Made by a program: the position numbers and the translations under genes
Notes under the pieces: model-generated
Told to the model about the DNA's origin: nothing
The model's database searches: none
Seen by the model: the letters and a program-made list of their open reading frames with translations, nothing else
Shown: in pieces, positions 1-64,000 of the stretch
How positions within the stretch are numbered: position 1 is the first letter of the stretch
Layout: each line of letters opens with the position of its first letter
Source: Rhodospirillaceae bacterium
GTDB taxonomy: Bacteria; Pseudomonadota; Gammaproteobacteria; Steroidobacterales; Rariloculaceae
Assembly: GCA_024638465.1 (NCBI GenBank)
Contig: JAHEKF010000007.1
Span: 7,729 to 71,728 of the forward strand
Reading direction: 5' to 3'
Length of the DNA stretch: 64,000 nucleotides

Positions 1-31
1 GCACGCCGAGAGCGCGGATCGAATTCTGGCC

Positions 32-1033
32 GTGCAGCTCGGTGAACTGCCGAATATCGAACGTCCCGAACCACGCGTGCTACCCGAAGTCGGGCCCGGT
101 ATCGGTTTTCCGGTCGCGCGCGCACCCTGGCGGAGCTTTCGAACCGCTATGGGCGCCGTCAATGCGAACCTGACAGGTGGTGCCGGTGCTCGCGAGGGCA
201 TCGACTATCGCGGTGGTCACGGCATTCTCGTGTTCGATCGCGACGGTAATCTCGTCGAAGAGTGGACCCAGTGGGACTCGCTGCTCGTTCGACCGCATTC
301 GATTTACGTCAGTCCTTATGACGCCGAGAAACGTGTCTGGGTCGTCGACGATGGCGCGCATGCAATCTTTATATTCTCGAACGATGGCAAGGAGCTTCTC
401 CAGACCATCGGTATTCCGGGCGAGGGTGGAATAGACGAAACCCATCTATTCTGGCCCTGTTATATAGATTGGGCGCCTGACGGCAGCTTCTACGTCGCCG
501 ACGGTGGCGACTTTTATAATCCCGATCGTCCGCTTGGCGCGCGTGTGGTGAAGTTCGATGCGGACGGAAACTACCTGTTCGAGTGGGGTCAGGAAGGTGT
601 CCCGCCCAGCGAGACCAGACCCGGTTATTTCAACAATCTGCACGGTATTGCAGTCGACCCGGAGTCCGGCCGGGTGTTCGCGAACGATCGGCAGAATCAT
701 CGCATCCAGGTGTTTTCCGCGGATGGCGAGTATCTCGACGAATGGTCAGTCGGTGCGCCGCCGGCCGATTTGCATATGTTTATCGTTTCGAATGGCGCGC
801 TGTGGGCCGCCGATCGCGGCACGAACAAGATCCTGAAATATGATTTTGCGGGCAATCTGCTTTACGCCTGGGGCGTCAGCGGTGATTTTCCCGGCGGCAT
901 GTGGGGCGTTCACGGAATGAGCTTCGATGACGAAGGTAATTTCTACGTCGCTGAAGTCGATAACGGTCGTATTCAGAAGTTCAGGCCGCGCGCGGGTGCC
1001 AATCCCGCTTACCTGGTAGCACTGCCGCGGTAA
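32..1033 (+). CDS. NHL-repeat beta-propeller protein; the 5' end may lie upstream of the window
   Basis: 333-aa ORF with recurring blade motifs (FYVADGGD, HRIQVFSADGEYL, FYVAEVDNGRIQKF). The frame stays open back to base 2, so the start is uncertain. Confidence 0.65.
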   Translation: MQLGELPNIERPEPRVLPEVGPGIGFPVARAPWRSFRTAMGAVNANLTGGAGAREGIDYRGGHGILVFDRDGNLVEEWTQWDSLLVRPHSIYVSPYDAEKRVWVVDDGAHAIFIFSNDGKELLQTIGIPGEGGIDETHLFWPCYIDWAPDGSFYVADGGDFYNPDRPLGARVVKFDADGNYLFEWGQEGVPPSETRPGYFNNLHGIAVDPESGRVFANDRQNHRIQVFSADGEYLDEWSVGAPPADLHMFIVSNGALWAADRGTNKILKYDFAGNLLYAWGVSGDFPGGMWGVHGMSFDDEGNFYVAEVDNGRIQKFRPRAGANPAYLVALPR

Positions 1034-1046
1034 ACAGGAGTCCGAT

Positions 1047-1421
1047 ATGAAATGCCCGAAGTGTTCATCCGAGATGCAGGAAGTAATGCATGATGGGGTC
1101 TACATTGATCGCTGCATCGGCTGCAAGGGTCTTTGGTTCAACATGCTCGAACATGAGCACCTTGCCGCTATCGAAGGTTCCGAGTCTCTCGACTTCGGCA
1201 GCGCCGAGGTCGGTAAGCGCTTTGACGCGATGGAAGACGTCAAGTGCCCCAATTGCAGCTGCGAGATGCTGAAAATGGTCGACGCCCGGCAGCCGCATAT
1301 CTGGTACGAAGGTTGCCCGAGTTGCTACGGCGTCTACTTCGATGCCGGCGAGTTTCGGGACTACAAAGAGAAGACTGTGATGGATTTCTTCCGCGATCTG
1401 TTCGCTAAGGAAAGGCTCTGA
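1047..1421 (+). CDS. Small zinc-ribbon protein with two CxxC...CxxC units (TFIIB-type zinc-finger-like)
   Basis: MKCPKCS...CIGCKG and KCPNCS...CPSCYG pairs. Starts 14 nt after the upstream gene. Confidence 0.6.
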   Translation: MKCPKCSSEMQEVMHDGVYIDRCIGCKGLWFNMLEHEHLAAIEGSESLDFGSAEVGKRFDAMEDVKCPNCSCEMLKMVDARQPHIWYEGCPSCYGVYFDAGEFRDYKEKTVMDFFRDLFAKERL

Positions 1422-1461
1422 TCTCAGCCACTCTGTCGCGAGTTCGCTTCGGGGCCACGAC

Positions 1462-2040
1462 TTAATCTGCCTCGTATCTGCCGATGACGTCGCCGTCGGT
1501 CGTCACGCCGAGACCGTTAAGATGTCGGTTGACGTAGTTAAAATACCCGCACACCTGATTCGTCTCGAGTATTTCGCCATCTGTAGCGCCGGCTTCCCGC
1601 AACGCCACGACATCGGTCCGCTCGAGATTCGCCACATCCAGCGTGAGCTTCTCGACGTATTTAAGGAGTGCGAGATGTTTACCCGAAAATTCGCGTTCGG
1701 GTGCCCTGTCCTTCAGTGCGTTCAGTCGCGCGTCGCCAAGTTCGCCGCCACCGAGCAATACGCGTGCGTTGTGCTCGTGGTGCGCCAGGCTGTACTCGCA
1801 GCCATTGAGATAGCTCGTGTATACGCCGATCGCTTCGAGAAACGATGCCGGCAGGGTGTTGTCCTCGTGATGCAATACGGCTTTGTATAGTGCGATGTGA
1901 CCGAGCATGGTATGCGGTCGCAGCGAGTGCGCCTGCATGACGTTGTCGACGGTGCCATGGGGTGTTCCTGCGGCCTCGTATGCATCCGCCAGCGCTCCCG
2001 AAGCGCCGGCCGGCGAAATCATCTCGATCCAGGCGGTCAT
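1462..2040 (-). CDS. Carboxymuconolactone decarboxylase (AhpD-like) family, 'peroxidase-related enzyme' type
   Basis: 192 aa with an NGCEYSLAHH motif typical of the CMD/AhpD-like family. Its ATG overlaps the upstream gene's stop by 4 nt (ATGA). Confidence 0.8.
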   Translation of the reverse strand: MTAWIEMISPAGASGALADAYEAAGTPHGTVDNVMQAHSLRPHTMLGHIALYKAVLHHEDNTLPASFLEAIGVYTSYLNGCEYSLAHHEHNARVLLGGGELGDARLNALKDRAPEREFSGKHLALLKYVEKLTLDVANLERTDVVALREAGATDGEILETNQVCGYFNYVNRHLNGLGVTTDGDVIGRYEAD

Positions 2041-2735
2041 GGGGTTCTCGCTGATGGTGTTGACGACGGCGTCTCGCTGGCGCTGGAAAAAACTCGTTGT
2101 ACGATTGGTTCGAAGAACTCGATCGGTAGATTCTCGACGTTCGGATCGATGGCGACAATGTCATATTTCTCGACGAACGTTTCCGTCCATTCGAAGTACT
2201 CATGACCGCGCCATTGATCGCGCTCGCGAATGAAGTTCTGCTCGTTCCAATCGGGATACTCGTGCAGATGAATGCGCTGAAAGATCTCGTGATGTTCAAG
2301 CATCCAGATCTGTTTCTCTGAAACGACAGAGCGGAGCAGGTTGGCGGCGAACTGCCCATGCTCGTCAGGGCAAACGATGAACCCGACATCATGAAAAAGA
2401 CCCGTTACGATGGACTCGTCGTCGTAGCCGTCTCTGTGCAGTAAAGTTGCGGTCTGCAGACAATGTTCGTAGTTGTTGATCGCGTAACCGAAAGACGGCG
2501 CATTGCGTGAAGCTCTCAGCAGATCGAGTGCCTGGATGTGTCGTTGATCGCGCAAATAGTCATCGCGCTGCGAGTTCAGTAACGCCCAGTCGTCGCGACG
2601 AAAGTCATCCAAGTTGAATATTTCGACATAGCCCCAATCGCGGCGCAGCAGTGGACTTCGTCCGACCGGCTCGCCCGAACGGCCCGGAGGATCGCCTGTC
2701 TTACGCTTATCCTTCTCCGGATTCTCGGACACTCT
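2037..2735 (-). CDS. HD-domain protein resembling the MIOX/PhnZ-type HD (mixed-valent di-iron oxygenase) superfamily
   Basis: Landmarks: H in EHCLQTA, HD in LFHDVGF, H in DEHGQ, HH in LEHHE, and a C-terminal KYDIVAID similar to the KYDxxxK motif of MIOX. The ORF-track start at 2876 overlaps the upstream gene heavily. An in-frame GTG at 2735 is the nearest canonical start. Confidence 0.6.
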   Translation of the reverse strand, partial: RVSENPEKDKRKTGDPPGRSGEPVGRSPLLRRDWGYVEIFNLDDFRRDDWALLNSQRDDYLRDQRHIQALDLLRASRNAPSFGYAINNYEHCLQTATLLHRDGYDDESIVTGLFHDVGFIVCPDEHGQFAANLLRSVVSEKQIWMLEHHEIFQRIHLHEYPDWNEQNFIRERDQWRGHEYFEWTETFVEKYDIVAIDPNVENLPIEFFEPIVQRVFSSASETPSSTPSARTP

Positions 2736-3675
2736 GCATCTCCCGGTAGGCGAAAGCTTCGTCGAATCTTGCGGCGATGTAGTCGGCGCAGCGGACCGGC
2801 GCGAAGCGTGCTTCCTCGTTCGCTGTCGTCGCCGGCTCGAGCATCGCATCCCAATTCGGATCGATGAACGTCGCAAGCGAGTACCGGTCCCTGGTCGCGG
2901 AACTCACGACACGATGAGGTGTCGATTCGAAGTGGCCGTTGCTCCAGCGTGCGAGAAGGTCGCCGATATTGACCACATAGGTGCCTTCGATCGGTTTGAC
3001 GTCCGTCCACGTTCCTTCTCTGGTTCTTACCTGTAAGCCCCCGACGTCGTCCTGACAGAGCAACGTCAACATTCCGTAGTCGGTATGCACGCCGCTGCCG
3101 GGTTGCCGTCGCTCGTCGGCTTGCGGGGGATAATGGATCAAGGCTGCGCGGCTGATGGGCTTGTCGAAATGCCGAACGAAATAATCGGGCGCTATGCCGA
3201 GTCCGTCCGCAAGCGCTCGCAGCAACATCTCACCGCAAGCCTGTGTCGCGACGAAATATTCCATCAGCCGGCTTCGCATTGCCGGCAGAAACGACGGCCA
3301 GAGGTTCGGGGCGAGTAATCGTCCGCCGGCGCGGTAATCCGCATCGTCATTCTCGATGTCGAGCCCCCAGATGAAGCTCTCCTTGAGGTCAGTCTGCAGA
3401 TTTCCGTACATCTTCGCCTCGCCGATCTCGAGCCAGCCGCGATGATGCGCCGACACGGAAACTTCGCTTTTCTGCTGCCTGGAGCTGCCGAAGAATTCAC
3501 GTGCCAACGAATAGGTCTCGGCCAGCAGCGAAGCGGGAACGCCATGATCGGCTACATAGAAGAAGCCCACATTGCTCGCTGCATCGTAGAGCGCCGCGGT
3601 AGTGTGTGCGCGCGCGTTCACGTCTTCGCCGCCAAGCGGCGATACATCGATGACCGGGATATTGTTAGCTGTCAC
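2707..3675 (-). CDS. Fe(II)/2-oxoglutarate-dependent oxygenase (isopenicillin-N-synthase/ACC-oxidase-like)
   Basis: IPVIDVSPL N-terminal motif, HTDYGMLTLL (HxD), STPHRVV (distal His) and RYSLATF (RxS). GTG start at 3675 overlaps the nhaC stop by 11 nt. The longer track start is probably an extension. Confidence 0.8.
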   Translation of the reverse strand: MTANNIPVIDVSPLGGEDVNARAHTTAALYDAASNVGFFYVADHGVPASLLAETYSLAREFFGSSRQQKSEVSVSAHHRGWLEIGEAKMYGNLQTDLKESFIWGLDIENDDADYRAGGRLLAPNLWPSFLPAMRSRLMEYFVATQACGEMLLRALADGLGIAPDYFVRHFDKPISRAALIHYPPQADERRQPGSGVHTDYGMLTLLCQDDVGGLQVRTREGTWTDVKPIEGTYVVNIGDLLARWSNGHFESTPHRVVSSATRDRYSLATFIDPNWDAMLEPATTANEEARFAPVRCADYIAARFDEAFAYREMQSVRESGEG

Positions 3676-5053
3676 GAACGATCTGCCGAAAAATACCGAG
3701 ACCAAGATAGGCAAGAATAATCGAGAGTAGCGGGTTGATGTAGTTGAAGAATGCCCACGGAGCATACTCGAGCGTCGCCAATCCGAGCACGCCCGTGTAG
3801 AACGCGCCCGCCGTCGTCCACGGTATCAATGGCGTACTCAGCGTCGCGCCCTCCTCGAGACAGCGCGACAGCATGGTTTTTCTGAGGCCGTCCTCTTCGA
3901 AGGATTCCTTGAATATCTGTCCGCCGAAGATAATGGAGAGATAAGCCTCTCCCATGCTCATATTGGCGGCGATTCCGGAGCCGATCGTCGCAGTCATCAG
4001 CGTCGCCGTGTTCCGGATACGAGTGAGTAGCCCACTCAGCATCACACGCACGAAACCGCTTCGATCGAGCAATCCGCCGAGTGCGAGAGCGATGAGTGCC
4101 AGCGACAGCGTCCACATCATGCTTTGAATTCCGCCCCGATTGAGCAGGACGTCGACGAGTTCCGCCCCGGTTTCCGCGGAATAACCGTTTTGGAGGCTTG
4201 CGAGCACATCCGTGAATTGACGTCCCTGCAGAAGAATCGCACAGCCGATCGCGGTTGCTATGCCTGCCAGCATGCTCGGTTCGACCGAGACTCGAATCAT
4301 GCTGAGGCCGAGCAGAACGATTAGAGGTGCGAGCGTCCACGGACTGATCGCGAACTCAACGGCGAGGCGCTGCTTGAGTTCGACGACTTGCTGAGCCGAG
4401 ACGGTTTGATCGGCGTATTGCATCCCGATCGCGGCAAACAATAAAAGCGCGATGAAGTAAGTCGGTACCGTCGTGTACATCATCGCGCGTATGTGGGCAT
4501 AAACATCCGTATTCGCGCTCATCGCCGCCAGTATTGTCGTGTCCGATACTGGCGACATCTTGTCACCGAAACTGGCTCCGGAAACGATCATGCCCGCCAC
4601 CAGCGGCAACGGAATACCCAGCGCGCCGCCCAGACCCATTAGCACGACGCCGACTGTGCCGACCGTTCCCCAGGCCGTTCCCGTTACTACAGACATGAAA
4701 CTGCAGAATACGAGCCCGGCCGGCAGGAACACGGCCGGATGCAGAATATCGACGCCGTAGTAGACCAGGCTACCGACCGTACCGCTCTCCATTAGCGCGG
4801 CGATGAGGATGCCGATGAGGATAAAGATGAATATCGCGCCGAGTCCCTTCTCTATGCCGGACACCATTGCGGCGCGGATATCGACGAAGCGATAGCCGAG
4901 ATAGGCCGAGTTCGCTCCGACCCAGACAAGGCCGATGATGAGCAGGCTGTGCAGATTGACCTCGAACCAGAGTAGCCCGACGATCACGATGCAGACGACG
5001 CCACCGAAGCTAAGGATCGATTGGGCAAGACCTGGCTCGCGGGGATTGTTCAT
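3665..5053 (-). CDS. nhaC: NhaC-family Na+/H+ (or substrate/cation) antiporter
   Basis: 462-aa polytopic membrane protein whose overall sequence pattern is typical of NhaC. Confidence 0.8.
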   Translation of the reverse strand: MNNPREPGLAQSILSFGGVVCIVIVGLLWFEVNLHSLLIIGLVWVGANSAYLGYRFVDIRAAMVSGIEKGLGAIFIFILIGILIAALMESGTVGSLVYYGVDILHPAVFLPAGLVFCSFMSVVTGTAWGTVGTVGVVLMGLGGALGIPLPLVAGMIVSGASFGDKMSPVSDTTILAAMSANTDVYAHIRAMMYTTVPTYFIALLLFAAIGMQYADQTVSAQQVVELKQRLAVEFAISPWTLAPLIVLLGLSMIRVSVEPSMLAGIATAIGCAILLQGRQFTDVLASLQNGYSAETGAELVDVLLNRGGIQSMMWTLSLALIALALGGLLDRSGFVRVMLSGLLTRIRNTATLMTATIGSGIAANMSMGEAYLSIIFGGQIFKESFEEDGLRKTMLSRCLEEGATLSTPLIPWTTAGAFYTGVLGLATLEYAPWAFFNYINPLLSIILAYLGLGIFRQIVRDS

Positions 5054-5559
5054 TTGACGGCTCGCGATAGGCGCTCGCTGCGCCCGGGATTATCTGCCCG
5101 CCGGCATGTTCTTGTTCGTGTTCAATTTCCGGCGCTGCCGCTGGCATCCTACAGCAACAGGGCATCCCGGGGGAGGGTTACGGGTTGATGAAAACCGGCT
5201 CTCCGGGCCGCCTGATACGCTGACCTTGCCGCGCCGGCAGAGTAGAATCGGAGCCTGAATAACAATAAGGGGGACGCGCGTGAGATTCACGATCGCTCCG
5301 ATGGCCATTGCCTGGCTCGCCTCCGGGATCGAGCGCTGCGAAGCCGAAGATCTCGACCTAAGTGCGCCGTCGCTCGAGGGAAAGTAGATGGCGGATACTT
5401 CCGCGCTGATTCGTTATCCCCGTGACATCGACGGCTTCTTCACGGCGATGATGCATTCGCGAGACCTGCTCTATTCGCCGCATTTGCCGACGATGCGTTT
5501 CGACTGTGACCCCGACGTTACGAGGCGCTTCGTGCCTTAACACGAATCGGGAAGCCAAG

Positions 5560-6630
5560 ATGATCTTCCGTCAGTTGTTCGATAGCGAGTCCTGGACTTT
5601 CACTTATCTGTTGGCGGATCCGGATTCGAGAGAAGCGCTGCTAATCGACACGGTTTTCGAAAAACACTTGCGGGATCTCGCCCTGGTTCGCGAGCTCGAT
5701 CTCGAGCTGAAGTACACCCTCGACACGCATGTCCATGCCGATCACGTGACGGGTGCATGGCTGATGCGCGGTGCTACGGGCTGCCGAATTGCCGTCGCGG
5801 CGGCTTCCGGAGCCGAAGGCGCCGATGTGTACATCGAGGACGGCGACGAGATCGGTGTCGGAACGGTCAGAGTCAGGGCGCGAGCCACCCCGGGCCATAC
5901 CGATGGCTGCATGACCTATGTGCTTGCCGACGAGTCGATGGCTTTCACCGGCGACGCATTATTGATTCGCGGTGCCGGCCGCACGGATTTCCAGGCCGGT
6001 GATGCGCGTCGTCTGTTCCATTCCGTCCGCGACAGAATTCTGAGTCTTCCGGATGACTGCGTACTTTATCCAGCGCACGACTACAGCGGCCGGACCTCGA
6101 CGACGGTTGCTGAGGAGCGTGCTCACAACCCGCGCCTGGGTGACGGCAAGCGCGAGGAAGATTTTGTTGGCTATATGGAGAATCTCGGTCTGCCGCATCC
6201 GAAAAAGATGCAGGCGGCGGTTCCGGCGAATCTTCAATGCGGCCGGCCCGGTGAGGGGGACGAAACTCCGGCCTTACCAGACTGGGGTCCGGTTATTCGA
6301 ACGTTCGCCGGCGTACTCGAAGTTGATCCCGAGTGGGTCCACAGTCATCGTGAAGACGTGGTGGTAATCGACGTCCGCGAGCAGGAAGAGATCGACGCGA
6401 CGCCACTCGGCTGCATCAGCGGCTCGCTCATGATTCCGCTGAGTAAACTTCGTGATCGAATGGACGAAGTGCCGAAGGACGGACCCGTCGTCACTATATG
6501 CCCCGCAGGTGCGCGGTCGGCGCAGGCGGCATTGATACTGGAGCAAGCAGGTTACCCGAAAGTCGCGAACCTACCCGGCGGTCTGTTCCGCTGGCAGGCG
6601 CTCGGCTTTCCGGTTGTACAGCCGGGGTGA
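5560..6630 (+). CDS. Persulfide (sulfur) dioxygenase, ETHE1-type MBL fold, fused to a C-terminal rhodanese domain
   Basis: HVHADHVTG (HxHxDH), TPGHTDGC, RTDFQ.GD, YPAHDY, then a rhodanese domain with the active-site loop CPAGARS. ATG at 5560 is preceded by GGGAAG. Confidence 0.85.
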   Translation: MIFRQLFDSESWTFTYLLADPDSREALLIDTVFEKHLRDLALVRELDLELKYTLDTHVHADHVTGAWLMRGATGCRIAVAAASGAEGADVYIEDGDEIGVGTVRVRARATPGHTDGCMTYVLADESMAFTGDALLIRGAGRTDFQAGDARRLFHSVRDRILSLPDDCVLYPAHDYSGRTSTTVAEERAHNPRLGDGKREEDFVGYMENLGLPHPKKMQAAVPANLQCGRPGEGDETPALPDWGPVIRTFAGVLEVDPEWVHSHREDVVVIDVREQEEIDATPLGCISGSLMIPLSKLRDRMDEVPKDGPVVTICPAGARSAQAALILEQAGYPKVANLPGGLFRWQALGFPVVQPG

Positions 6631-6644
6631 CTCGGGGAGAGCGA

Positions 6645-7565
6645 ATGAAAATTATTGAAGGCGTAGCAATCGTTATCGTTTCTTTAGCGATTGCGCGCGG
6701 TATTGCGGCCCAGCCAATAGAAGGCTCCGGCTTCGTCGTCGATTTCGACGCCGTTGAATTACGCATGACGCACGTTGCCGGCAACGTCTACGCATTGGCC
6801 GGTGCGGGCGGCACGATCGGGGTGTTTGTGAGCGACGATGCGGTGTTTCTCGTGGACGATCAGTTCGCCCCCCTGACCGAGCGGATTCGTGCCGAAATCG
6901 GGAAAGTTGGCGATGCGCCGGTGCGTTTTATCGTCAACACGCATTTCCACGAGGATCATACGAGCGGCAATGAAAACTTCAGCGAGGCCGGTACCGTTAT
7001 TGTCGCGCACGAGAACGTACGCAGAACGCTGGCGCAGCCGCACTATATTGAGATGATTCAAACGCGGTTCGCAGCTTTTGGCGCGAGCGCGCTGCCCATC
7101 GTGACATTTCAGGACTCGATGGCGTTCCATCTCGGCGGCGAGCGTATCGATGTCATTCATTCGCCGCCGGCGCATACCGACGGCGATTCCATGATCTTTT
7201 TCCGTGGGTCGAATGTCCTGCACATGGGCGACGTTTTCCGCTCGCGCGGCCAACCGATTTTTGACCGTAATAACGGCGGATCATACGAAGGCTTGATCGC
7301 TTCGGCCGATTTTGCGCTGAACCTGATCGGCGAGGACACGATGATTATTCCCGGACACGGTGTCGTCTCGACAAAAGCCGATCTGCGCCAGAGCCGGGAA
7401 ATTATGGCGACGATTCGCGATCGCATTCAGGCGGGTATCGACGCCGAGATGACTGTCGAGCAGGTTATCGCAACCGATCCAACCCGCGGTTTCGACTGGC
7501 GCGATGGGCGGCTGACGGTCGCCGACACCATTCGCTGGATCTACGCGGAACTCGCAGCAAAATAG
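6645..7565 (+). CDS. Secreted metallo-beta-lactamase-fold hydrolase
   Basis: Signal peptide MKIIEGVAIVIVSLAIARGIAAQ, then HFHEDHTSGN, AHTDGD and PGHG motifs. Confidence 0.8.
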   Translation: MKIIEGVAIVIVSLAIARGIAAQPIEGSGFVVDFDAVELRMTHVAGNVYALAGAGGTIGVFVSDDAVFLVDDQFAPLTERIRAEIGKVGDAPVRFIVNTHFHEDHTSGNENFSEAGTVIVAHENVRRTLAQPHYIEMIQTRFAAFGASALPIVTFQDSMAFHLGGERIDVIHSPPAHTDGDSMIFFRGSNVLHMGDVFRSRGQPIFDRNNGGSYEGLIASADFALNLIGEDTMIIPGHGVVSTKADLRQSREIMATIRDRIQAGIDAEMTVEQVIATDPTRGFDWRDGRLTVADTIRWIYAELAAK

Positions 7566-7583
7566 ACATTGCGGAGAACTACA

Positions 7584-8606
7584 GTGATAGAGCGCACGAT
7601 ACTCGTTTCTCTGATGATGATGCCGCTGACGTCAGCGGCGCAGGACAGCCCGTTCCTCGGGGAATGGCTGCTCCGTCTCGACCAGGACAATCGAATCGGT
7701 CGCTCGGCTTACGGCAGCCTCGTGTTCGAGCTCGGCACGGGCGGTCTGGAGGCTTATATCGATGGGGGATCGGTCAATGTCCTCGAAATCGACGGCACCC
7801 GGATCGTATTCGATTTCGACTGGTCGGATCTGCCCGATGCGCGGCATCTCAGTATCCTGGAAGGCGCACTCGCCAACGGCGTTATTACCGGCACGGCGAC
7901 AGAGAACGGTGAAGATCGGGGCGGTTGGCGCGCGATGCGCTCCGAGCGACGGGATACGGTCGGGTTAGCGCCGGAACCGGTCGATCTGACAGGTATCTGG
8001 AGTCGTCCCGCGATCCTGAGCAAGCATGAATTCGAGGTGACGGCAGCAGGGCGTGCAGCCGACGAACGCTATGATTCGACGATTGACGATCCCATCCTGC
8101 GTTGCGTTTCGGATGGCCTGATCCGAATGTCGCACGGGCCGTTCCATATCGAGGTTGTTTCGATGCCGAACAAAATCATCGTGCTGCACGAGGACTTGCA
8201 CGAGGTGCGGCGCATCTACACAGACGGGCGGGATTTTCCTGCGGATATCGAATATGCCAATCTCGCGATGGGCTTCTCGATCGGCCGCTGGGAAGGGTCG
8301 ACGCTCGTCGTCGAAAGTCGTGGCCTGAAACCGTCGGTCTGGGATGCCGCGGGTATGCCGATATCGTCCGACGCGGTTGTAACCGAGCGCTGGTATGTCG
8401 ACGACGCGGGGGAACTTCATGTCGAGTTTTCTCTCGATGATCCCGTCAACTATCATCGCCCGGTGGAGATGCACGGCGTCCGTTCGCCTCTGCCGCCCAG
8501 TACGTTAATTCCCGAATATTCCTGCGATCCACATGCGTTTTATCGTAGTCTGCAGCTGGAAGGCCGGCTCGACGAGTACTGGAGTCGCGGTGCCAACCGC
8601 TTATAG
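7584..8606 (+). CDS. Secreted protein: unique N-terminal region plus 'module C' of the repeated family
   Basis: Signal peptide ending SAAQD. Landmarks: LTGIW, LRCVSDG, MGFSIGRWEGSTLVVESRG, DDPVNYHRP, EYSCDP. GTG 7584 (GGAG 8 nt upstream) is preferred over TTG 7569. Confidence 0.6.
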   Translation: MIERTILVSLMMMPLTSAAQDSPFLGEWLLRLDQDNRIGRSAYGSLVFELGTGGLEAYIDGGSVNVLEIDGTRIVFDFDWSDLPDARHLSILEGALANGVITGTATENGEDRGGWRAMRSERRDTVGLAPEPVDLTGIWSRPAILSKHEFEVTAAGRAADERYDSTIDDPILRCVSDGLIRMSHGPFHIEVVSMPNKIIVLHEDLHEVRRIYTDGRDFPADIEYANLAMGFSIGRWEGSTLVVESRGLKPSVWDAAGMPISSDAVVTERWYVDDAGELHVEFSLDDPVNYHRPVEMHGVRSPLPPSTLIPEYSCDPHAFYRSLQLEGRLDEYWSRGANRL

Positions 8607-8621
8607 AGGAGGGGAAAAAAG

Positions 8622-8981
8622 ATGAAGAAATGGGTTTCCCTGGCCGTTGCGTCCGCAACCGCTCTGGTTGTCGCTCAATCGGCGACCGCGCATCATGCGC
8701 TCGCGGCCAATTACGACACGGACAACATCGGTACGATCGAAGGTGTCGTCGTGGAGGTCTTCTGGTCCAATCCGCACGTGCATTATTATATCGAGGTGGC
8801 GAACGCAGAAGGTGTCACGGAGCTATGGGATGTCGAAACATCGAATCTGGCTACCGTGATGCGATCGGGATGGACGAGAGAAACAGTTGAAGTCGGTGAT
8901 CGAATTCGCATCTCCGGGCAGCTCGGGCGTAACGGGATACATCGGCTGGCGCTCGACCGCGAGTCGCTCGAAGTGCTGTAG
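8622..8981 (+). CDS. Secreted 'module N' protein (I believe DUF6152-like), stand-alone
   Basis: AGGAGG ribosome-binding site. Signal peptide ...AQSATA|HHALA, then EGVVVEVFWSNPH, WDVE, GWTRE, GDRIRISG. Confidence 0.7.
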   Translation: MKKWVSLAVASATALVVAQSATAHHALAANYDTDNIGTIEGVVVEVFWSNPHVHYYIEVANAEGVTELWDVETSNLATVMRSGWTRETVEVGDRIRISGQLGRNGIHRLALDRESLEVL

Positions 8982-8996
8982 CCGGGGAGCTTGAAA

Positions 8997-9809
8997 ATGA
9001 ACGATTTCGGAAATAAGCGTGCAAGTGTCGCCGGCGCCGTAGTTGCGGTGATGCTGGCTTTTCATTGCTTGCCGTCGGTATCGCAGGAACAAGCGAGGCC
9101 CGACCTCAACGGTATCTGGAACGGTACGGTGACGTCGACTCAGCATCCGCTCTGGACCGTGGAGGAATTATTCCAGTGCAACTGTACGCCGGAGGCTTAC
9201 GAGTATCTCAATGAGCTGCTCTACAATCCGGCTTACGATCACATGTCTGCCGAAGACATTATCGACGAGGTTGCGCGCTTCAATAGCGAACAGATCGCCT
9301 CGCTCTTTACCGATGAGGCGCGCGCATACGCCGAGGCTTTCGATCATGCGAACGATCCCGCCATTCAATGCGAATATTTCGGTGCGTTTCGCACGATCAT
9401 GCATAACGATCCGATACTGATCGAGCAGACCGACGACCGAATCACGATCTATCCGGAGGACATGGCATCGGACCGTGTCATCTACATGGACGAGCGTCCT
9501 CATCCGGACGATATCCTGTCGCCGCTCGGGCACTCGATCGGTTGGTACGAGGGCAATACGCTCGTTATCGAGACCGTCGGTGTGAGCGCGGCGATCGCTG
9601 ACGACAACCTTTCCATTCACAACACCGACGGGGCGAGAAGCATCGAGCGGTACACGATCAGTGATGACGGTACCCATCTCGTCATGGATTTCACGATTTT
9701 CGATCCGAATACATTTATCGAACCGCTGACGCTGAGGCGTACGCGGATATTCACGCCCGACTGGACCATTGAAGATGCGCCCTGCGAGTCGATCTCCGGG
9801 CAACGTTAA
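8997..9809 (+). CDS. Secreted 'module C' protein, stand-alone
   Basis: Signal peptide, LNGIW, IQCEYFG, LGHSIGWYEGNTLVIETVG, FDPNTFIEP, APCES. ATG 8997 with GGGGAG upstream (TTG 8991 is an alternative). Confidence 0.6.
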   Translation: MNDFGNKRASVAGAVVAVMLAFHCLPSVSQEQARPDLNGIWNGTVTSTQHPLWTVEELFQCNCTPEAYEYLNELLYNPAYDHMSAEDIIDEVARFNSEQIASLFTDEARAYAEAFDHANDPAIQCEYFGAFRTIMHNDPILIEQTDDRITIYPEDMASDRVIYMDERPHPDDILSPLGHSIGWYEGNTLVIETVGVSAAIADDNLSIHNTDGARSIERYTISDDGTHLVMDFTIFDPNTFIEPLTLRRTRIFTPDWTIEDAPCESISGQR

Positions 9810-9822
9810 AGGAGGTAGAGCG

Positions 9823-10275
9823 ATGACCATCAGAACAGTCTTGTACTTCGCGATTCCGGCTCTCGCTGCGGGCGCGACGATCGCGCATCACAATCCCAAC
9901 GCGCATTACATCGTCGGCCAAAGCATCGAGATCGATGGTGTCGTAACGGAGTTTCGCGGCGTCAATCCGCACTCGCGAATCTATTTCGAGTCCACGAACG
10001 ACGCAGGGGAGACCGAGGAGTGGATGGCCGAAGGCGACAGCATTATTAATCTGCGACGCGCCGGCTGGGCCGATGACGAGATTCAGCCGGGTGACCGGAT
10101 CCATATTCAGGGCCGGCCGTCCCGGCACGGCCGCAACCTCGTCGAGTGGCAGATCATCACGCGCCTGGACGGTGCGGAACTCGGCGGCGGTAACGGCCAG
10201 CAGACCGAGCGCTATCGCTATATGGATGAGAGACTCGCCGAGTTTCGGCGCCAGCGCGACGCCGGCGGGCGATGA
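9823..10275 (+). CDS. Secreted 'module N' protein, stand-alone
   Basis: AAAGGAGG ribosome-binding site. ...AGATIA|HHNPN, DGVVTEFRGVNPH, WMAE, GWADD, GDRIHIQG. Confidence 0.7.
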   Translation: MTIRTVLYFAIPALAAGATIAHHNPNAHYIVGQSIEIDGVVTEFRGVNPHSRIYFESTNDAGETEEWMAEGDSIINLRRAGWADDEIQPGDRIHIQGRPSRHGRNLVEWQIITRLDGAELGGGNGQQTERYRYMDERLAEFRRQRDAGGR

Positions 10276-11367
10276 ATGCCGCTTCGCGAGTGCATTCCGG
10301 GCGACTTTCACAAGAGACTTCACGTGAGACTGCGTAATGTCGCTTTGGTCGCGTTGTTGCTGGCGTCGCCGGGTTTCGGTCACCATAGCGATGCGGGTCT
10401 CGATATGGACTCGACCGTGGTACTGGAGGGCACGGTTCTCGAATACAACTTCCGCAACCCGCACGTCTATATCATCGTCGCAGTGGCAGACGACACGGGC
10501 GACACGGTCGAGTGGGAGCTGCAAACGAGCTCAACGATAACGGTCATGCGAATGGGCTGGACACGCGACTCGCTCGCAGCCGGTGACGATGTGACATTCT
10601 CCGTGCATGCGGCATTCGATGGTCGACCCTATGGTCTGCTCAATACGATTCAAAAAGCCGATGGCGAAATTCTGGCGACCTCCTTTTACGACACTTCGGG
10701 CGAGCCGCGAATCGAGAGCCCCGTGGCGCTTCAGAGCGCAAGCTCTCTGGAGGGCAAGTGGATCGCGGACGGTGACAAACTCGTCGACTATCCGGGCGGT
10801 TTCGACGGATTTTTTCGCGCGCAGCTCACGCTCAACGACAAAGCGCTCGCGGCGCAGGCAGCCTACAACGAGCTCTCCAGCGAAAATCCGAATGCAACAT
10901 GCGTCGGCCGCCCGACGCCAGCGCTCATCGTCAATACGCTGCTTTACCCACTCGAGATCGAGTATCTCGATGATGGCGACATCGTTGCTATTCGCAGCGA
11001 ATTCTTCGACGAGGAGCGCTTCGTGTACATGGATGGTCGCGACCATCCGTCTGGCAGTGATCGATTCGATCTCGGCCATTCGATTGGTCGTTGGGAGGGT
11101 GATGTACTGGTCGTCGATACGCGAAATTTCGCGGATCACCGTTCACCGTATCAAACAGGTGTGCCTTCCGGGGGTGAGAAGCACGTGGTCGAACGCTTCG
11201 AGCTCAGCGACGACGGTACGCGAATATTCGTCGAGTTCATGCTGGAGGATCCTGAGTATCTTGTTGGTTCGATGACGCATCGTCGCGAGCTCATTTACGT
11301 TCCGGATCACGAGATGGTCGAGTTCGACTGCGATATAGAAGCGACGTCGCGCTTCGTTACGGAGTAG
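10276..11367 (+). CDS. Secreted fusion of module N and module C
   Basis: ...SPGFG|HHSDA, EGTVLEYNFRNPH, WELQ, GWTRD; then LEGKW, ATCVGRP, LGHSIGRWEGDVLVVDTRN, EDPEYL, EFDCD. The start abuts the previous stop (alternative GTG at 10324). Confidence 0.7.
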   Translation: MPLRECIPGDFHKRLHVRLRNVALVALLLASPGFGHHSDAGLDMDSTVVLEGTVLEYNFRNPHVYIIVAVADDTGDTVEWELQTSSTITVMRMGWTRDSLAAGDDVTFSVHAAFDGRPYGLLNTIQKADGEILATSFYDTSGEPRIESPVALQSASSLEGKWIADGDKLVDYPGGFDGFFRAQLTLNDKALAAQAAYNELSSENPNATCVGRPTPALIVNTLLYPLEIEYLDDGDIVAIRSEFFDEERFVYMDGRDHPSGSDRFDLGHSIGRWEGDVLVVDTRNFADHRSPYQTGVPSGGEKHVVERFELSDDGTRIFVEFMLEDPEYLVGSMTHRRELIYVPDHEMVEFDCDIEATSRFVTE

Positions 11368-11382
11368 TCGCCGGTCCGTCGA

Positions 11383-11391
11383 GGGGGGGGG
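11383..11391 (+). repeat. Homopolymeric G9 tract forming the ribosome-binding region 2 nt upstream of the ATG at 11394
   Basis: Read directly from the sequence: gag-ggggggggg-at-ATG. Confidence 0.9.
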
Positions 11392-11393
11392 AT

Positions 11394-12422
11394 ATGCAAC
11401 GCAGCCTGGGCCTTACGATCGTGCTTTCGTTGCCGGCAATGGCAACGGCGCATCATTCACGTTCTCATTATCCTGAAGTCATCGAGGAGGTCACTGGCGA
11501 ACTCGTCGCCGTCCATTGGGTCAATCCGCATGTCGGTTTCGAGATCGACGTTATCGACGACGCCGGCCAGACGGAGCGTTGGCGCATCGAAGGCATATCG
11601 AACCTCGGTAACATGCGACGCGGCGGCGTCGGCAGCGAGATCTTTAACATCGGTGAGCAGGTGACCTTTGCGGGGAGCGTATCTGTACGCCGTGAGCGCG
11701 ACATGCTCGCGTCGAACGTCTTGCTGGAGAACGGCACCGAGGTCGTCCTTGGGCAAAACGAACCATTGCGTTGGACCGCTGGTAACGTGGAGTTGAAGCC
11801 GCAACCAACGGGGACCAACTCTATGGTCGATGCGCTCGCCGAGAATCGCGGGCTGTGGCGCGTCTGGAGCAATGTTCCGGATGGCGTCGGGCAGCGTACG
11901 GATTTTCGCTTCTCGCAAGCGGCCATCGACGCGCGCGCGGAGTGGAACGAGATAGATAACTACGCCGAGCGCTGCGTTGATGAGGGAATGCCGCGCATCA
12001 TGCGCAATCCGCATCCGTTCGAGTTCATCGACAACGGCGATGAGATCGAAATCGTTTCCGAGCTCTACGATCTCACTCGCTTCGTACACATGGGTCAGGA
12101 TGAGCCGCCCGCCGGCACGGAACCGTCCCTGCTCGGCTATTCAGTTGGCCGCTGGGAAGATGAGACGCTCGTGGTTACGACATCGCTCATCAGCTGGCCC
12201 TACTTCGACAATATTGGTACGCCACAGTCGGACAACGCCTGGATGGTCGAGGAATTCACGGTCAGCGAAGATCAGGCGCGGCTGGACTACCGCTTCACGT
12301 TCAACGATCCGGTTTACTTCGCTGAGCCCGCCGTCTACGAAAGATACTGGCTTGCGCTTGGCGACGAGATCGAAGTCTACGACTGCCAGGTGTTCGGCGA
12401 GTCCGTCTCCGGGCTCGAATGA
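11394..12422 (+). CDS. Secreted fusion of module N and module C
   Basis: ...AMATA|HHSRS, GELVAVHWVNPH, WRIE; then RGLWRVW, ERCVDEG, LGYSVGRWEDETLVVTTS, NDPVYFAEP, VYDCQ. Confidence 0.7.
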   Translation: MQRSLGLTIVLSLPAMATAHHSRSHYPEVIEEVTGELVAVHWVNPHVGFEIDVIDDAGQTERWRIEGISNLGNMRRGGVGSEIFNIGEQVTFAGSVSVRRERDMLASNVLLENGTEVVLGQNEPLRWTAGNVELKPQPTGTNSMVDALAENRGLWRVWSNVPDGVGQRTDFRFSQAAIDARAEWNEIDNYAERCVDEGMPRIMRNPHPFEFIDNGDEIEIVSELYDLTRFVHMGQDEPPAGTEPSLLGYSVGRWEDETLVVTTSLISWPYFDNIGTPQSDNAWMVEEFTVSEDQARLDYRFTFNDPVYFAEPAVYERYWLALGDEIEVYDCQVFGESVSGLE

Positions 12423-12459
12423 GGCGCTTGCCCGTTCTTGCCAATGCCCGGATCGACGG

Positions 12460-13179
12460 TTGACGGCTGTCAGGGTCACGCCGCGTAGTCGCTGGCAGCG
12501 CTGGGTGCACACGCCCCGGGCGCTGCCGTTTCGAAGGATGCTCTACCAGATCCACTTGTGGGTCGGCATCGGAATCGGCCTCTACATCGTTTTTATCAGC
12601 GTAACCGGGAGCGCCGTCGTATTTCGACGCGAATTCGGACGTTGGTTCATCACGGAAGACAACAGCTTTCCCTGGCAGGTCCGGACCATGGAATGGTTCG
12701 TGGATCTTCATGACAATCTTCTTGCGGGCGCGCTCGGTCGTGACATCAATGGTGTCTTCGCGATCCTCTGCCTTGTGCTCGTGCTGACGGGCGCGATCAT
12801 CTGGTGGCCCGGACGAAAACGCTGGCGTCGCAGCATCGTGCCCTCCCGACCGTCGACGACGCACCGATTCTCCTGGCATCTGCACAGCGCGATCGGCTTG
12901 TGGGCTTACGTGCTTTTGTTCGGCTGGGCGTTTACCGGAATCTACTTCGCGTTCCCCGAGCCGTTCGAGTGGTTCTTCAATAACTTCGACTCGGACCCTA
13001 CCGACTTCGAGCGGCCGGGCGAGAGCGTGCTGCTTGCGCTCATCCGCTGGCACTTCGGTCGCTTCGGCGGACTCGAGATCCGGATACTGTGGGTAATACT
13101 CGGATTAATTCCGGCCGCACTGTTTATCACGGGCTTTATCGTGTGGTGGAAGCGCGTGGTTAGCGAGCACTGGCGGTAA
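12460..13179 (+). CDS. PepSY-associated TM-helix (PepSY_TM) membrane protein, short form
   Basis: RRMLYQIHLWVGIGIGLYIVFISVTGSAVVFRREF is the typical PepSY_TM opening. Four predicted TM segments carry His residues (HLW, DLHDN, WHLHSAIGLW, RWHFGRFGG). Possible starts are TTG 12460, GTG 12505 or ATG 12538. The track start at 11977 is an overlap artefact. Confidence 0.7.
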   Translation: MTAVRVTPRSRWQRWVHTPRALPFRRMLYQIHLWVGIGIGLYIVFISVTGSAVVFRREFGRWFITEDNSFPWQVRTMEWFVDLHDNLLAGALGRDINGVFAILCLVLVLTGAIIWWPGRKRWRRSIVPSRPSTTHRFSWHLHSAIGLWAYVLLFGWAFTGIYFAFPEPFEWFFNNFDSDPTDFERPGESVLLALIRWHFGRFGGLEIRILWVILGLIPAALFITGFIVWWKRVVSEHWR

Positions 13180-13216
13180 CCGGAACAGGCCGGTTCTGTC
13201 TCTCCGCCCGGAATCC

Positions 13217-13963
13217 ATGTATCGTGCCGCCGTGGATACAGTCTCGCTGCCTGATTGGCCTGCAAAGGCCGCCCTGTTTCTCGACGTCGACGGCACACTG
13301 CTCGAGTTTGCGGACAAACCGCACCTCGTCGAGCGCCCACCGCGTTTCCTCGCTTTGCTGGAGCGTCTCCACGGCGAAATTCCCGTCGCTTTCATCAGCG
13401 GCCGGTCGATCGACGATCTCGATCGAATTCTTGCGCCGCATCGTTTTCCGCTCGCCGGTATCCACGGTGCCGAGAGACGAAATCACGCGGGCGAGCGTTC
13501 GCTGGCGGAATCGAATCCCGACGCACTGAAGGACGCGCGAGCGGTCATCGACGCGTTTCATTCGAAGCACGACGGACTCGTTCTCGAAGACAAGGCAGTA
13601 GGGTTGGCGCTGCATTTCCGCCTCCGACCCGATCTCGAGGATGACGTTCACGCGCTGGAGCGGCGACTCGACGAGATGCTGCCCTCGGGCTACGGTGTCA
13701 TGCGCGGCAAGATGCTGATCGAGGTCTACACGAGCAGTGTCGACAAGGGCACCGCGATTCGCGAATTTATGGACGAGGAGCCGTTCGCAGGTGCTACGCC
13801 GGTCTTCATCGGTGACGATGTCACCGATGAAGCGGGGTTTGTCGTGGTTAACGAGTTGGGCGGGATCTCCATAAAGGTGAACGACGGTGATACCGTAGCG
13901 CAGTCGCGGCTGCCCGACGTCAGTGCGGTCATCGGATGGCTCGAGCAGGTGCTCCCCGGTTAA
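13217..13963 (+). CDS. otsB: Trehalose-6-phosphate phosphatase
   Basis: HAD motif FLDVDGTLLEF, SGR, and GDDVTDE near the C-terminus. It lies in a cluster with otsA. Confidence 0.85.
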   Translation: MYRAAVDTVSLPDWPAKAALFLDVDGTLLEFADKPHLVERPPRFLALLERLHGEIPVAFISGRSIDDLDRILAPHRFPLAGIHGAERRNHAGERSLAESNPDALKDARAVIDAFHSKHDGLVLEDKAVGLALHFRLRPDLEDDVHALERRLDEMLPSGYGVMRGKMLIEVYTSSVDKGTAIREFMDEEPFAGATPVFIGDDVTDEAGFVVVNELGGISIKVNDGDTVAQSRLPDVSAVIGWLEQVLPG

Positions 13964-13976
13964 TCAGGAACAGAAA

Positions 13977-15770
13977 GTGTCAAATCTCGAATTGGGTGTT
14001 ATAGGCAATTGCCAGATCGCGGTCCTCGTCGATCAGATGGGACGTTATGTCTGGGGTTCGTTCCCGCGTATGGACAGCGATCCGTTCTTTTGCACGCTAC
14101 TGGATCCGAAACAGCAGGACGGTCCTATCGGCTGCTTCGAGATCGAACTCCTGAATTTCGAATCCGCCGAACAGCGTTACGTCGAGAATACCGCAATACT
14201 CGAGACTATCTTGCGTGACGATCGCGGCGGTGTACTGAAGATCGTCGATTTCGCGCCGCGCTATAACCTGTTCGGGCGCAGCTTCCACCCGATCATGACG
14301 ATACGAAACATCATTCCGGCTGCGGGAAGTCCCGTGGTCCGCATCAAGCTGCGCCCGGCCGCGAATTATGGTTCCCGCCCCACGACCCAAACCTACGGCA
14401 GTAACCACGTTCGCTTCGAGAACGGCGATTACACACTGCGATTAACTACCAACGTACCAATCTCGACGGTCCTCGACGGCAGCTCGTTCATCGTCGAGCA
14501 TTCGATGGCGCTGATACTCGGTCCGGACGAGTCGGTGCCCGACGACCCCGTCAAAACCTGTCGCGAGATGTATGGCGAGACTAAGAATTACTGGCAAGGG
14601 TGGAGTCGCGCATTGTCGATTCCGTTCGAATGGCAGCGTGAAGTCATACGGGCGGCTATTACGCTAAAGCTCTGCACCTTCGAAGACACGGGGGCGGTCC
14701 TCGCAGCGCACACGACGTCGGTGCCCGAAGCGGCGAACAGCGGGCGCAACTGGGATTATCGATACTGCTGGCTTCGCGACAGCTATTACACGGTGCAGGC
14801 ACTGAACCGGCTCGGTGCTACGCGAACGATGAAAGAGTTCCTCCGCTACCTGTTCAATCTCATCGCCGAGTTCGACAATGACGAGGAGCAGTTGCAGCCC
14901 GTCTACGGGATCTCGGGCCTTGCCGAGCTGACCGAGTCCCAGGTAGACAGTCTTGCGGGATACCGCGGCATGGGTCCGGTTCGCATCGGCAACGATGCCT
15001 ATCGCCAGGTGCAGAACGACGTCTATGGTGCAGTCGTTCTCGCGTCGACGCAGAGCTTTTTCGACAAGCGCCTGGTGGAGTACGGCAGCGCAGAGGAATT
15101 TTCGCGACTGGAAAAACTCGGCGAGCAGGCAGCGCAACTTTATGACCAGCCTGATGCGGGTATCTGGGAGTTCCGAGGTCGCGAGGCAGTCCACACCTAT
15201 TCGAGCATCATGTGCTGGGCCGCCTGCGACCGGCTGGCACGAATTGCGACGGAGCTCGGGATTGACGCTCGTGCCGACCACTGGTCGGGTACCGCGAACC
15301 GTATTCGGGAAACGATAATAGAGAGAGCATGGAGCGAAGACCGCAAATGCTTCGTTTCGAGCTTCGGCGGCAACGATCTCGATGCGAGCCTGCTCATTAT
15401 GACTGACGTCGGTTTCATCGGTCCGCAGGATCCGCGTTTCCTCGCGACGCTCGACGCGATAGAAAAGGAGCTGAAACAGGGCCCTTATATGTTCCGCTAC
15501 AACAATGCGGACGATTTCGGATTGCCGGAGACCGCATTCAACGTCTGCACATTCTGGTACATCAACGCGCTGGCGGCTGTTGGACGGCGCGAAGAGGCAA
15601 GAGAGCTTTTCGAGAATATGCTCGCTCGACGCAATTCCCTCGGGCTTCTGTCGGAAGATCTCGATCCGAAGACTGGTGAACTCTGGGGCAATTTCCCACA
15701 AACCTACAGCATGGTGGGTATTATCATGGGCGCTATGCGTCTAAGTAGATCCTGGGAGGAGGCTTTGTGA
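13977..15770 (+). CDS. Glycoside hydrolase family 15 (glucoamylase/trehalase-like)
   Basis: LELGVIGNCQIAVLVD N-terminus, SVPEAANSGRNWDYRYCWLRD and FPQTYSMVG motifs typical of bacterial GH15. GTG 13977 chosen as the start. Confidence 0.85.
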   Translation: MSNLELGVIGNCQIAVLVDQMGRYVWGSFPRMDSDPFFCTLLDPKQQDGPIGCFEIELLNFESAEQRYVENTAILETILRDDRGGVLKIVDFAPRYNLFGRSFHPIMTIRNIIPAAGSPVVRIKLRPAANYGSRPTTQTYGSNHVRFENGDYTLRLTTNVPISTVLDGSSFIVEHSMALILGPDESVPDDPVKTCREMYGETKNYWQGWSRALSIPFEWQREVIRAAITLKLCTFEDTGAVLAAHTTSVPEAANSGRNWDYRYCWLRDSYYTVQALNRLGATRTMKEFLRYLFNLIAEFDNDEEQLQPVYGISGLAELTESQVDSLAGYRGMGPVRIGNDAYRQVQNDVYGAVVLASTQSFFDKRLVEYGSAEEFSRLEKLGEQAAQLYDQPDAGIWEFRGREAVHTYSSIMCWAACDRLARIATELGIDARADHWSGTANRIRETIIERAWSEDRKCFVSSFGGNDLDASLLIMTDVGFIGPQDPRFLATLDAIEKELKQGPYMFRYNNADDFGLPETAFNVCTFWYINALAAVGRREEARELFENMLARRNSLGLLSEDLDPKTGELWGNFPQTYSMVGIIMGAMRLSRSWEEAL

Positions 15771-17203
15771 GCCGAATTGTCGCGATATCGAACCGCGTCG
15801 CGATACCAACCAGTGGAAAGTCGGCCGGAGGATTGGCCGTGGGCGTGCTCGCTGCGCTCAAAGAACGCGGCGGCGTATGGTTCGGATGGAGCGGCAAGAC
15901 AACCGGAAGTGAGCCTCGAGACCCGGAAGTAAAGACGATCGATAACATCGACTTCGTCACGATAGATCTGAACCGTCAAGACTTCGCGGGCTACTACAAC
16001 GGCTTCAGTAACAACTCGCTATGGCCGTTGTTACATTTTATGGTGGGCTACTTTACGTTTAGCAGGTCGCACTATCAGGCCTACCGACGCGTTAACGAGT
16101 TCTTCGCGCGCAAGCTGATGTCGGTGATTCAGCCCGACGATCTGATCTGGGTGCACGACTATCACCTGTTTCCATTGGGTGCGGAGCTGCGGCGAGCCGG
16201 GGTGGATCAGCCGATCGGCTTCTTCTTGCACGTGCCCTTCCCTAGTTTCGATGTGTTGCGTGTCCTGCCTGGTTATCGAGCTGTATTGAGTGAGCTGGCA
16301 GCCTACGACGTGGTTGGCTTCCAGACCGCGCGGGATCTGTGGGCGTTCCATGACTGTGTGACTCAGCCGGAGATCGGCGGAGGAATCGCGAAGGATGGTC
16401 GAGTAACTGCATTCGGCAGGACGTTTCAGGCCAAGGTTTTTCCGATTGGTATCGACGTCGACGATTGCGCATCTGCGGCCGAGAAATTCTCTAACAACAC
16501 ACAACTGCACCAGCTCGCGAGCAGTCTCGAGGACAGGAAGCTGATTGTCGGAATCGATCGTCTGGATTACAGCAAGGGTCTGGCCTTACGATTCCGCGGA
16601 TTCGAATCGCTACTCGAAAACTATCCGTCCACGCGCGGCAAAGTCACCTATATGCAGATTGCCCCGCCAACGCGCGCGGGCGTTCGTACCTATGACGACA
16701 TACGAGAAGGCCTGGAAAGGACGGCCGGCAACATCAACGGGCGCTTCGCGGAGATGGATTGGGTCCCGATCCGCTATCTGAACCGAGGCTATCGGCGGGA
16801 ACTGGTCATGGCGATTCTGAGGCTGGCGTCTGTCGGGCTTGTGACACCGATTCGCGACGGCATGAACCTGGTGGCGAAAGAATTCGTCGCAAGCCAGGAT
16901 CCCGAAGATCCGGGGATGCTCGTATTGTCGACCCTGGCTGGTGCTGCGTACGAGCTTCAGGACGCCGTTCTCGTCAACCCGTACGATCGACAGAGTGTCG
17001 CTGACGGTCTGCAGATTGCCATCGAGATGCCGCTCGATGAACGGCAAGAGCGCCATCGTTCAATGATGGAGATATTGCGGCGTAACGACATTCATGCCTG
17101 GAGCCGGGGTTTTGTCGAGGCGCTTCAAACCGACCCTCTCACCGCGAGCGGCTCATTGGCCATTCCAAATCCTCATACGCTGGTATCCGGGATCGACGAC
17201 TAG
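15767..17203 (+). CDS. otsA: Alpha,alpha-trehalose-phosphate synthase (GT20)
   Basis: SNRV...GGLA, WFGWSG, LWPLLH, WVHDYHL, DRLDYSKG and DGMNLVAKEF motifs. The GTG start overlaps the GH15 stop (GTGA). Confidence 0.9.
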   Translation: MSRIVAISNRVAIPTSGKSAGGLAVGVLAALKERGGVWFGWSGKTTGSEPRDPEVKTIDNIDFVTIDLNRQDFAGYYNGFSNNSLWPLLHFMVGYFTFSRSHYQAYRRVNEFFARKLMSVIQPDDLIWVHDYHLFPLGAELRRAGVDQPIGFFLHVPFPSFDVLRVLPGYRAVLSELAAYDVVGFQTARDLWAFHDCVTQPEIGGGIAKDGRVTAFGRTFQAKVFPIGIDVDDCASAAEKFSNNTQLHQLASSLEDRKLIVGIDRLDYSKGLALRFRGFESLLENYPSTRGKVTYMQIAPPTRAGVRTYDDIREGLERTAGNINGRFAEMDWVPIRYLNRGYRRELVMAILRLASVGLVTPIRDGMNLVAKEFVASQDPEDPGMLVLSTLAGAAYELQDAVLVNPYDRQSVADGLQIAIEMPLDERQERHRSMMEILRRNDIHAWSRGFVEALQTDPLTASGSLAIPNPHTLVSGIDD

Positions 17204-17304
17204 CCGCTGCGGAAAGATTTTTTATCTTCCGCTGATAGACGAATCATCGTTACGCCGATATTCTGTCAACTAACTCGGATCTGAGGCGTTGTATGTCCTG
17301 AACG

Positions 17305-18012
17305 ATGGAGGGCATAGCCATGGATCCAAGGCAGAATTTGCTACCCCGCTTCTTTGCGATGATGCTGGCCGGCGCAACACTGAGTGCCTGTTCGACCACG
17401 GCGGAGCGCGATGCGGAGACCGCCGCCGCCACCACGACCGCCGCGCCGGTCGATTTAAGCGGCGAGTGGATCATCAATTACCCCTTGAGTGACGATCCGA
17501 GCGAAGTGCTCGGCGACGGGACGTCGGCTTCCGAATCGGGTTTCGGATTGCTCAAGAGTATCGGCTACAGCATTGGGGTTTACGGTATCTCAGTCGGCGA
17601 CATTGCCGACATGCTGCCCCGCCGGGAGAGGGAAGAGCCCGTCATACCGCACGAAATCACCGATGCCATGGATGAACTCAGCGTGGTTCAGGACGAGGCC
17701 ACGATCGAGATCACCTATGACCAGGTATCGACCGTGGTCTACAGGAATGGCGAAACGCCGAGTGACGCGGATTCTTACGAATCGGCCATCTGGCAGGAAG
17801 GCGCGTTCGTTGTGCGTCGCGAGCCCACGGACGGTCTCGCGATTGGCGAGACTTTTCTGCTCGCGCCTGACGGTAAGCAGTTGATCTGGATAGTAACTTT
17901 CGAGCTGCCGAACGGTGATGATCTCGAGATCACGCGAATCTACGACCGTCGTATCGAGCCACCGCCGAGTCCCGCGAACAGCGCCGGCTTCGTCGCCGCC
18001 AGGGGACCATAA
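17305..18012 (+). CDS. Hypothetical lipoprotein
   Basis: Lipobox LSAC after a hydrophobic stretch (FFAMMLAGATLSAC). I recognise no family. Confidence 0.5.
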   Translation: MEGIAMDPRQNLLPRFFAMMLAGATLSACSTTAERDAETAAATTTAAPVDLSGEWIINYPLSDDPSEVLGDGTSASESGFGLLKSIGYSIGVYGISVGDIADMLPRREREEPVIPHEITDAMDELSVVQDEATIEITYDQVSTVVYRNGETPSDADSYESAIWQEGAFVVRREPTDGLAIGETFLLAPDGKQLIWIVTFELPNGDDLEITRIYDRRIEPPPSPANSAGFVAARGP

Positions 18013-18217
18013 CCCGCTCGCGTCGTTACCCGGGTCGCCAGCAGCATACGCCTCCTGCGGCCAAGCCTCTTTTCGCGCCGATGGCGCCCGAACCCGGCGT
18101 TTTTGCGGCGCAACAAACTGTGACGGGAGACCGGTTTTTATCGCCTGACACTTGCTAACCTATTGATCGTTAAGCGTATTGGGTCTTGGGGAGTTCGCGC
18201 AGTCTTGCGATGAAGCG

Positions 18218-19954
18218 ATGAGGGTTCTCTTGATTGAGGACGACAATGACGACGCCACATTTCTGCAGGCGTCTTTACGTCGTCAAGGCGCGCAATCGGT
18301 CGATCTGGTCCGGGTCGAATCGATGGCGGATGCTATTGTCAATCTCCGTCAGAATCCGTTCGATATCGTTCTGCTTGACCTGAATCTCCCGGACTCAACG
18401 GGGCACGACTCCGTCCATCGCGTCCAGAGCACCGACCCGTCCGTTCCCATCATCGTGTTGAGCGGTGACGAGAACGAAGAATTCGCCATCGAGATCCTGA
18501 ACCGGGGCGTGCAGGACTATCTCGTTAAGTGGGAAGGGGACGGGCGCACGATTCTACGTTCCATCCGTTACGCAGTAGAGCGAAAACGAGGCGAAGAACG
18601 CCTCAGCTTCCTTGCCCAATACGATTCGTTGACCGAAATACCGAATCGGCGGCACTTCACCGACCAACTCGAGCGCGCCACCACGCGGGCACGTCGCAGC
18701 AACAAGAGAATCGGTGTTCTTTTCCTCGACCTCGATCGTTTCAAGGCGGTCAACGATACGCTCGGGCACCAATCAGGCGACGAACTGCTCAGCATGGTCG
18801 TCGAGCGATTGAAGACCTGCGTGAGAAGCGGCGATTTGCTGGCCCGTCTCGGCGGCGACGAATTCGCGGTCATGCTGGAAGATGTCGATGGGCCACTCTC
18901 AATCGAAGCGGCGGCGAAAAACATCCTCACCGCTTTCGAGAAACCGTTCCAGGTCGGGCCGCGGCAAGTCTCGACGACCACGAGCATCGGGATCACCGTG
19001 TTTCCGAACGACACCGGCGATCCGATGGCGTTGCTGAACAACGCAGACCTGGCGATGTATCAGGCCAAGGAAGACGGCCGTAACAATTTCAAGTTCTTCG
19101 AGCAGCGTATGCATGAGGAGATCCTGGCATATCACCAGATCGAGACTGATCTCGGAAAAGCACTCGCGCGCGACGAATTTACTCTGGTCTATCAGCCGCA
19201 GATCGGGTTGGCGGACAACAAGATTCATGCTCTGGAAGCGTTGCTGCGCTGGAATCACCCTGAACGCGGTCTGGTCCTGCCCGGCGAGTTCATCTCCGTT
19301 GCCGAAGAGAGCGGGCATATCGTACCGATGGGTATGTGGGTGCTGGAGCGGGTCTGCAAGCAGCTCAAGGATTGGGAGCGTCGCGCAATGCCGCTGCTTC
19401 GAGTCGCCGTCAACGTCGCGCCGGCGAGTCTCGATCAGCCGGATTTCCATCGCAACGTCGAGGCGATAATCGGTCGCTACGGCGTCGATCCTCAGCTCAT
19501 TGATCTCGAACTCACCGAAGGTACCTTGATGCGCAATTCCGACGCGATTCAGGAAACGCTGCGCTATCTGAAAATGATCGGCGTACGGATTTCAGTCGAC
19601 GACTTCGGTACCGGACATTCCTGCCTTAATTATCTTCGCCAGTTTCCGATCGATGTTCTGAAGATCGATCGTAGTTTCGTCATGGATCTCGGGCGTAATG
19701 AGCACGGAACAGCGATCTGCGGGCTGGTCCTCTCAATCGCCCGCAGCCTGAGCCTCGAGGTTGTCGCCGAGGGTGTAGAGAACGAAACGCAACTCGCATT
19801 CCTGGCCAAGCACAACTGCGACTACGTGCAAGGTCAGCATTTCAGCATGCCGGTAAAACCCGAGGAGCTGCCCGACCTTTACCGCATTCGGGGCACGACC
19901 AATGACCGCGGACACCTTAGCGAGAGCGAAGTCGTTAAGGCCTTATCGATCTGA
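18218..19954 (+). CDS. Response-regulator receiver / GGDEF / EAL protein (c-di-GMP turnover)
   Basis: MRVLLIEDD...DIVLLDLNLPD receiver, RLGGDEFAVML (intact GGDEF), ALEALLRW (EAL), and DDFGTG...KIDRSF. Confidence 0.9.
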   Translation: MRVLLIEDDNDDATFLQASLRRQGAQSVDLVRVESMADAIVNLRQNPFDIVLLDLNLPDSTGHDSVHRVQSTDPSVPIIVLSGDENEEFAIEILNRGVQDYLVKWEGDGRTILRSIRYAVERKRGEERLSFLAQYDSLTEIPNRRHFTDQLERATTRARRSNKRIGVLFLDLDRFKAVNDTLGHQSGDELLSMVVERLKTCVRSGDLLARLGGDEFAVMLEDVDGPLSIEAAAKNILTAFEKPFQVGPRQVSTTTSIGITVFPNDTGDPMALLNNADLAMYQAKEDGRNNFKFFEQRMHEEILAYHQIETDLGKALARDEFTLVYQPQIGLADNKIHALEALLRWNHPERGLVLPGEFISVAEESGHIVPMGMWVLERVCKQLKDWERRAMPLLRVAVNVAPASLDQPDFHRNVEAIIGRYGVDPQLIDLELTEGTLMRNSDAIQETLRYLKMIGVRISVDDFGTGHSCLNYLRQFPIDVLKIDRSFVMDLGRNEHGTAICGLVLSIARSLSLEVVAEGVENETQLAFLAKHNCDYVQGQHFSMPVKPEELPDLYRIRGTTNDRGHLSESEVVKALSI

Positions 19955-20011
19955 TCGGCTGCCAGGTCGATGAACTATACGAAACGGTGACGAGGCCACG
20001 GAGGCGATATC

Positions 20012-20431
20012 ATGCCGACGAATCGGGAAGTAGGCATCCTGCTTGTCGAAAGCGACGAAAGCGACGTCAAAGCCGTGCAAAAGGCCTTCAGGAAACTCAA
20101 GCGAGTAAACCCGGTGACTGTCGCAAAGGATGGTATTGAGGGTTGGGCTGCGCTACAAGGCATGAAGCGGCCGTTCCTGATTCTTCTCGATGTCAGCCTG
20201 CCGCGAATGGATGGTCTCGAACTGCTGCGAATGATCCGCCATGACGAGAAACTCCACGATACGATCGTCTTCGTGCTCACAAACTCGACCAACGAAAAAG
20301 ACAAAATTGAAGCCTATAATCTCAACGTTGCCGGCTACATGCGGAAGTCGGAGACGGGAACGAGCTTCATTCGCGCGATCGAGATGGTCGAGCAGTACCG
20401 GAAAGTTATCGAATTTCCCGACGACAATTAG
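20012..20431 (+). CDS. Single-domain CheY-like response regulator
   Basis: 139 aa with ILLVESDE...ILLDVSLPRMDG...GYMRKS receiver motifs. Confidence 0.85.
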   Translation: MPTNREVGILLVESDESDVKAVQKAFRKLKRVNPVTVAKDGIEGWAALQGMKRPFLILLDVSLPRMDGLELLRMIRHDEKLHDTIVFVLTNSTNEKDKIEAYNLNVAGYMRKSETGTSFIRAIEMVEQYRKVIEFPDDN

Positions 20432-20511
20432 GCGTCGTTTTCTTTTCGGATCGGCATCTCGGATAATCGGTCACGTCTAATTCTCCGGGCGGCCAAAATG
20501 CCGCTTTATGC

Positions 20512-20646
20512 ATGTTTGGTTTGCCGCTAAGTACGACGCTGCTCGTATTCGGGTTCCCGGTTATCTGGATCGTATACACGATCGGCTTCCTCTATGTCTC
20601 GCGTGACTGGGTCGACAGCGACGACAGTCAGGACGGTAGCGCGTGA
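20512..20646 (+). CDS. Small (44 aa) hydrophobic protein preceding and overlapping the SSS transporter gene (DUF3311/YhdT-like position)
   Basis: My own translation: MFGLPLSTTLLVFGFPVIWIVYTIGFLYVSRDWVDSDDSQDGSA. It has one TM segment and an acidic tail. Its TGA overlaps the GTG start of the next gene (GTGA). It is below the ORF-track size cut-off. Confidence 0.5.
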   Translation: MFGLPLSTTLLVFGFPVIWIVYTIGFLYVSRDWVDSDDSQDGSA

Positions 20647-22121
20647 ATACGACCGCCGTTCTCTTTCTTGGCATCTATTTCTCGATTGTGCTCGGGATCG
20701 GCATCTGGTCGATGCGCATCGGCGCCGGCAAGGACCTCGAGGGGTATCTGCTCGGCGGTCGCCGCGTTGGCCCTCTGGTTACTGCGTTGACGTTGCAGAG
20801 CACGTCGATGAGCGGCTACATGTTTCTGGGCGCTGGAGCGCTCGGCTTCGCAGAGGGTTACTGGGCGCTTTGGTATGCAGCCGGTGACATCGGTGGCGGC
20901 GTATTGAATCTGTCCGTGATTGGGCGACGAATGCGCAAGTTTTCGCAGCTGCTGACTTCACTGACGTCAATCGAATACCTGGAGAAGCGCTACCCATCCG
21001 CGGCCGTTCGGGCAATCGCGGGCACGCTGACGGTGTTTCTTCTCGGCTGCTACGTCCTCGCTCAGTTCATCGCCGGCGGGAAAGGACTCGAGCTCGTTAC
21101 AGGCGTGCCCTACTGGCTCGCGCTGCTGATTGCGGTCAGCATTATCCTGCTCTACACGCTGCTGGGCGGTTATCTCGCCGTCGCCTATACGGATGCGCTA
21201 CAGAGTGTGGTGATGCTGATCGGGATTGGCTGGATTCTTATCGCGGCCCTGATCGAACTCGGTGGATTGACGGCGGCGAACGAATCGATTCGCAGCATCG
21301 ATTCCACGCTGTTGTCCGTCTGGGGCCGGGGGCTCGGCTATGAAGGTGAGTGGGGTATCGTGCTGGGCGCGGTGCTGATTTTCTCGGTCGGCTACATGGG
21401 CTGGCCGCATGTCGTCACGAGACATCTCGCGATGCGGCGTCCCGCGACGGCGCGACAGGCCGGCGCCTATGCGACGGGATGGAACCTGCTGTTCGTCTCG
21501 ACTCCTTATATTCTCGGAATTCTCGCGATCGTCATTCTCCCGGATCTGGACGATCCCGAGCTTGCGATCATGCGGCTGGCGGAGAATCTGCTGCCTGCCG
21601 CCGTGACGGGCGTTGTCATGGCTGCCATCATGGCTGCGATCATGTCGACTGCGGACTCGCTGCTCCTGCAGACCGGCACGGTCGCATCACGCGACCTCTA
21701 CCAGCGGTTCCTGAATCCCGGCGCAACCGAGCGGCAAATGGTGCGGGTGTCTCGCATCCTCGTGCTCGCAATTGGCGTCATCGGTTATTACATTGCACTT
21801 AGCGAGCCTCCGACTGTCTTTAGTATCGTGGTATTTGCAACTTCTGTTCTCGGTAGTGCGTTTCTGCCCGCCTATGTATGCGCCGTCTGGTGGCGAAAAG
21901 CGAACACGCCGGGGGCTCTCGGATCGATGATCGCGGGCGCGTCCATCGCGTTCGCCTGGGAGCCGCTCGCGCTCGTCGAGTCGACAGGATGGCACCCGAT
22001 GCTTGCAGGTGTATTCGGGTCTACTATCGTCATGATCGTCGTCAGCCTCGCTACCCAGGAGCGCTCGCCCGTGCCCGCCGAAATTCTTGCGGCGATGGAC
22101 GAAGCGGCACGCGTGCGATAG
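20643..22121 (+). CDS. Sodium:solute symporter (SSS/SSF) family transporter
   Basis: 492-aa polytopic protein with GYLLGGR...G, YTLLGG..AVAYTD and MSTADS motifs. Confidence 0.85.
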   Translation: MNTTAVLFLGIYFSIVLGIGIWSMRIGAGKDLEGYLLGGRRVGPLVTALTLQSTSMSGYMFLGAGALGFAEGYWALWYAAGDIGGGVLNLSVIGRRMRKFSQLLTSLTSIEYLEKRYPSAAVRAIAGTLTVFLLGCYVLAQFIAGGKGLELVTGVPYWLALLIAVSIILLYTLLGGYLAVAYTDALQSVVMLIGIGWILIAALIELGGLTAANESIRSIDSTLLSVWGRGLGYEGEWGIVLGAVLIFSVGYMGWPHVVTRHLAMRRPATARQAGAYATGWNLLFVSTPYILGILAIVILPDLDDPELAIMRLAENLLPAAVTGVVMAAIMAAIMSTADSLLLQTGTVASRDLYQRFLNPGATERQMVRVSRILVLAIGVIGYYIALSEPPTVFSIVVFATSVLGSAFLPAYVCAVWWRKANTPGALGSMIAGASIAFAWEPLALVESTGWHPMLAGVFGSTIVMIVVSLATQERSPVPAEILAAMDEAARVR

Positions 22122-22146
22122 CGAATGGTGAGCCTGCATAGTTCGG

Positions 22147-22240
22147 CGAGCGTCGTAGACGAGGAGCGTGCCATGGACGGCCTAAAGCGACGAGGACACG
22201 ATTCGAGCCGAGACACGGACGTCGAGGCGAGATTAAGCGG
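22147..22240 (+). repeat. Copy B of a ~94-nt intergenic repeat core (also at 33057-33150)
   Basis: Near-identical string cgagcgtcgtagacgaggagcgtgccatggacggc...cgacgaggacacgattcgag.cgagacacggacgtcgag.cgagattaag at both sites. Confidence 0.85.
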
Positions 22241-23495
22241 AGTCGAACTATGCAGGCTCGCTATTTGCGTCCTGATGATTACTGCGCCGTTAGCACATGC
22301 GCAGCCGTTTACGTTCGACAGCTCAATTCGTACGCGCTATGAGTCGAGACAGGATTTCGATTTCTCGGGCGGCGATCAGACGTACCTCTTGACCCAGGTA
22401 CGGCTCGACTTCGGCTATCGCCTGAGCGAGCAATCGAACGTCTTCGTCCAGCTGCAGGACGCGCGCGTTTTCGGCGAAAGCCGGACCGCTTCTCCGCCGG
22501 TCAACGACTCGGCCGTTCCCAACATCTTCGTCGACAAGCTCGATTTTCATCAGGCCTTCTTCGAGCATGACTTCGGTTCGGTGTCGTTGCGCGCCGGAAG
22601 GCAGAAGTTCGACCTGGCGGATTACCGGCTCGTAGGTGCCCGGGAGTGGGTCAATACGGCGCGTGTTTTCGATGGCATCCGGTTCACGATCGATGCCGGC
22701 GAGTCGCGCGAAATCGACGTGTTCTTCAGTCGTCCTGTAGCCGTCGATCCGGATAGTCTGAACGACCAGGCGAGGATCGGCGATCGCTACGCCGACAGCG
22801 ATTTTCATGGCGTTATGGTCGGCGAAGGCCGCGGGACAGATCGACAACTCGAATACTGGTATCTCTATCGCGGTAATGGCGATTTCGGCGACCGGGTAAG
22901 CACGATCGGTGCGCGAGCTGTCCGGCAACGAACGCCGTGGCGTTTCGAGCTACAGGGGTCGTTTCAGTTCGGCGACTTCGATGGACTCGATCACAGCGCA
23001 GCGATGCTGCATGCCAGCGTCACGCGTGAGCTCGCCACGGGAAACTGGATTGCTTCTTATAGCTACGGTAGCGGCGATGGCGACCCCAACGACGGCGATC
23101 ACGGGACATTCGACATTCTCTACCCCCGAATGCACCCGTTCTACGGTGATATGGATCTGTTCGCATTGCAGAATCTTCATGATATCGAGGTGGCCTACTC
23201 GCGGCCGCTCACCGACCGGTTCAGCGTGCGCGCTTCCGTCCATGGTTTCTGGCTCGACGAGGCGGAGAGCGACGCCTGGTACAACGCCGGTCGCGCGCCC
23301 ACAAGGCGCGCGGTCGGCAGTGCCGACAGCTACGTCGGCAGCGAACTCGATCTGACGGCGACGTTCGCGATGGTCCCGGGAAAACTCACGCTGGTTGCGG
23401 GCCTCAGCCGTTTCTTCGGCGGCGGTTACCTCAACGACACCGGCGCCGGCGGCGACGCGGACTTCTTTTTTCTGCAGCTCAGCTACAGCCCTTAG
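22173..23495 (+). CDS. Outer-membrane beta-barrel of the alginate-export (AlgE-like) porin family
   Basis: Signal peptide ...VLMITAPLAHA|QPF, then FDSSIRTRYESRQDFDF...YLLTQVRLDFGY...VFVQLQDARVFGE, which is typical of this family. The only in-frame ATG giving a usable signal peptide lies inside repeat copy B, so the start is uncertain. Confidence 0.65.
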   Translation: MDGLKRRGHDSSRDTDVEARLSGVELCRLAICVLMITAPLAHAQPFTFDSSIRTRYESRQDFDFSGGDQTYLLTQVRLDFGYRLSEQSNVFVQLQDARVFGESRTASPPVNDSAVPNIFVDKLDFHQAFFEHDFGSVSLRAGRQKFDLADYRLVGAREWVNTARVFDGIRFTIDAGESREIDVFFSRPVAVDPDSLNDQARIGDRYADSDFHGVMVGEGRGTDRQLEYWYLYRGNGDFGDRVSTIGARAVRQRTPWRFELQGSFQFGDFDGLDHSAAMLHASVTRELATGNWIASYSYGSGDGDPNDGDHGTFDILYPRMHPFYGDMDLFALQNLHDIEVAYSRPLTDRFSVRASVHGFWLDEAESDAWYNAGRAPTRRAVGSADSYVGSELDLTATFAMVPGKLTLVAGLSRFFGGGYLNDTGAGGDADFFFLQLSYSP

Positions 23496-23768
23496 CGCCG
23501 TTATCCGCACCGTGTCACAGATTAAACTTTCTTTAAGACGGAACGTTTCCATCTCAAGGTAATCTCTGATTAAATCTCGCCTCGGCGGCGAGCCCCGTCT
23601 GCGTGGGACGACAATGACGGCAAGGGCGCAATAGCCGCCCGCCGAGATCGGAGATACTCCGATCGGGAGCTCATTCAGGGCGAACCCGTCGTGTTCGACG
23701 GGCCGGCACGACCTCATACGGCCTCTGAAACCGGATGTAGCAATACTGTGGCTGAGCAGACAGATAAT

Positions 23769-25970
23769 GTGAAGAAACAGCTCTCCCGCGCCATCGGGCT
23801 TGGCGTCGCGTTGTGTTGTGGAATAGCAGCCGCTCAGTCGCCGCTGAGTCCTGATCTCGTCCAGCGAAAGATCAGCGAAATCGCCCGGACCTCGACACCA
23901 CCGGTGCTCGACGGCGTTCTCGACGACGCGGCCTGGGCTCAGGCGACGGTCATCGAGGACCTGCACCAGTACGATCCCGTCGATCACGGCGAGCCGACTG
24001 AAGAATCGACTTTCTATTTGCTCTTCGATGACGAGAACATCTATATCGGCGCCCGTCTTCTCGATAGCAATATCGAGCAAATCGATGCGCGGCAGCTGAT
24101 CCAGGATCAATCGGTCGGCGTCGACGACCGCATCGAGATCGTCATCGACCCGTTCAACAACATGCGCACCGGGTACAAGTTTCAGATCAATCCAAACGGA
24201 ATCCGCCGCGACGGAATTTACGAAGGTCCGACGAATGTCAATGAAGACTGGGACGGTATCTGGGCGGCCGAAGCGAAAATCGACGACGAGGGTTGGAGCG
24301 GTGAGATCGCGATACCGTTCAAGACCCTGAACTTCGATCCGGGTAATCCGGACTGGGGCTTCACGGTGGGCCGCGTTATTCCCCGGCGCAACGAGAAGAT
24401 CGCCTGGACCTCATTCAATCGCGACATCAACCCGAGTGCGGCAGGTATCCTGACCGGGTTCTGGGATTTGCAGCAGGGTCTCGGACTCGACGTCGTGCCC
24501 TCTTTGGTGGTTGGAAGCAACCGGGACCATGTGACATCCGTCGACGATTCGTTTTCGGAGCCCTCGCTCGATGCTCGCTATAACTTCACGCCATCGTTGA
24601 CGGGCGTACTGACGCTCAACACCGATTTCTCAGCGACGGAAGTCGACGATCGTCAGGTCAATCTGTCGCGTTTCTCGAACTTCTTTCCCGAAAAGCGTGT
24701 CTTTTTCCTACAGGATGCGGACATCTTCGGCTTCGGGCTCAAGGGAACGGATAACAATAACCGTAACGGTATGCCGTTCTTCTCGCGGCGTATCGGCCTC
24801 AGCGATCGCGGGCAGCCCGTCGATCTGGAGACTGGCGTCAAGGTCACTGGCAGGGCCGGGCGTTTCAATATCGGCGTATTGGGTGTTGCGCAGGGCGGTT
24901 TCGAAGGAAGGAACGGGCCTGTCGATCCGTCCGATCTCTTCGTCGGCCGAATCTCCGCTAACGTGCTCGCAGAATCCAGTGTCGGCATGATCGTGACCGA
25001 CGGCGATCCGCGCTCGAATGTGGGCAATTCGCTCGCCGGTGCGGATTTTCGTTATCGAAACTCGCGACTCCCGTCAGGCCGAATCATCGAAGGAGCGCTG
25101 TGGTTTCAGCAGTCCGACACGGAAGGCGTCGACAGTGACCAGTCCGCCTGGGGATTCCGCTTCGCGACGCCTTCGCAGGACGGTTTCTACGGGACCGCGG
25201 AATATGAGGTCTTCGAGGCCAACTTCAATCCTGCGCTGGGTTTCCTGAACCGCGAGAACGTCGAGCGAAAACGCATCTGGGGTGGTTACCGCTGGCGGCC
25301 GATGGGACATCCCTGGATGCGAACCTACCAGACGTTCGTGTCGTTTCAGGATTTCACGGACAATACGACCGGTGACGTGCAGACGCAGAACGTATTCATC
25401 AGGCCATTTCGCGTGCAGAATCATCGCGGCGACCAGTACGGATTCCTGTTCAGGCACGAACGCGAAGTATTAACTCAGCCGTTCGAGATTTCGGATGGGG
25501 TGGTGATCGCGCCCGGCGACTATTCGTTCAGCGGTTATCGCGCAGAGCTGGAGCTCTCGGGCGAACGCGTCTTCGCTCCGACCATCGAAATCACGAAAGG
25601 CGAGTTCTACGACGGTGACTGGGTTCAGATCGAGAGTTCGTTCGACTGGCGCCCGAGCAGTCGCTGGTTCCTGGGCCTCGGCTATCAATACACGGATGCG
25701 GAGTTGCCAGCGGGTGACTTCACGACGCGGTTGATTCAGTTTCGCGCGAACCTGGCGTTCAACGCGCGCTGGTCCTGGGTGAATCTGATCCAGTACGACA
25801 ATGTGTCGGGTACTGCGGGAATAAATAGCCGGCTTCGATGGAACCCCAGGGCCGGTGAGAACCTCTATATAGTGATGAACCATGAATCCGAGGCGATGGC
25901 CGCGTTTTCCGGACTGGATTCCCGCGCGTCCCAGTTCTCGGTCAAGTACAGTAAGACGTTCCGATTCTAG
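23769..25970 (+). CDS. Large secreted/outer-membrane protein, CBM9-like N-terminal domain plus DUF5916-like barrel
   Basis: Signal peptide VKKQLSRAIGLGVALCCGIAAAQS. LDGVLDDAAWAQA...YLLFDDENIYIGARL...DDRIEIVIDPFNN. Ends KYSKTFRF (aromatic C-terminus). GTG 23769 chosen as the start. Confidence 0.65.
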   Translation: MKKQLSRAIGLGVALCCGIAAAQSPLSPDLVQRKISEIARTSTPPVLDGVLDDAAWAQATVIEDLHQYDPVDHGEPTEESTFYLLFDDENIYIGARLLDSNIEQIDARQLIQDQSVGVDDRIEIVIDPFNNMRTGYKFQINPNGIRRDGIYEGPTNVNEDWDGIWAAEAKIDDEGWSGEIAIPFKTLNFDPGNPDWGFTVGRVIPRRNEKIAWTSFNRDINPSAAGILTGFWDLQQGLGLDVVPSLVVGSNRDHVTSVDDSFSEPSLDARYNFTPSLTGVLTLNTDFSATEVDDRQVNLSRFSNFFPEKRVFFLQDADIFGFGLKGTDNNNRNGMPFFSRRIGLSDRGQPVDLETGVKVTGRAGRFNIGVLGVAQGGFEGRNGPVDPSDLFVGRISANVLAESSVGMIVTDGDPRSNVGNSLAGADFRYRNSRLPSGRIIEGALWFQQSDTEGVDSDQSAWGFRFATPSQDGFYGTAEYEVFEANFNPALGFLNRENVERKRIWGGYRWRPMGHPWMRTYQTFVSFQDFTDNTTGDVQTQNVFIRPFRVQNHRGDQYGFLFRHEREVLTQPFEISDGVVIAPGDYSFSGYRAELELSGERVFAPTIEITKGEFYDGDWVQIESSFDWRPSSRWFLGLGYQYTDAELPAGDFTTRLIQFRANLAFNARWSWVNLIQYDNVSGTAGINSRLRWNPRAGENLYIVMNHESEAMAAFSGLDSRASQFSVKYSKTFRF

Positions 25971-26068
25971 AGGCGCCGCGCGCAAGAGCTTGCGCCGACT
26001 CGCCGCAGGCGTCAGGATGTTTCTCCAATGGCCCGGATCGACCCAAAACTACAGGGGATATTAGAAAG

Positions 26069-26641
26069 ATGAAAAAAGGATTAATCAGTCTGTTTTGCTC
26101 CTTCGTGCTGGCTTTGCCGGCCATCGCTGCGCTGCAGGAAGGCGACGCCGCTCCAGACTTCAATCTGCGAGCTTCCCTCGGAGGCGAGGAATTCGATTTC
26201 TCGCTGGCGGATGCGCGCGCGGAAGGTCCCGTCGTCGTCTACTTCTTTCCGTCCGCGTTCACTCGTGGCTGCAATATTCAGGCGCATGAGTTTGCCGAGA
26301 ATATGGAATCGTTCGAAGCCGCAGGCGCGAGCGTGATCGGCGTATCGCTCGATAGCATCGAGCGCCTCAATGCGTTCGCATCCGATCCGGCGTACTGTGC
26401 CGGCAAGCTGCCGGTTGCGTCGGATCAGGACGGCGCGATCGCGCGTTCGTTCGACCTCGATGTGCGCCCGGAGCGAGATGGCGCTGTCGATACCCGCGGC
26501 GTTGCGATCGATCATGGTTTCGCCGAGCGCGTGACTTTTATCGTTCTTCCGGACGGCACGATCGCCCGGACGATCGGCGAGCTGACCCCGGCGGAAAACG
26601 TGCTGGCCTCTCTGGATACCGTTCAGACGCTGACGCAATAG
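26069..26641 (+). CDS. Secreted peroxiredoxin (AhpC/TSA-Bcp-like redoxin)
   Basis: Signal peptide ...LALPAIAALQ. VVVYFFPSAFTRGCNIQAHEF contains the peroxidatic Cys context. Confidence 0.8.
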   Translation: MKKGLISLFCSFVLALPAIAALQEGDAAPDFNLRASLGGEEFDFSLADARAEGPVVVYFFPSAFTRGCNIQAHEFAENMESFEAAGASVIGVSLDSIERLNAFASDPAYCAGKLPVASDQDGAIARSFDLDVRPERDGAVDTRGVAIDHGFAERVTFIVLPDGTIARTIGELTPAENVLASLDTVQTLTQ

Positions 26642-26670
26642 CGCGCGACGAATTCCCCGCTTAAATCAAT

Positions 26671-26710
26671 CGGATCAGGCCCGCAGACGCGGTTCTGTCG
26701 GCCTGATCCG
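26671..26710 (+). terminator. Possible terminator hairpin after the peroxiredoxin gene
   Basis: An 11-bp perfect stem, cggatcaggcc / ggcctgatccg, around an 18-nt loop. A second GC hairpin lies at 26721-26739 (ccggccc gtttc gggccgg). There is no clear T-tract. Confidence 0.35.
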
Positions 26711-26864
26711 TGAGCGGTCTCCGGCCCGTTTCGGGCCGGGTTCGAAGCGGGATTGGCCCCGGTTTCTGCGTATACCCGCGCCAATCTTGCGGTGATTTAA
26801 TCTGCTTCGCGCGCGTTCGGCACGCGAAATTCCGTATGATCGCCGTGGCTAAACAGGGCTTGGA

Positions 26865-29135
26865 ATGAAAAGAGCAGGCATTATTGCGTTCGTCGCCGTC
26901 ACGTTCTGCGCGACCGTCAACGCGCAGTCATCCGGTGGTGTTTCTATACCGGTCGTCGACCGCCCGCCGGAACTGGCCGATTTCGAGAATATGGAGCCGT
27001 CGCCCGCGATCCGCGACAGCATGGCGTTAGTGTCCGATTTCGTGCAGCGACTCCCGGACGCGGGTGATGCTGCTTCTGAACGCACGGACGTGTATCTCGG
27101 TTACGACGAGCGCAATCTCTACGCGGTCTTTCTGGCGTTCGATTCCCAACCCGAGCTTATTCGCGCCAACCTGTCGCCGCGCGAGATCATCGAGAACGAC
27201 GACACCGTCGGATTATTGATCGACACTTTCAACGATCAGCGCACCGCCTACGCTTTCCGCTCGACGCCGCTGGGCGTTCAGTGGGATGCGCGCTGGAACG
27301 AAGTCGCGCGTACGCCCGCGTTCGATTCCGCGTACCAGGCCGTCTGGTACACCGATGGCGAAGTCACCGATGCCGGATATGTGGTGCTCATGACGATCCC
27401 GATGCGGACACTGCGATTTGCTGAAAGTGACGATCAGGTCTGGCGCGTCATGCTCGAGCGCAAGATCCCGCGGCGTAGTGAAGAGTCCTATTGGCCGGAG
27501 TTCTCGATAGCGATCGAAGGGCGACTGAATCAGGCGGCGCCGATGGTTGGCGTTCGGGACGTCTCGCCCGGCCGCAACATCCAAATCGTCCCGTTTATCT
27601 TCGCGCGGGACTTCGACGTTCTCGATCCTGAATTCACCGGCGGACCGGCATTCAACGACGACTCTGAAGACGATATTGGGCTGGACGCGAAGTTCGTGTT
27701 CCAGGACAGCATGGTGCTCGATCTGACGTTCAATCCGGACTTCAGCCAGGTCGAGTCGGACCAGCCCCAGGTGACGGTGAACGAGCGGTTCGAAGTCCGG
27801 TTCCCGGAGTTGCGTCCGTTCTTCATCGAGAACGCCGACTACTTTGCAACGGAATCTCAGCTCGTATTTACAAGGCGGATTGTCGACCCCGAAGCCGGTG
27901 CCCGCTTTACCGGCAGAATCGGCGACTGGGGAATCGGCACGATGCTGATGAACGACGAAGCTCCGGGTCAGAGGCTCGATCAGTCGGATCCGCTGTTCGG
28001 CGACGCGGCCGATATCTCCGTGTTTCGGGCGTTTCGCGACATCTCGGCGCAATCCCGTGTCGGCATGCTCTATACGGACCGGGAGTTCGGCAACGACAGT
28101 AATACGGTCCTCAGTCTCGATGGGCGATTCAAGCTCAATAACAACTGGACGACTCAGGTACAGCTCATCGATACCGAGAAGGTCACCCGGGATGGTCAGC
28201 AACTCGACGGTACCCAGCGCAATGTCCGTTTCGACCGCAGCGGCCGCCATGTCGCGGTCCACACCCACGTCATCGATACCAGCGAGGATTTCGTTGCGGA
28301 TTTAGGCTTCCAGAACCGGAATTACTTTCCGGACACGGACGGGTATCACAACCGCGTCGCCTTGACCTTCTATCCCGAGGATAGCCTGCTCAACAGCTGG
28401 GGCCCGGTCTTCTTCTTCAGCCACCTGGACGACCAATCGGGACTGCGGATCTACTCCAACTGGCAGTACGACCAGGTCTGGCGCTGGGACGGTTCGACGC
28501 AGCTTACGTTGCGTTATCAGGACGTGCGTGAGCGGCTACGGCCCAAGGATTTCGCAGCGCTGACCGGCAATCGCGACTATGCCTACGATTCCTTTACGGC
28601 ATCCTTCGAAACAGAGATGTTTTCGCAGCTGGGATTCAACGTCGAATTGGCGACGGGCGAAACCATTAATCTGGTACCTCCTGCCGGCATCGAACCCGAG
28701 CTGGCGAATTTCGAGCAGGGAGAGATCGGGGTCTTCTGGCGTCCTATCGATCGCCTGCGCTTCGACGGCACTTATCTGTTCCGCGAGTTGACGGATGCGG
28801 TTGGCGGCACGGGCAAGATTTTCGCGAACAAGATCACGCGGCTGAAAGTCAACTACCAGTTCACGAAGGAGCTTTCGCTTCGGTTTATCGCGCAGCACAA
28901 CGAGACCGACCCGGGTGTTTTGACGCGGCTGGATCTCGACGAAAACCTGAACTGGGACGCACTGGTTCGCTATGTTCTCAATCCCTGGTCATCGCTCTAC
29001 GTGGGCTATAACCGCAACTCGAGCAACTTCGACCTCATCGATACCGAGTTTGGCACGGAGCTGGTCACGACGACCGGCCTTCGACGCGACGGCGAACAGT
29101 TCTTCGTCAAGTTTTCCTATTTGTTCCAGCCGTAA
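26865..29135 (+). CDS. Second CBM9-like plus DUF5916-like outer-membrane protein (paralog of 23769-25970)
   Basis: Signal peptide MKRAGIIAFVAVTFCATVNAQS. YLGYDERNLYAVF...DDTVGLLIDTFND. Same length class (756 aa). Ends KFSYLFQP. Confidence 0.65.
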   Translation: MKRAGIIAFVAVTFCATVNAQSSGGVSIPVVDRPPELADFENMEPSPAIRDSMALVSDFVQRLPDAGDAASERTDVYLGYDERNLYAVFLAFDSQPELIRANLSPREIIENDDTVGLLIDTFNDQRTAYAFRSTPLGVQWDARWNEVARTPAFDSAYQAVWYTDGEVTDAGYVVLMTIPMRTLRFAESDDQVWRVMLERKIPRRSEESYWPEFSIAIEGRLNQAAPMVGVRDVSPGRNIQIVPFIFARDFDVLDPEFTGGPAFNDDSEDDIGLDAKFVFQDSMVLDLTFNPDFSQVESDQPQVTVNERFEVRFPELRPFFIENADYFATESQLVFTRRIVDPEAGARFTGRIGDWGIGTMLMNDEAPGQRLDQSDPLFGDAADISVFRAFRDISAQSRVGMLYTDREFGNDSNTVLSLDGRFKLNNNWTTQVQLIDTEKVTRDGQQLDGTQRNVRFDRSGRHVAVHTHVIDTSEDFVADLGFQNRNYFPDTDGYHNRVALTFYPEDSLLNSWGPVFFFSHLDDQSGLRIYSNWQYDQVWRWDGSTQLTLRYQDVRERLRPKDFAALTGNRDYAYDSFTASFETEMFSQLGFNVELATGETINLVPPAGIEPELANFEQGEIGVFWRPIDRLRFDGTYLFRELTDAVGGTGKIFANKITRLKVNYQFTKELSLRFIAQHNETDPGVLTRLDLDENLNWDALVRYVLNPWSSLYVGYNRNSSNFDLIDTEFGTELVTTTGLRRDGEQFFVKFSYLFQP

Positions 29136-29237
29136 ATCGATAACGGCGCGATTCGCGGCTGGTGGTAAATGGCCGGGCCCGGGGTATCCGTTTCACTTAA
29201 GCTCGCCTCGACATCCGTGTCTCGGCAGCAGCCGAGG

Positions 29238-30191
29238 TTACAGGCTATCGAGCCACTCGTCGTCGGAACCGTCGTGAATGTCGTCGAACAGGTAGGCGCC
29301 GAGGTAGCGTTCGCCCGTATCCGGCAGCATGACGAGCATGACCGAACCGGGCTCCGCGTTCTCTGCTGCGCGGAATGCAGCGGCGAGTGTCGCGCCGGCC
29401 GAGATGCCGACGAAAATGCCTTCCTCCGCAGCGAGCCGTCGTGCCATCGTTTTACCTTCTTCGTCGGAGACGAGCAGCAATTCGTCGTGAAGGTTCGGGT
29501 TAAGAACGTCAGGCACGAAGTCCGGCGTCCACCCCTGGATCTTGTGCGGAGTAAACTCGCCACCGCTCACGAGCGGTGCCGCTTCGGGTTCGGATGCGAT
29601 GATCTTCACATCGGGTCGTGCAAGCTTGAGGACTTCTCCGGCACCCGTTAGCGTGCCGCCCGTTCCCCAGCCCGTGACCCAATAGTCGAGTTGGCGTCCG
29701 GCGAAGTCGCTCAGGATCTCGGGTCCGGTCGTCTGTCGATGGTAAGCCGGGTTCGCCGGGTTCTCGAATTGTCGTGCGAGGAACCAGCCATGTTTCTTGG
29801 CCAGTTCCTCTGCCTTGCGGACCATGCCTGTGCCACGCTCGGCAGCGGGAGTAAGGATCACTTTACCGCCGAACGCACGCATGATCTTGCGACGTTCGAC
29901 CGAGAAGCTGTCGGCCATCGTCGCAACGAAGTTGTAACCGCGAGCTGCGGCGACCATCGCAAGTGCGATACCCGTATTGCCCGATGTCGCTTCGACGATC
30001 GTTTGGCCCGGCTTTAGCTTGCCGTGCCGTTCCGCGTCGTCGACGATCGCGAATGCAAGACGGTCTTTGACCGATCCTGCAGGATTGAAGGCCTCGATCT
30101 TGACGAAGATCTCGATGCCTTTGGGTTTAACGCGGTGAAGTTTGACGACGGGTGTTCTGCCAATCGTGTCAAGAATGCTTTCGTAGATCAT
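29238..30191 (-). CDS. cysK: Cysteine synthase A (O-acetylserine sulfhydrylase)
   Basis: IGRTPVVKL, NPAGSVKDR (PLP-binding Lys), TSGNTGIALA and GTGGT motifs. Confidence 0.9.
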   Translation of the reverse strand: MIYESILDTIGRTPVVKLHRVKPKGIEIFVKIEAFNPAGSVKDRLAFAIVDDAERHGKLKPGQTIVEATSGNTGIALAMVAAARGYNFVATMADSFSVERRKIMRAFGGKVILTPAAERGTGMVRKAEELAKKHGWFLARQFENPANPAYHRQTTGPEILSDFAGRQLDYWVTGWGTGGTLTGAGEVLKLARPDVKIIASEPEAAPLVSGGEFTPHKIQGWTPDFVPDVLNPNLHDELLLVSDEEGKTMARRLAAEEGIFVGISAGATLAAAFRAAENAEPGSVMLVMLPDTGERYLGAYLFDDIHDGSDDEWLDSL

Positions 30192-30231
30192 GATCCGCTC
30201 TCTTAATTATTGGTGTTGGGGCGGTAACCGG

Positions 30232-31668
30232 CTAGCTGACGCGAGCCACGCTCGATTTACTGCTGCCGTTATAGCGAACAAGAGTCTCCGGGGCAAACCA
30301 GGAATAACGCTCGGCCAGTGCTGTCGACTTGCCAACGAGCAGAAGAGCAGGCGGGCGCACGTTTTCGTGTCTTGCAGCGTCGGCGAGTTGGCCGAGTACC
30401 GTACTGACGACGCGCTGTTTCTCCGTCGTTCCTCTTTCGATTACCGCGACGGGGATTTCGGGGTTCGTGCCGCTCGCGATCAGCCGTTCGGCGATCGCGC
30501 CGAATTGCGCGACGCCCATGTAGAGCGCGAGCGTCTGGTCGTCGCGCAAGGGGCCTACCTCGAAGTCCGCCGAATCCTCTACGTGCCCGGTCGTAAGAAT
30601 CACGGACCGCGCGACACCGCGAAGCGTGAGCGGGATGCCCGCGTAAGCTGCGCAACCGGACACGGCGGACACGCCCGGAACGACCTGGAACGGCAGGCCT
30701 GCCGACACGAGCGCTTCGATCTCTTCTCCGGCGCGGCCGAAGATCATCGGATCGCCGCCTTTCAGACGGCAGACGCGTTTGCCATTGCCAACGCGTTGCA
30801 CCAGCAGGCGATTGATCTGTTCCTGGGTAATCGACGGCTGGCCCGGCTGCTTGCCGACCGAGATCAATTCGGCGTCACGGCGTGCGAAGTCGAGCACGTC
30901 GACGCCGACGAGCCGGTCGTAAAGAACGACGTCCGCCTGCGCCAGCAGCTGGCGTCCGCGCAGCGTAATAAGGTCGGCCGCACCGGGGCCGGCACCGACC
31001 AGATACGCTTCGCCCTGAGTTCGTTCGACGTCATTGTGCCAGTCGGCGAGCGCCTGCTCGATCGTTGCATCCGCTTGAGCGTCGCGCCCGGCGTAGACCT
31101 GTTCGGCGGCCGGGCCGTTCAGTGTGCGCTCCCAGAAACGCCGCCGTTCGTCCACGTTGGCGATGGTATCGCCGACGCGCTGCCGCCAGCGACCCGCCAG
31201 GTCCGTAAGCCTGCCGAGACGCCCCGGCAGCAGCGATTCGATCACGCCTTTGACCCAGCGCACGAGCACCGGCGAGCGACCGCCGCTCGAGATAGCGACC
31301 GTGACCGGAGCGCGCTCGACGATCGCGGGTGTGATGAACGTGCAGAGATCCACCTCGTCGACGACGTTGCAGAAAATCTGTCTCGATTCGGCCGCGGCCG
31401 CGACCCGGGCATTGAGCGCATGATCCGATGTCGCGGCAATCACCAGCCAGCGGTGTTCGACATCAGTGTCATCGAACCCGCGTCGTTCGAGTTCGAACGC
31501 ATTTCCCGCGGCCAGCTGCCCGAGTTCGCGGGTTAGTTCCGGCGCGACGACCGTTAGCCTGGCACCTGCGGCCAGGAGCTCCTTGACCTTGCGCTCGGCG
31601 ACGTTGCCGCCGCCCACGACGAGGCAGGCGCGGTGATTGAGGTCGACGAATATCGGCAGCTGGTCCAT
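30232..31668 (-). CDS. cysG: Siroheme synthase (precorrin-2 dehydrogenase/ferrochelatase plus uroporphyrinogen-III C-methyltransferase)
   Basis: MDQLPIFVDLNHRACLVVGGGNVAERK N-terminal domain. VGAGPG..DL.TLRG and RLKGGDP methyltransferase motifs. Confidence 0.9.
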   Translation of the reverse strand: MDQLPIFVDLNHRACLVVGGGNVAERKVKELLAAGARLTVVAPELTRELGQLAAGNAFELERRGFDDTDVEHRWLVIAATSDHALNARVAAAAESRQIFCNVVDEVDLCTFITPAIVERAPVTVAISSGGRSPVLVRWVKGVIESLLPGRLGRLTDLAGRWRQRVGDTIANVDERRRFWERTLNGPAAEQVYAGRDAQADATIEQALADWHNDVERTQGEAYLVGAGPGAADLITLRGRQLLAQADVVLYDRLVGVDVLDFARRDAELISVGKQPGQPSITQEQINRLLVQRVGNGKRVCRLKGGDPMIFGRAGEEIEALVSAGLPFQVVPGVSAVSGCAAYAGIPLTLRGVARSVILTTGHVEDSADFEVGPLRDDQTLALYMGVAQFGAIAERLIASGTNPEIPVAVIERGTTEKQRVVSTVLGQLADAARHENVRPPALLLVGKSTALAERYSWFAPETLVRYNGSSKSSVARVS

Positions 31669-31912
31669 GAGTTGCGCTTGAAGCTCGAGGCGCCGGGGGG
31701 AGCGCCACCATAGCGCCGTCCCCTGCGCGGGAACAAGACCGTCTGTTCACGGTCTTATGCCTCAATGCTATAAACCGCAAGGCCTTGAAAATGTGGCTTC
31801 TTTGCCGATTTGACAGCCCTTGTAACCGATGGTTATATGGTTTCGACAGTCGGCCGCACCTCTCGGGGAGCGGCGTTTTTGTCTGGTTTACAGGTACCTG
31901 AACGCGAAGTTT

Positions 31913-32923
31913 ATGACGCTGAAGCAACTGAAATATCTGATCGGAATCGTCGACAGCGGTCTCAACATCACCTCGGCCGCGGAGCGGCTCTACACGAGCC
32001 AGCCCGGTATCAGTAAGCAGCTCAAGCAGCTCGAAGCCGAGCTCGGCATGCAGCTCTTTACCCGCAAGGGCAAAAGCCTCTCGGCGATCACCCCGGCCGG
32101 CCGCGAGGTCATCGACCGGGCGCGCAAGATTCTTCGCGAGGTCGACAACATCTCGAGTCTCGCCAGCGATCTGACCGGCGAGCAGGAAGGGCGCCTCTCG
32201 ATTGCGACAACGCACACGCAGGCCCGTTACGTTCTGCCCGACGTCATTCGCGAGTTCAATGAGCGTTATCCGAAGGTCGATCTCGAGTTGCACCAGGGAA
32301 CATCGGAGCAAATCGCGGAGCTGGTGAATACGGATCAGGTCGATTTCGCGATCGCTACCGGATCGCAAAAGTTATTCTCGAATCTGACGCTGTTACCGAT
32401 CTATCACTGGGATCGCATCATGCTGGTGCCGAACGATCATCCGCTGGCACGCGAGAAGAATCCCGTAGATCTGAAAATGCTGTCGGCTTACCCGCTCGTA
32501 ACCTATGTCTTCAGCCTCACCGGTGAGTCCTCGTTCAAGCGCGCTTTTGCCGATGAGGGCCTCGAGCCACGCGTCGTGTTTACGGCACGTGACGCGGATA
32601 TCATCAAGACCTATGTACGCATGGGTATGGGTGTCGGCGTTATCGCCTCGATGGCTTATGAGTGCAAGGATCAGGAAGATCTGAAAGCCATCGACGCGAC
32701 AGGGCTGTTTCCGCGTGTCACGACCTGGCTCGGCTTCCCGAAAGACATGGTCTTGCGAAGCTTCATGATCGACTTCATCCACCTGCTGGCGCCGCATTAT
32801 TCGCGCCGTTTGATCAGCGACGTCGCGAACATGGATACGGACGAGCAGCTCGAGGAGCTGCTCAAGGACGTCAAGCTGCCGGTTCGTGGGGGCTGCGAAG
32901 AGGATGAGGCAGCCGCGGCGTAA
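31913..32923 (+). CDS. cysB: LysR-family regulator of the CysB/Cbl type
   Basis: MTLKQLKYLIGIVDSGLNITSAAERLYTSQPGISKQLKQLE closely follows the CysB HTH region. It is divergent from cysG-cysK. Confidence 0.8.
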   Translation: MTLKQLKYLIGIVDSGLNITSAAERLYTSQPGISKQLKQLEAELGMQLFTRKGKSLSAITPAGREVIDRARKILREVDNISSLASDLTGEQEGRLSIATTHTQARYVLPDVIREFNERYPKVDLELHQGTSEQIAELVNTDQVDFAIATGSQKLFSNLTLLPIYHWDRIMLVPNDHPLAREKNPVDLKMLSAYPLVTYVFSLTGESSFKRAFADEGLEPRVVFTARDADIIKTYVRMGMGVGVIASMAYECKDQEDLKAIDATGLFPRVTTWLGFPKDMVLRSFMIDFIHLLAPHYSRRLISDVANMDTDEQLEELLKDVKLPVRGGCEEDEAAAA

Positions 32924-32959
32924 CGTCCGAACCGGCGTGTGGTCGGCGGCCCGGAAAGC

Positions 32960-33215
32960 GCCGTCTCGAATGCCAGCTCAAACAACGCCCTGTCACGGTC
33001 AATCCGGTCGAGCCCGACGCCGCGGTGACCGACGAGGGAGGGTCCGGAGTGTCCGTCGAGCGTCGTAGACGAGGAGCGTGCCATGGACGGCAGTTGAGCG
33101 ACGAGGACACGATTCGAGGCGAGACACGGACGTCGAGCCGAGATTAAGTGAGACGGACACTCCGGACCCGACCATCAACTGATACGCCGACCGGCCCCTT
33201 GGGACTCCGCGTACC
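32960..33215 (+). repeat. Composite intergenic repeat (copy A): arm / 94-nt core / arm, filling the cysB-cysH convergent spacer
   Basis: The left arm (32986-33057) is the reverse complement of 45600-45668. The core (33057-33150) matches 22147-22240. ggtccggagtgtccgtc at 33041 and gacggacactccggacc at 33152 form an inverted repeat around the core. The ccggccccttgggactccgc box is also present at 45561. Confidence 0.85.
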
Positions 33216-33220
33216 GTCCG

Positions 33221-34000
33221 CTAGAGTTCCGACAGGTCGATCTCGTGTAGTCCGCATTCGCGCTTCAGCCCGTTGAAGCGCGTCAGCTCTTCGTCGCCGA
33301 CATCCTGCAACGGCCGCGTACTGTGGCGATCGCCGATCGATACATAGCCGTCCTTCCAAAGCGGGTGGTAGGGGAGGTCGTGCGCTCTGAGGTAGCGATG
33401 TACATCGCGATCGCTCCAGTCGGCGATGGCGTGCACCTTCCAGCGCTCGCCGGCACGGGCGAGATAAGGGATCTCGGCGCGCGATTCGGTCTGGTTGCGG
33501 CGTAATCCTGCGAACCAGGTTCCGGCGTCGAGCTCTCGCAGTGCGCGGCGCATCGGTTCGACCTTATTTTCTTCGTTGTAGGCGTCAATGCCATTGATGC
33601 CGTGCTGCCAGCGCTGCCCGAAGCGTGCTTCCTGCCACGCGGGTGAGATACGGCTGCGATAAACCTGAAGATTGAGCTGGAGCCGCTCGGTCAACTCGTC
33701 GACGAAGCGGTAGGTTTCGGTAAACAGATACCCGGTGTCGACGAGCACAACCGGAATGTTCGAGGCGACCTGAGTTACGAGGTGCAACGAGACGGCAGCT
33801 TGTGCGCCGAAACTCGAGCTCAACACATGATTACCCGGCAAATGCGCCAGCGACCACTCAACCCGCTCGTGCGGGGTAAGGTCCGCGAACACGCGATTGC
33901 AATGCGCCAGCGCCGCTTCCCGCGTCGTCGCCTCATCGCAGACGCTCGGTGCCTGGAGGCGGGTGTCGCGGTTGTCCTGGTTGTCGATAACGGCGTTCAT
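33221..34000 (-). CDS. cysH: Phosphoadenosine-phosphosulfate (PAPS/APS) reductase
   Basis: [12 protein letters not shown] and the C-terminal KRECGLHE motif. ATG at 34000 (MNAVIDN) chosen; the upstream track extension was ignored. Confidence 0.85.
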
Positions 34001-34232
34001 CGAGTGCGTGGTTCGTGTTCGGGATGCGATCCCTGCGCAGCGCGCTCCAGTCGGGAGGCATACCCTAGTGGACCGGACTGCCGCCGTGAACGGCCGAGTC
34101 GTCATAGCCGTATGCAGCGATGAAATAACTTAGAAGCTGACGGCAGACGCTAATGCCGCGACGAAATTACGTACGACCGTGAAGCTGTTGCCAGGTCCGT
34201 CGCGGTCTCGCGACCGGTTCCTTCGGACTCCG

Positions 34233-35597
34233 CTATAGCGACAGAATTTCGGCGCCGACGCGTTCGCCGGATTCCATCGCGCCTTCCATGCCGCGCGAGA
34301 CGCGGCCGAGGTGCTCGCCGCAGAAGCGGATCCTGGCGTGCGGATCGCCCATGACGGCCGCGAAGCGCGTGATCTGTCCGGGGCGGAAATAGGCCCAGCC
34401 GCCGCGCGCACAGGGGTCCGTGCCCCAGGACTGCATGCCGAGAAACTCGAGCTGGTCTTTGGCGGCCGGGCGCACGGCTTCGATCTCGGCGATGACGCGC
34501 TTGCCGGCGCCCGCCGCTCCCAGCGCGTCGAGCACAGCCGCATTGGGTCCCAGTGTCCAGGCCGTGAAACTGGTTACCTCATTCGGATCGTCGCCGTTGC
34601 GTGCAGCTGCGACCATGCCGGCGACACCGTCGGTAAAGAGACTCGGTGCATAGCCGTCGGCCTCCCAGAAGTTCGATTTATGACGAAAGTAGACCTGCGT
34701 CATCGGCTGTGCCGGCAACGATGAGACGGCTTCAGCCTGCAAGCCTTCGAGCGGCGGATCGATCGCGATGTCGCGAAGCACGCCGAAAGGCAATGAGCAG
34801 ACGACATGCTGAGCGCGATAGCGCGTTCCATCTTCACAGCGCAAGGTTGCGCCAGCCCCGTCATTCTCGATTGCAGTCACCTGTTTACCGAATTCGACCG
34901 GCTTTTCTAGCGCGTCGGCCATCGCCTGCGGGATGCGCGCAACGCCGTTACGTGCCGTATAACCGAGCACGCCTTCGGGCGCGAAGCGTCGTTGCGCGAC
35001 CGAGAATGCCGCGCGAAAGAACAGCAACAGCGCGGAGACATCGCGCGCATCTTCGCCGAAGCTCACGTTCATTCCGTATGCGAGCTTCACGCCGGCGTCG
35101 TCGAAACCGAGCTGCTCCAGCCAATCGCGTACCGATATGTCGTACTGCGCCGCGTCGGGCTCGAGCCATGCTCCCGGTTCGGACAGCGGGTTCTCGCGGA
35201 CCGTCAGCTGCCGGTGGTAGGCCCACGGCATGATCGGCTTATCGTCGTCGGGGAACCGATTGGCAGGATGATGGGGCCAATCCGCCTGGCGAATGATCTT
35301 GCCGTCGAGTACAAGTTCCTGTTCGCGGAAAAACTGCAACATGGGTGTTACGTCGATGAGTTCGACGCCATGGCGCTGCGCGGTGCCGATAATTCGCGTG
35401 TAGCCAGCGCCGATGTAGGTGCCTCCGGCTTCCTTGTTGCTACCGAGCTGCTGCATCGAGCGGACGCGGCCGCCGACGCGCTGCTGCGCTTCGATGACCT
35501 GCACGTCTGCGCCGCCGGCCTGCAGATCGAGCGCGGCCGCCAGTCCTGCAAGACCCGCGCCGATGACGACGACTTCGTGCTTGCGCACATCGGCCAT
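34233..35597 (-). CDS. FAD-dependent oxidoreductase of the amine-oxidase/protoporphyrinogen-oxidase superfamily, in the hemY position
   Basis: VVVIGAGLAGLAAA...VIEAQQRVGGR dinucleotide fold and a C-terminal FCGEH...GMEGAMESGERVGAEI. Its ATG directly abuts the ferrochelatase stop codon. Confidence 0.75.
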   Translation of the reverse strand: MADVRKHEVVVIGAGLAGLAAALDLQAGGADVQVIEAQQRVGGRVRSMQQLGSNKEAGGTYIGAGYTRIIGTAQRHGVELIDVTPMLQFFREQELVLDGKIIRQADWPHHPANRFPDDDKPIMPWAYHRQLTVRENPLSEPGAWLEPDAAQYDISVRDWLEQLGFDDAGVKLAYGMNVSFGEDARDVSALLLFFRAAFSVAQRRFAPEGVLGYTARNGVARIPQAMADALEKPVEFGKQVTAIENDGAGATLRCEDGTRYRAQHVVCSLPFGVLRDIAIDPPLEGLQAEAVSSLPAQPMTQVYFRHKSNFWEADGYAPSLFTDGVAGMVAAARNGDDPNEVTSFTAWTLGPNAAVLDALGAAGAGKRVIAEIEAVRPAAKDQLEFLGMQSWGTDPCARGGWAYFRPGQITRFAAVMGDPHARIRFCGEHLGRVSRGMEGAMESGERVGAEILSL

Positions 35598-36653
35598 TCA
35601 GGCGTCGTCCGATCCGCACAGTGCGGGCCTGGGCTCGCCGGGACGCCCGGACAGACAGCATCCGCGAGGGCAGACGTCATGGCTCGGACCGAGTCTCCCC
35701 AGTGAGCGTTTTTCAGTACCCGGCTGCAGACGCTCCTGGATGAGTTCACGCACCATGCCGATGTAGGCGGGATGCGTGCCGACTGTGTTCGCGCGAACCA
35801 ATGCCAGGCCAACTTCGTTGGCGGTTTCCTGCGCTTCGACGTCGAGGTCGAGCACGACCTCCATGTGATCGCACACAAAGCCGATCGGCACCATGACCAT
35901 TGACTTCGAACCGCCTTCGCTCATGCCCCTGATCACGTCATTGATGTCGGGTTCGAGCCACGGCACGCCGTAAGACGCATTGTTACTCTGGTAACAGAGC
36001 GACCAGCTGTCGCGGCCCACTTCCCCGGCAACAAGGCGGCAGGCCTCCGCGAGTTGCTCGACGTAGTTCGCGTTTTTGGCCATCGGCACCGGCAGGCTAT
36101 GCGCCGTGAACATCAGCGGTGCATCGGCGCGCAATTCCTCCGGCAAATCGGCAAGCGCATCGACGACGCGATCGGCCATTGCCGAGATGAAGCCCGGATG
36201 GTTATAGCCGAGTCTCAGTTTGTCGATTGCTGGCGGGTTGTCGAGATCGGCACAGGCGTCGTAAAGATCCTCGCGGTATTTCCGGCAGCCGCTGTAAGAA
36301 CTGAACGTACTGGTCACGTGCGCGAGCGCACGCGAGATGCCCGCGCGCTGCATTTCGGCCAGGGTGTCGGCCAGCATCGGATGCCAGTTACGGTTACCCC
36401 AGTAAATCGGCAGATCGATATCGTGGGCCACGAGTTCGGCCTCGAGTGCGTCGATAAACTTGCGCGTTTCGCCGTTGATCGGGCTTACACCACCGAAGCG
36501 CTGATAGCGGCGCGCGATACCTTGCTTCGCCTCGGGCTTTACCGGCAGTCCTTTTAGCACGTTGTCGAGAAACGGCATGACGTCGTCCGGGCCCTCCGGT
36601 CCGCCGAAGGAGACGATCAGTAATGCGTCGTAAGGTCGCGTGTCGTCGCTCAT
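35598..36653 (-). CDS. hemH: Ferrochelatase, actinobacterial-like type with a Cys-rich C-terminal extension
   Basis: LLIVSFGGPEGPDDVMPFLDNV, FGGVSPING, YWGNRNWHP, FTAHSLP, VPWLEPD, PIGFVCDHMEVVLDLD. Also SGCRKY plus the C-terminal VCPRGCC...LC. Confidence 0.9.
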   Translation of the reverse strand: MSDDTRPYDALLIVSFGGPEGPDDVMPFLDNVLKGLPVKPEAKQGIARRYQRFGGVSPINGETRKFIDALEAELVAHDIDLPIYWGNRNWHPMLADTLAEMQRAGISRALAHVTSTFSSYSGCRKYREDLYDACADLDNPPAIDKLRLGYNHPGFISAMADRVVDALADLPEELRADAPLMFTAHSLPVPMAKNANYVEQLAEACRLVAGEVGRDSWSLCYQSNNASYGVPWLEPDINDVIRGMSEGGSKSMVMVPIGFVCDHMEVVLDLDVEAQETANEVGLALVRANTVGTHPAYIGMVRELIQERLQPGTEKRSLGRLGPSHDVCPRGCCLSGRPGEPRPALCGSDDA

Positions 36654-37364
36654 CTACAGTGCGCTCTGCCAGGCGACCTTGCCGACGAAGAAGGGGCCCA
36701 GGCTGTCGAGATATTGCGAGGTCTGCTCCGTCTTGCGCATCTCCTGCACGACGGCCGACAACGGAAACAGATTCGGTCCGAGCAGGCCGATGATGAAGTC
36801 ATTGTCGTGCTTGTCGAGACCGTGGCATGCAAGTCGCACGTCGGCTGCGAGACCGGCGAAGCCATAGCGTTTCGCCAGCGTGCCATGCTCGCCGAGAATC
36901 TGCCGTTGCCTGGCTTCGGGCAGTGTTTGAAACGACTTCGCCCTCTGCAACGGATACCAGACCGCCCATGGGAAGTCGGGATTCAGGGTCTTGAAGCGCG
37001 GTTTCTCGAATAGCGTCTCCTCGAGATCGGGTTCGTAGCCGATCGAGTAGGTTCGTCCGAGCATGTCGAATTCCGGCTTGTGCGTGAACGCGGAAAACGG
37101 CTCGGCGTTGAACGCGTCGCGCAGACTGCCAACGAAATGATCGGGATCCTCGGCAAGTGCGATAACGCCGATACCACGCGGGTCGTTGGCATCGACGTAG
37201 AGCGCTCCTTCGATGCCGGCGCCCGCGAGCGCCTGTGCTGCCGCGGCAGGTTCGGTACAGCCTGTAAATGCGGTGAACTTCATGAACAGGCGTCGATCGA
37301 GGGACGTCTGTTTGCCGTCAGCGGTGCCTTTCTCGCTGAGGTCGAGTGCCGGTACGTCGTTCAT
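36654..37364 (-). CDS. Chlorite-dismutase-family protein, probably coproheme decarboxylase (HemQ/ChdC)
   Basis: WYPLQR...LPEARQRQILGEHGTLAKRY...MRKTEQTSQYLDSLGPFFVGK aligns with the C-terminal half of HemQ-type proteins as I recall them. It is wedged between hemE and hemH with spacers of 0-1 nt. Confidence 0.7.
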   Translation of the reverse strand: MNDVPALDLSEKGTADGKQTSLDRRLFMKFTAFTGCTEPAAAAQALAGAGIEGALYVDANDPRGIGVIALAEDPDHFVGSLRDAFNAEPFSAFTHKPEFDMLGRTYSIGYEPDLEETLFEKPRFKTLNPDFPWAVWYPLQRAKSFQTLPEARQRQILGEHGTLAKRYGFAGLAADVRLACHGLDKHDNDFIIGLLGPNLFPLSAVVQEMRKTEQTSQYLDSLGPFFVGKVAWQSAL

Positions 37365-37365
37365 C

Positions 37366-38415
37366 TCACGCTCCCGTCCGGGCGGGCCGGCCGCTTGCCT
37401 GATCGCCCTCGTTGTGAACCGCTTCGATCATCGCCTCGACGCTCTCGATGGGCGTCTGCGGAAGGATGCCGTGCCCGAGATTAACGATGTGGCCAACCGG
37501 ATCGACGGTGTCGAGCAGGTTTCGCGTAGCGGTCCGGGTCGTGTCGTAACCGCCAAGCAGGATCGCCGGATCGATATTGCCCTGGACGGCCTTGCGGTCC
37601 TGATACTCGTTCTGTATGTCGCCGAGATCTACGCGCCAGTCGCAGGCCAGCACTTCGGCGGGCAGCATCGCGTATGACTCGACGAGATGCGGCGCGTTCT
37701 GCACGAACAGGATTCGCGGCACGCCCGCGTTACCGAGTGCTTCGAGTATCGTCTCGAGGTGCGGTCGAATCATGCGATCCCAGTCGGGCAGCGACAGGAC
37801 GCCGGCCCAGGAGTCGAAAATCTGTACCGCGTCGGCTCCCGCACGCGCCTGATTGATGAGGTAGTGCACCATGAGGTCGGCGAGTTTCGCGAGCAGAGCA
37901 TCGAGTGCCTCGGGTTGCGTTGCGGCGAACGCACGCAACGTCGGAAAGTCCTTCTTGCCGCGGCCTTCGACGAGGTAGGCCGCCAGCGTCCACGGCGCGC
38001 CGCAGAAACCGAGTAGCGCCGTTTCGTCGGGTAGTTCCGCGCGAACCTGTTTCAGCGCCGTCATCACTTCCGGCGCTATCTCGTCGGGATGACAGGAACG
38101 CAGCGCATCGACCCCGGCCTGGTCACGGATCGGGTTCTCGACGACGGGGCCGGGATCGAAGTCGAACTCGACACCGATAGCAGGTAACGGACTCATGATG
38201 TCGGCGAATACGATCGCGGCATCGAGAGGAAATCGCTTGATCGGCATGAGTGTGACTTCTGTTGACAGGTCCGCGGAGCCTGCAAGTTCCTTGAACGCAT
38301 ATTTTTTTCGCAACTCGCGGTATTCGGGCAGGTATCTTCCGGCCTGGCGCATGATCCACAAAGGACGGCGCGGCGTCGGCTCGCGTGCGATGGTCTGTAG
38401 CAGTAAGCGGTTCAT
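37366..38415 (-). CDS. hemE: Uroporphyrinogen decarboxylase
   Basis: PLWIMRQAGRYLPEYR signature. The ATG overlaps the response-regulator stop (ATGA). Confidence 0.9.
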   Translation of the reverse strand: MNRLLLQTIAREPTPRRPLWIMRQAGRYLPEYRELRKKYAFKELAGSADLSTEVTLMPIKRFPLDAAIVFADIMSPLPAIGVEFDFDPGPVVENPIRDQAGVDALRSCHPDEIAPEVMTALKQVRAELPDETALLGFCGAPWTLAAYLVEGRGKKDFPTLRAFAATQPEALDALLAKLADLMVHYLINQARAGADAVQIFDSWAGVLSLPDWDRMIRPHLETILEALGNAGVPRILFVQNAPHLVESYAMLPAEVLACDWRVDLGDIQNEYQDRKAVQGNIDPAILLGGYDTTRTATRNLLDTVDPVGHIVNLGHGILPQTPIESVEAMIEAVHNEGDQASGRPARTGA

Positions 38416-39122
38416 TCGGAAGGCGTCTCCGGTTTTCTCGTAAATCGGTACCCCACGCCGCGTACGGTGTGGAAGTGTTCAGGCGCTTCGGGATTGCGTT
38501 CGAAGCGGCGGCGCAGGCGCACGATGAAGTTGTCGATCGTCCGTGTGGAAGGAAACACCTCGTAGCCCCAGACTTTGTCGAGAATGTCTTCGCGCGGCAC
38601 GATCGTGCCTTGTTCCTCGGCCAGGACCTTGAGGATCATCGCTTCCTTATGTGTCAGCGCGTGGTCGACTCCGTCCCAGGCTGTCGCGTGATAGGTCTGG
38701 AAGTCGATTTCGTTGCCCGCAAATTTCAGGTTCTCTGCCGCCTCGCTGTACCAGACGCTGCGGCGCAGAATCGCGGCAACACGCAGAAGCAGTTCCTTGA
38801 GATGAAATGGCTTCGCCAGGTAGTCGTCGCCGCCGGCCTCGAGCCCGCGGATACGATCCTCGGGGCCGCCTTTGACCGTCAGGAACAGCACCGGCGTCTG
38901 CAGCCCGGCCTTGCGGATCTCTTCGCAGACCTCCAGCCCATCGAGCTTGGGCATCATGACATCGAGCAAAATCAGATCGAACGCGCGGTCGCGCGCCAGC
39001 GCAAGACCTTGCTCGCCATCGTGCGCGATCTCGGTGTCGTAGCCCTCGGCCTGCAGGTTTTCGCGAATGCCTGCGGCGAGATGCTCCTCGTCGTCGACGA
39101 CGAGTATCCGTGGCGTTGCCAA
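38412..39122 (-). CDS. OmpR/PhoB-type response regulator
   Basis: ILVVDDE...LILLDVMMPKLDG...DDYLAKPF receiver and a winged-helix C-terminus (RGVGYRF). The TTG start immediately follows the kinase TAG stop. Confidence 0.9.
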   Translation of the reverse strand: MATPRILVVDDEEHLAAGIRENLQAEGYDTEIAHDGEQGLALARDRAFDLILLDVMMPKLDGLEVCEEIRKAGLQTPVLFLTVKGGPEDRIRGLEAGGDDYLAKPFHLKELLLRVAAILRRSVWYSEAAENLKFAGNEIDFQTYHATAWDGVDHALTHKEAMILKVLAEEQGTIVPREDILDKVWGYEVFPSTRTIDNFIVRLRRRFERNPEAPEHFHTVRGVGYRFTRKPETPSE

Positions 39123-40202
39123 CTACGCCCCTCCCGGCCAGGACACCGTGACGGTCGCGCCGCGCCCGGGACCATCACTGCTTGCGGTGATCGTCGCATT
39201 GGACAGCTCGACGAGACGGCGCACGATGTACAACCCCAGGCCCGTACCGGGTGTCGACCGTCTGAGCTCGTCCCCGAGCCGGTAGAATTTTTCGAAGATG
39301 ATCGCGGCGTCTTCGGGCGGAAAGCCGAGACCATCGTCGTGGACCGCGAACTCGACGCGATCGCCCAACGCGCGAGCTTCGAGCCGGACGCTTTTTCCAT
39401 CGCCGGCGATACAGGCTTTGACGGCGTTGTCGAGCAGATTTCTCAATACCGTTTCGATCGTCGTGCGGTCGGCTTTTACGCTCAGGTTTTCCGGCACGTT
39501 CAGACTGATTTCGATATCGTAATGTGCGGCACGATCTTCGAGTTCCTTTACGCATGCTGTGGCGAGCGTCGCGAGATCAAGCGTTTCGGGCTCGAGCTCC
39601 ATGCGCCCTTCCTCGAGACGTGTCGTGTCGAGCAGGTTGTCTACCATCCGCAACAGCCGTTCACCGTCGTCGAGGATCCGCTGCCCGAGTCTCTGCGTAT
39701 CGGGATCGTTGTCGCGAACGAGCAGCGTCTCCGCGGCGAGACGGATGCTCGCGAGCGGACTCTTGAATTCGTGCGATACGGCGGCCAGGAAGTTTTGCTG
39801 ACGCGCGCGAAGATCCGCGTCGTGACGGATCGTACGCGTCAGAATCGTCATACCGACGAGCAGTACAACAAGAAAGAAGCCTCCCTCCCAGACGAGCCGG
39901 TTGATCCGGGAAGACGTCTGATCGTCGAGAACGGCCAGTACCGCATCGTTTACAAAGGCGGTCCCGAGCTCGGGCGAGATGTCGAGATGCGGCAGAAGGC
40001 CTTCGAGAGCATCCGGGTTATCGGAGTAGAACGCAGTAACAGCCGCTGCGTCGGCGTTATAGAGCGAGAGGAGCTGATCCTGTGTCGAACGTGTGAACGT
40101 AACGCTCTCGGAGATCCACCAAGCCACCTGTGCGAGTGACAGAATCAGTAGCGCGAGAAACCCGAGCTGCAACGCCTTGGTCGGGTCACGTCTGAGAACC
40201 AT
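39123..40202 (-). CDS. Sensor histidine kinase (two TM segments, HisKA, HATPase_c)
   Basis: H-box AVSHEFKSPLASI, N-box LRNLLDNAVKA, and G-boxes HDDGLGF / GTGLGL. ATG at 40202 (MVLRRDPTK) overlaps the hemL 3' end by 17 nt. Confidence 0.85.
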   Translation of the reverse strand: MVLRRDPTKALQLGFLALLILSLAQVAWWISESVTFTRSTQDQLLSLYNADAAAVTAFYSDNPDALEGLLPHLDISPELGTAFVNDAVLAVLDDQTSSRINRLVWEGGFFLVVLLVGMTILTRTIRHDADLRARQQNFLAAVSHEFKSPLASIRLAAETLLVRDNDPDTQRLGQRILDDGERLLRMVDNLLDTTRLEEGRMELEPETLDLATLATACVKELEDRAAHYDIEISLNVPENLSVKADRTTIETVLRNLLDNAVKACIAGDGKSVRLEARALGDRVEFAVHDDGLGFPPEDAAIIFEKFYRLGDELRRSTPGTGLGLYIVRRLVELSNATITASSDGPGRGATVTVSWPGGA

Positions 40203-41511
40203 GAGCCTCTCCCGTTTGACTGGCGATATCGTTGAGCACGTGCCCGAGTGTAGCGGCGAATTGGTCCAGGCTTTCGCGGCTGTGGGCCAGAGAGATGAAA
40301 CCGACTTCATAAGCCGACGGTGCAAGCGCGATGCCGCGCGCCAACAGGGCATGAAAGATACCGGCATAGGTGTCGCCGGTTTCGGCAGCTATTGCTTCGG
40401 CCGTGCGCGGCGCCGTCAGGGTGTGGAGTGCGATCCAGAATATCGAGCCGACTCGCGCGAGCACGGCGTCAACGGGCGCCGCCTCGAGAACCGGGTTCAG
40501 CAGTATCTCCAGGTACTGTCCGCGTGCCTCGAGCTGTTGCCAGCCTTCCTCCTCCTCGAGGACCTTGAGCGTCGTCAGACCGGCGGTCATCGCGACCGGG
40601 TTACCGGAAAGCGTGCCGGCCTGATAGACGCCGCCCTGCGGCGCGAGCTTGCGCATGATGTCTTTTGACGACGCGAACGCACCCACGGGCATGCCGCCGC
40701 CAATGACTTTGCCGAACGTCGCGATGTCCGGCGTAATGCCGTAATGGGCCGCTGCGCCACCGGCACCCAGACGGAACCCCGTGATCACTTCATCGAAAAT
40801 CAGGAGTGCGCCATGCTTCGAGCAAAGCTCGCGCAGGAGCTCGAGATAGTCGGGCCGCTGAATCAGCAGGCCGTTGTTAGCGGGAACCGGTTCTATGATG
40901 ACGGCTGCGATACGCGCGCCTTCCGTGCGAAACAGGTCATCGATCGCCTCGTCGTCGTCCAGCGGCAACACGCGTGTCAGATTGGTGAAATTCTCCGGCA
41001 CGCCGTCGGACGACGGTCGACCGAAAGTCGCGAGTCCCGACCCTGCGGCGACGAGTAGCGAGTCCGAGTGGCCGTGATAACAGCCGGAGAACTTGACGAT
41101 GAGATCGCGTCCCGTAGCGCCGCGCGCGAGCCGGATCGCGCTCATGACGGCTTCCGTGCCGGACGAGACGAAGCGCACCTGCTCGATGCCGGGGTAAGCT
41201 GCGACGACGCGTTCGGCGAGCTCGATCTCCGCGCGGCACGGGGCACCGAAAGAAGTGCCGCGTTTCACGGCTGCACTCACTGCCTTCACGACTTCCGGAT
41301 GAGCGTGGCCGAGAATCAGCGGTCCCCAGGAGCCGACGAAGTCGAGGTAGGTGCGGCCGTCCTCGTCGGTCACTTCCGCGCCGTTGGCCGAACGAATTAC
41401 GCGCGGCGTGCCGCCGACCGCACCGAACGCGCGCACCGGCGAGCTGACGCCACCCGGCAGAAGCGTCTGTGCTTTCGCGAACCAGTCTTCCGAACCTTTG
41501 GTCACAGCCAT
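40186..41511 (-). CDS. hemL: Glutamate-1-semialdehyde 2,1-aminomutase
   Basis: [27 protein letters not shown] and FDEVITGFR; the PLP-binding Lys lies in FGKVIGGG. Confidence 0.9.
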
Positions 41512-42506
41512 TTCCCTTGCAGCGCGTCACGCGCGTGATAGGTAATGATCTGGTCGGCGCCGGCGCGTGCGATCGCGTAGAGATTCTCGCGAACGACTCG
41601 CGCCTCGTCGATCCAGCCGTTCGCAGCTGCGGCCTTGACCATCGCGTACTCGCCGGAGACGTTGTATGCCGACAGCGGCAACGTCGTCTCTGCTCTTACG
41701 GCCTGGATAACATCGAGGTACGCAAGTGCGGGTTTGACCATCAGCATGTCTGCGCCTTCATCCTCGTCCAGCTCGGCTTCGCGAATCGCCTCGAGAACGT
41801 TACGCGCGTCCATCTGGTAGCTCTGCCGATCGCCTTGTTGCGGCGCCGAGTCGGCCGCATCGCGAAATGGCCCGTAGTACGCCGACGCGTACTTCACGGC
41901 ATAGGCGAGCAATGCGACATTGTCGAAACTTGCATCGTCCAGTCCGTCGCGGATAGCGGCGATGCGGCCGTCCATCATGTCGGACGGTGCGACGACGTCG
42001 GCGCCGGCTTCGGCGTGACTCAGCGCCGTTCTGACGATCGGCTCGAGCGACGGATCGTTGACGACTCGCCCGTCCTCGACGAGGCCGCAATGGCCGTGGT
42101 CGGTATAGGCACAGAGGCAGACGTCCGTCACGACGATGAGGTCGTCACCGAATTCCTGCTTCAGGCGCCGCACGGCTTTTTGAACTGCGCCTTGCTCGTC
42201 CCAGGCCAGCTCGCCGTCGGCTGTCTTCGTCGCATCGTCCTCCGGGTGGCCGAACAGCAGCGCCGCGCGGATTCCGAGCTCTAGATCGGCCCCGACTTCC
42301 GCCACGAGATTGTCGCGTCCCAGCTGAGCGAGGCCCGGCAACGATGGAATGGGCTCCGCCGCTTTTTCGGCCGGAAGCACGAAGCGCGGCACGACAAACT
42401 GCGACGCGGCGATATGCGTTTCCGCGACGAGATCGCGCATGGTCTGAGTCTGGCGCAGACGCCGCGGCCGCATACGCCCCGGTGTCGTCACTTTCAATTC
42501 GCGCAT
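41502..42506 (-). CDS. hemB: Porphobilinogen synthase (5-aminolevulinate dehydratase)
   Basis: [43 protein letters not shown]. Confidence 0.9.
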
Positions 42507-43228
42507 TGCATCGCCTCCATGAGTCCATCCAGACCGGGACGCTGCGCCTGTCCCGTCACTTCGAGTCCGGCGGCGCGCGCCGCCGCATTCGTGGCCGGAC
42601 CGATCGTAAAGATCGCCGCCGGCTTGTCCAGTTCGACCTGATTCGTCAGACCTTCGACGGCTGACGGGCTGGCAAGAAAGATCGTGTCCGCACCGAGGGC
42701 AGTGAGCGTGAATTTGGGCTCGACGGTCGCGGCCGGGATCGTGCGATAGACATCGAGCCGGACACAGTCAGCGCCGGCGGCATTCAGCGAGTCCTCGATT
42801 GTCGTGCCCGCATTCTCCGCGACCGCCAGCACGACATGTTTGCCGCCCGCGTCCAGTCGAACCTCGAGTGCCTGTGCGAGCGATGCCGCCGTGCCCGCTT
42901 CGCTGACGAGGTCGGCGCGACCGAAAGCGATGACGGCGGCATCGGCGGTCGCGGGACCGACGACTGCGATCCGGGTCTTCGCAGCTATCTCCGCAGAACT
43001 CAGCTCGGCAAACGCTGCAACGCCGCGTTTCGATGTGAACACGAGCCAGTCGGCATCAGGCAGCAGTTCCGCGATACGGTTGCGAAGCGCATCGGAGTCG
43101 ACCGGCACGCATCGAATACATGGCAGAACGACCGCACGGGCACCGGCCGCTTCAAGCCGGCTGGCCCACTGCGCGCTGTCATCGTCGCTGCGGGTGACGA
43201 GCACTATCTTTCCGCTTGCGGAAGTCAT
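42494..43228 (-). CDS. hemD: Uroporphyrinogen-III synthase
   Basis: 245 aa starting from [13 protein letters not shown], with the length and pattern of the HEM4 family. ATG 43228 overlaps the hemC stop (ATGA). The track extension to 43498 was rejected. Confidence 0.75.
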
Positions 43229-44139
43229 GACTCGGCGAGCGCTTCCCACGCGATATCGACCACCGCATGCGGATTCTTGTCGTGGGCTCTGGTGCCGATG
43301 AGTCGGCCGTCGCGTTCCAGCATCGCGACGAGCTGCAGCATGCCGTCGGGCGCCTCCGTGCAGTAGGCACCGAAGGCGACATCGCATCCTCCCTCGACGC
43401 GCATCAGCAATGCGCGTTCGACGGCAACACAGGTCTCCGTCGGGCCGTGGGCAATGATGCTCAGGGTGTCGACGATATGCCCATCCGCCGCGCGGCACTG
43501 CAGCGCAATTGCGCCTTGTGCCGGAGCAGGAATGAAGACTTCGGGGTCGAGTCGTACGACGATGTGGTCGCCAAGCCCGAGATCGGGGCGGTCGTCGAGC
43601 ATGGAGTCCCGCAGGCGATTGAGCCCCGCGGCGGCCAGTATCACGCCGTCGTAGCCATCGCCGACCTTACCGACACGTGTCGGCACGTTGCCGCGGAGTG
43701 GTTGAACGTCGACGTCGGCGCGCAGGTGTTTGAGCCAGGCCTGGCGGCGCGCGGACGAGGTACCGACTTTGGCGCCGTCCGCGATCGGCAGCGGGCCGGA
43801 CGCTTCGCTATGCGAGTCGCGCTGCATGACCAGCACATCGGCGGCGTCCTCGCGCCGCGTTATCGAGGCTAGCGTGAGCGCTTCCGGCGACTGGGTCGGC
43901 AGGTCCTTGAACGAGTGCACGGCGATGTCGGCAGTATCGTCCAACAGTGCCTGCTCGATCTCGCGAACGAACACTCCCGTCGCTCCGATAGCGCCGAACG
44001 TCGGTGCGTCGGATTTATCGCCGCTGGTTGTGACAATGACGAGTTCGGTCTCGTGGCCAAGTTCAGTGAGCTCGTTCGCAACGAACGTGGCCTGAGTTCT
44101 CGCGAGATGCGAACCGCGAGTGGCGATACGCAGTTTCAT
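43225..44139 (-). CDS. hemC: Hydroxymethylbilane synthase (porphobilinogen deaminase)
   Basis: LRIATRGS.LA..Q, VHS.KDLP and RGNV.TR motifs. Confidence 0.9.
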   Translation of the reverse strand: MKLRIATRGSHLARTQATFVANELTELGHETELVIVTTSGDKSDAPTFGAIGATGVFVREIEQALLDDTADIAVHSFKDLPTQSPEALTLASITRREDAADVLVMQRDSHSEASGPLPIADGAKVGTSSARRQAWLKHLRADVDVQPLRGNVPTRVGKVGDGYDGVILAAAGLNRLRDSMLDDRPDLGLGDHIVVRLDPEVFIPAPAQGAIALQCRAADGHIVDTLSIIAHGPTETCVAVERALLMRVEGGCDVAFGAYCTEAPDGMLQLVAMLERDGRLIGTRAHDKNPHAVVDIAWEALAES

Positions 44140-45470
44140 GAGCCCGATGCCCGTTTCGGTAGCGACGCTTCATTGAGCGCCTGGCGCAGCTCATCCGCGA
44201 ACTCGGGTTCGAGACCGTCGAGAAAAGCATCGAGCGATCCGTCGGGCCCGTGGTGCAGCAGTCCGCGAAGTCCGAGGCAGGGAATATGCGCGAAACGACG
44301 CGCGAGTACTTCACTCCATTGCTCGATCGCCACGCGCTCGTCATCGCCGAGCCCTTTGAGATCTTTCTTCAACAGACGCCTGACGCCCTCCTGCGCCGTG
44401 TTGCGATAACGCTGTTGCAGCGCGCCGAACAGCGGACCATAAAGTCGCTCGGCGAAGCGGTCGTGAAGGCGCAACAGCGCGTCGTCCACGAGTTCGCGGG
44501 CCTGCGCAGCCTCGACGAGGCGGGCCGCGCGGTTGCGCTCAGCTTCGAGAGTGATCTGATCCATGCCGATGCGCAGCATATCGAGACGCGCGCAGGCGTC
44601 GGCATCTATGTCGGCCGGGATCGCCATGTCGATGAGCAATGGCGGCAGTTGCGACAGCGTGCGCGCCGCGAGCCGTTCGAGAACCGGCGCATCGATGACC
44701 GGGCCCCTGGAACCCGTCGACGACAACAACGCCTCGATGGCGGGCGGGTCGGCAATAAAGTCGTCAAGGGACATATGCCCGGCGCCGTATTCGCTGGCGC
44801 GTCCGGCGGCTTTTGCGGCCGTGCGATTGACGAACAATAGCTCGAAACCGGCTTTGGCGAGCGACTGCGCGGCTCGCTCGGTCATCGGTGACACGCCGAT
44901 CAGCGCGACTCGCCCCGGTGTGCGCGCCAGTCGGCTGCGAATGTGCGCTACGGCGACTTCGGCCAGCGATACACGTCCGGTAGCGAGCCCGGTCTCGCCG
45001 CGAACGACTGCGGCGATCTTCAGGGCTTCCTCGAACAACAGGTCGAGGTGCGGACCGCTCAGTCCTGCCGAGCGGGCGCGCTCATGACACTGCCGAACCT
45101 GGCCCGTGATCTCGACTTCACCCACCGCGGCGGAGTCGAGTCCGGCGGCAACGAGAAACAGGTGTTCGCAGGCGCCCTCGCCCTGCCAGGCGCGCAGCGC
45201 TCGCTCGGCTTCACCGTTGGCCGCGGGCGCGCCGGTCAACAGCTCGTAGACGAGCGGGCGCAGATCGCGAGCCGGTGTCATCGCCGTGCGCGTGAAAATG
45301 AGCTCGACGCGGTTGCAGGTGGCGAGGTAGGCGAGTTCGGCGAGGCCGGCGCGCGATGCGAAGTCGCCGAGCTTCCCGGCCAGGCCATCTTCGGGCAGCG
45401 CGAAGCGTTCCAGTCCTTCGCTGCCGCTCTGGCGCCAGGAGATTCCGACGACGTTGAGGTCTTCGAGCAT
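44136..45470 (-). CDS. hemA: Glutamyl-tRNA reductase
   Basis: LATCNRVELI, GE.EI.GQV and IGVSPM (NADPH fold) motifs. It is the first gene of the cluster. Confidence 0.9.
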   Translation of the reverse strand: MLEDLNVVGISWRQSGSEGLERFALPEDGLAGKLGDFASRAGLAELAYLATCNRVELIFTRTAMTPARDLRPLVYELLTGAPAANGEAERALRAWQGEGACEHLFLVAAGLDSAAVGEVEITGQVRQCHERARSAGLSGPHLDLLFEEALKIAAVVRGETGLATGRVSLAEVAVAHIRSRLARTPGRVALIGVSPMTERAAQSLAKAGFELLFVNRTAAKAAGRASEYGAGHMSLDDFIADPPAIEALLSSTGSRGPVIDAPVLERLAARTLSQLPPLLIDMAIPADIDADACARLDMLRIGMDQITLEAERNRAARLVEAAQARELVDDALLRLHDRFAERLYGPLFGALQQRYRNTAQEGVRRLLKKDLKGLGDDERVAIEQWSEVLARRFAHIPCLGLRGLLHHGPDGSLDAFLDGLEPEFADELRQALNEASLPKRASGS

Positions 45471-45560
45471 CCGCCAAGGGTAAGACTCCCGCCGCGGCGA
45501 TTGTCACGGCCGTGTCATCGCAACGTCCCCGTGACCGAAGCTGTGACGCGTAGCGCGCGG

Positions 45561-45675
45561 CCGGTCCCTTGGGACTCGGCTGATATCTTTCCGGACGGAC
45601 TCTCCGGGCCCGACCTCACCCGTCACCGCGCCGTCGGGCTCGACCGGATTGACCGTGACAGGGCGCTGTTCGAAT
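45561..45675 (+). repeat. Copy C of the intergenic repeat arms (no core), immediately upstream of hemA
   Basis: ccggtcccttgggactcggc box, ggacggactctccgggcccgacc, then cgtcaccgcgccgtcgggctcgaccggattgaccgtgacagggcg, which is the reverse complement of 32986-33030. Confidence 0.85.
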
Positions 45676-45686
45676 CCGACGCTCGG

Positions 45687-46748
45687 CTAACCGTTGGGAT
45701 ACGCGGCGTCGTACGCCCGTGTGACGATGCGCTCCATCTCGGCGCGATGAGACGCGATGGAGCGCGCGAGTTCGATCTGGCTGCGCGTCCGCGCTTCGTT
45801 GTGCTCGCTCGCGCTCGCAAAACGCGCCTGGTCCCAGCCGAAGTAGTTCTCGTTGAGCGCGTCTGCGCAGAAGCGCGCCGCGAGTTCGACCGTGATCGTG
45901 TAGGTTGCGCCCGGAATCCCGCGCCGCTCGGCTTCCGTCAGGAAGTCGCTCGTCTCGCGCGCGTAGCCCGCGATCGCTGCCTCGAAGAACGGCAGCGAGA
46001 ACTCGGCGCCCGGCTCGTCTTCCGGACGGGGATTGCACCACGAGCGAAACGCGTCCCCGAGCTCGAGTACGACCGGCATGCGGCTAATGGTGTCGAGGTC
46101 GATAAGGCAGATCGCGGCGTCGGTCTCCGGATCGAACAGGAGGTTCGAGATCTTCGGGTCACCGTGGACGACGCGGTCGGGTTGGTCGCCCGGCTCCGCG
46201 ATGTCATTAGCCAGCGTAAGTACCTGCGCCGCGAGTGGCTCGATCACGGAGTAGCGCTGATGGTCTTTTTTCCCGAGCAATGCCTCGAGCAGATTCTTCA
46301 GGTGTTTCGCGGTGTCATGCACGCCGAGCCGCGCCGTCGAGAACTCGTGGTCGATGCCGCTGACGACGCGATGAAATCTTCCGAGTAGCGCGCCCGCTTC
46401 TTCGGCTTGCTTCGCATTCTCCAGGGCGTCATAGCTCGCACCCTGAATGTAGCTCAGTTGCCGCCAGACGAAACCGTCGTCGTCTTCGATGGTCGTCGCG
46501 CCGGTCGCGGCCGGTATGAGCACGGGAGTCACGATGCCGGCCGCTTCCAGATACTTCGTGACCGCGTCGATATCGTCGTTTACCGCGCGTGCGAACAGTG
46601 GATTGACGCGCTGTAGTACACGCGCTTTACCGGGTGCGGGAACAGCGATCCAGGTCGTGTTGATCAGTCCGGAGGGTATTAGCTCGAGAGAAGCCGATTC
46701 CAGACCGAGTGCCTTGAGTACCTGAGCGCTGGGATTCGGGGCGGCCAT
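45687..46748 (-). CDS. Aminoglycoside-phosphotransferase-fold (APH/homoserine-kinase-II-like) kinase
   Basis: VVHGDPKISNLLF (HxDxxxxN catalytic loop) and LIDLD. ATG at 46748 chosen (MAAPNPSAQ). Confidence 0.7.
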   Translation of the reverse strand: MAAPNPSAQVLKALGLESASLELIPSGLINTTWIAVPAPGKARVLQRVNPLFARAVNDDIDAVTKYLEAAGIVTPVLIPAATGATTIEDDDGFVWRQLSYIQGASYDALENAKQAEEAGALLGRFHRVVSGIDHEFSTARLGVHDTAKHLKNLLEALLGKKDHQRYSVIEPLAAQVLTLANDIAEPGDQPDRVVHGDPKISNLLFDPETDAAICLIDLDTISRMPVVLELGDAFRSWCNPRPEDEPGAEFSLPFFEAAIAGYARETSDFLTEAERRGIPGATYTITVELAARFCADALNENYFGWDQARFASASEHNEARTRSQIELARSIASHRAEMERIVTRAYDAAYPNG

Positions 46749-46774
46749 TGCCGCCGCAGTATAGCCTCTTGCCG

Positions 46775-47509
46775 TTAGTCGAAGCGGCTCAGGATTTCGC
46801 GTGTGGCGCTGGAACAGGCGCCATCGGAGATTACGCCGGCTCGCTGCAATCGATAGTGCTCGTGCATTTCTTTGCGCAGGTAGATTGGCCAGTCGTCCGT
46901 GTTCTGCGCTTGCGCTGCGGTTATCGCCTGACAGAGTTCGTCGGCGATCGTGCGGCAGGTCCTGAACGTTACGACCGATCCCCTGAGACGCAGGACTTCG
47001 CACTTGCCGGTTGCCGAGAAAAAGTGGGTTTGTTCGTAGGTGAGATAGAGGAACAGCATGAAAGAAACTATCGAGCCGCTGCCGAGCACGATCGACACCG
47101 AGCGAAACAACTGATCGTAAGGCAGTACGAAGCTGGTGATCGCCGCTATCGCGGTTGCAAGCAGCAGGCCTGCTGCTGCCTTTAACGAGCGTCTCGCAAC
47201 GATTCGCGTGACCTTCGACGCCGGCTTCAGGTATCGCAGCGCGAGATAGGTATCCTGGACCAGGTGCTTGTTCTTCCAGGCACGGACTTTAAGGAAGCCC
47301 TCTTCGTAGAGTTCGAAGAGGTAGCGCGTTCCGTGCGACCAGTCCGACATCTGATACGTCGCCCGAACCGTATTGAGTTCGACGGCGCCAGTAAATTCTG
47401 CGTTCTGGATTTCGGTCGGGTCACTCGAAGTGATCGAGATGTGCTCGGAATCCGCTTCCAGGTCATGGATCGAGCGTGCGAAGTCTTCCGCGACAGTCTG
47501 GTCGGACAT
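46775..47509 (-). CDS. Hypothetical membrane protein (two central TM segments)
   Basis: A 244-aa ORF with a clean frame, 26 nt upstream of the kinase gene. I recognise no family. Confidence 0.45.
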   Translation of the reverse strand: MSDQTVAEDFARSIHDLEADSEHISITSSDPTEIQNAEFTGAVELNTVRATYQMSDWSHGTRYLFELYEEGFLKVRAWKNKHLVQDTYLALRYLKPASKVTRIVARRSLKAAAGLLLATAIAAITSFVLPYDQLFRSVSIVLGSGSIVSFMLFLYLTYEQTHFFSATGKCEVLRLRGSVVTFRTCRTIADELCQAITAAQAQNTDDWPIYLRKEMHEHYRLQRAGVISDGACSSATREILSRFD

Positions 47510-47647
47510 ATAGGCGTTTCGGCTTTTCTATTCGGCTTTTGAATAGGAGTCTATCGGGAGCACGGCCAGCGAGGCGTGAGGACAATCACAGTCCACCGGT
47601 TGACGGTTGCCGCCGGGCCAGCTTATGTAAAGCGACTGCCGGGAGTT

Positions 47648-49147
47648 TTAGAGCGGGAGGCCCAGCGGAATCTCGTTGCCGTTGACGAAAAGCCGCCCAC
47701 CGCTGAAGTCGAGTTCGCTGTGATAGCCGTCGTCAGTCGAGACCAGTAGCCCCTGCGACACGAGGCCGAGAAGTGTCACGATGGCCTGATTCGCCGCCAG
47801 GACCTGCAGTTCGGCCTCGGCGATGATCGCTCCGTTCGCGGTGGCATTCGAGCGAATCTGATTTTGCGCGACCTGCTCGGCGATCTCGGTCGCCATCGCT
47901 TCGGACAGATCTGTGTACGCTGCAACAGAAATCGCGTCGACTATGGCGCGAATATCCAGCATGTTGAACTGGTCACGCTGTGCCAGATTGCTGCCGTCAA
48001 TATTGATTGTCACGTTGGCGACGAACGGATCGCCGTTCCAGACGAGGTCGGCGGGACCGATTACGATCTCCGGTGAGGTCGACAGCGTGAGATAGAGCAT
48101 GTCCTGAACGCCCGGAATCAGCGGCGGCGCCGAGCGTGGATCTGCGGCGACCAATTGGCTGTATTCGTAATACGCCGCCAGCGCTTCGAGTGAGAAATCG
48201 CGAATCGCGAGATCGAGACGCGCGTCGGTGAGAGCGAGCTGCTGACCGACTTCCGCCAGTCCCTGACTCGTTAACGATTCGAGGTAATAGCTTCCCTCGA
48301 GCGTCACCAGTTGGTTGTCGTCGTCAGTTTCTGAATCGAATGCGACGCCGGCTTCCGTCATCACGATACTCAGCGGACCGCCGGCCCCGTAAGCCTGGAT
48401 GTTGATAGCACCTAGCGTGGCGTCGACGTCTCCGAACCACAGACGTGATCCATAACGTTGCACGTCGGTAGCGAATGTGAAGCGTTCGAGATTGAGCGAG
48501 CCCTGAAAGCCGGCGTCGACGCGCAGGAACTCCATGTCACCGACCGCTGCGACAGCGAACTCGGAGAGATCGAAGTCGCCCTCGACATCGATGCCGGAGA
48601 ACTGAAGCTGCCCAAGCGGGGATCCGATCTCGATTTGGGGAACGTCAGCGATAAAACTCGTGTCGCCGCTGACGCTCGTAACAGTTCGTGCTTCGAAGAG
48701 ATAGGGAATACCGAGCGATTCGAGCAACTCGTTCATTCCGGCGGTCTCGGGATCCGGTCGAATGACGGTGCCGGCGATACCCAGGCGGAGGCCATTGTCT
48801 GTCAGGACCGGCCCGTGAGCGATCTGGACGGAGAGCGGTAGCGACTGGCTTAGCAGACTCTGCATCATCAGGCTCGCGACTGCGGCGTTGGGGTCGTCGT
48901 CCGCGCTCGCGACGGCGAAGAGTTGCTGCAGATAGTCGTCCGTGAGGTTGGCTTCGAGTCGGGCCGAACTGCCGAACCAGCCGCCATCGTATTGGACGAC
49001 GTCGACCGTATATGGAGAGCCCGGTAAGGTCTCGAGCGCATCGGCATGCATTCGCAAGCTGCGTTCGGTCAGCGCGCCGATGACCGGTGGAACGCCGATG
49101 CACAGAACGGCAACGACAACGATAACGACGGCGATTGTCTTGTTCAT
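47648..49147 (-). CDS. YdgA-like (DUF945) membrane-anchored periplasmic protein
   Basis: MNKTIAVVIVVVAVLCIGVPPVIGALTE N-terminal anchor, with the length and composition of the family. Confidence 0.6.
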   Translation of the reverse strand: MNKTIAVVIVVVAVLCIGVPPVIGALTERSLRMHADALETLPGSPYTVDVVQYDGGWFGSSARLEANLTDDYLQQLFAVASADDDPNAAVASLMMQSLLSQSLPLSVQIAHGPVLTDNGLRLGIAGTVIRPDPETAGMNELLESLGIPYLFEARTVTSVSGDTSFIADVPQIEIGSPLGQLQFSGIDVEGDFDLSEFAVAAVGDMEFLRVDAGFQGSLNLERFTFATDVQRYGSRLWFGDVDATLGAINIQAYGAGGPLSIVMTEAGVAFDSETDDDNQLVTLEGSYYLESLTSQGLAEVGQQLALTDARLDLAIRDFSLEALAAYYEYSQLVAADPRSAPPLIPGVQDMLYLTLSTSPEIVIGPADLVWNGDPFVANVTINIDGSNLAQRDQFNMLDIRAIVDAISVAAYTDLSEAMATEIAEQVAQNQIRSNATANGAIIAEAELQVLAANQAIVTLLGLVSQGLLVSTDDGYHSELDFSGGRLFVNGNEIPLGLPL

Positions 49148-49172
49148 GGCTGTTTCCGGGGGCAGTCCGCTG

Positions 49173-49682
49173 CTAATAGAGTAACGGCGGTTGCGTACGG
49201 GCACGTTGGCCGTTGACGATGATCACGAGCGAAGTCGCATAGTTCTCGCCGCGAACCGGTGGCGCCACCGAGTAGAGCCAGAGTCGCCCCAGGCCCGGTT
49301 GATCGGCGCGCAACGTGTGGCCGTCCTCGTTGAAGAGTTCGAAATCGATGAGATCGTCGGGCGCTTCCAGCGTCACGATCAGGGGAGCGTTCTCGACATA
49401 GGTGTTATCGCGCCCCCATGCGTGCACGACGATATCGCGCAGGCTGAACGTCTCGCCGATGCCGAGCACAATTTCGGCAGGCTCCACTTCGACTCGATTG
49501 ACGCGCAGCCCGAGCGTGCCGCCGAGTGCGGGTCCGGTGCCGTCATAGGGCTCGATCGCGAAAGTGGTGTCGCCTTCGGAATAGGAGTAGCCCTGACCGA
49601 AAGTCGTCGATATGATAGCCGCCGCCGCGGGTGCTGCGGCGAGCGCCGCGATGGTCAGTAACAGGTATTTCGGCGCGTTCAT
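49173..49682 (-). CDS. Hypothetical secreted protein
   Basis: Signal peptide MNAPKYLLLTIAALAAAPAAAA followed by a beta-rich sequence. Confidence 0.5.
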   Translation of the reverse strand: MNAPKYLLLTIAALAAAPAAAAIISTTFGQGYSYSEGDTTFAIEPYDGTGPALGGTLGLRVNRVEVEPAEIVLGIGETFSLRDIVVHAWGRDNTYVENAPLIVTLEAPDDLIDFELFNEDGHTLRADQPGLGRLWLYSVAPPVRGENYATSLVIIVNGQRARTQPPLLY

Positions 49683-49831
49683 CCAGGCATTAGATCCGTG
49701 AAAATACTGGGGAATTCCATTTCCAGACCAAAGTCTAGACGATCAGGCCGGATTTCACGACGATAACCACTGGAAATCCCTGTCAGGCGACCCCATTCAG
49801 GGCGCCTGAACACGATATTGAGGAGAATGAC

Positions 49832-50161
49832 ATGGCAGATAGCGGCACGCTGGCAGCAACCGATGACAACTTCGATCAGGAGGTTCTGCAAGCTGAGCTG
49901 CCGGTACTCGTTGATTTCTGGGCCGAGTGGTGCGGACCCTGCAAGATGGTCGGGCCGCTCGTCGATAGCCTGGCGGAAGAGTACGAAGGCAAACTCAAGG
50001 TCATGAAGCTGGACGTCGATGCGAATCCCGGCGTGGCGCAGAAGTTCGCCATCCGCAGTATTCCGACGCTCATGATCTTCAAAGGCGGCGAACTGGCGGA
50101 TACGGCAGTCGGTGTCCGGCCCAAGCCAGCGCTGCAGCAATTCGTCGAAGCCCATATTTAA
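49832..50161 (+). CDS. trxA: Thioredoxin
   Basis: 109 aa with VDFWAEWCGPCK. Confidence 0.9.
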   Translation: MADSGTLAATDDNFDQEVLQAELPVLVDFWAEWCGPCKMVGPLVDSLAEEYEGKLKVMKLDVDANPGVAQKFAIRSIPTLMIFKGGELADTAVGVRPKPALQQFVEAHI

Positions 50162-50177
50162 CGCGGGTTTCAGCGGT

Positions 50178-50203
50178 CAACGCACCTTCTGCCTGGTGCG
50201 TTG
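50178..50203 (+). terminator. Rho-independent-type terminator hairpin after trxA
   Basis: A 9-bp stem, caacgcacc / ggtgcgttg, with an 8-nt loop, followed by tctaagttat. Confidence 0.6.
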
Positions 50204-50250
50204 TCTAAGTTATACAGTGCGCGACTGCTTGCGCGGTGAGGTGGTGCATC

Positions 50251-50748
50251 ATGGCTAACATTGCAACGGTACTCGGGAGTTTCATCGCCCTGGCGGGCTT
50301 AATGAGCTCAGGTCTGGCCACGGCCCAGAATGGCGAAATCGACGTCGATGACGCTGCCGCTGCAATCGACGATATCGATCGCGAGCCGGAGCGCTGTATT
50401 CGCGTTGGTGGCATCGACGAGACCCATATCGTTGACGATCAAACGATCCTCTTCTATATGCGCCAGGATGTGGTTTACCAGAATGTATTGCGTCGAGAGT
50501 GCCCGGGACTCAAGCGCGAAGACCGGTTTTCTTACGAGACCCTCGGCGGCAATCTGTGTCTTACGGATGCCGTTACTGTCCTGCGGACTTTCGCCGGCGG
50601 TCTGGAACCCGGACGGACCTGTGGTCTGGGTCCGTTCGTCAGAATCAGCGAGGAGGAAGCCGACCTCCTGCGTTACGGCGAGCGACCGCTGGTAAGCGAC
50701 GAGCCCGTAGAGGTACCTCAGGACGAAGAGGTACCTCAGGACGAATAG
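50251..50748 (+). CDS. Hypothetical secreted protein with a C-terminal tandem EVPQDE repeat
   Basis: Signal peptide ...SSGLATAQ with conserved-looking Cys residues (ERCIRV, RECPGL, NLCLTD, RTCGLG). An 18-nt unit is repeated twice at 50710-50745. GTG 50236 is an alternative start. Confidence 0.5.
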   Translation: MANIATVLGSFIALAGLMSSGLATAQNGEIDVDDAAAAIDDIDREPERCIRVGGIDETHIVDDQTILFYMRQDVVYQNVLRRECPGLKREDRFSYETLGGNLCLTDAVTVLRTFAGGLEPGRTCGLGPFVRISEEEADLLRYGERPLVSDEPVEVPQDEEVPQDE

Positions 50749-50866
50749 GACACCGACCAGACAACCCGGTAGGAAGAGAGCGCCACGGAGTTTGGCGCTT
50801 GATGATTCGGAGTTACGGATCGAGAGCACGGACAGCTCTTACGACGTCTGGCTGCAGGGATTGCGG

Positions 50867-51451
50867 TTAGGCGTCGGCCTTTCCCTCATCGGGAAACTCT
50901 CCCTCCGTCGCTACCAGCATGCGGTTTGCGGTTTCGCCTTCCGAGAACAGAATCTGTCGCATCGCTCCGGCGACGTGAATCAGGAATACGACGAACAGCA
51001 CTTTCGCGAACGCGACGTGGGCCGCGTTGAAGAACGCCGCCGCGTTTTCGTTTGCAGTGAACGGGCCCGCGATTTCGCCGAAGTCGAAGAGCGCGATCGC
51101 ATCGCCGGCCAGCCAGACCTGCATGGGTCCGGTGAAGAGCATCACGAGAATCGAGAACAGCAAAACGAAGTGAACGACGCGCGCAGTCCTGAGCAGCGCG
51201 TCCTTCTGCCCGGCGGAGCGAGCGGGAAAGCCGATCTGCAGCCGGCGAAACACGCGGTAGAGCAGCAGCAGATAGACGGCAACCGCGACGGAGGTATGCA
51301 CTTTAAGCAGCATCGCCGCTTCCTCCGGCAGCGTGTCTTCGGCCGTCATCTGATTGCCGACGAACCAGAGCATGACGACGGCGATCGCCGCCGCCCAGTG
51401 GAGCGCGATCGAAAGCCAGCCGTAACCGGCACGGGCGTCGTGTATTTGCAC
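50867..51451 (-). CDS. Cytochrome b561 family membrane di-haem protein
   Basis: GYGWLSIALHW...KVHTSVAVAVYLLL...VHFVLL...AHVAFAKVLFVVFLIHVAGA: four TM segments with the conserved His pattern. Confidence 0.8.
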   Translation of the reverse strand: MQIHDARAGYGWLSIALHWAAAIAVVMLWFVGNQMTAEDTLPEEAAMLLKVHTSVAVAVYLLLLYRVFRRLQIGFPARSAGQKDALLRTARVVHFVLLFSILVMLFTGPMQVWLAGDAIALFDFGEIAGPFTANENAAAFFNAAHVAFAKVLFVVFLIHVAGAMRQILFSEGETANRMLVATEGEFPDEGKADA

Positions 51452-51663
51452 AGGTCAGGCCGCCGTGTCGCCAAAACTCGATTCGCGTCCAATTATCCGC
51501 GCGGTCTCAGGCAGCAACAACCAGCATTTCGCTCCTTCAGAAAAGTTCAGGCGCGGATGCTAAATCCCGGTTATTTCGTACGTGTTTCTCGTGATATCGT
51601 CAACCGAAACGGAACGGAGCCGTTGGATCCGAGAGGCAGGGACGGGACAGCGAGGAGGTTGCA

Positions 51664-52071
51664 ATGGATCGAAGAATTCTACTCGTAGCGATAGCGGCTC
51701 TGGCCGGTGCCACCGTAACCGCGCAGGCACACCACTCCTGGGGCGCAGTCTACGATGGCGGTCGCGAAGTCACTGAACTTGCCGCTAAAGTCGTAAGCCA
51801 GCACTCACGCCGCCCGCATGACAACGTCGCGATCATGATCACGAACGAAGCTGGCGAGACGGAAGCGTGGACGATGCAATGGCGTGGACCGCGCGGGCGC
51901 GACCGGGATCAGGAAGCGACGCAATACGACTTCAATGTCGGCGACGAAGTGCTGATCACGGGTCGTATGGCACGCAATGAAGACGACAAGCTCATACAGA
52001 TGACGACACTCGTGCGTCCGTCGGACGGCTGGACCATTACCGCGCGACAGGGTCGCGGCCGGCGGCGCTAG
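51664..52071 (+). CDS. Secreted 'module N'-like protein, divergent stand-alone copy
   Basis: AGGAGG ribosome-binding site. ...TVTAQA|HHSWG, RRPH, WTMQW, GDEVLITG. Confidence 0.6.
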   Translation: MDRRILLVAIAALAGATVTAQAHHSWGAVYDGGREVTELAAKVVSQHSRRPHDNVAIMITNEAGETEAWTMQWRGPRGRDRDQEATQYDFNVGDEVLITGRMARNEDDKLIQMTTLVRPSDGWTITARQGRGRRR

Positions 52072-52145
52072 TTCGAATCAGCGGCGGCAGCAGCGAGCTC
52101 AGCACGCACGCGGCCAGGCTTCGCCACGGGACCGGCCCTGTTTAT

Positions 52146-52625
52146 CTAGATCTCGCCCGCGAGCGCCTGACCCTGTAATGAGTCGGGCGGGTATTCGGAC
52201 AGCTCGATGCGCACACCTTGCGGATCGAAGATGTTCGACAGGATCGAGTTCGTTCTGCCGCGACGCGCTTCAGTCGGGCTTGCGCCGCGTTCCTCGTACA
52301 TGGCTCTGACCGCGTCCATCCCTTCCACCTGAACGCCGAAGTGGCTCAGCCCCGGTGGCGTGTTGTCGTTCGCCCGCGTCAGTTCCACGAAGGTATTTTC
52401 GCTGACGCGAAGATATACCAGGCCGGGTTCGCCGGCGTCGTTCGTCACGCGGAAAGCCTCCTCGTAGCCCATCGTCTCCGTATAAAAGGCCAGCGATTCG
52501 TCCATGTCGGCAACAGCCACGCCAACGTGATTGAGCTGAATGACTCCGGGATTCATCTGGGCAACGGCCGCCTGGATAATGAGCGCCACTGCAGCGCCGC
52601 CAGCAAAAAGAGTTAAACCGCGCAT
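52146..52625 (-). CDS. Secreted VOC-family (glyoxalase/bleomycin-resistance/dioxygenase fold) protein
   Basis: LNHVGVAVADMDESLAFY...HFGVQVEGMD after a signal peptide. ATG 52625 chosen as the start. Confidence 0.75.
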   Translation of the reverse strand: MRGLTLFAGGAAVALIIQAAVAQMNPGVIQLNHVGVAVADMDESLAFYTETMGYEEAFRVTNDAGEPGLVYLRVSENTFVELTRANDNTPPGLSHFGVQVEGMDAVRAMYEERGASPTEARRGRTNSILSNIFDPQGVRIELSEYPPDSLQGQALAGEI

Positions 52626-52787
52626 TTGCGTACCTCCATTGATCGTTGTTATTTCAATGCGGGAGTCATCGAACATACGCGCTTCTCGAAGCCCACCGCA
52701 AGCGCGGCTTCAAAATCGCGGTAGTCCGAGGGATACTGCGCCTGTCTTTCGGCCAATCAGAACAATACGCAGGACGGGGAGTCGACC

Positions 52788-53813
52788 ATGTTGGCAAACA
52801 ATACACTTCGGAGATTGAGTTTTGCGGCGCTGGGTGCGCTGTTTCTATCGGGTATCCAGACCGCTGCGGCGCAAACGCGCGAGAGTGGGCCCTGGTGGCC
52901 CGGACCGCACGGCCCCGGCGACGAAGCGGGTGCATCGAACTACGTCACGCCGCTGAAAATCCTGACGGCGCTGCAGATCCCGGAGACCGGAAAAGTCTAC
53001 GAACTCGGCCATGTCTATGAGCAGGGCATTCCGCTTTACGGCGAGCGACCCTGGTACATGAGCATCACACCGCCACCGAGGCCGACGAGCGGCGAGGGCG
53101 GGATCGCGCTGAGCGAGTACTTCACCGGTTACATCGGGCAGTTCGGCACGCAGTTCGATGGGCTCGGGCATCAGGCCGGCCATGTCGAGATGGAAGACGG
53201 TTCGTTCGAGACCGTTTTCTACAACGGCTTCACCGCCGACGATCTGCTCGGACAGAATCGTGGTCTCAATGGGCTCGAGGCGCTCGGGATGGAGACGATG
53301 AAGCCGTTCATCACGCGTGGCGTCCTGATCGACGTCGCGGGCTACAAGGGCGGTACGTTGCCGGCGGCTTACGAAGTCACGATGGACGATGTGCGCGGCG
53401 CGCTCGCGCGGCAGGGAATGAGCGAGGACGATGTCGGCCAGGGCGACGCGGTCATGTTCAACTATGGCTGGGCCGTGAACTGGGGCAACCCGTCGAAGTA
53501 CAACGACAACCGCATCGGCGTGGGCGAGAACGAGGGTTCACCGGGAATCTATACGGAAGTGACAGCCTGGCTGGTCGAGAAAAAGATCGGTGTCGTGGGC
53601 GCGGACAGTTGCTGCGTCGAAGTCCGGCCGCGACCGGACATGGTCGGCAACGTACACCGGCAACTGTTCCTCGGCGAGGGCATTCCGATGGTCGAGAACA
53701 TGAATCTGCTCGAGCTGGCCGAGGACGGGGCCTACGAGGTGCTGTTCATCACGCTGCCGGAGCGGCTCAAGGGCGCGACCGGCTCGATGTTGCGACCGAT
53801 CGCGATCCGCTAG
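52788..53813 (+). CDS. Secreted cyclase-family protein (kynurenine-formamidase-like)
   Basis: Signal peptide. GTQFDGLGH (the HxGTHxDxPxH-like region is degenerate). Length and pattern fit the putative-cyclase family. Confidence 0.65.
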   Translation: MLANNTLRRLSFAALGALFLSGIQTAAAQTRESGPWWPGPHGPGDEAGASNYVTPLKILTALQIPETGKVYELGHVYEQGIPLYGERPWYMSITPPPRPTSGEGGIALSEYFTGYIGQFGTQFDGLGHQAGHVEMEDGSFETVFYNGFTADDLLGQNRGLNGLEALGMETMKPFITRGVLIDVAGYKGGTLPAAYEVTMDDVRGALARQGMSEDDVGQGDAVMFNYGWAVNWGNPSKYNDNRIGVGENEGSPGIYTEVTAWLVEKKIGVVGADSCCVEVRPRPDMVGNVHRQLFLGEGIPMVENMNLLELAEDGAYEVLFITLPERLKGATGSMLRPIAIR

Positions 53814-53852
53814 CGTCCCGGGACGGACGAGGTCCCCGGACCCGAGTCCGTA

Positions 53853-54575
53853 TTAATCGTCTACGTGCCCGGCTTCGTACGGGGCTTCGATGGGCATGAG
53901 GGCGGCTTTGATCGACGCACCCCAGATCTCGTTGCCGGAGCCGTTGAGGTGCAGCATGTCGCGAACATAGAGGCGCGGGTTCATGCTGCCGTCTTCGTTC
54001 AGTAACGGCGTCGCAACGTCGACGTAGTGCACCAGTGGATTCGCGTCTGCCAGTTGCCGATAGTGCTCATTCAATAGCTGCGCCCGCTCCCAGACGCTCT
54101 CGCGTATCGGGCTCGGTTTCACTGAGAGGACGTAGATCCGGGTCTCCGGCAGTTCGCGGTGGATTTGCTCGATGATGTCCTCGAGCTGATTCGTGATCAT
54201 CGCCAATGGAATCAGCGAGCCCGGGGAGGTGTCATTGTCGCCTTCGTAGATAACTACCGCGCGCGGCTTGTAAGCAAGGATGACGCGATCGACGTAGTGA
54301 ACGACGTCGTTCATGATGCTGCCGCCGAACCCGCGCGGTATAACGGTCAGTGGTGCGAGCGCTTCCACGGCCTGGTCGTTCCAGCGCGCGATACTCGAGC
54401 TGCCGGTCAGCACGATGGCGTTCTCCGGCGGCGGATTGCGTTCGTCGTCTCGTTCGAAGCGGCGAATGTCGCGCTCGAAGCGCTCGGGATCGGGTAGCTG
54501 AGAATAAGCCTCCGGTGGCAGCGCTACGGCCAGGAGAAAAGCGGTTCCCGCCATCAGTTTCAGCATCCTGGTCAT
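53853..54575 (-). CDS. Secreted SGNH/GDSL-family hydrolase
   Basis: VLTGSSSI (block I Ser), RGFGGS, YEGDND, and DMLHLN (DxxH). Confidence 0.7.
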   Translation of the reverse strand: MTRMLKLMAGTAFLLAVALPPEAYSQLPDPERFERDIRRFERDDERNPPPENAIVLTGSSSIARWNDQAVEALAPLTVIPRGFGGSIMNDVVHYVDRVILAYKPRAVVIYEGDNDTSPGSLIPLAMITNQLEDIIEQIHRELPETRIYVLSVKPSPIRESVWERAQLLNEHYRQLADANPLVHYVDVATPLLNEDGSMNPRLYVRDMLHLNGSGNEIWGASIKAALMPIEAPYEAGHVDD

Positions 54576-54608
54576 CTTTAGACCTCCCGATTCTTTCACA
54601 GTCTGATA

Positions 54609-55640
54609 TTACGCGATTCTCAGCGCCGCTCGTCCCGTCACCGCGCCGTTCTCGACGAGTTCGTGGAGTTCTTCGGCCTCTTCCATCGGACGAATCTCGG
54701 TCACGACGGGCCAGACCTCGCCTTTTCGCATGAGTTCGTAGGTCTCGCGAATGTCGGTCGGCGTGACGTAGCGACTGCCGAGAATGTCGAGTTCCTTGTT
54801 GAGGAGTTCCTTCGCGCTCACGCGGAACTCCTGGCCTGCGCCGCCGAGCGTTACGAGCCGCCCCGCTTTTGCCAGCGCTCGCGCGCCCGCCTCGAGCGTG
54901 CTCGTCACGGAGACATAGTCGACGGCGACGTCTATGCCATTGCCACCGGTCAGCTCCATGAGCGCAGCGATGACGTCGACGTCAGATGCGTCGACGACCT
55001 CGTCCGCACCCGCTTCGCGGCAGGCCTCGAACTTCGATGCCTTCGTGTCGATGGCGATCACGCGTGCGCCCGCCCAATTAGCCATCATGAGCTGATGGAT
55101 ACCGAGTCCGCCGCCTGCGCCGAACACGGCGACTGTCTCGCCGTGCCGGACGCGCGCCCGGCGAAGCACTTTAAAAGGCGTCGCGAGTGCGTCCATGGCG
55201 ACGCCGACGTGCGCTGGCTGGTTCTGCCAGTCGAGCCCTTCGGGCAGGACGATGAAATTTTTTTCCGGCAGTTTGATGTACTCGGCATAGCCGCCGTCGA
55301 TCTCGCGGCCGACATAACCGCCGAAGTTGTCGCATAGCGGTTGCAGGTCGCGCTTGCACATGCGGCAGTGACCGCAGTTCAGATAGAAGTAAGACGTGAC
55401 GATGTCGCCGACCCGGAGCGAAGTGACGCCTTCGCCAATCTCGACGATCTCGGCGCAGATCTCGTGACCGATGATGCGTGGGAAAACCGCGGGGACGCGG
55501 CCGGCCTTGAAGTGCTGGATCGTCAGCCCGGCGCCGCAGGCAAAGACTTTGGCGACCGCCTCGCCCGGGCCTGCGACCGGATCCGGCACCTCGGTCAGGT
55601 CGAAAGGCGTGTTGGCCTCGTGGAGAACTAGCGCTTTCAT
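54609..55640 (-). CDS. Zinc-dependent alcohol dehydrogenase (MDR) family
   Basis: MKALVLHE..., GHEICAEIVEIGEGV, CGHCRMCKRDLQPLC, VFGAGGGLG. The track extension to 56144 overlaps the next gene and was rejected. Confidence 0.85.
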   Translation of the reverse strand: MKALVLHEANTPFDLTEVPDPVAGPGEAVAKVFACGAGLTIQHFKAGRVPAVFPRIIGHEICAEIVEIGEGVTSLRVGDIVTSYFYLNCGHCRMCKRDLQPLCDNFGGYVGREIDGGYAEYIKLPEKNFIVLPEGLDWQNQPAHVGVAMDALATPFKVLRRARVRHGETVAVFGAGGGLGIHQLMMANWAGARVIAIDTKASKFEACREAGADEVVDASDVDVIAALMELTGGNGIDVAVDYVSVTSTLEAGARALAKAGRLVTLGGAGQEFRVSAKELLNKELDILGSRYVTPTDIRETYELMRKGEVWPVVTEIRPMEEAEELHELVENGAVTGRAALRIA

Positions 55641-55648
55641 GCTTCTCG

Positions 55649-56827
55649 CTAGAAGATCATCCTGGACGCTTTCAGCAGCAATGTTCGGTTGACGCCGTCG
55701 GAGTGCAGAAACGCTGCGATGTCGCGCAGCAGCTTCTCGATCCCCGTTTCTTTCATGTAGCCCGAGCCGCCGTGAAGCTCCGAGGCCCAGGTCACGATCT
55801 TCCACGCGGCCTGCGAGGCGAATACCTTGGGAAACGCGGACAGCGCAGGATCCCAGCCGAGGTCGCGGTTGTCTGCCATCCAGGTAGCCTTGCGAACATA
55901 GGTTCGCGCGACATCGAGCAGCATGTGCATCTCGGCGAGCTGCGCAGTGATGCCGTCGTGCTCTATCAGCGGTTTTCCGCCCTGGACGCGGTTGCGGCAC
56001 CATTCCAGCGACTGCTCGTAGGCCGCCGTCGCCGCGCCGAGCACGCTCGCTGCCGCGTAGGCGTTGGAAGCCGGGAAGAAATCGATCAGCACCTGAAAAC
56101 CGTTGCCTGCTTCGCCGACGACATCCTCGTCCGGGATGAAACAATCCCTGAACATCAGTTCGGAGTTATTGGCGAGCCGCTCGCCCATCTTGTCGTGCAC
56201 TCGACCGATGCTGAATCCTTCCGTATCCCGGTCCAGCAGAAAGCAGGTCGAGCCCTCGTACAGTGACCGGCCTTTTTCCGTTTGCGCAAAAATCAGATAG
56301 ACGTTGGCGCGGTTGCCATTGGAGATGAAGTGCTTCATGCCGTTGATGCGCCAGCCGCCGTCGACTTTCTCGGCCTTCGTATGGAACGGCACGTCCTGAC
56401 GGATGAAATAGTTCGAGCCGGTTTCAGGCTCGGTAATGCCGATCGCGAGCACTCCGCGCGGGTCATCGCGGAAGATGGGAATGAATCTGTCCTGCTGCTG
56501 CTTCGTCAGCGCAGACTGCAGGATTTGCGCGAGCTTTAACGTCTGCGCCATGACGACGGATACGCCAATGTCCGCTTTCCCGAGCTCTTCTATCACCATC
56601 GCTGTCGTGACGGAATCGGCGCCAATGCCGCCCCATTCTTCCGACAGTGTCATGGTGCGCAGGCCTACTTCGTCCGCTTTCTCGACGATCTCCCAGGAGA
56701 AGCCCGCTTCGGGATCGCTGTTGGCGTCGAGCTCGGCGGCTACGGGCGCGACCACTTCCGCATTGAAGCGGCGCACGGTATCGAGGACGGCTTCCTGCAG
56801 CTCGTCGATGACGAAAGGTTCGGACAT
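55649..56827 (-). CDS. Acyl-CoA dehydrogenase
   Basis: 392 aa with ITEPETGS, the length of the family, and LHGGSGYM...LRD near the C-terminus. Confidence 0.9.
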   Translation of the reverse strand: MSEPFVIDELQEAVLDTVRRFNAEVVAPVAAELDANSDPEAGFSWEIVEKADEVGLRTMTLSEEWGGIGADSVTTAMVIEELGKADIGVSVVMAQTLKLAQILQSALTKQQQDRFIPIFRDDPRGVLAIGITEPETGSNYFIRQDVPFHTKAEKVDGGWRINGMKHFISNGNRANVYLIFAQTEKGRSLYEGSTCFLLDRDTEGFSIGRVHDKMGERLANNSELMFRDCFIPDEDVVGEAGNGFQVLIDFFPASNAYAAASVLGAATAAYEQSLEWCRNRVQGGKPLIEHDGITAQLAEMHMLLDVARTYVRKATWMADNRDLGWDPALSAFPKVFASQAAWKIVTWASELHGGSGYMKETGIEKLLRDIAAFLHSDGVNRTLLLKASRMIF

Positions 56828-56914
56828 CTGATTATTCTGAATATTGTCGCGGCTCGAAAGGTAGCATATCGTCTATCCAGGCAGCGAAGGACATTTCTCG
56901 ACGGAGGATCTGCG

Positions 56915-57889
56915 ATGAATAAGGGCGCGTCTCTGATATTGGCGGCGATTTTTCTGGGCCAGCCGGTTTTTGCGCACCACAGCGACGCGATTTACGACCG
57001 CGATACGATTGTTGCGCTCGAAGGCGTCGTCACAAGCTATTCGTGGCGCAACCCTCACGTCCTCATGGGTATCGCGGTGACGGACGAGTCCGGTGAGCAA
57101 ACGGAGTGGCTCGTCGAAACGGGCGCAACACCGATCATGGGTCGCAGCGGCTGGTCGGAGGATCTACTGAGACCGGGCGACACGGTAACCGTGCGTATAC
57201 ATCCCGAACGTTCGGGCCGCCATCACGCCATTCTCAATACGCTGCAAACGGCGGACGGAAATCTTTACAGGCAGGTCGAAGAAGAAGCCGAGGAAACTGT
57301 TGCTGCGACAAGCATTGCGGGCGTCTGGCGAGGTGCGGCGGACCGCAACATTTTCAGTATCCAGAATCAGATTCAGCTGACGCCGGCCGCCGAGGCCGCG
57401 CGTGAAGCCTGGCTGGTTAACGGCGACGACCCCGGTCGCGAATGTGACTCGCCGACGCCACCGCTCAGTATCGGCAGCCTGCTGTATCTCGCGGAGATAG
57501 AGATACTCGAAGACCGCGTTATTCTCCGCAACGAGTTTCTCGATTCGTACCGGACCGTCTGGATCGACGGCCGCGAACATCCCGTCGCTGGCGAATTCAC
57601 GCACATGGGTCATTCGACAGGCCGCTGGGAAGGCGACACGCTCGTCGTCGACACGCGCTATCTGGAAGCCAACCCGAAAGGCAACGGCTGGCGCGGCGTG
57701 CCATCGAGCCGCGAGAAGCACGTTGTCGAACGCTATTCGCTCATCAACGACGGCCGTCGCATGCGCGTCGATGTCTTCGTCGAGGATCCTGTCTACATCG
57801 CCGAGCCGTTCGAAGGCATCGTCGAAATGATCTATACGCCACACCTCGAGCTGTACAGCTACAACTGCGTACCGGGAACGTTCGAGTGA
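56915..57889 (+). CDS. Secreted fusion of module N and module C
   Basis: GGAGGA ribosome-binding site. ...QPVFA|HHSDA, EGVVTSYSWRNPH, WLVE, GWSED; then IAGVW, RECDSP, MGHSTGRWEGDTLVVDTRY, EDPVYIAEP, SYNCV. The stop overlaps the next gene's start (GTGA). Confidence 0.7.
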   Translation: MNKGASLILAAIFLGQPVFAHHSDAIYDRDTIVALEGVVTSYSWRNPHVLMGIAVTDESGEQTEWLVETGATPIMGRSGWSEDLLRPGDTVTVRIHPERSGRHHAILNTLQTADGNLYRQVEEEAEETVAATSIAGVWRGAADRNIFSIQNQIQLTPAAEAAREAWLVNGDDPGRECDSPTPPLSIGSLLYLAEIEILEDRVILRNEFLDSYRTVWIDGREHPVAGEFTHMGHSTGRWEGDTLVVDTRYLEANPKGNGWRGVPSSREKHVVERYSLINDGRRMRVDVFVEDPVYIAEPFEGIVEMIYTPHLELYSYNCVPGTFE

Positions 57890-59148
57890 ACGACGACCCT
57901 GCGCTCGAAGCGGTCGCCGGCAACGGCCTGTTGCACCGGCGACTGTTCTTGCGCGGCAGTGTTGCGGCGGGACTGACGTTCATGACGGCGAAGACCGCGA
58001 CTGCGGCGCCGCCCGATGTGCCGGCTTCGATGCTCGTTCCCGGAGCGGGCATGAGCGGCTACGGTTTGCGATCGCCTCATGAGGATCACGTCCAGCGAGG
58101 CTTCGGCTCCCTGCCCGGCACCGTCGGCACCGGTGCATCGCGCACGCCGCTCGAACACCTGGAAGGCATCATTACGCCGGGTGCTCTGCACTTCGAGCGC
58201 CATCACAACGGTATTCCGGACATCGATCCTGCGGGGCACCGGCTGCTGATACACGGCCTCGTCGAGCGGCCGCTGATCTTCGATCTCGATTCGCTGTCGC
58301 GCTACCCGCTGGTGTCGAAGCTGCAGTTCATCGAGTGCAGCGGAAACAGTGGCGCCAACAACGCAGCGGAGCCGCCGAATGTTTCGGCCGGCACGATCCA
58401 CGGACTCGTTTCGAACAGCCAATGGACCGGCGTGCCGCTGTCGATTTTGCTCGACGAAGCGGGCGTGCAAAGCGAGGGGCGATGGATCCTCGCCGAAGGC
58501 AGCGATGCGGCCGGCATGAGCCGTAGTGTGCCGATGACGAAAGCGCTCGACGACGCGATAGTCGCCATCTACCAGAACGGCGAGCATCTGCGTCCCGGTA
58601 ACGGTTATCCAATGCGGCTGTTCCTGCCGGGCTGGGAAGGCAACATGAGCGTCAAGTGGCTGCGGCGCATCGAAGTCACGGCCGGACCGACCATGACCAA
58701 GGACGAGACCTCCAAGTACTCCGACCTCATGCCGGACGGCAGGTCACTGCTGTTCACGTTCCCGATGGAGGTCAAATCGGTCATCACATCGCCGTCCGGA
58801 ACGAACGCGATGCAGGGGCCGGGGCTCTATCAGATTTCGGGTATCGCCTGGTCGGGCGCGGGCCGTGTAGGCCGCGTCGAAATCTCCGCCGACGATGGCG
58901 AAAGCTGGGCCGAAGCCGCGCTCGACGATCCGGTGCTGCCGATGTCGCTGACGCGATTCCGGCTGCCATGGCGCTGGGACGGCGGGCCCGCGGTGTTGCA
59001 GAGCCGCGCCGTTGACGAGACGGGTGCGGCGCAGCCGACTCGTACCGCCATGCTTGCCGGGCGCGGCAGCGCTTACCGCTACCACTATCACGCGATCCAG
59101 AGCTGGGCCGTGACCGAATCCGGCGAGGTCAGCAATGTCTACTCCTGA
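57886..59148 (+). CDS. Molybdopterin sulfite dehydrogenase/oxidase-family catalytic subunit (SorA/SoxC-like), Tat-exported
   Basis: Twin-arginine motif HRRLFLRGS. HFERHHNGIP, FIECSGN (Mo-ligand Cys context), YQNGE.LRP.NGYP.RL..PGWEG, and a dimerisation domain. Confidence 0.85.
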   Translation: MNDDPALEAVAGNGLLHRRLFLRGSVAAGLTFMTAKTATAAPPDVPASMLVPGAGMSGYGLRSPHEDHVQRGFGSLPGTVGTGASRTPLEHLEGIITPGALHFERHHNGIPDIDPAGHRLLIHGLVERPLIFDLDSLSRYPLVSKLQFIECSGNSGANNAAEPPNVSAGTIHGLVSNSQWTGVPLSILLDEAGVQSEGRWILAEGSDAAGMSRSVPMTKALDDAIVAIYQNGEHLRPGNGYPMRLFLPGWEGNMSVKWLRRIEVTAGPTMTKDETSKYSDLMPDGRSLLFTFPMEVKSVITSPSGTNAMQGPGLYQISGIAWSGAGRVGRVEISADDGESWAEAALDDPVLPMSLTRFRLPWRWDGGPAVLQSRAVDETGAAQPTRTAMLAGRGSAYRYHYHAIQSWAVTESGEVSNVYS

Positions 59149-59659
59149 GCGAATCGCTTTGCTTTGCGGCTTGTTCGCGGCCGCCATGGCGATAGCGCAG
59201 GAAGGCCCTAATCTCGGCATCGAGGCGACGGCGGAACAGGTCGCCGGCTGGTCCATCAACATTCAGCCCGACGGCACCGGACTTCCGCCGGGATCCGGCA
59301 CCGCGGCCGACGGCGCAGCGGTCTACGCCGCTCAATGCGTGGCCTGCCACGGCCAGGAAGGCGTCGGCGGTCCCAACGACCGGCTCGTTGGCGGTCACGG
59401 TACGATCGCGAGCGACTCGCCGGTCAGGACAGTCGGCAGTTACTGGCCCTACGCGACGACGGTATTCGATTACGTTCGCCGTTCGATGCCGATACTCAGG
59501 CCGCAGTCGCTAAGTGATGATGAAGTCTACGCGGTCACAGCCTATCTGCTGGAACTCAATGGCATTATCGCTGAGGGCGACGTCATGAATGCGGCGACGC
59601 TGCCGCAAGTAGAAATGCCCAACGCCGGCAATTTCGAATGGGCCTATACAGAGGATTGA
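59135..59659 (+). CDS. Mono-haem cytochrome c subunit (SorB/SoxD-like)
   Basis: Signal peptide, CVACHG haem-binding site, and a distal SMP motif. Overlaps sorA-like by 14 nt. Confidence 0.8.
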   Translation: MSTPERIALLCGLFAAAMAIAQEGPNLGIEATAEQVAGWSINIQPDGTGLPPGSGTAADGAAVYAAQCVACHGQEGVGGPNDRLVGGHGTIASDSPVRTVGSYWPYATTVFDYVRRSMPILRPQSLSDDEVYAVTAYLLELNGIIAEGDVMNAATLPQVEMPNAGNFEWAYTED

Positions 59660-59671
59660 GGTCGAGCCACG

Positions 59672-60766
59672 ATGATTGATCGTCGCAGCAATACCTGGTC
59701 ACTGATCGCCGTCGCGCTCATGCTCTGTGGCGGCAAGCTCGCGAATGCGCACCATGGTTTCGCCTTCGAGTTCGATATCGAACGGCAGGGGACCGTGGCC
59801 GGTACCGTCACCGAAGTTCGTTATACGAACCCGCATGTGGTCTATATGCTCGATGTCGAGACCGAGGCTGGCACGACCGAAGAGTGGCTGATTCGCACCC
59901 ACAACGTGCGAGTGATGACCCGGCTGGGCTGGCAAGCCGGCACGATCCAGGTCGGCGACCGTATCGAAGTGTCGGGTAGTCTCGGGCGGGGTGGAACAAG
60001 AAGAGTTTCGATGGACACCGTGGTGCTGGCGGACGGCACGGTGCGCGTCCCACGCGGCGGCGAATACTCCGATGCCTATACGACGGACGAAGTCAATGCG
60101 AGCGCGAACACTGATTACGGTGTGATCCCCAACGACTACGAGTACGACATCAGCGGCGCCTGGACAAACCGCTACAGGTTTCAGCTTACGGTCGACGACT
60201 TCGAGCCGAAACCGACGCCGTTTACGGAGGCGGGCCGGACCCTGTACGAGGCGACCGAAAACTGGCAGGACCCGGCCAAGAGCTGCAAGGAGAGCGGCCT
60301 GCCGCGCTGGTTCGGCGCGCCCACCAACATGGAGATCGTCGATGCCGGCACACACTATCTGATGGCCACCTCGGGCGGGGTGCGTCGCGTCTGGATGAAC
60401 GGCAGGCAGCCGCCGCCCAACATGACGCCGAGTCCGATGGGCTTCTCGGTCGGGCGTTGGGACGACAACCAGCTCATCATCGAAACCACGCGCCTGATGG
60501 CCGGGTGGCTCGACGGCTCCGGTTTGCCGATGTCGGGTGAGGGCACGCGCATCGTCGAGTCGTGGGTCGTCGCCGACGACGGCCTGACGATCGACCGCCA
60601 GATGACCATTCACGATCCCTACTACACGGAGCCGCTCGTTCGAACACGCGGCTCATCGCGTGAGGACGGCCTCGAGCTTGCCGAGGGCAGCCAGGGCTGC
60701 GACCCGACGAGCTACCTGCAGGATCTCCACCGCGAAGGCCGTATCGAGACGCTTTGGGCGGATTAA
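59672..60766 (+). CDS. Secreted fusion of module N and module C
   Basis: ...KLANA|HHGFA, AGTVTEVRYTNPH, WLIR, GWQAG, GDRIEVSG; then ISGAW, KSCKESG, MGFSVGRWDDNQLIIETTR, HDPYYTEP, QGCDP. Confidence 0.7.
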   Translation: MIDRRSNTWSLIAVALMLCGGKLANAHHGFAFEFDIERQGTVAGTVTEVRYTNPHVVYMLDVETEAGTTEEWLIRTHNVRVMTRLGWQAGTIQVGDRIEVSGSLGRGGTRRVSMDTVVLADGTVRVPRGGEYSDAYTTDEVNASANTDYGVIPNDYEYDISGAWTNRYRFQLTVDDFEPKPTPFTEAGRTLYEATENWQDPAKSCKESGLPRWFGAPTNMEIVDAGTHYLMATSGGVRRVWMNGRQPPPNMTPSPMGFSVGRWDDNQLIIETTRLMAGWLDGSGLPMSGEGTRIVESWVVADDGLTIDRQMTIHDPYYTEPLVRTRGSSREDGLELAEGSQGCDPTSYLQDLHREGRIETLWAD

Positions 60767-60784
60767 GCGGGTGACGCGGTCGGT

Positions 60785-62113
60785 TTACCTGACCTTCAGC
60801 AGATAGGCGATGACGCCGGCAGCCACCATCGGCAACGCGAATATCATGAAGTTGCCTGCCATGCTGACGCTGCCCGCGATCAGCAGCCCGGCTATCGCGG
60901 GTCCGACGACCGCGCCGGTTCGGCCGAGCCCGATGCCCCAGCCGACTCCGGTACTGCGAATCGCCGTCGGATAGATTTTCGCGGCAACGCCGTAGAGTCC
61001 GACGAGACCGCCCTGTTGCGTTACCCCAATCAGGAAGATTAACGCCAGCAGCAATGTTCGCTCACCGGGGGCAAAGGCGAACACGATCATGCCGATTGCA
61101 GCCGCGAACATGAAAACGCTCACAACATTCGTCAGCCGAAAATTCGTTGCGAGGCCGCCGACGACGAAAAGACCGATCAAGCCGCCGAGATTAAAGAGCG
61201 TGAACGCGAGTTGGCCGGTCTCTTCCGAAAAACCGGAGTTGACCATGAGCGCCGGGATCCAGCTCATGAGGAAATAAAGTGCGCAGAAGCAAAGGAAAAA
61301 ACTTGCCCAGAGCTTCAGCGTCGAGCGCCTGTGCCGCGGCGCGAGCAATTCGCGCATGTTGCCGGCGACAGTCGTTCCGGCCTGTGGTTCTTCGGCCGCA
61401 GGGATGCCGCTGAGAGCCGGGCGGTCGAACCGCGCGAGAATCTTGTTTATGGTTTCGAGTGCGCCGGGCGGCCGCTTTTCGAGCAGAAACTTGAGTGACT
61501 CGGGAAGGAAGGCCAAGGCAAGCAATGCCATGACGAATGTTGCCGCGCCGCCGAAGAAGAACATCCCGCGCCAGCCGTAGTCCGGCATGATGTAGCCCGC
61601 AAGCATGCCCGTCAGCATTGCACCGAGCGGGTAGCCCGCCGTCACGGACGTTACGGCGAGCGCGCGGTACCGATCGGGACAATACTCCGCTGCGAGCGCC
61701 GCCTGGCTCGCGAGCAGCGCGCCTGCGCCGAGGCCGCTGACGAAGCGCAGCCCCAGGAACTGCGGCAGGGTCGAAGCATAGCCGGTGAGAAATACGGTGA
61801 AGGCGACGACGAACGCGCTGAGCACGATCGTCATCCGGCGGCCGATCAGGTCGGAGACGGACGCGAGGAACATCGCACCCATTACCATGCCCGCGAGCGC
61901 GAAGCTGAAGATGAGACCGATACGGTCCGCGGCCAGCCCGAGTTCACCGCCGATCGCGTTCGCCGTTATCGACATGGCCGTGACATCGAAGCCGTCGACC
62001 ATATTGAGACAGAGGCATAGCAGCACGATGAGTACACGCTGGAGGTCGATGCGGCCGCTGTCGACGATATCGCCGATCTGAGCGGCGGCCGTCGCTGTGC
62101 TGGATCCTGCCAT
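60785..62113 (-). CDS. MFS transporter (aromatic-acid/H+ symporter-like)
   Basis: 442 aa with 12 predicted TM segments and DLIGRR between TM2 and TM3. Confidence 0.85.
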   Translation of the reverse strand: MAGSSTATAAAQIGDIVDSGRIDLQRVLIVLLCLCLNMVDGFDVTAMSITANAIGGELGLAADRIGLIFSFALAGMVMGAMFLASVSDLIGRRMTIVLSAFVVAFTVFLTGYASTLPQFLGLRFVSGLGAGALLASQAALAAEYCPDRYRALAVTSVTAGYPLGAMLTGMLAGYIMPDYGWRGMFFFGGAATFVMALLALAFLPESLKFLLEKRPPGALETINKILARFDRPALSGIPAAEEPQAGTTVAGNMRELLAPRHRRSTLKLWASFFLCFCALYFLMSWIPALMVNSGFSEETGQLAFTLFNLGGLIGLFVVGGLATNFRLTNVVSVFMFAAAIGMIVFAFAPGERTLLLALIFLIGVTQQGGLVGLYGVAAKIYPTAIRSTGVGWGIGLGRTGAVVGPAIAGLLIAGSVSMAGNFMIFALPMVAAGVIAYLLKVR

Positions 62114-62350
62114 GGGCTAGTGTGTGCGCGCGCGAGTTGCCGCAGTTATTGTGGTCTGGCCAGTGTACGCGGCTTCCGCTACCAAGCCCACGCAGAGGAG
62201 GCAGTAGCGGCTTCAGCCCGGTTCCTGAGGGTCCGAGCCGCTTTATGACGGCTCTCGGAAGTTCCGTTTATTTAGTGAACATGACCGAAAAGTGGCCTCC
62301 GGACCGCGATATAATTAGCACATCAATCAAATCAACAGGGCATACGGACT

Positions 62351-63019
62351 ATGAATTCACCGATGCAATACCAAAGCACTCGTACCGAAACCGCGGGCCT
62401 CGCGACCAACAAGGTTCTTCGTAATACCTACCTGCTGTTGTCGATGACGCTGATCTTCAGCGCCATAACGGCTTACACCTCGATGACGATGAACCTGCCG
62501 TACCCGGGCATCGTCATCACGCTCGTCGGCTATTTCGGGCTGCTGTTCCTGACCTCGAAATTCAGCAACACGAATCTCGGAATTCTGTTCGTGTTCGCGT
62601 TGACGGGCTTCATGGGTTACACGCTCGGCCCGATACTCAACGTCTATCTCTCGCTGAGCAATGGCGCGGAGACCGTAATGATGGCCATGGGCGCGACCGG
62701 CGCGATCTTCATCGGGCTGTCGACCTACGTGAGATTCACGCGTAAGGACTTCAGCTTTATGGGCGGCTTCCTCATGGTCGGCATCATCGTCGGCTTTCTT
62801 GCCGCACTGGGCGCGATTTTCTTCGACCTCCCGAGCCTGTCACTGGCGGTGTCGGCGATGTTCGTGCTGCTCATGGCAGGGCTGATCCTGTTCGAGACGA
62901 GCAACATCATTCACGGCGGCGAGACCAACTACATCATGGCGACCGTCACGCTCTACGTTGCGCTCTTCAATCTGTTCACGAGCCTGCTGCATCTGCTCGG
63001 CGTGATGGGCGACGAGTAG
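62351..63019 (+). CDS. yccA: BAX-inhibitor-1/YccA family membrane protein
   Basis: KVLRNTYLLLSMTLIFSAITAY, seven TM segments, and a C-terminus typical of the family. Confidence 0.85.
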   Translation: MNSPMQYQSTRTETAGLATNKVLRNTYLLLSMTLIFSAITAYTSMTMNLPYPGIVITLVGYFGLLFLTSKFSNTNLGILFVFALTGFMGYTLGPILNVYLSLSNGAETVMMAMGATGAIFIGLSTYVRFTRKDFSFMGGFLMVGIIVGFLAALGAIFFDLPSLSLAVSAMFVLLMAGLILFETSNIIHGGETNYIMATVTLYVALFNLFTSLLHLLGVMGDE

Positions 63020-63025
63020 AAGCCG

Positions 63026-64000
63026 TTGGGGGCCAGGCGAATCAGGACCTGGTCCACGAAACCGGATGCCATCCGTCCCGGTCCGATTCTGGCCGGTGTC
63101 GCATGCGTCCTTGCCGGTTGCGACGCACCCGAGCCGGCGCAGCCCGCGGCCGCCGCCAGCGCCGCCGCGATCGCTAGCTGCCCGCCTGGACTGCAGGGCG
63201 ATCTGGTTCTGACGAACGGCCAGATCATCACCGTCGATCCGGGCGATGCGATTGTCACGAGCGTGCGAATCCGCGGCGATCGGATTGTCGGTGCAGGTAA
63301 CGACGTCGGCAGCCAGCTCTGCGATCGTGTCGTCGATCTCGACGGACGCACGGTCGTCCCCGGAATGCAGAACAACCACATGCACTACCTGCGCGCCGGT
63401 ATGCGCCCGGGTCACGGTATCTATGGAATTGAGACTGCGACCAGCATCGCCGAAGTACAGGCGCTGATCGCCGAGCGTGCAGCCGGGTTACCTCCCGCCG
63501 GCGACGACCTCGAAGGCACCGATTTCATCACCATTCTCAACGTCTGGAATCCGCGCCAGTTCGCCGAGAGCCGCGCGCCGACGCTGGCAGAACTCGACGA
63601 AGCTGCGCCGAATCACGCGGTCTTCATGATGGGTTACGCGTTCGGGCCGGCGGTAACGAACAGTATCGGCAAAGCGTTTTTCGAGGCAGCCGGCATCGTG
63701 GTCGGCGACGACGGCGTGCTCTCCGTGCAGCCGTTCGAGTTCGATTCGAACGCGCATCAGGCTTATTTCCGTCTGCTGGAAGATCACACAATTGAGGACC
63801 GCAAGCGTTCGCTGCGCGAGATCATGCGCTATTCGAACCGCGTCGGACTCACGACGGTGCTCGAGGGTGGCGGCGGTTTCCCGGGAACCGGCGCTTTCGA
63901 CGAATACCGCGATTACGACCCTGTTCTGTCGCTGTGGCGAGACGATGAGCTGACGGTCCGGCTCCGCGCGCATATCCAGGCCTGGGCGACGGCCGATACC
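63026..64000 (+). CDS. Amidohydrolase-family (Amidohydro_3-like) lipoprotein, 3' end beyond the window
   Basis: My own translation; it is not in the ORF track because the frame is open to the window end. Lipobox ILAGVACVLAGC, then DLVLTNGQIITVDPGD...VDLDGRTVVPGMQNNHMHY. The TTG 63026 start is tentative. Confidence 0.65.
   Translation, partial: MGARRIRTWSTKPDAIRPGPILAGVACVLAGCDAPEPAQPAAAASAAAIASCPPGLQGDLVLTNGQIITVDPGDAIVTSVRIRGDRIVGAGNDVGSQLCDRVVDLDGRTVVPGMQNNHMHYLRAGMRPGHGIYGIETATSIAEVQALIAERAAGLPPAGDDLEGTDFITILNVWNPRQFAESRAPTLAELDEAAPNHAVFMMGYAFGPAVTNSIGKAFFEAAGIVVGDDGVLSVQPFEFDSNAHQAYFRLLEDHTIEDRKRSLREIMRYSNRVGLTTVLEGGGGFPGTGAFDEYRDYDPVLSLWRDDELTVRLRAHIQAWATADT

Follow-up and report, generated by a model that had tools for sequence, protein, structure and literature searches.

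The genes A, soxC, soxD and D form a tightly packed block in the window, by which we mean the whole 64-kb stretch of DNA analysed here, and encode what is by sequence a SoxCD-type enzyme pair between two exported proteins of the DUF6152 N+C family. We consider the pairing of A and D with soxCD to be probably local and changeable, arising from the high density and turnover of the family and not from a dedicated role in sulfite oxidation. A pairing of this kind with soxCD does not reveal what the family does.

A sequence-only reading of this DNA had described four co-oriented genes joined by a GTGA overlap, a 14-nt overlap and a 12-nt gap, and had interpreted them as one operon. The four ORFs, all on the plus strand and in the places given there (Table 1), and direct reading of the sequence bear this description out. 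At the A/soxC junction the start codon of soxC (GTG, from 57886) and the stop codon of A (TGA, 57887-57889) share bases, which gives the 4-nt overlap. The ATG of soxD at 59135 is preceded by GAGG and lies inside soxC, the TGA of which is at 59146-59148, and the TGA of soxD (59657-59659) is followed after the gap by the ATG of D at 59672. A Shine-Dalgarno sequence is present at every junction. Judged from these tight or overlapping junctions, the view that the four genes are co-transcribed as a single operon holds. Such junctions imply co-expression, and co-expression often means a common function. A simple promoter scan upstream of gene A gave no match to the sigma-70 consensus, and terminator-like sites within the block were not more frequent than in shuffled sequence.

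Table 1. Features of the four-gene block and related positions in the window (nucleotide positions unless residues are stated).
Feature	Position	Strand	Basis
Exported MBL-fold gene, between persulfide dioxygenase and upstream family array	6645-7565		
Divergent acyl-CoA dehydrogenase gene, sharing an 87-bp intergenic region with gene A	55649-56827	-	
Shine-Dalgarno GGAGG, inside the 87-bp region and 7 nt before the gene A ATG (56915)	56903-56907	+	read from sequence
Gene A, exported DUF6152 N+C protein, 324 aa	56915-57889	+	ORF list, PF19649
Gene A signal peptide	residues 1-20	+	
Gene A mature N-terminus, His21-His22	56975-56980	+	cleavage predicted from sequence
Gene A OB-fold N-domain	residues ~23-119	+	predicted fold
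Gene A N-P-H motif	57050-57058	+	
Gene A calycin-like C-domain	residues ~128-322	+	predicted fold
Gene A C-domain G-x-W; Cys177; Cys318	57320-57328; 57443-57445; 57866-57868	+	
soxC, Tat-exported molybdopterin sulfite/sulfane dehydrogenase catalytic subunit, 420 aa	57886-59148	+	TIGR04555, 2XTS_A
SoxC twin-arginine motif RRLFL	57937-57951		
SoxC Mo-ligand cysteine motif ECSGN	58333-58347		
soxD-like monohaem cytochrome c, 174 aa, Sec signal peptide	59135-59659	+	2XTS_B, PF13442, PF00034
SoxD haem motif CVACH; RSMP	59336-59350; 59480-59491		
Gene D, exported DUF6152 N+C protein, 364 aa	59672-60766	+	PF19649
Gene D signal peptide	residues 1-26	+	
Gene D mature N-terminus, His27-His28	59750-59755	+	cleavage predicted from sequence
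Gene D N-P-H; G-x-W; Cys205; Cys343	59828-59836; 60155-60163; 60284-60286; 60698-60700	+	

The region of the block has a G+C content of about 60-64% and many long spurious ORFs in other frames. With such a composition, A and D might themselves be taken for chance or mis-called frames, which would leave soxCD alone as the operon. This is extremely improbable, as both proteins score well above the PF19649 cutoff, have full-length homologs in the hundreds to thousands (1,395 and 658 matches), and show invariant residues, signal peptides and a confidently predicted fold; homology and structure results thus refute A and D as spurious ORFs.

The soxC product matched TIGR04555 with 546.4 bits (cutoff 420) over the full length of the model (1-408). 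It contains a molybdopterin-binding domain (PF00174, 151.8 bits) and a Mo-co dimerisation domain (PF03404, 51.4 bits), and its best solved match was Paracoccus SoxCD (2XTS_A, E 1.6e-102). The cysteine of its ECSGN motif aligns with that of ECAAN in 2XTS_A. The N-terminus, in which LLHRRLFLRGS precedes a hydrophobic segment with ATAA at its end, is conserved in homologs. For the cytochrome the best match was 2XTS_B (SoxD, E 1.6e-37), with no SorB chain among its structure matches, and a soxD gene lies directly 3' of soxC in 76 of 80 related loci. An identity as SorAB was rejected since the score with the SorA model NF052245 was 142.5 bits (cutoff 600), and SorT was rejected likewise (113 bits, cutoff 570); the match to the SorA-type structure 2BLF_A was weak (E 3.6e-30). 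Therefore, the earlier description of a Tat-exported molybdoenzyme with a cytochrome c stands but its SorAB-like label does not: on these profile and structure matches the pair is of the SoxCD type and not of the SorAB type.

Among the Pfam-annotated genes of the window no soxYZ, soxAB, soxX or other sox gene was found besides soxCD, and a sox cluster did not recur beside soxC in the approximately 80-85 related soxC loci surveyed. The lack of these partners in the window and among the recurring neighbours of the clade suggests that the orphan soxCD would most likely work by itself as a periplasmic sulfite:cytochrome c oxidoreductase. Together with the short monohaem SoxD, it also suggests that the substrate could be free sulfite instead of SoxY-bound sulfane. 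Paracoccus SoxCD acts on SoxY-bound sulfane and not on free sulfite, which counts against such a role. The sulfite may come from the cytoplasmic persulfide dioxygenase or from organosulfur breakdown; SoxCD would then remove it and feed the electrons into the respiratory chain. In line with a link to sulfite, 4 of 80 loci have an MBL-rhodanese gene of the persulfide-dioxygenase-like type close to soxCD.

The proteins on either side of soxCD had been described as N+C fusion paralogs, and we found them to be true paralogs with 27% identity and a common C-domain. Their N-domains matched PF19649 (DUF6152) with 90.7 bits for A and 76.8 bits for D at a gathering cutoff of 27. This model covers just the N-domain of about 100 aa and has no function on record; DUF6152 was not mentioned in the literature searched. 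No Pfam or NCBIfam model matched the C-domain (about 190 aa). The family is large (24,459 clusters at 50% identity). The C-domain is also found in separate exported C-only genes, and N-only paralogs match PF19649 above the cutoff. Of 160 family N-domains, 156 have two histidines directly after the predicted AxA-type cleavage site, as do all 145 representatives. The histidine of the N-P-H motif is also invariant, as is G136-x-W138 on the first strand of the C-domain. Two cysteines were present in the C region of 134 of 141 members. The conserved cysteine that lies 3-16 residues before the end of the C-domain never occurs without a second, likewise invariant one, and this suggests that the pair probably forms a disulfide. 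The AF2 model of gene A, calculated with the signal peptide still attached, reached a pLDDT of 84 and a pTM of 0.73. The model of the N-domain (pLDDT 90.9) resembled the OB-folds of PriB, SSB and the anticodon-binding domain of LysRS. The best Foldseek matches of the C-domain were the FABP-type barrels SAHS and CRABP-II. These matches are weak (E 7e-4 to 1e-3, 10-13% identity, rmsd 6-8 A, TM 0.5-0.62 on the target) and do not suffice to assign the domain to the calycins. Most likely, the family comprises general periplasmic proteins with putative metal or small-ligand binding, and individual paralogs would be expressed together with a wide variety of periplasmic enzymes and uptake systems.

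The sequence-only reading had tied the family to periplasmic sulfite or sulfur redox chemistry and had proposed a survey of sorAB/soxCD loci for flanking N or C genes. Our comparison covered about 170 related loci; the genomes of this lineage belong to uncultured Gammaproteobacteria, and several matches are labelled Rariloculaceae. In reference genomes, none of 80 family-centred loci contained a SoxC homolog within 10 kb of the family gene. Conversely, a family gene was located within 6 kb of soxC in only 8 of 80 soxC-centred metagenome loci, and there most of the family genes were split C/N genes encoded by the other strand. Family genes were not denser at less than 2 kb from soxCD than at 2-6 kb, in agreement with uniform placement (p=0.65), and the copies adjacent to soxCD do not form one subfamily. 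The survey thus revealed no enrichment, the outcome that the earlier reading had named as its own refutation. Among the neighbours of soxCD in the clade, spurious ORFs excluded, cupin genes came first (13/80) and family genes next (8/80), so that the family is among the most frequent ones. The family itself is dense: 207 family ORFs were found in 78 loci, and at 8-10 kb from a family gene there were still about 10 domains per 100 kb. The number of family genes to be expected beside soxCD by chance can be bounded only roughly. The window holds three family loci, with at least 7 further copies outside the A/D block.

Close relatives of the locus give a more divided picture. In all relatives with a SoxC of at least 90% identity (L001, L002 and L165), D is kept beside soxD, and it is the only family copy retained there across them. 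Gene A is absent from L165, the SoxC of which is 91% identical and which has the same upstream synteny, and an extra paralog X occurs in L001 and L165 but not in the window. In L166 (SoxC 82%) genes for a cytochrome c and for a PQQ dehydrogenase come after soxD, in L167 and L168 (77%) a cupin gene lies upstream and no family gene adjoins, and L085, L086 and L087 (75-81%) contain no family gene. Orthologs of D at 74%, 62% and 59% identity occur without soxCD. L170, which belongs to a distant clade with a SoxC of 47.5% identity, shows soxC, soxD, an N+C gene and an MBL gene on one strand; the N+C gene starts 40 bp after soxD and belongs to another subfamily than D. The order of soxD and an N+C gene recurs there independently. 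Family genes lie less than 2 kb from soxCD in L090/L106, L114/L116, L110 and L138, and flank it on both sides in L116 and L110. The tight junctions, the retention of D, the recurrence in L170, the two-sided loci L116 and L110, the high rank of the family among the neighbours of soxCD and the only rough bound on the chance expectation count against an explanation by density.

These observations could be explained if D, and perhaps also A, were true accessory partners of the orphan SoxCD in these lineages, either standing in for the absent SoxYZ as a periplasmic carrier or adaptor of the substrate, or donating electrons or a metal to the enzyme. The translational coupling and tight spacing, the constancy of D, the different paralog after soxD in L170 and the copies within 2 kb of soxCD would fit such a partnership, as would a SoxCD without SoxYZ and a conserved cysteine near the C-terminus of the C-domain. 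We nevertheless consider it unlikely, because most soxCD loci of the clade, including the relatives with 75-82% SoxC identity, have no family gene, A is dispensable in L165, D orthologs exist without soxCD, and the copies next to soxCD come from different subfamilies and frequently lie on the other strand. Besides, proximity enrichment is absent, soxC is missing from all 80 family loci, and the cysteine is always paired, in line with a disulfide, with no carrier motif of the GGCGG type. The inference from gene order to sulfite oxidation therefore fails on the two survey counts, the loss of A in L165, the D orthologs without soxCD and the mixed subfamilies, and judged from these comparisons the tie appears weak. 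Since D is constant next to soxD at a SoxC identity of at least 90%, the arrangement recurs in L170 and the family is a frequent neighbour of soxCD, we keep the tie as a minority view.

A second locus had been cited in support, a large family array said to lie directly downstream of a persulfide dioxygenase gene. In fact, an exported MBL-fold gene lies between the two (Table 1). Since the persulfide dioxygenase is cytoplasmic and it is the MBL-fold gene that recurs instead, the argument from two independent loci is weak. Exported MBL-fold genes were the commonest neighbours of the family (10 of 84 loci), followed by GFO/IDH/MocA (9), TctA (8), TonB-dependent receptor (7), sulfatase (6) and PQQ dehydrogenase (5) genes. 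They adjoin or are embedded in family arrays in L017, L023, L028, L032, L056, L063 and the window. The protein of the window is closest to SoxH-related models (TIGR04559), where its 97 bits remain far under the cutoff of 280. One might ask whether the family works with periplasmic SoxH-like MBL hydrolases, and sometimes with the sulfatases, on a hydrophobic substrate, organosulfur or other. SoxCD would then be encoded close by only where sulfite is produced, and the sulfur link would be an indirect one through the MBL protein. The single-strand order ending in an MBL gene in L170, SoxH-like MBL genes in 4 of 80 soxCD loci and a predicted calycin-like barrel, which may bind a small hydrophobic ligand, are consistent with this idea. 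It is quite improbable all the same, as the MBL proteins are mutually only 20-44% identical and score far below the SoxH-related cutoff, MBL-fold genes are generally common in genomes, about 88% of family loci have none within 10 kb, and no substrate is indicated. We therefore retain the local and changeable pairing with soxCD as the probable explanation.

Among known systems, SoxCD of Paracoccus pantotrophus (2XTS) is the closest to the enzyme pair. It is the best solved match of both subunits and shares the order soxC-soxD, the Tat signal, the Mo-ligand cysteine and the CxxCH haem motif with the RSMP segment. In contrast to Paracoccus, soxYZ, soxAB and soxX are missing from the window and from the recurring neighbours of related loci, and the monohaem SoxD of the window, with its 174 aa, is short compared with the dihaem SoxD of Paracoccus. 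SorAB of Starkeya novella (2BLF), likewise a periplasmic enzyme of the sulfite-oxidase superfamily, also pairs with a cytochrome c. Its substrate is free sulfite, the oxidation of which is probably also the physiological role of the pair in the window, but the similarity to SorAB is much weaker and the cytochrome of the window matches SoxD instead. SoxYZ is a periplasmic presenter of substrate to SoxCD, and the C-domain of the family also has a cysteine near its C-terminus; the family nevertheless has neither sequence nor fold similarity to SoxYZ and no GGCGG, its C-terminal region being Y-x-C-x-P with a paired cysteine. The predicted first residue of the mature proteins, an invariant histidine, and the second invariant histidine in N-P-H recall the histidine-brace copper proteins (CopC, YcnI, PmoB, LPMOs). 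The N-domain of the family is modelled as an OB-fold and not as the beta-sandwich (Ig- or cupredoxin-like) of these proteins, and no report of a histidine brace and an OB-fold in one periplasmic protein was found in the literature searched. The C-domain is comparable to the calycins (FABP/CRABP/lipocalin) in its barrel model and in the G-x-W on the first strand, a hallmark of calycins; it differs from them in being longer (about 190 versus 137 aa), exported and equipped with a conserved cysteine pair.

The four co-oriented genes were found in the ORF listing exactly at the positions given by the sequence-only reading, and the three junctions it described within this operon were confirmed on the sequence. 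GGAGG lies 7 nt 5' of the ATG of gene A, the GTG start of soxC overlaps the TGA of gene A as GTGA, the ATG of soxD lies 14 nt within the 3' end of soxC and is preceded by GAGG, and a 12-nt gap separates the soxD stop from the ATG of gene D. Upstream, the block borders on a divergently oriented acyl-CoA dehydrogenase gene; downstream, on a convergent gene for an aromatic-acid-type MFS transporter. Terminator-like hairpins within the block were not more frequent than in shuffled sequence, and a promoter scan, which was uninformative, returned no sigma-70 consensus promoter. The natural reading of this anatomy is that all four genes would lie on a single transcript.

Coordinates of the features discussed (N, DUF6152 N-domain; C, calycin-like C-terminal region; block genes from the ORF listing, His-His positions from the sequence)
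Sequence	Feature	Coordinates	Strand	Detail
Window	gene A (N+C)	56915-57889	+	324 aa
Window	soxC (molybdoenzyme)	57886-59148	+	420 aa
Window	soxD (cytochrome c)	59135-59659	+	174 aa
Window	gene D (N+C)	59672-60766	+	364 aa
Window	predicted mature N-terminal His-His, A	56975-56980		
Window	predicted mature N-terminal His-His, D	59750-59755		
Window	MBL + rhodanese fusion	5506-6630		likely start ~5557; N-terminus MIFRQLFD
Window	array	6645-13179		exported MBL-fold gene, C-only, N-only, C-only, N-only, N+C, N+C, PepSY_TM
Window	exported MBL-fold gene	6645-7565		
Window	C-only genes	7569-8606; 8991-9809		
Window	N-only genes	8622-8981; 9769-10275; 51664-52071		
Window	further N+C genes	10276-11367; 11394-12422		
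Window	PepSY_TM membrane protein	11977-13179 (ORF)		true start after 12422
Window	trehalose genes	13217-17203		
Window	GGDEF + EAL response regulator	18179-19954		
Window	symporter and porin genes	20643-23495		
Window	DUF5916 pair with peroxiredoxin gene	23691-29135		
Window	sulfate-assimilation cluster	29238-34105		
Window	haem gene set	34233-38415	-	
Window	HemL-, HemB-, HemD-like genes	40186-43498		
Window	ORF at the cytochrome b561-type position	50308-50829		
Window	glyoxalase and cyclase genes	52146-53813		
L167	cupin (Cupin_7/DUF4437)	7506-7949		~145 aa; just upstream of soxC
L168	cupin (Cupin_7/DUF4437)	7507-7944		~145 aa; just upstream of soxC
L170	IS-type transposase (rve integrase domain)	5062-6222		

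The enzyme pair in the middle of the block had been labelled SorAB-like. Against the NCBI models, the 420-aa protein passes the SoxC equivalog TIGR04555 with 546 bits (cutoff 420) and falls below the models for SorA (142, cutoff 600) and SorT (113, cutoff 570). Among solved structures, the Paracoccus SoxCD complex is the closest for both proteins: its SoxC chain (2XTS_A) matches the 420-aa protein with E 1.6e-102, against E 3.6e-30 only for SorA (2BLF), and its SoxD chain (2XTS_B) matches the cytochrome with E 1.6e-37. Moreover, SoxC carries a twin-arginine motif (RRLFL) and the Mo-ligand cysteine motif ECSGN, and SoxD the haem motif CVACH. On these scores, structural matches and motifs, the correct label is therefore SoxCD-like. 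Annotation of the 64-kb window revealed no soxX, soxY, soxZ, soxA or soxB. Of the 80 closest metagenome loci, centred on SoxC proteins of 59-81% identity, 76 have soxD after soxC, and the remaining four end right behind soxC; a sox cluster was not a recurrent neighbour of the pair in this set. In the window, soxCD is an orphan module. Direct tblastn searches showed that the partner seen most often in this orphan clade is a small cupin gene upstream of soxC (13/80 loci), which is missing from the window.

Genes A and D are paralogs with 27% identity, each combining a DUF6152 N-domain (PF19649) with a common C-terminal region that matched none of the Pfam or NCBIfam models. Close homologs in the protein database number 1,395 for A and 658 for D, and the sole informative name among them is "DUF6152 family protein", the others being called "hypothetical protein". 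The family profile matches 24,459 clusters at 50% identity with E<=1e-3 (11,227 with E<=1e-10), from uncultured Gammaproteobacteria, of which several carry the label Candidatus Rariloculaceae, from Acidobacteriota and from others; uncultured marine Gammaproteobacteria and Acidobacteriota show a great expansion of the family. With about 24,000 such clusters it ranks among the larger exported protein families without known function. Nothing relevant emerged from our literature searches on DUF6152, on Rariloculaceae and on OB-folds with a histidine brace.

Structure prediction gave an N-terminal OB-fold followed by a second beta-barrel for the full-length N+C protein (pLDDT 84, pTM 0.73) and a pLDDT of 90.9 for an N-only protein. 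Foldseek matched the N-domain to generic OB-folds only (PriB, SSB, the LysRS anticodon-binding domain) and gave weak matches of the C-domain to calycin barrels of the FABP/CRABP/SAHS type, and a profile search with the N+C alignment detected no meaningful relative among PDB sequences (best E 0.74). The N-domain invariants are a His-His at the domain start, N-P-H, one Trp and one Arg; the C-domain has an invariant G-x-W in its first strand and a pair of invariant cysteines, and 134 of 141 representatives have exactly two cysteines in the C region. The His-His comes immediately after a hydrophobic stretch in which position -1 is A, G or S and position -3 is mostly A, V or S. It thereby follows a predicted signal peptidase I site in 156/160 family members taken from the retrieved loci and in all 145 diverse representatives, whose first His has a median position of 24. 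Therefore, the mature protein should begin with histidine. Where N and C are split, each gene has its own signal peptide. This pattern points tentatively to a metal site that would use the first histidine of the mature OB-fold domain, and it offers a concrete, testable lead; further features open to testing are the invariant N-P-H, the G-x-W barrel with its cysteine pair and the frequent pairing with exported MBL-fold proteins.

The sequence-only reading tied this family to sulfite oxidation and proposed looking for its enrichment near sulfite-oxidising genes; the searches from both sides spoke against it. Around the 80 SoxC-centred loci, domain HMMs detected a family gene within 6 kb of soxCD in eight (L090, L101, L106, L110, L114, L116, L130 and L138). 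L090 and L106 represent one lineage, L114 and L116 another. In five of the eight, C and N are a pair of separate genes that lie upstream in the opposite orientation, and L116 and L110 have family copies on both sides. The nth-rnf synteny of L114 and L116 is also found in L111 and L112, yet without family genes. Towards soxCD the density of family domains did not rise within 6 kb, with 3.1 per 100 kb at 0-0.5 kb, 8.0 at 0.5-2 kb, 4.3 at 2-4 kb and 4.0 at 4-6 kb; a family gene lay at most 2 kb away in six loci and further out in six (binomial p=0.65). Family-rich genomes have a background of about 10 domains per 100 kb even 8-10 kb from a family gene, and the densities beside soxCD are thus not above background. 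We also considered a soxCD-specific DUF6152 subfamily and rejected it, as a best-hit analysis placed most of the adjacent copies nearest to paralogs whose loci have no soxCD. A 148-aa ORF right after soxD in L085 and L086, which has a signal peptide followed by AHHS, was likewise dismissed as a hidden family copy (no N-domain HMM match, 1.5% hhalign probability against the family profile, nothing in NCBIfam).

From the other side, one genome per species was scanned with the family alignment, and none of the resulting 80 family-centred loci contained a SoxC homolog in flanks of up to 10 kb per side. The recurrent element in these loci is the family, whose genes form arrays (207 ORFs in 78 loci). 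The other neighbours are heterogeneous and each occurs in at most 10 loci: exported MBL-fold proteins, beside or within arrays, at 10 of 84 loci and thus the commonest, then GFO/IDH/MocA oxidoreductases (9), TctA (8), TctC (7), TonB-dependent receptors (7), sulfatases (6) and PQQ dehydrogenases (5). PepSY_TM and cytochrome b561-type membrane proteins adjoin family genes in the window and L165/L169, but were found at only 1/84 and 0/84 family loci, respectively; neither is a recurrent partner.

Among close relatives the pairing is changeable. Relative to the window, in which A-soxC-soxD-D is flanked by the acyl-CoA dehydrogenase and MFS genes, L001/L002 (SoxC 91% identical) has shikimate DH, A, soxC, soxD, D, an additional paralog X (60-62% identical to A) and MFS. 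L165 (91%) retains the upstream synteny with the divergent acyl-CoA dehydrogenase and has soxC, soxD, D and X, with gene A absent. L166 (82%) has soxC-soxD followed by cytochrome c and PQQ dehydrogenase genes, and L167 and L168 (both 77%) have cupin-soxC-soxD with no adjoining family gene. Three of the four loci L165-L168 still have scattered family genes at a distance of 2.6-5 kb, which shows the density of the family in this lineage. Conversely, orthologs of D occur without soxCD: in L169 (74% identity) in a similar neighbourhood of cytochrome b, N-only copy, cyclase and Bax1-I, and in L171 and L172 (62% and 59%) beside a SulP transporter and PQQ dehydrogenase, and beside ExbBD-TonB genes, respectively. 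The divergent N-only copy at 51664-52071 adjoins glyoxalase and cyclase genes, a trio that is syntenic in L165 and L169; a cytochrome b561-type gene (Ni_hydr_CYTB) lies just upstream there, and the window ORF at the corresponding position has no detectable similarity to it.

A further arrangement was found in L170, where soxC, soxD, an N+C gene (350 aa) and an MBL gene follow each other on one strand, with a 40-bp gap after soxD. Its SoxC is only 47.5% identical to that of the window, and its N+C gene is nearest to another window paralog, at 11394-12422 (35%), so that the order soxD then N+C recurred independently. The D ortholog of this locus (68%) lies 2.2 kb off, across an IS-type transposase and a LysE gene; the transposase is consistent with rearrangement around loci that hold soxCD and family genes. 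This recurrence, the tight junctions in the window and the constancy of D where SoxC is at least 90% identical keep alive the idea that the flanking family proteins are accessory partners of SoxCD, which we nevertheless consider unlikely. More doubtful still is the wider proposal that N+C proteins, and split N plus C, are newly recognised modular periplasmic adaptors, in which an N-terminal-His metal site on the OB-fold and a calycin-like ligand barrel would allow paralogs to deliver substrate, metal or electrons to particular periplasmic enzymes, D and perhaps A serving orphan SoxCD in place of SoxYZ. We rather favour the explanation that DUF6152-family genes, which come and go, saturate both the lineage and the region around soxCD, and that A and D are probably co-transcribed with soxCD here and not dedicated to it. 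A sulfite-oxidation clue from one operon should accordingly not be generalised to the family, which spares effort on a sulfur-centred hypothesis.

The array at 7.6-13.2 kb had been offered as a second locus pointing to sulfur chemistry, directly downstream of a persulfide dioxygenase gene; an exported MBL-fold gene intervenes. The product of the upstream gene has MBL and rhodanese domains, lacks a signal peptide and is nearest to the Blh and GloB models, below NCBIfam cutoffs. It is plausibly a cytoplasmic persulfide dioxygenase-rhodanese fusion, and its predicted N-terminus would be typical of ETHE1-type persulfide dioxygenases. The exported MBL-fold product is nearest to SoxH-related models (97 bits, cutoff 280). 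Any sulfur link of the family could run through such exported proteins, its commonest neighbours (10 of 84 loci); we see little likelihood of this.

Elsewhere in the window, the array is followed by genes for a trehalose-phosphatase, a GH15 glucoamylase/trehalase-like protein and a trehalose-6-phosphate synthase (GT20), with a response regulator carrying GGDEF and EAL domains downstream. Two paralogous ~757-aa DUF5916 genes, one also with CBM9, lie either side of an AhpC/TSA peroxiredoxin gene, preceded by genes for a sodium:solute symporter and an alginate-export-type porin. Genes for a CysK-like PLP enzyme, the CysG sirohaem synthase, a LysR-type regulator and PAPS reductase make up a sulfate-assimilation cluster, so that assimilatory sulfur genes share the window with oxidative ones (soxCD and the persulfide dioxygenase gene). 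On the minus strand, four genes lie next to each other: a hemY-like gene (protoporphyrinogen/coproporphyrinogen oxidase family), a ferrochelatase gene, a chlorite-dismutase-family (HemQ-like) gene and hemE, with HemL-, HemB- and HemD-like genes nearby. The set suggests that haem is made by the coproporphyrin-dependent route, which in a gammaproteobacterium would be unusual.

Judging from the NCBI naming rule and from homologs of the persulfide-dioxygenase-like MBL-rhodanese gene near soxCD in 4/80 metagenome loci (L119, L134, L156 and L164), orphan SoxCD may oxidise free sulfite in the periplasm. This is qualified by the Paracoccus enzyme, which acts on SoxY-bound sulfane. SoxCD-type enzymes are usually treated as part of the complete Sox system, and the titles and abstracts on soxCD dealt with that setting only. 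The Paracoccus SoxCD has been termed a sulfane dehydrogenase (PMC9959259). The orphan two-gene clade is widespread in soil and marine metagenomes; the soxCD of the window is a further member of this already known kind of enzyme pair, and its four-gene arrangement is a lineage-specific variant.
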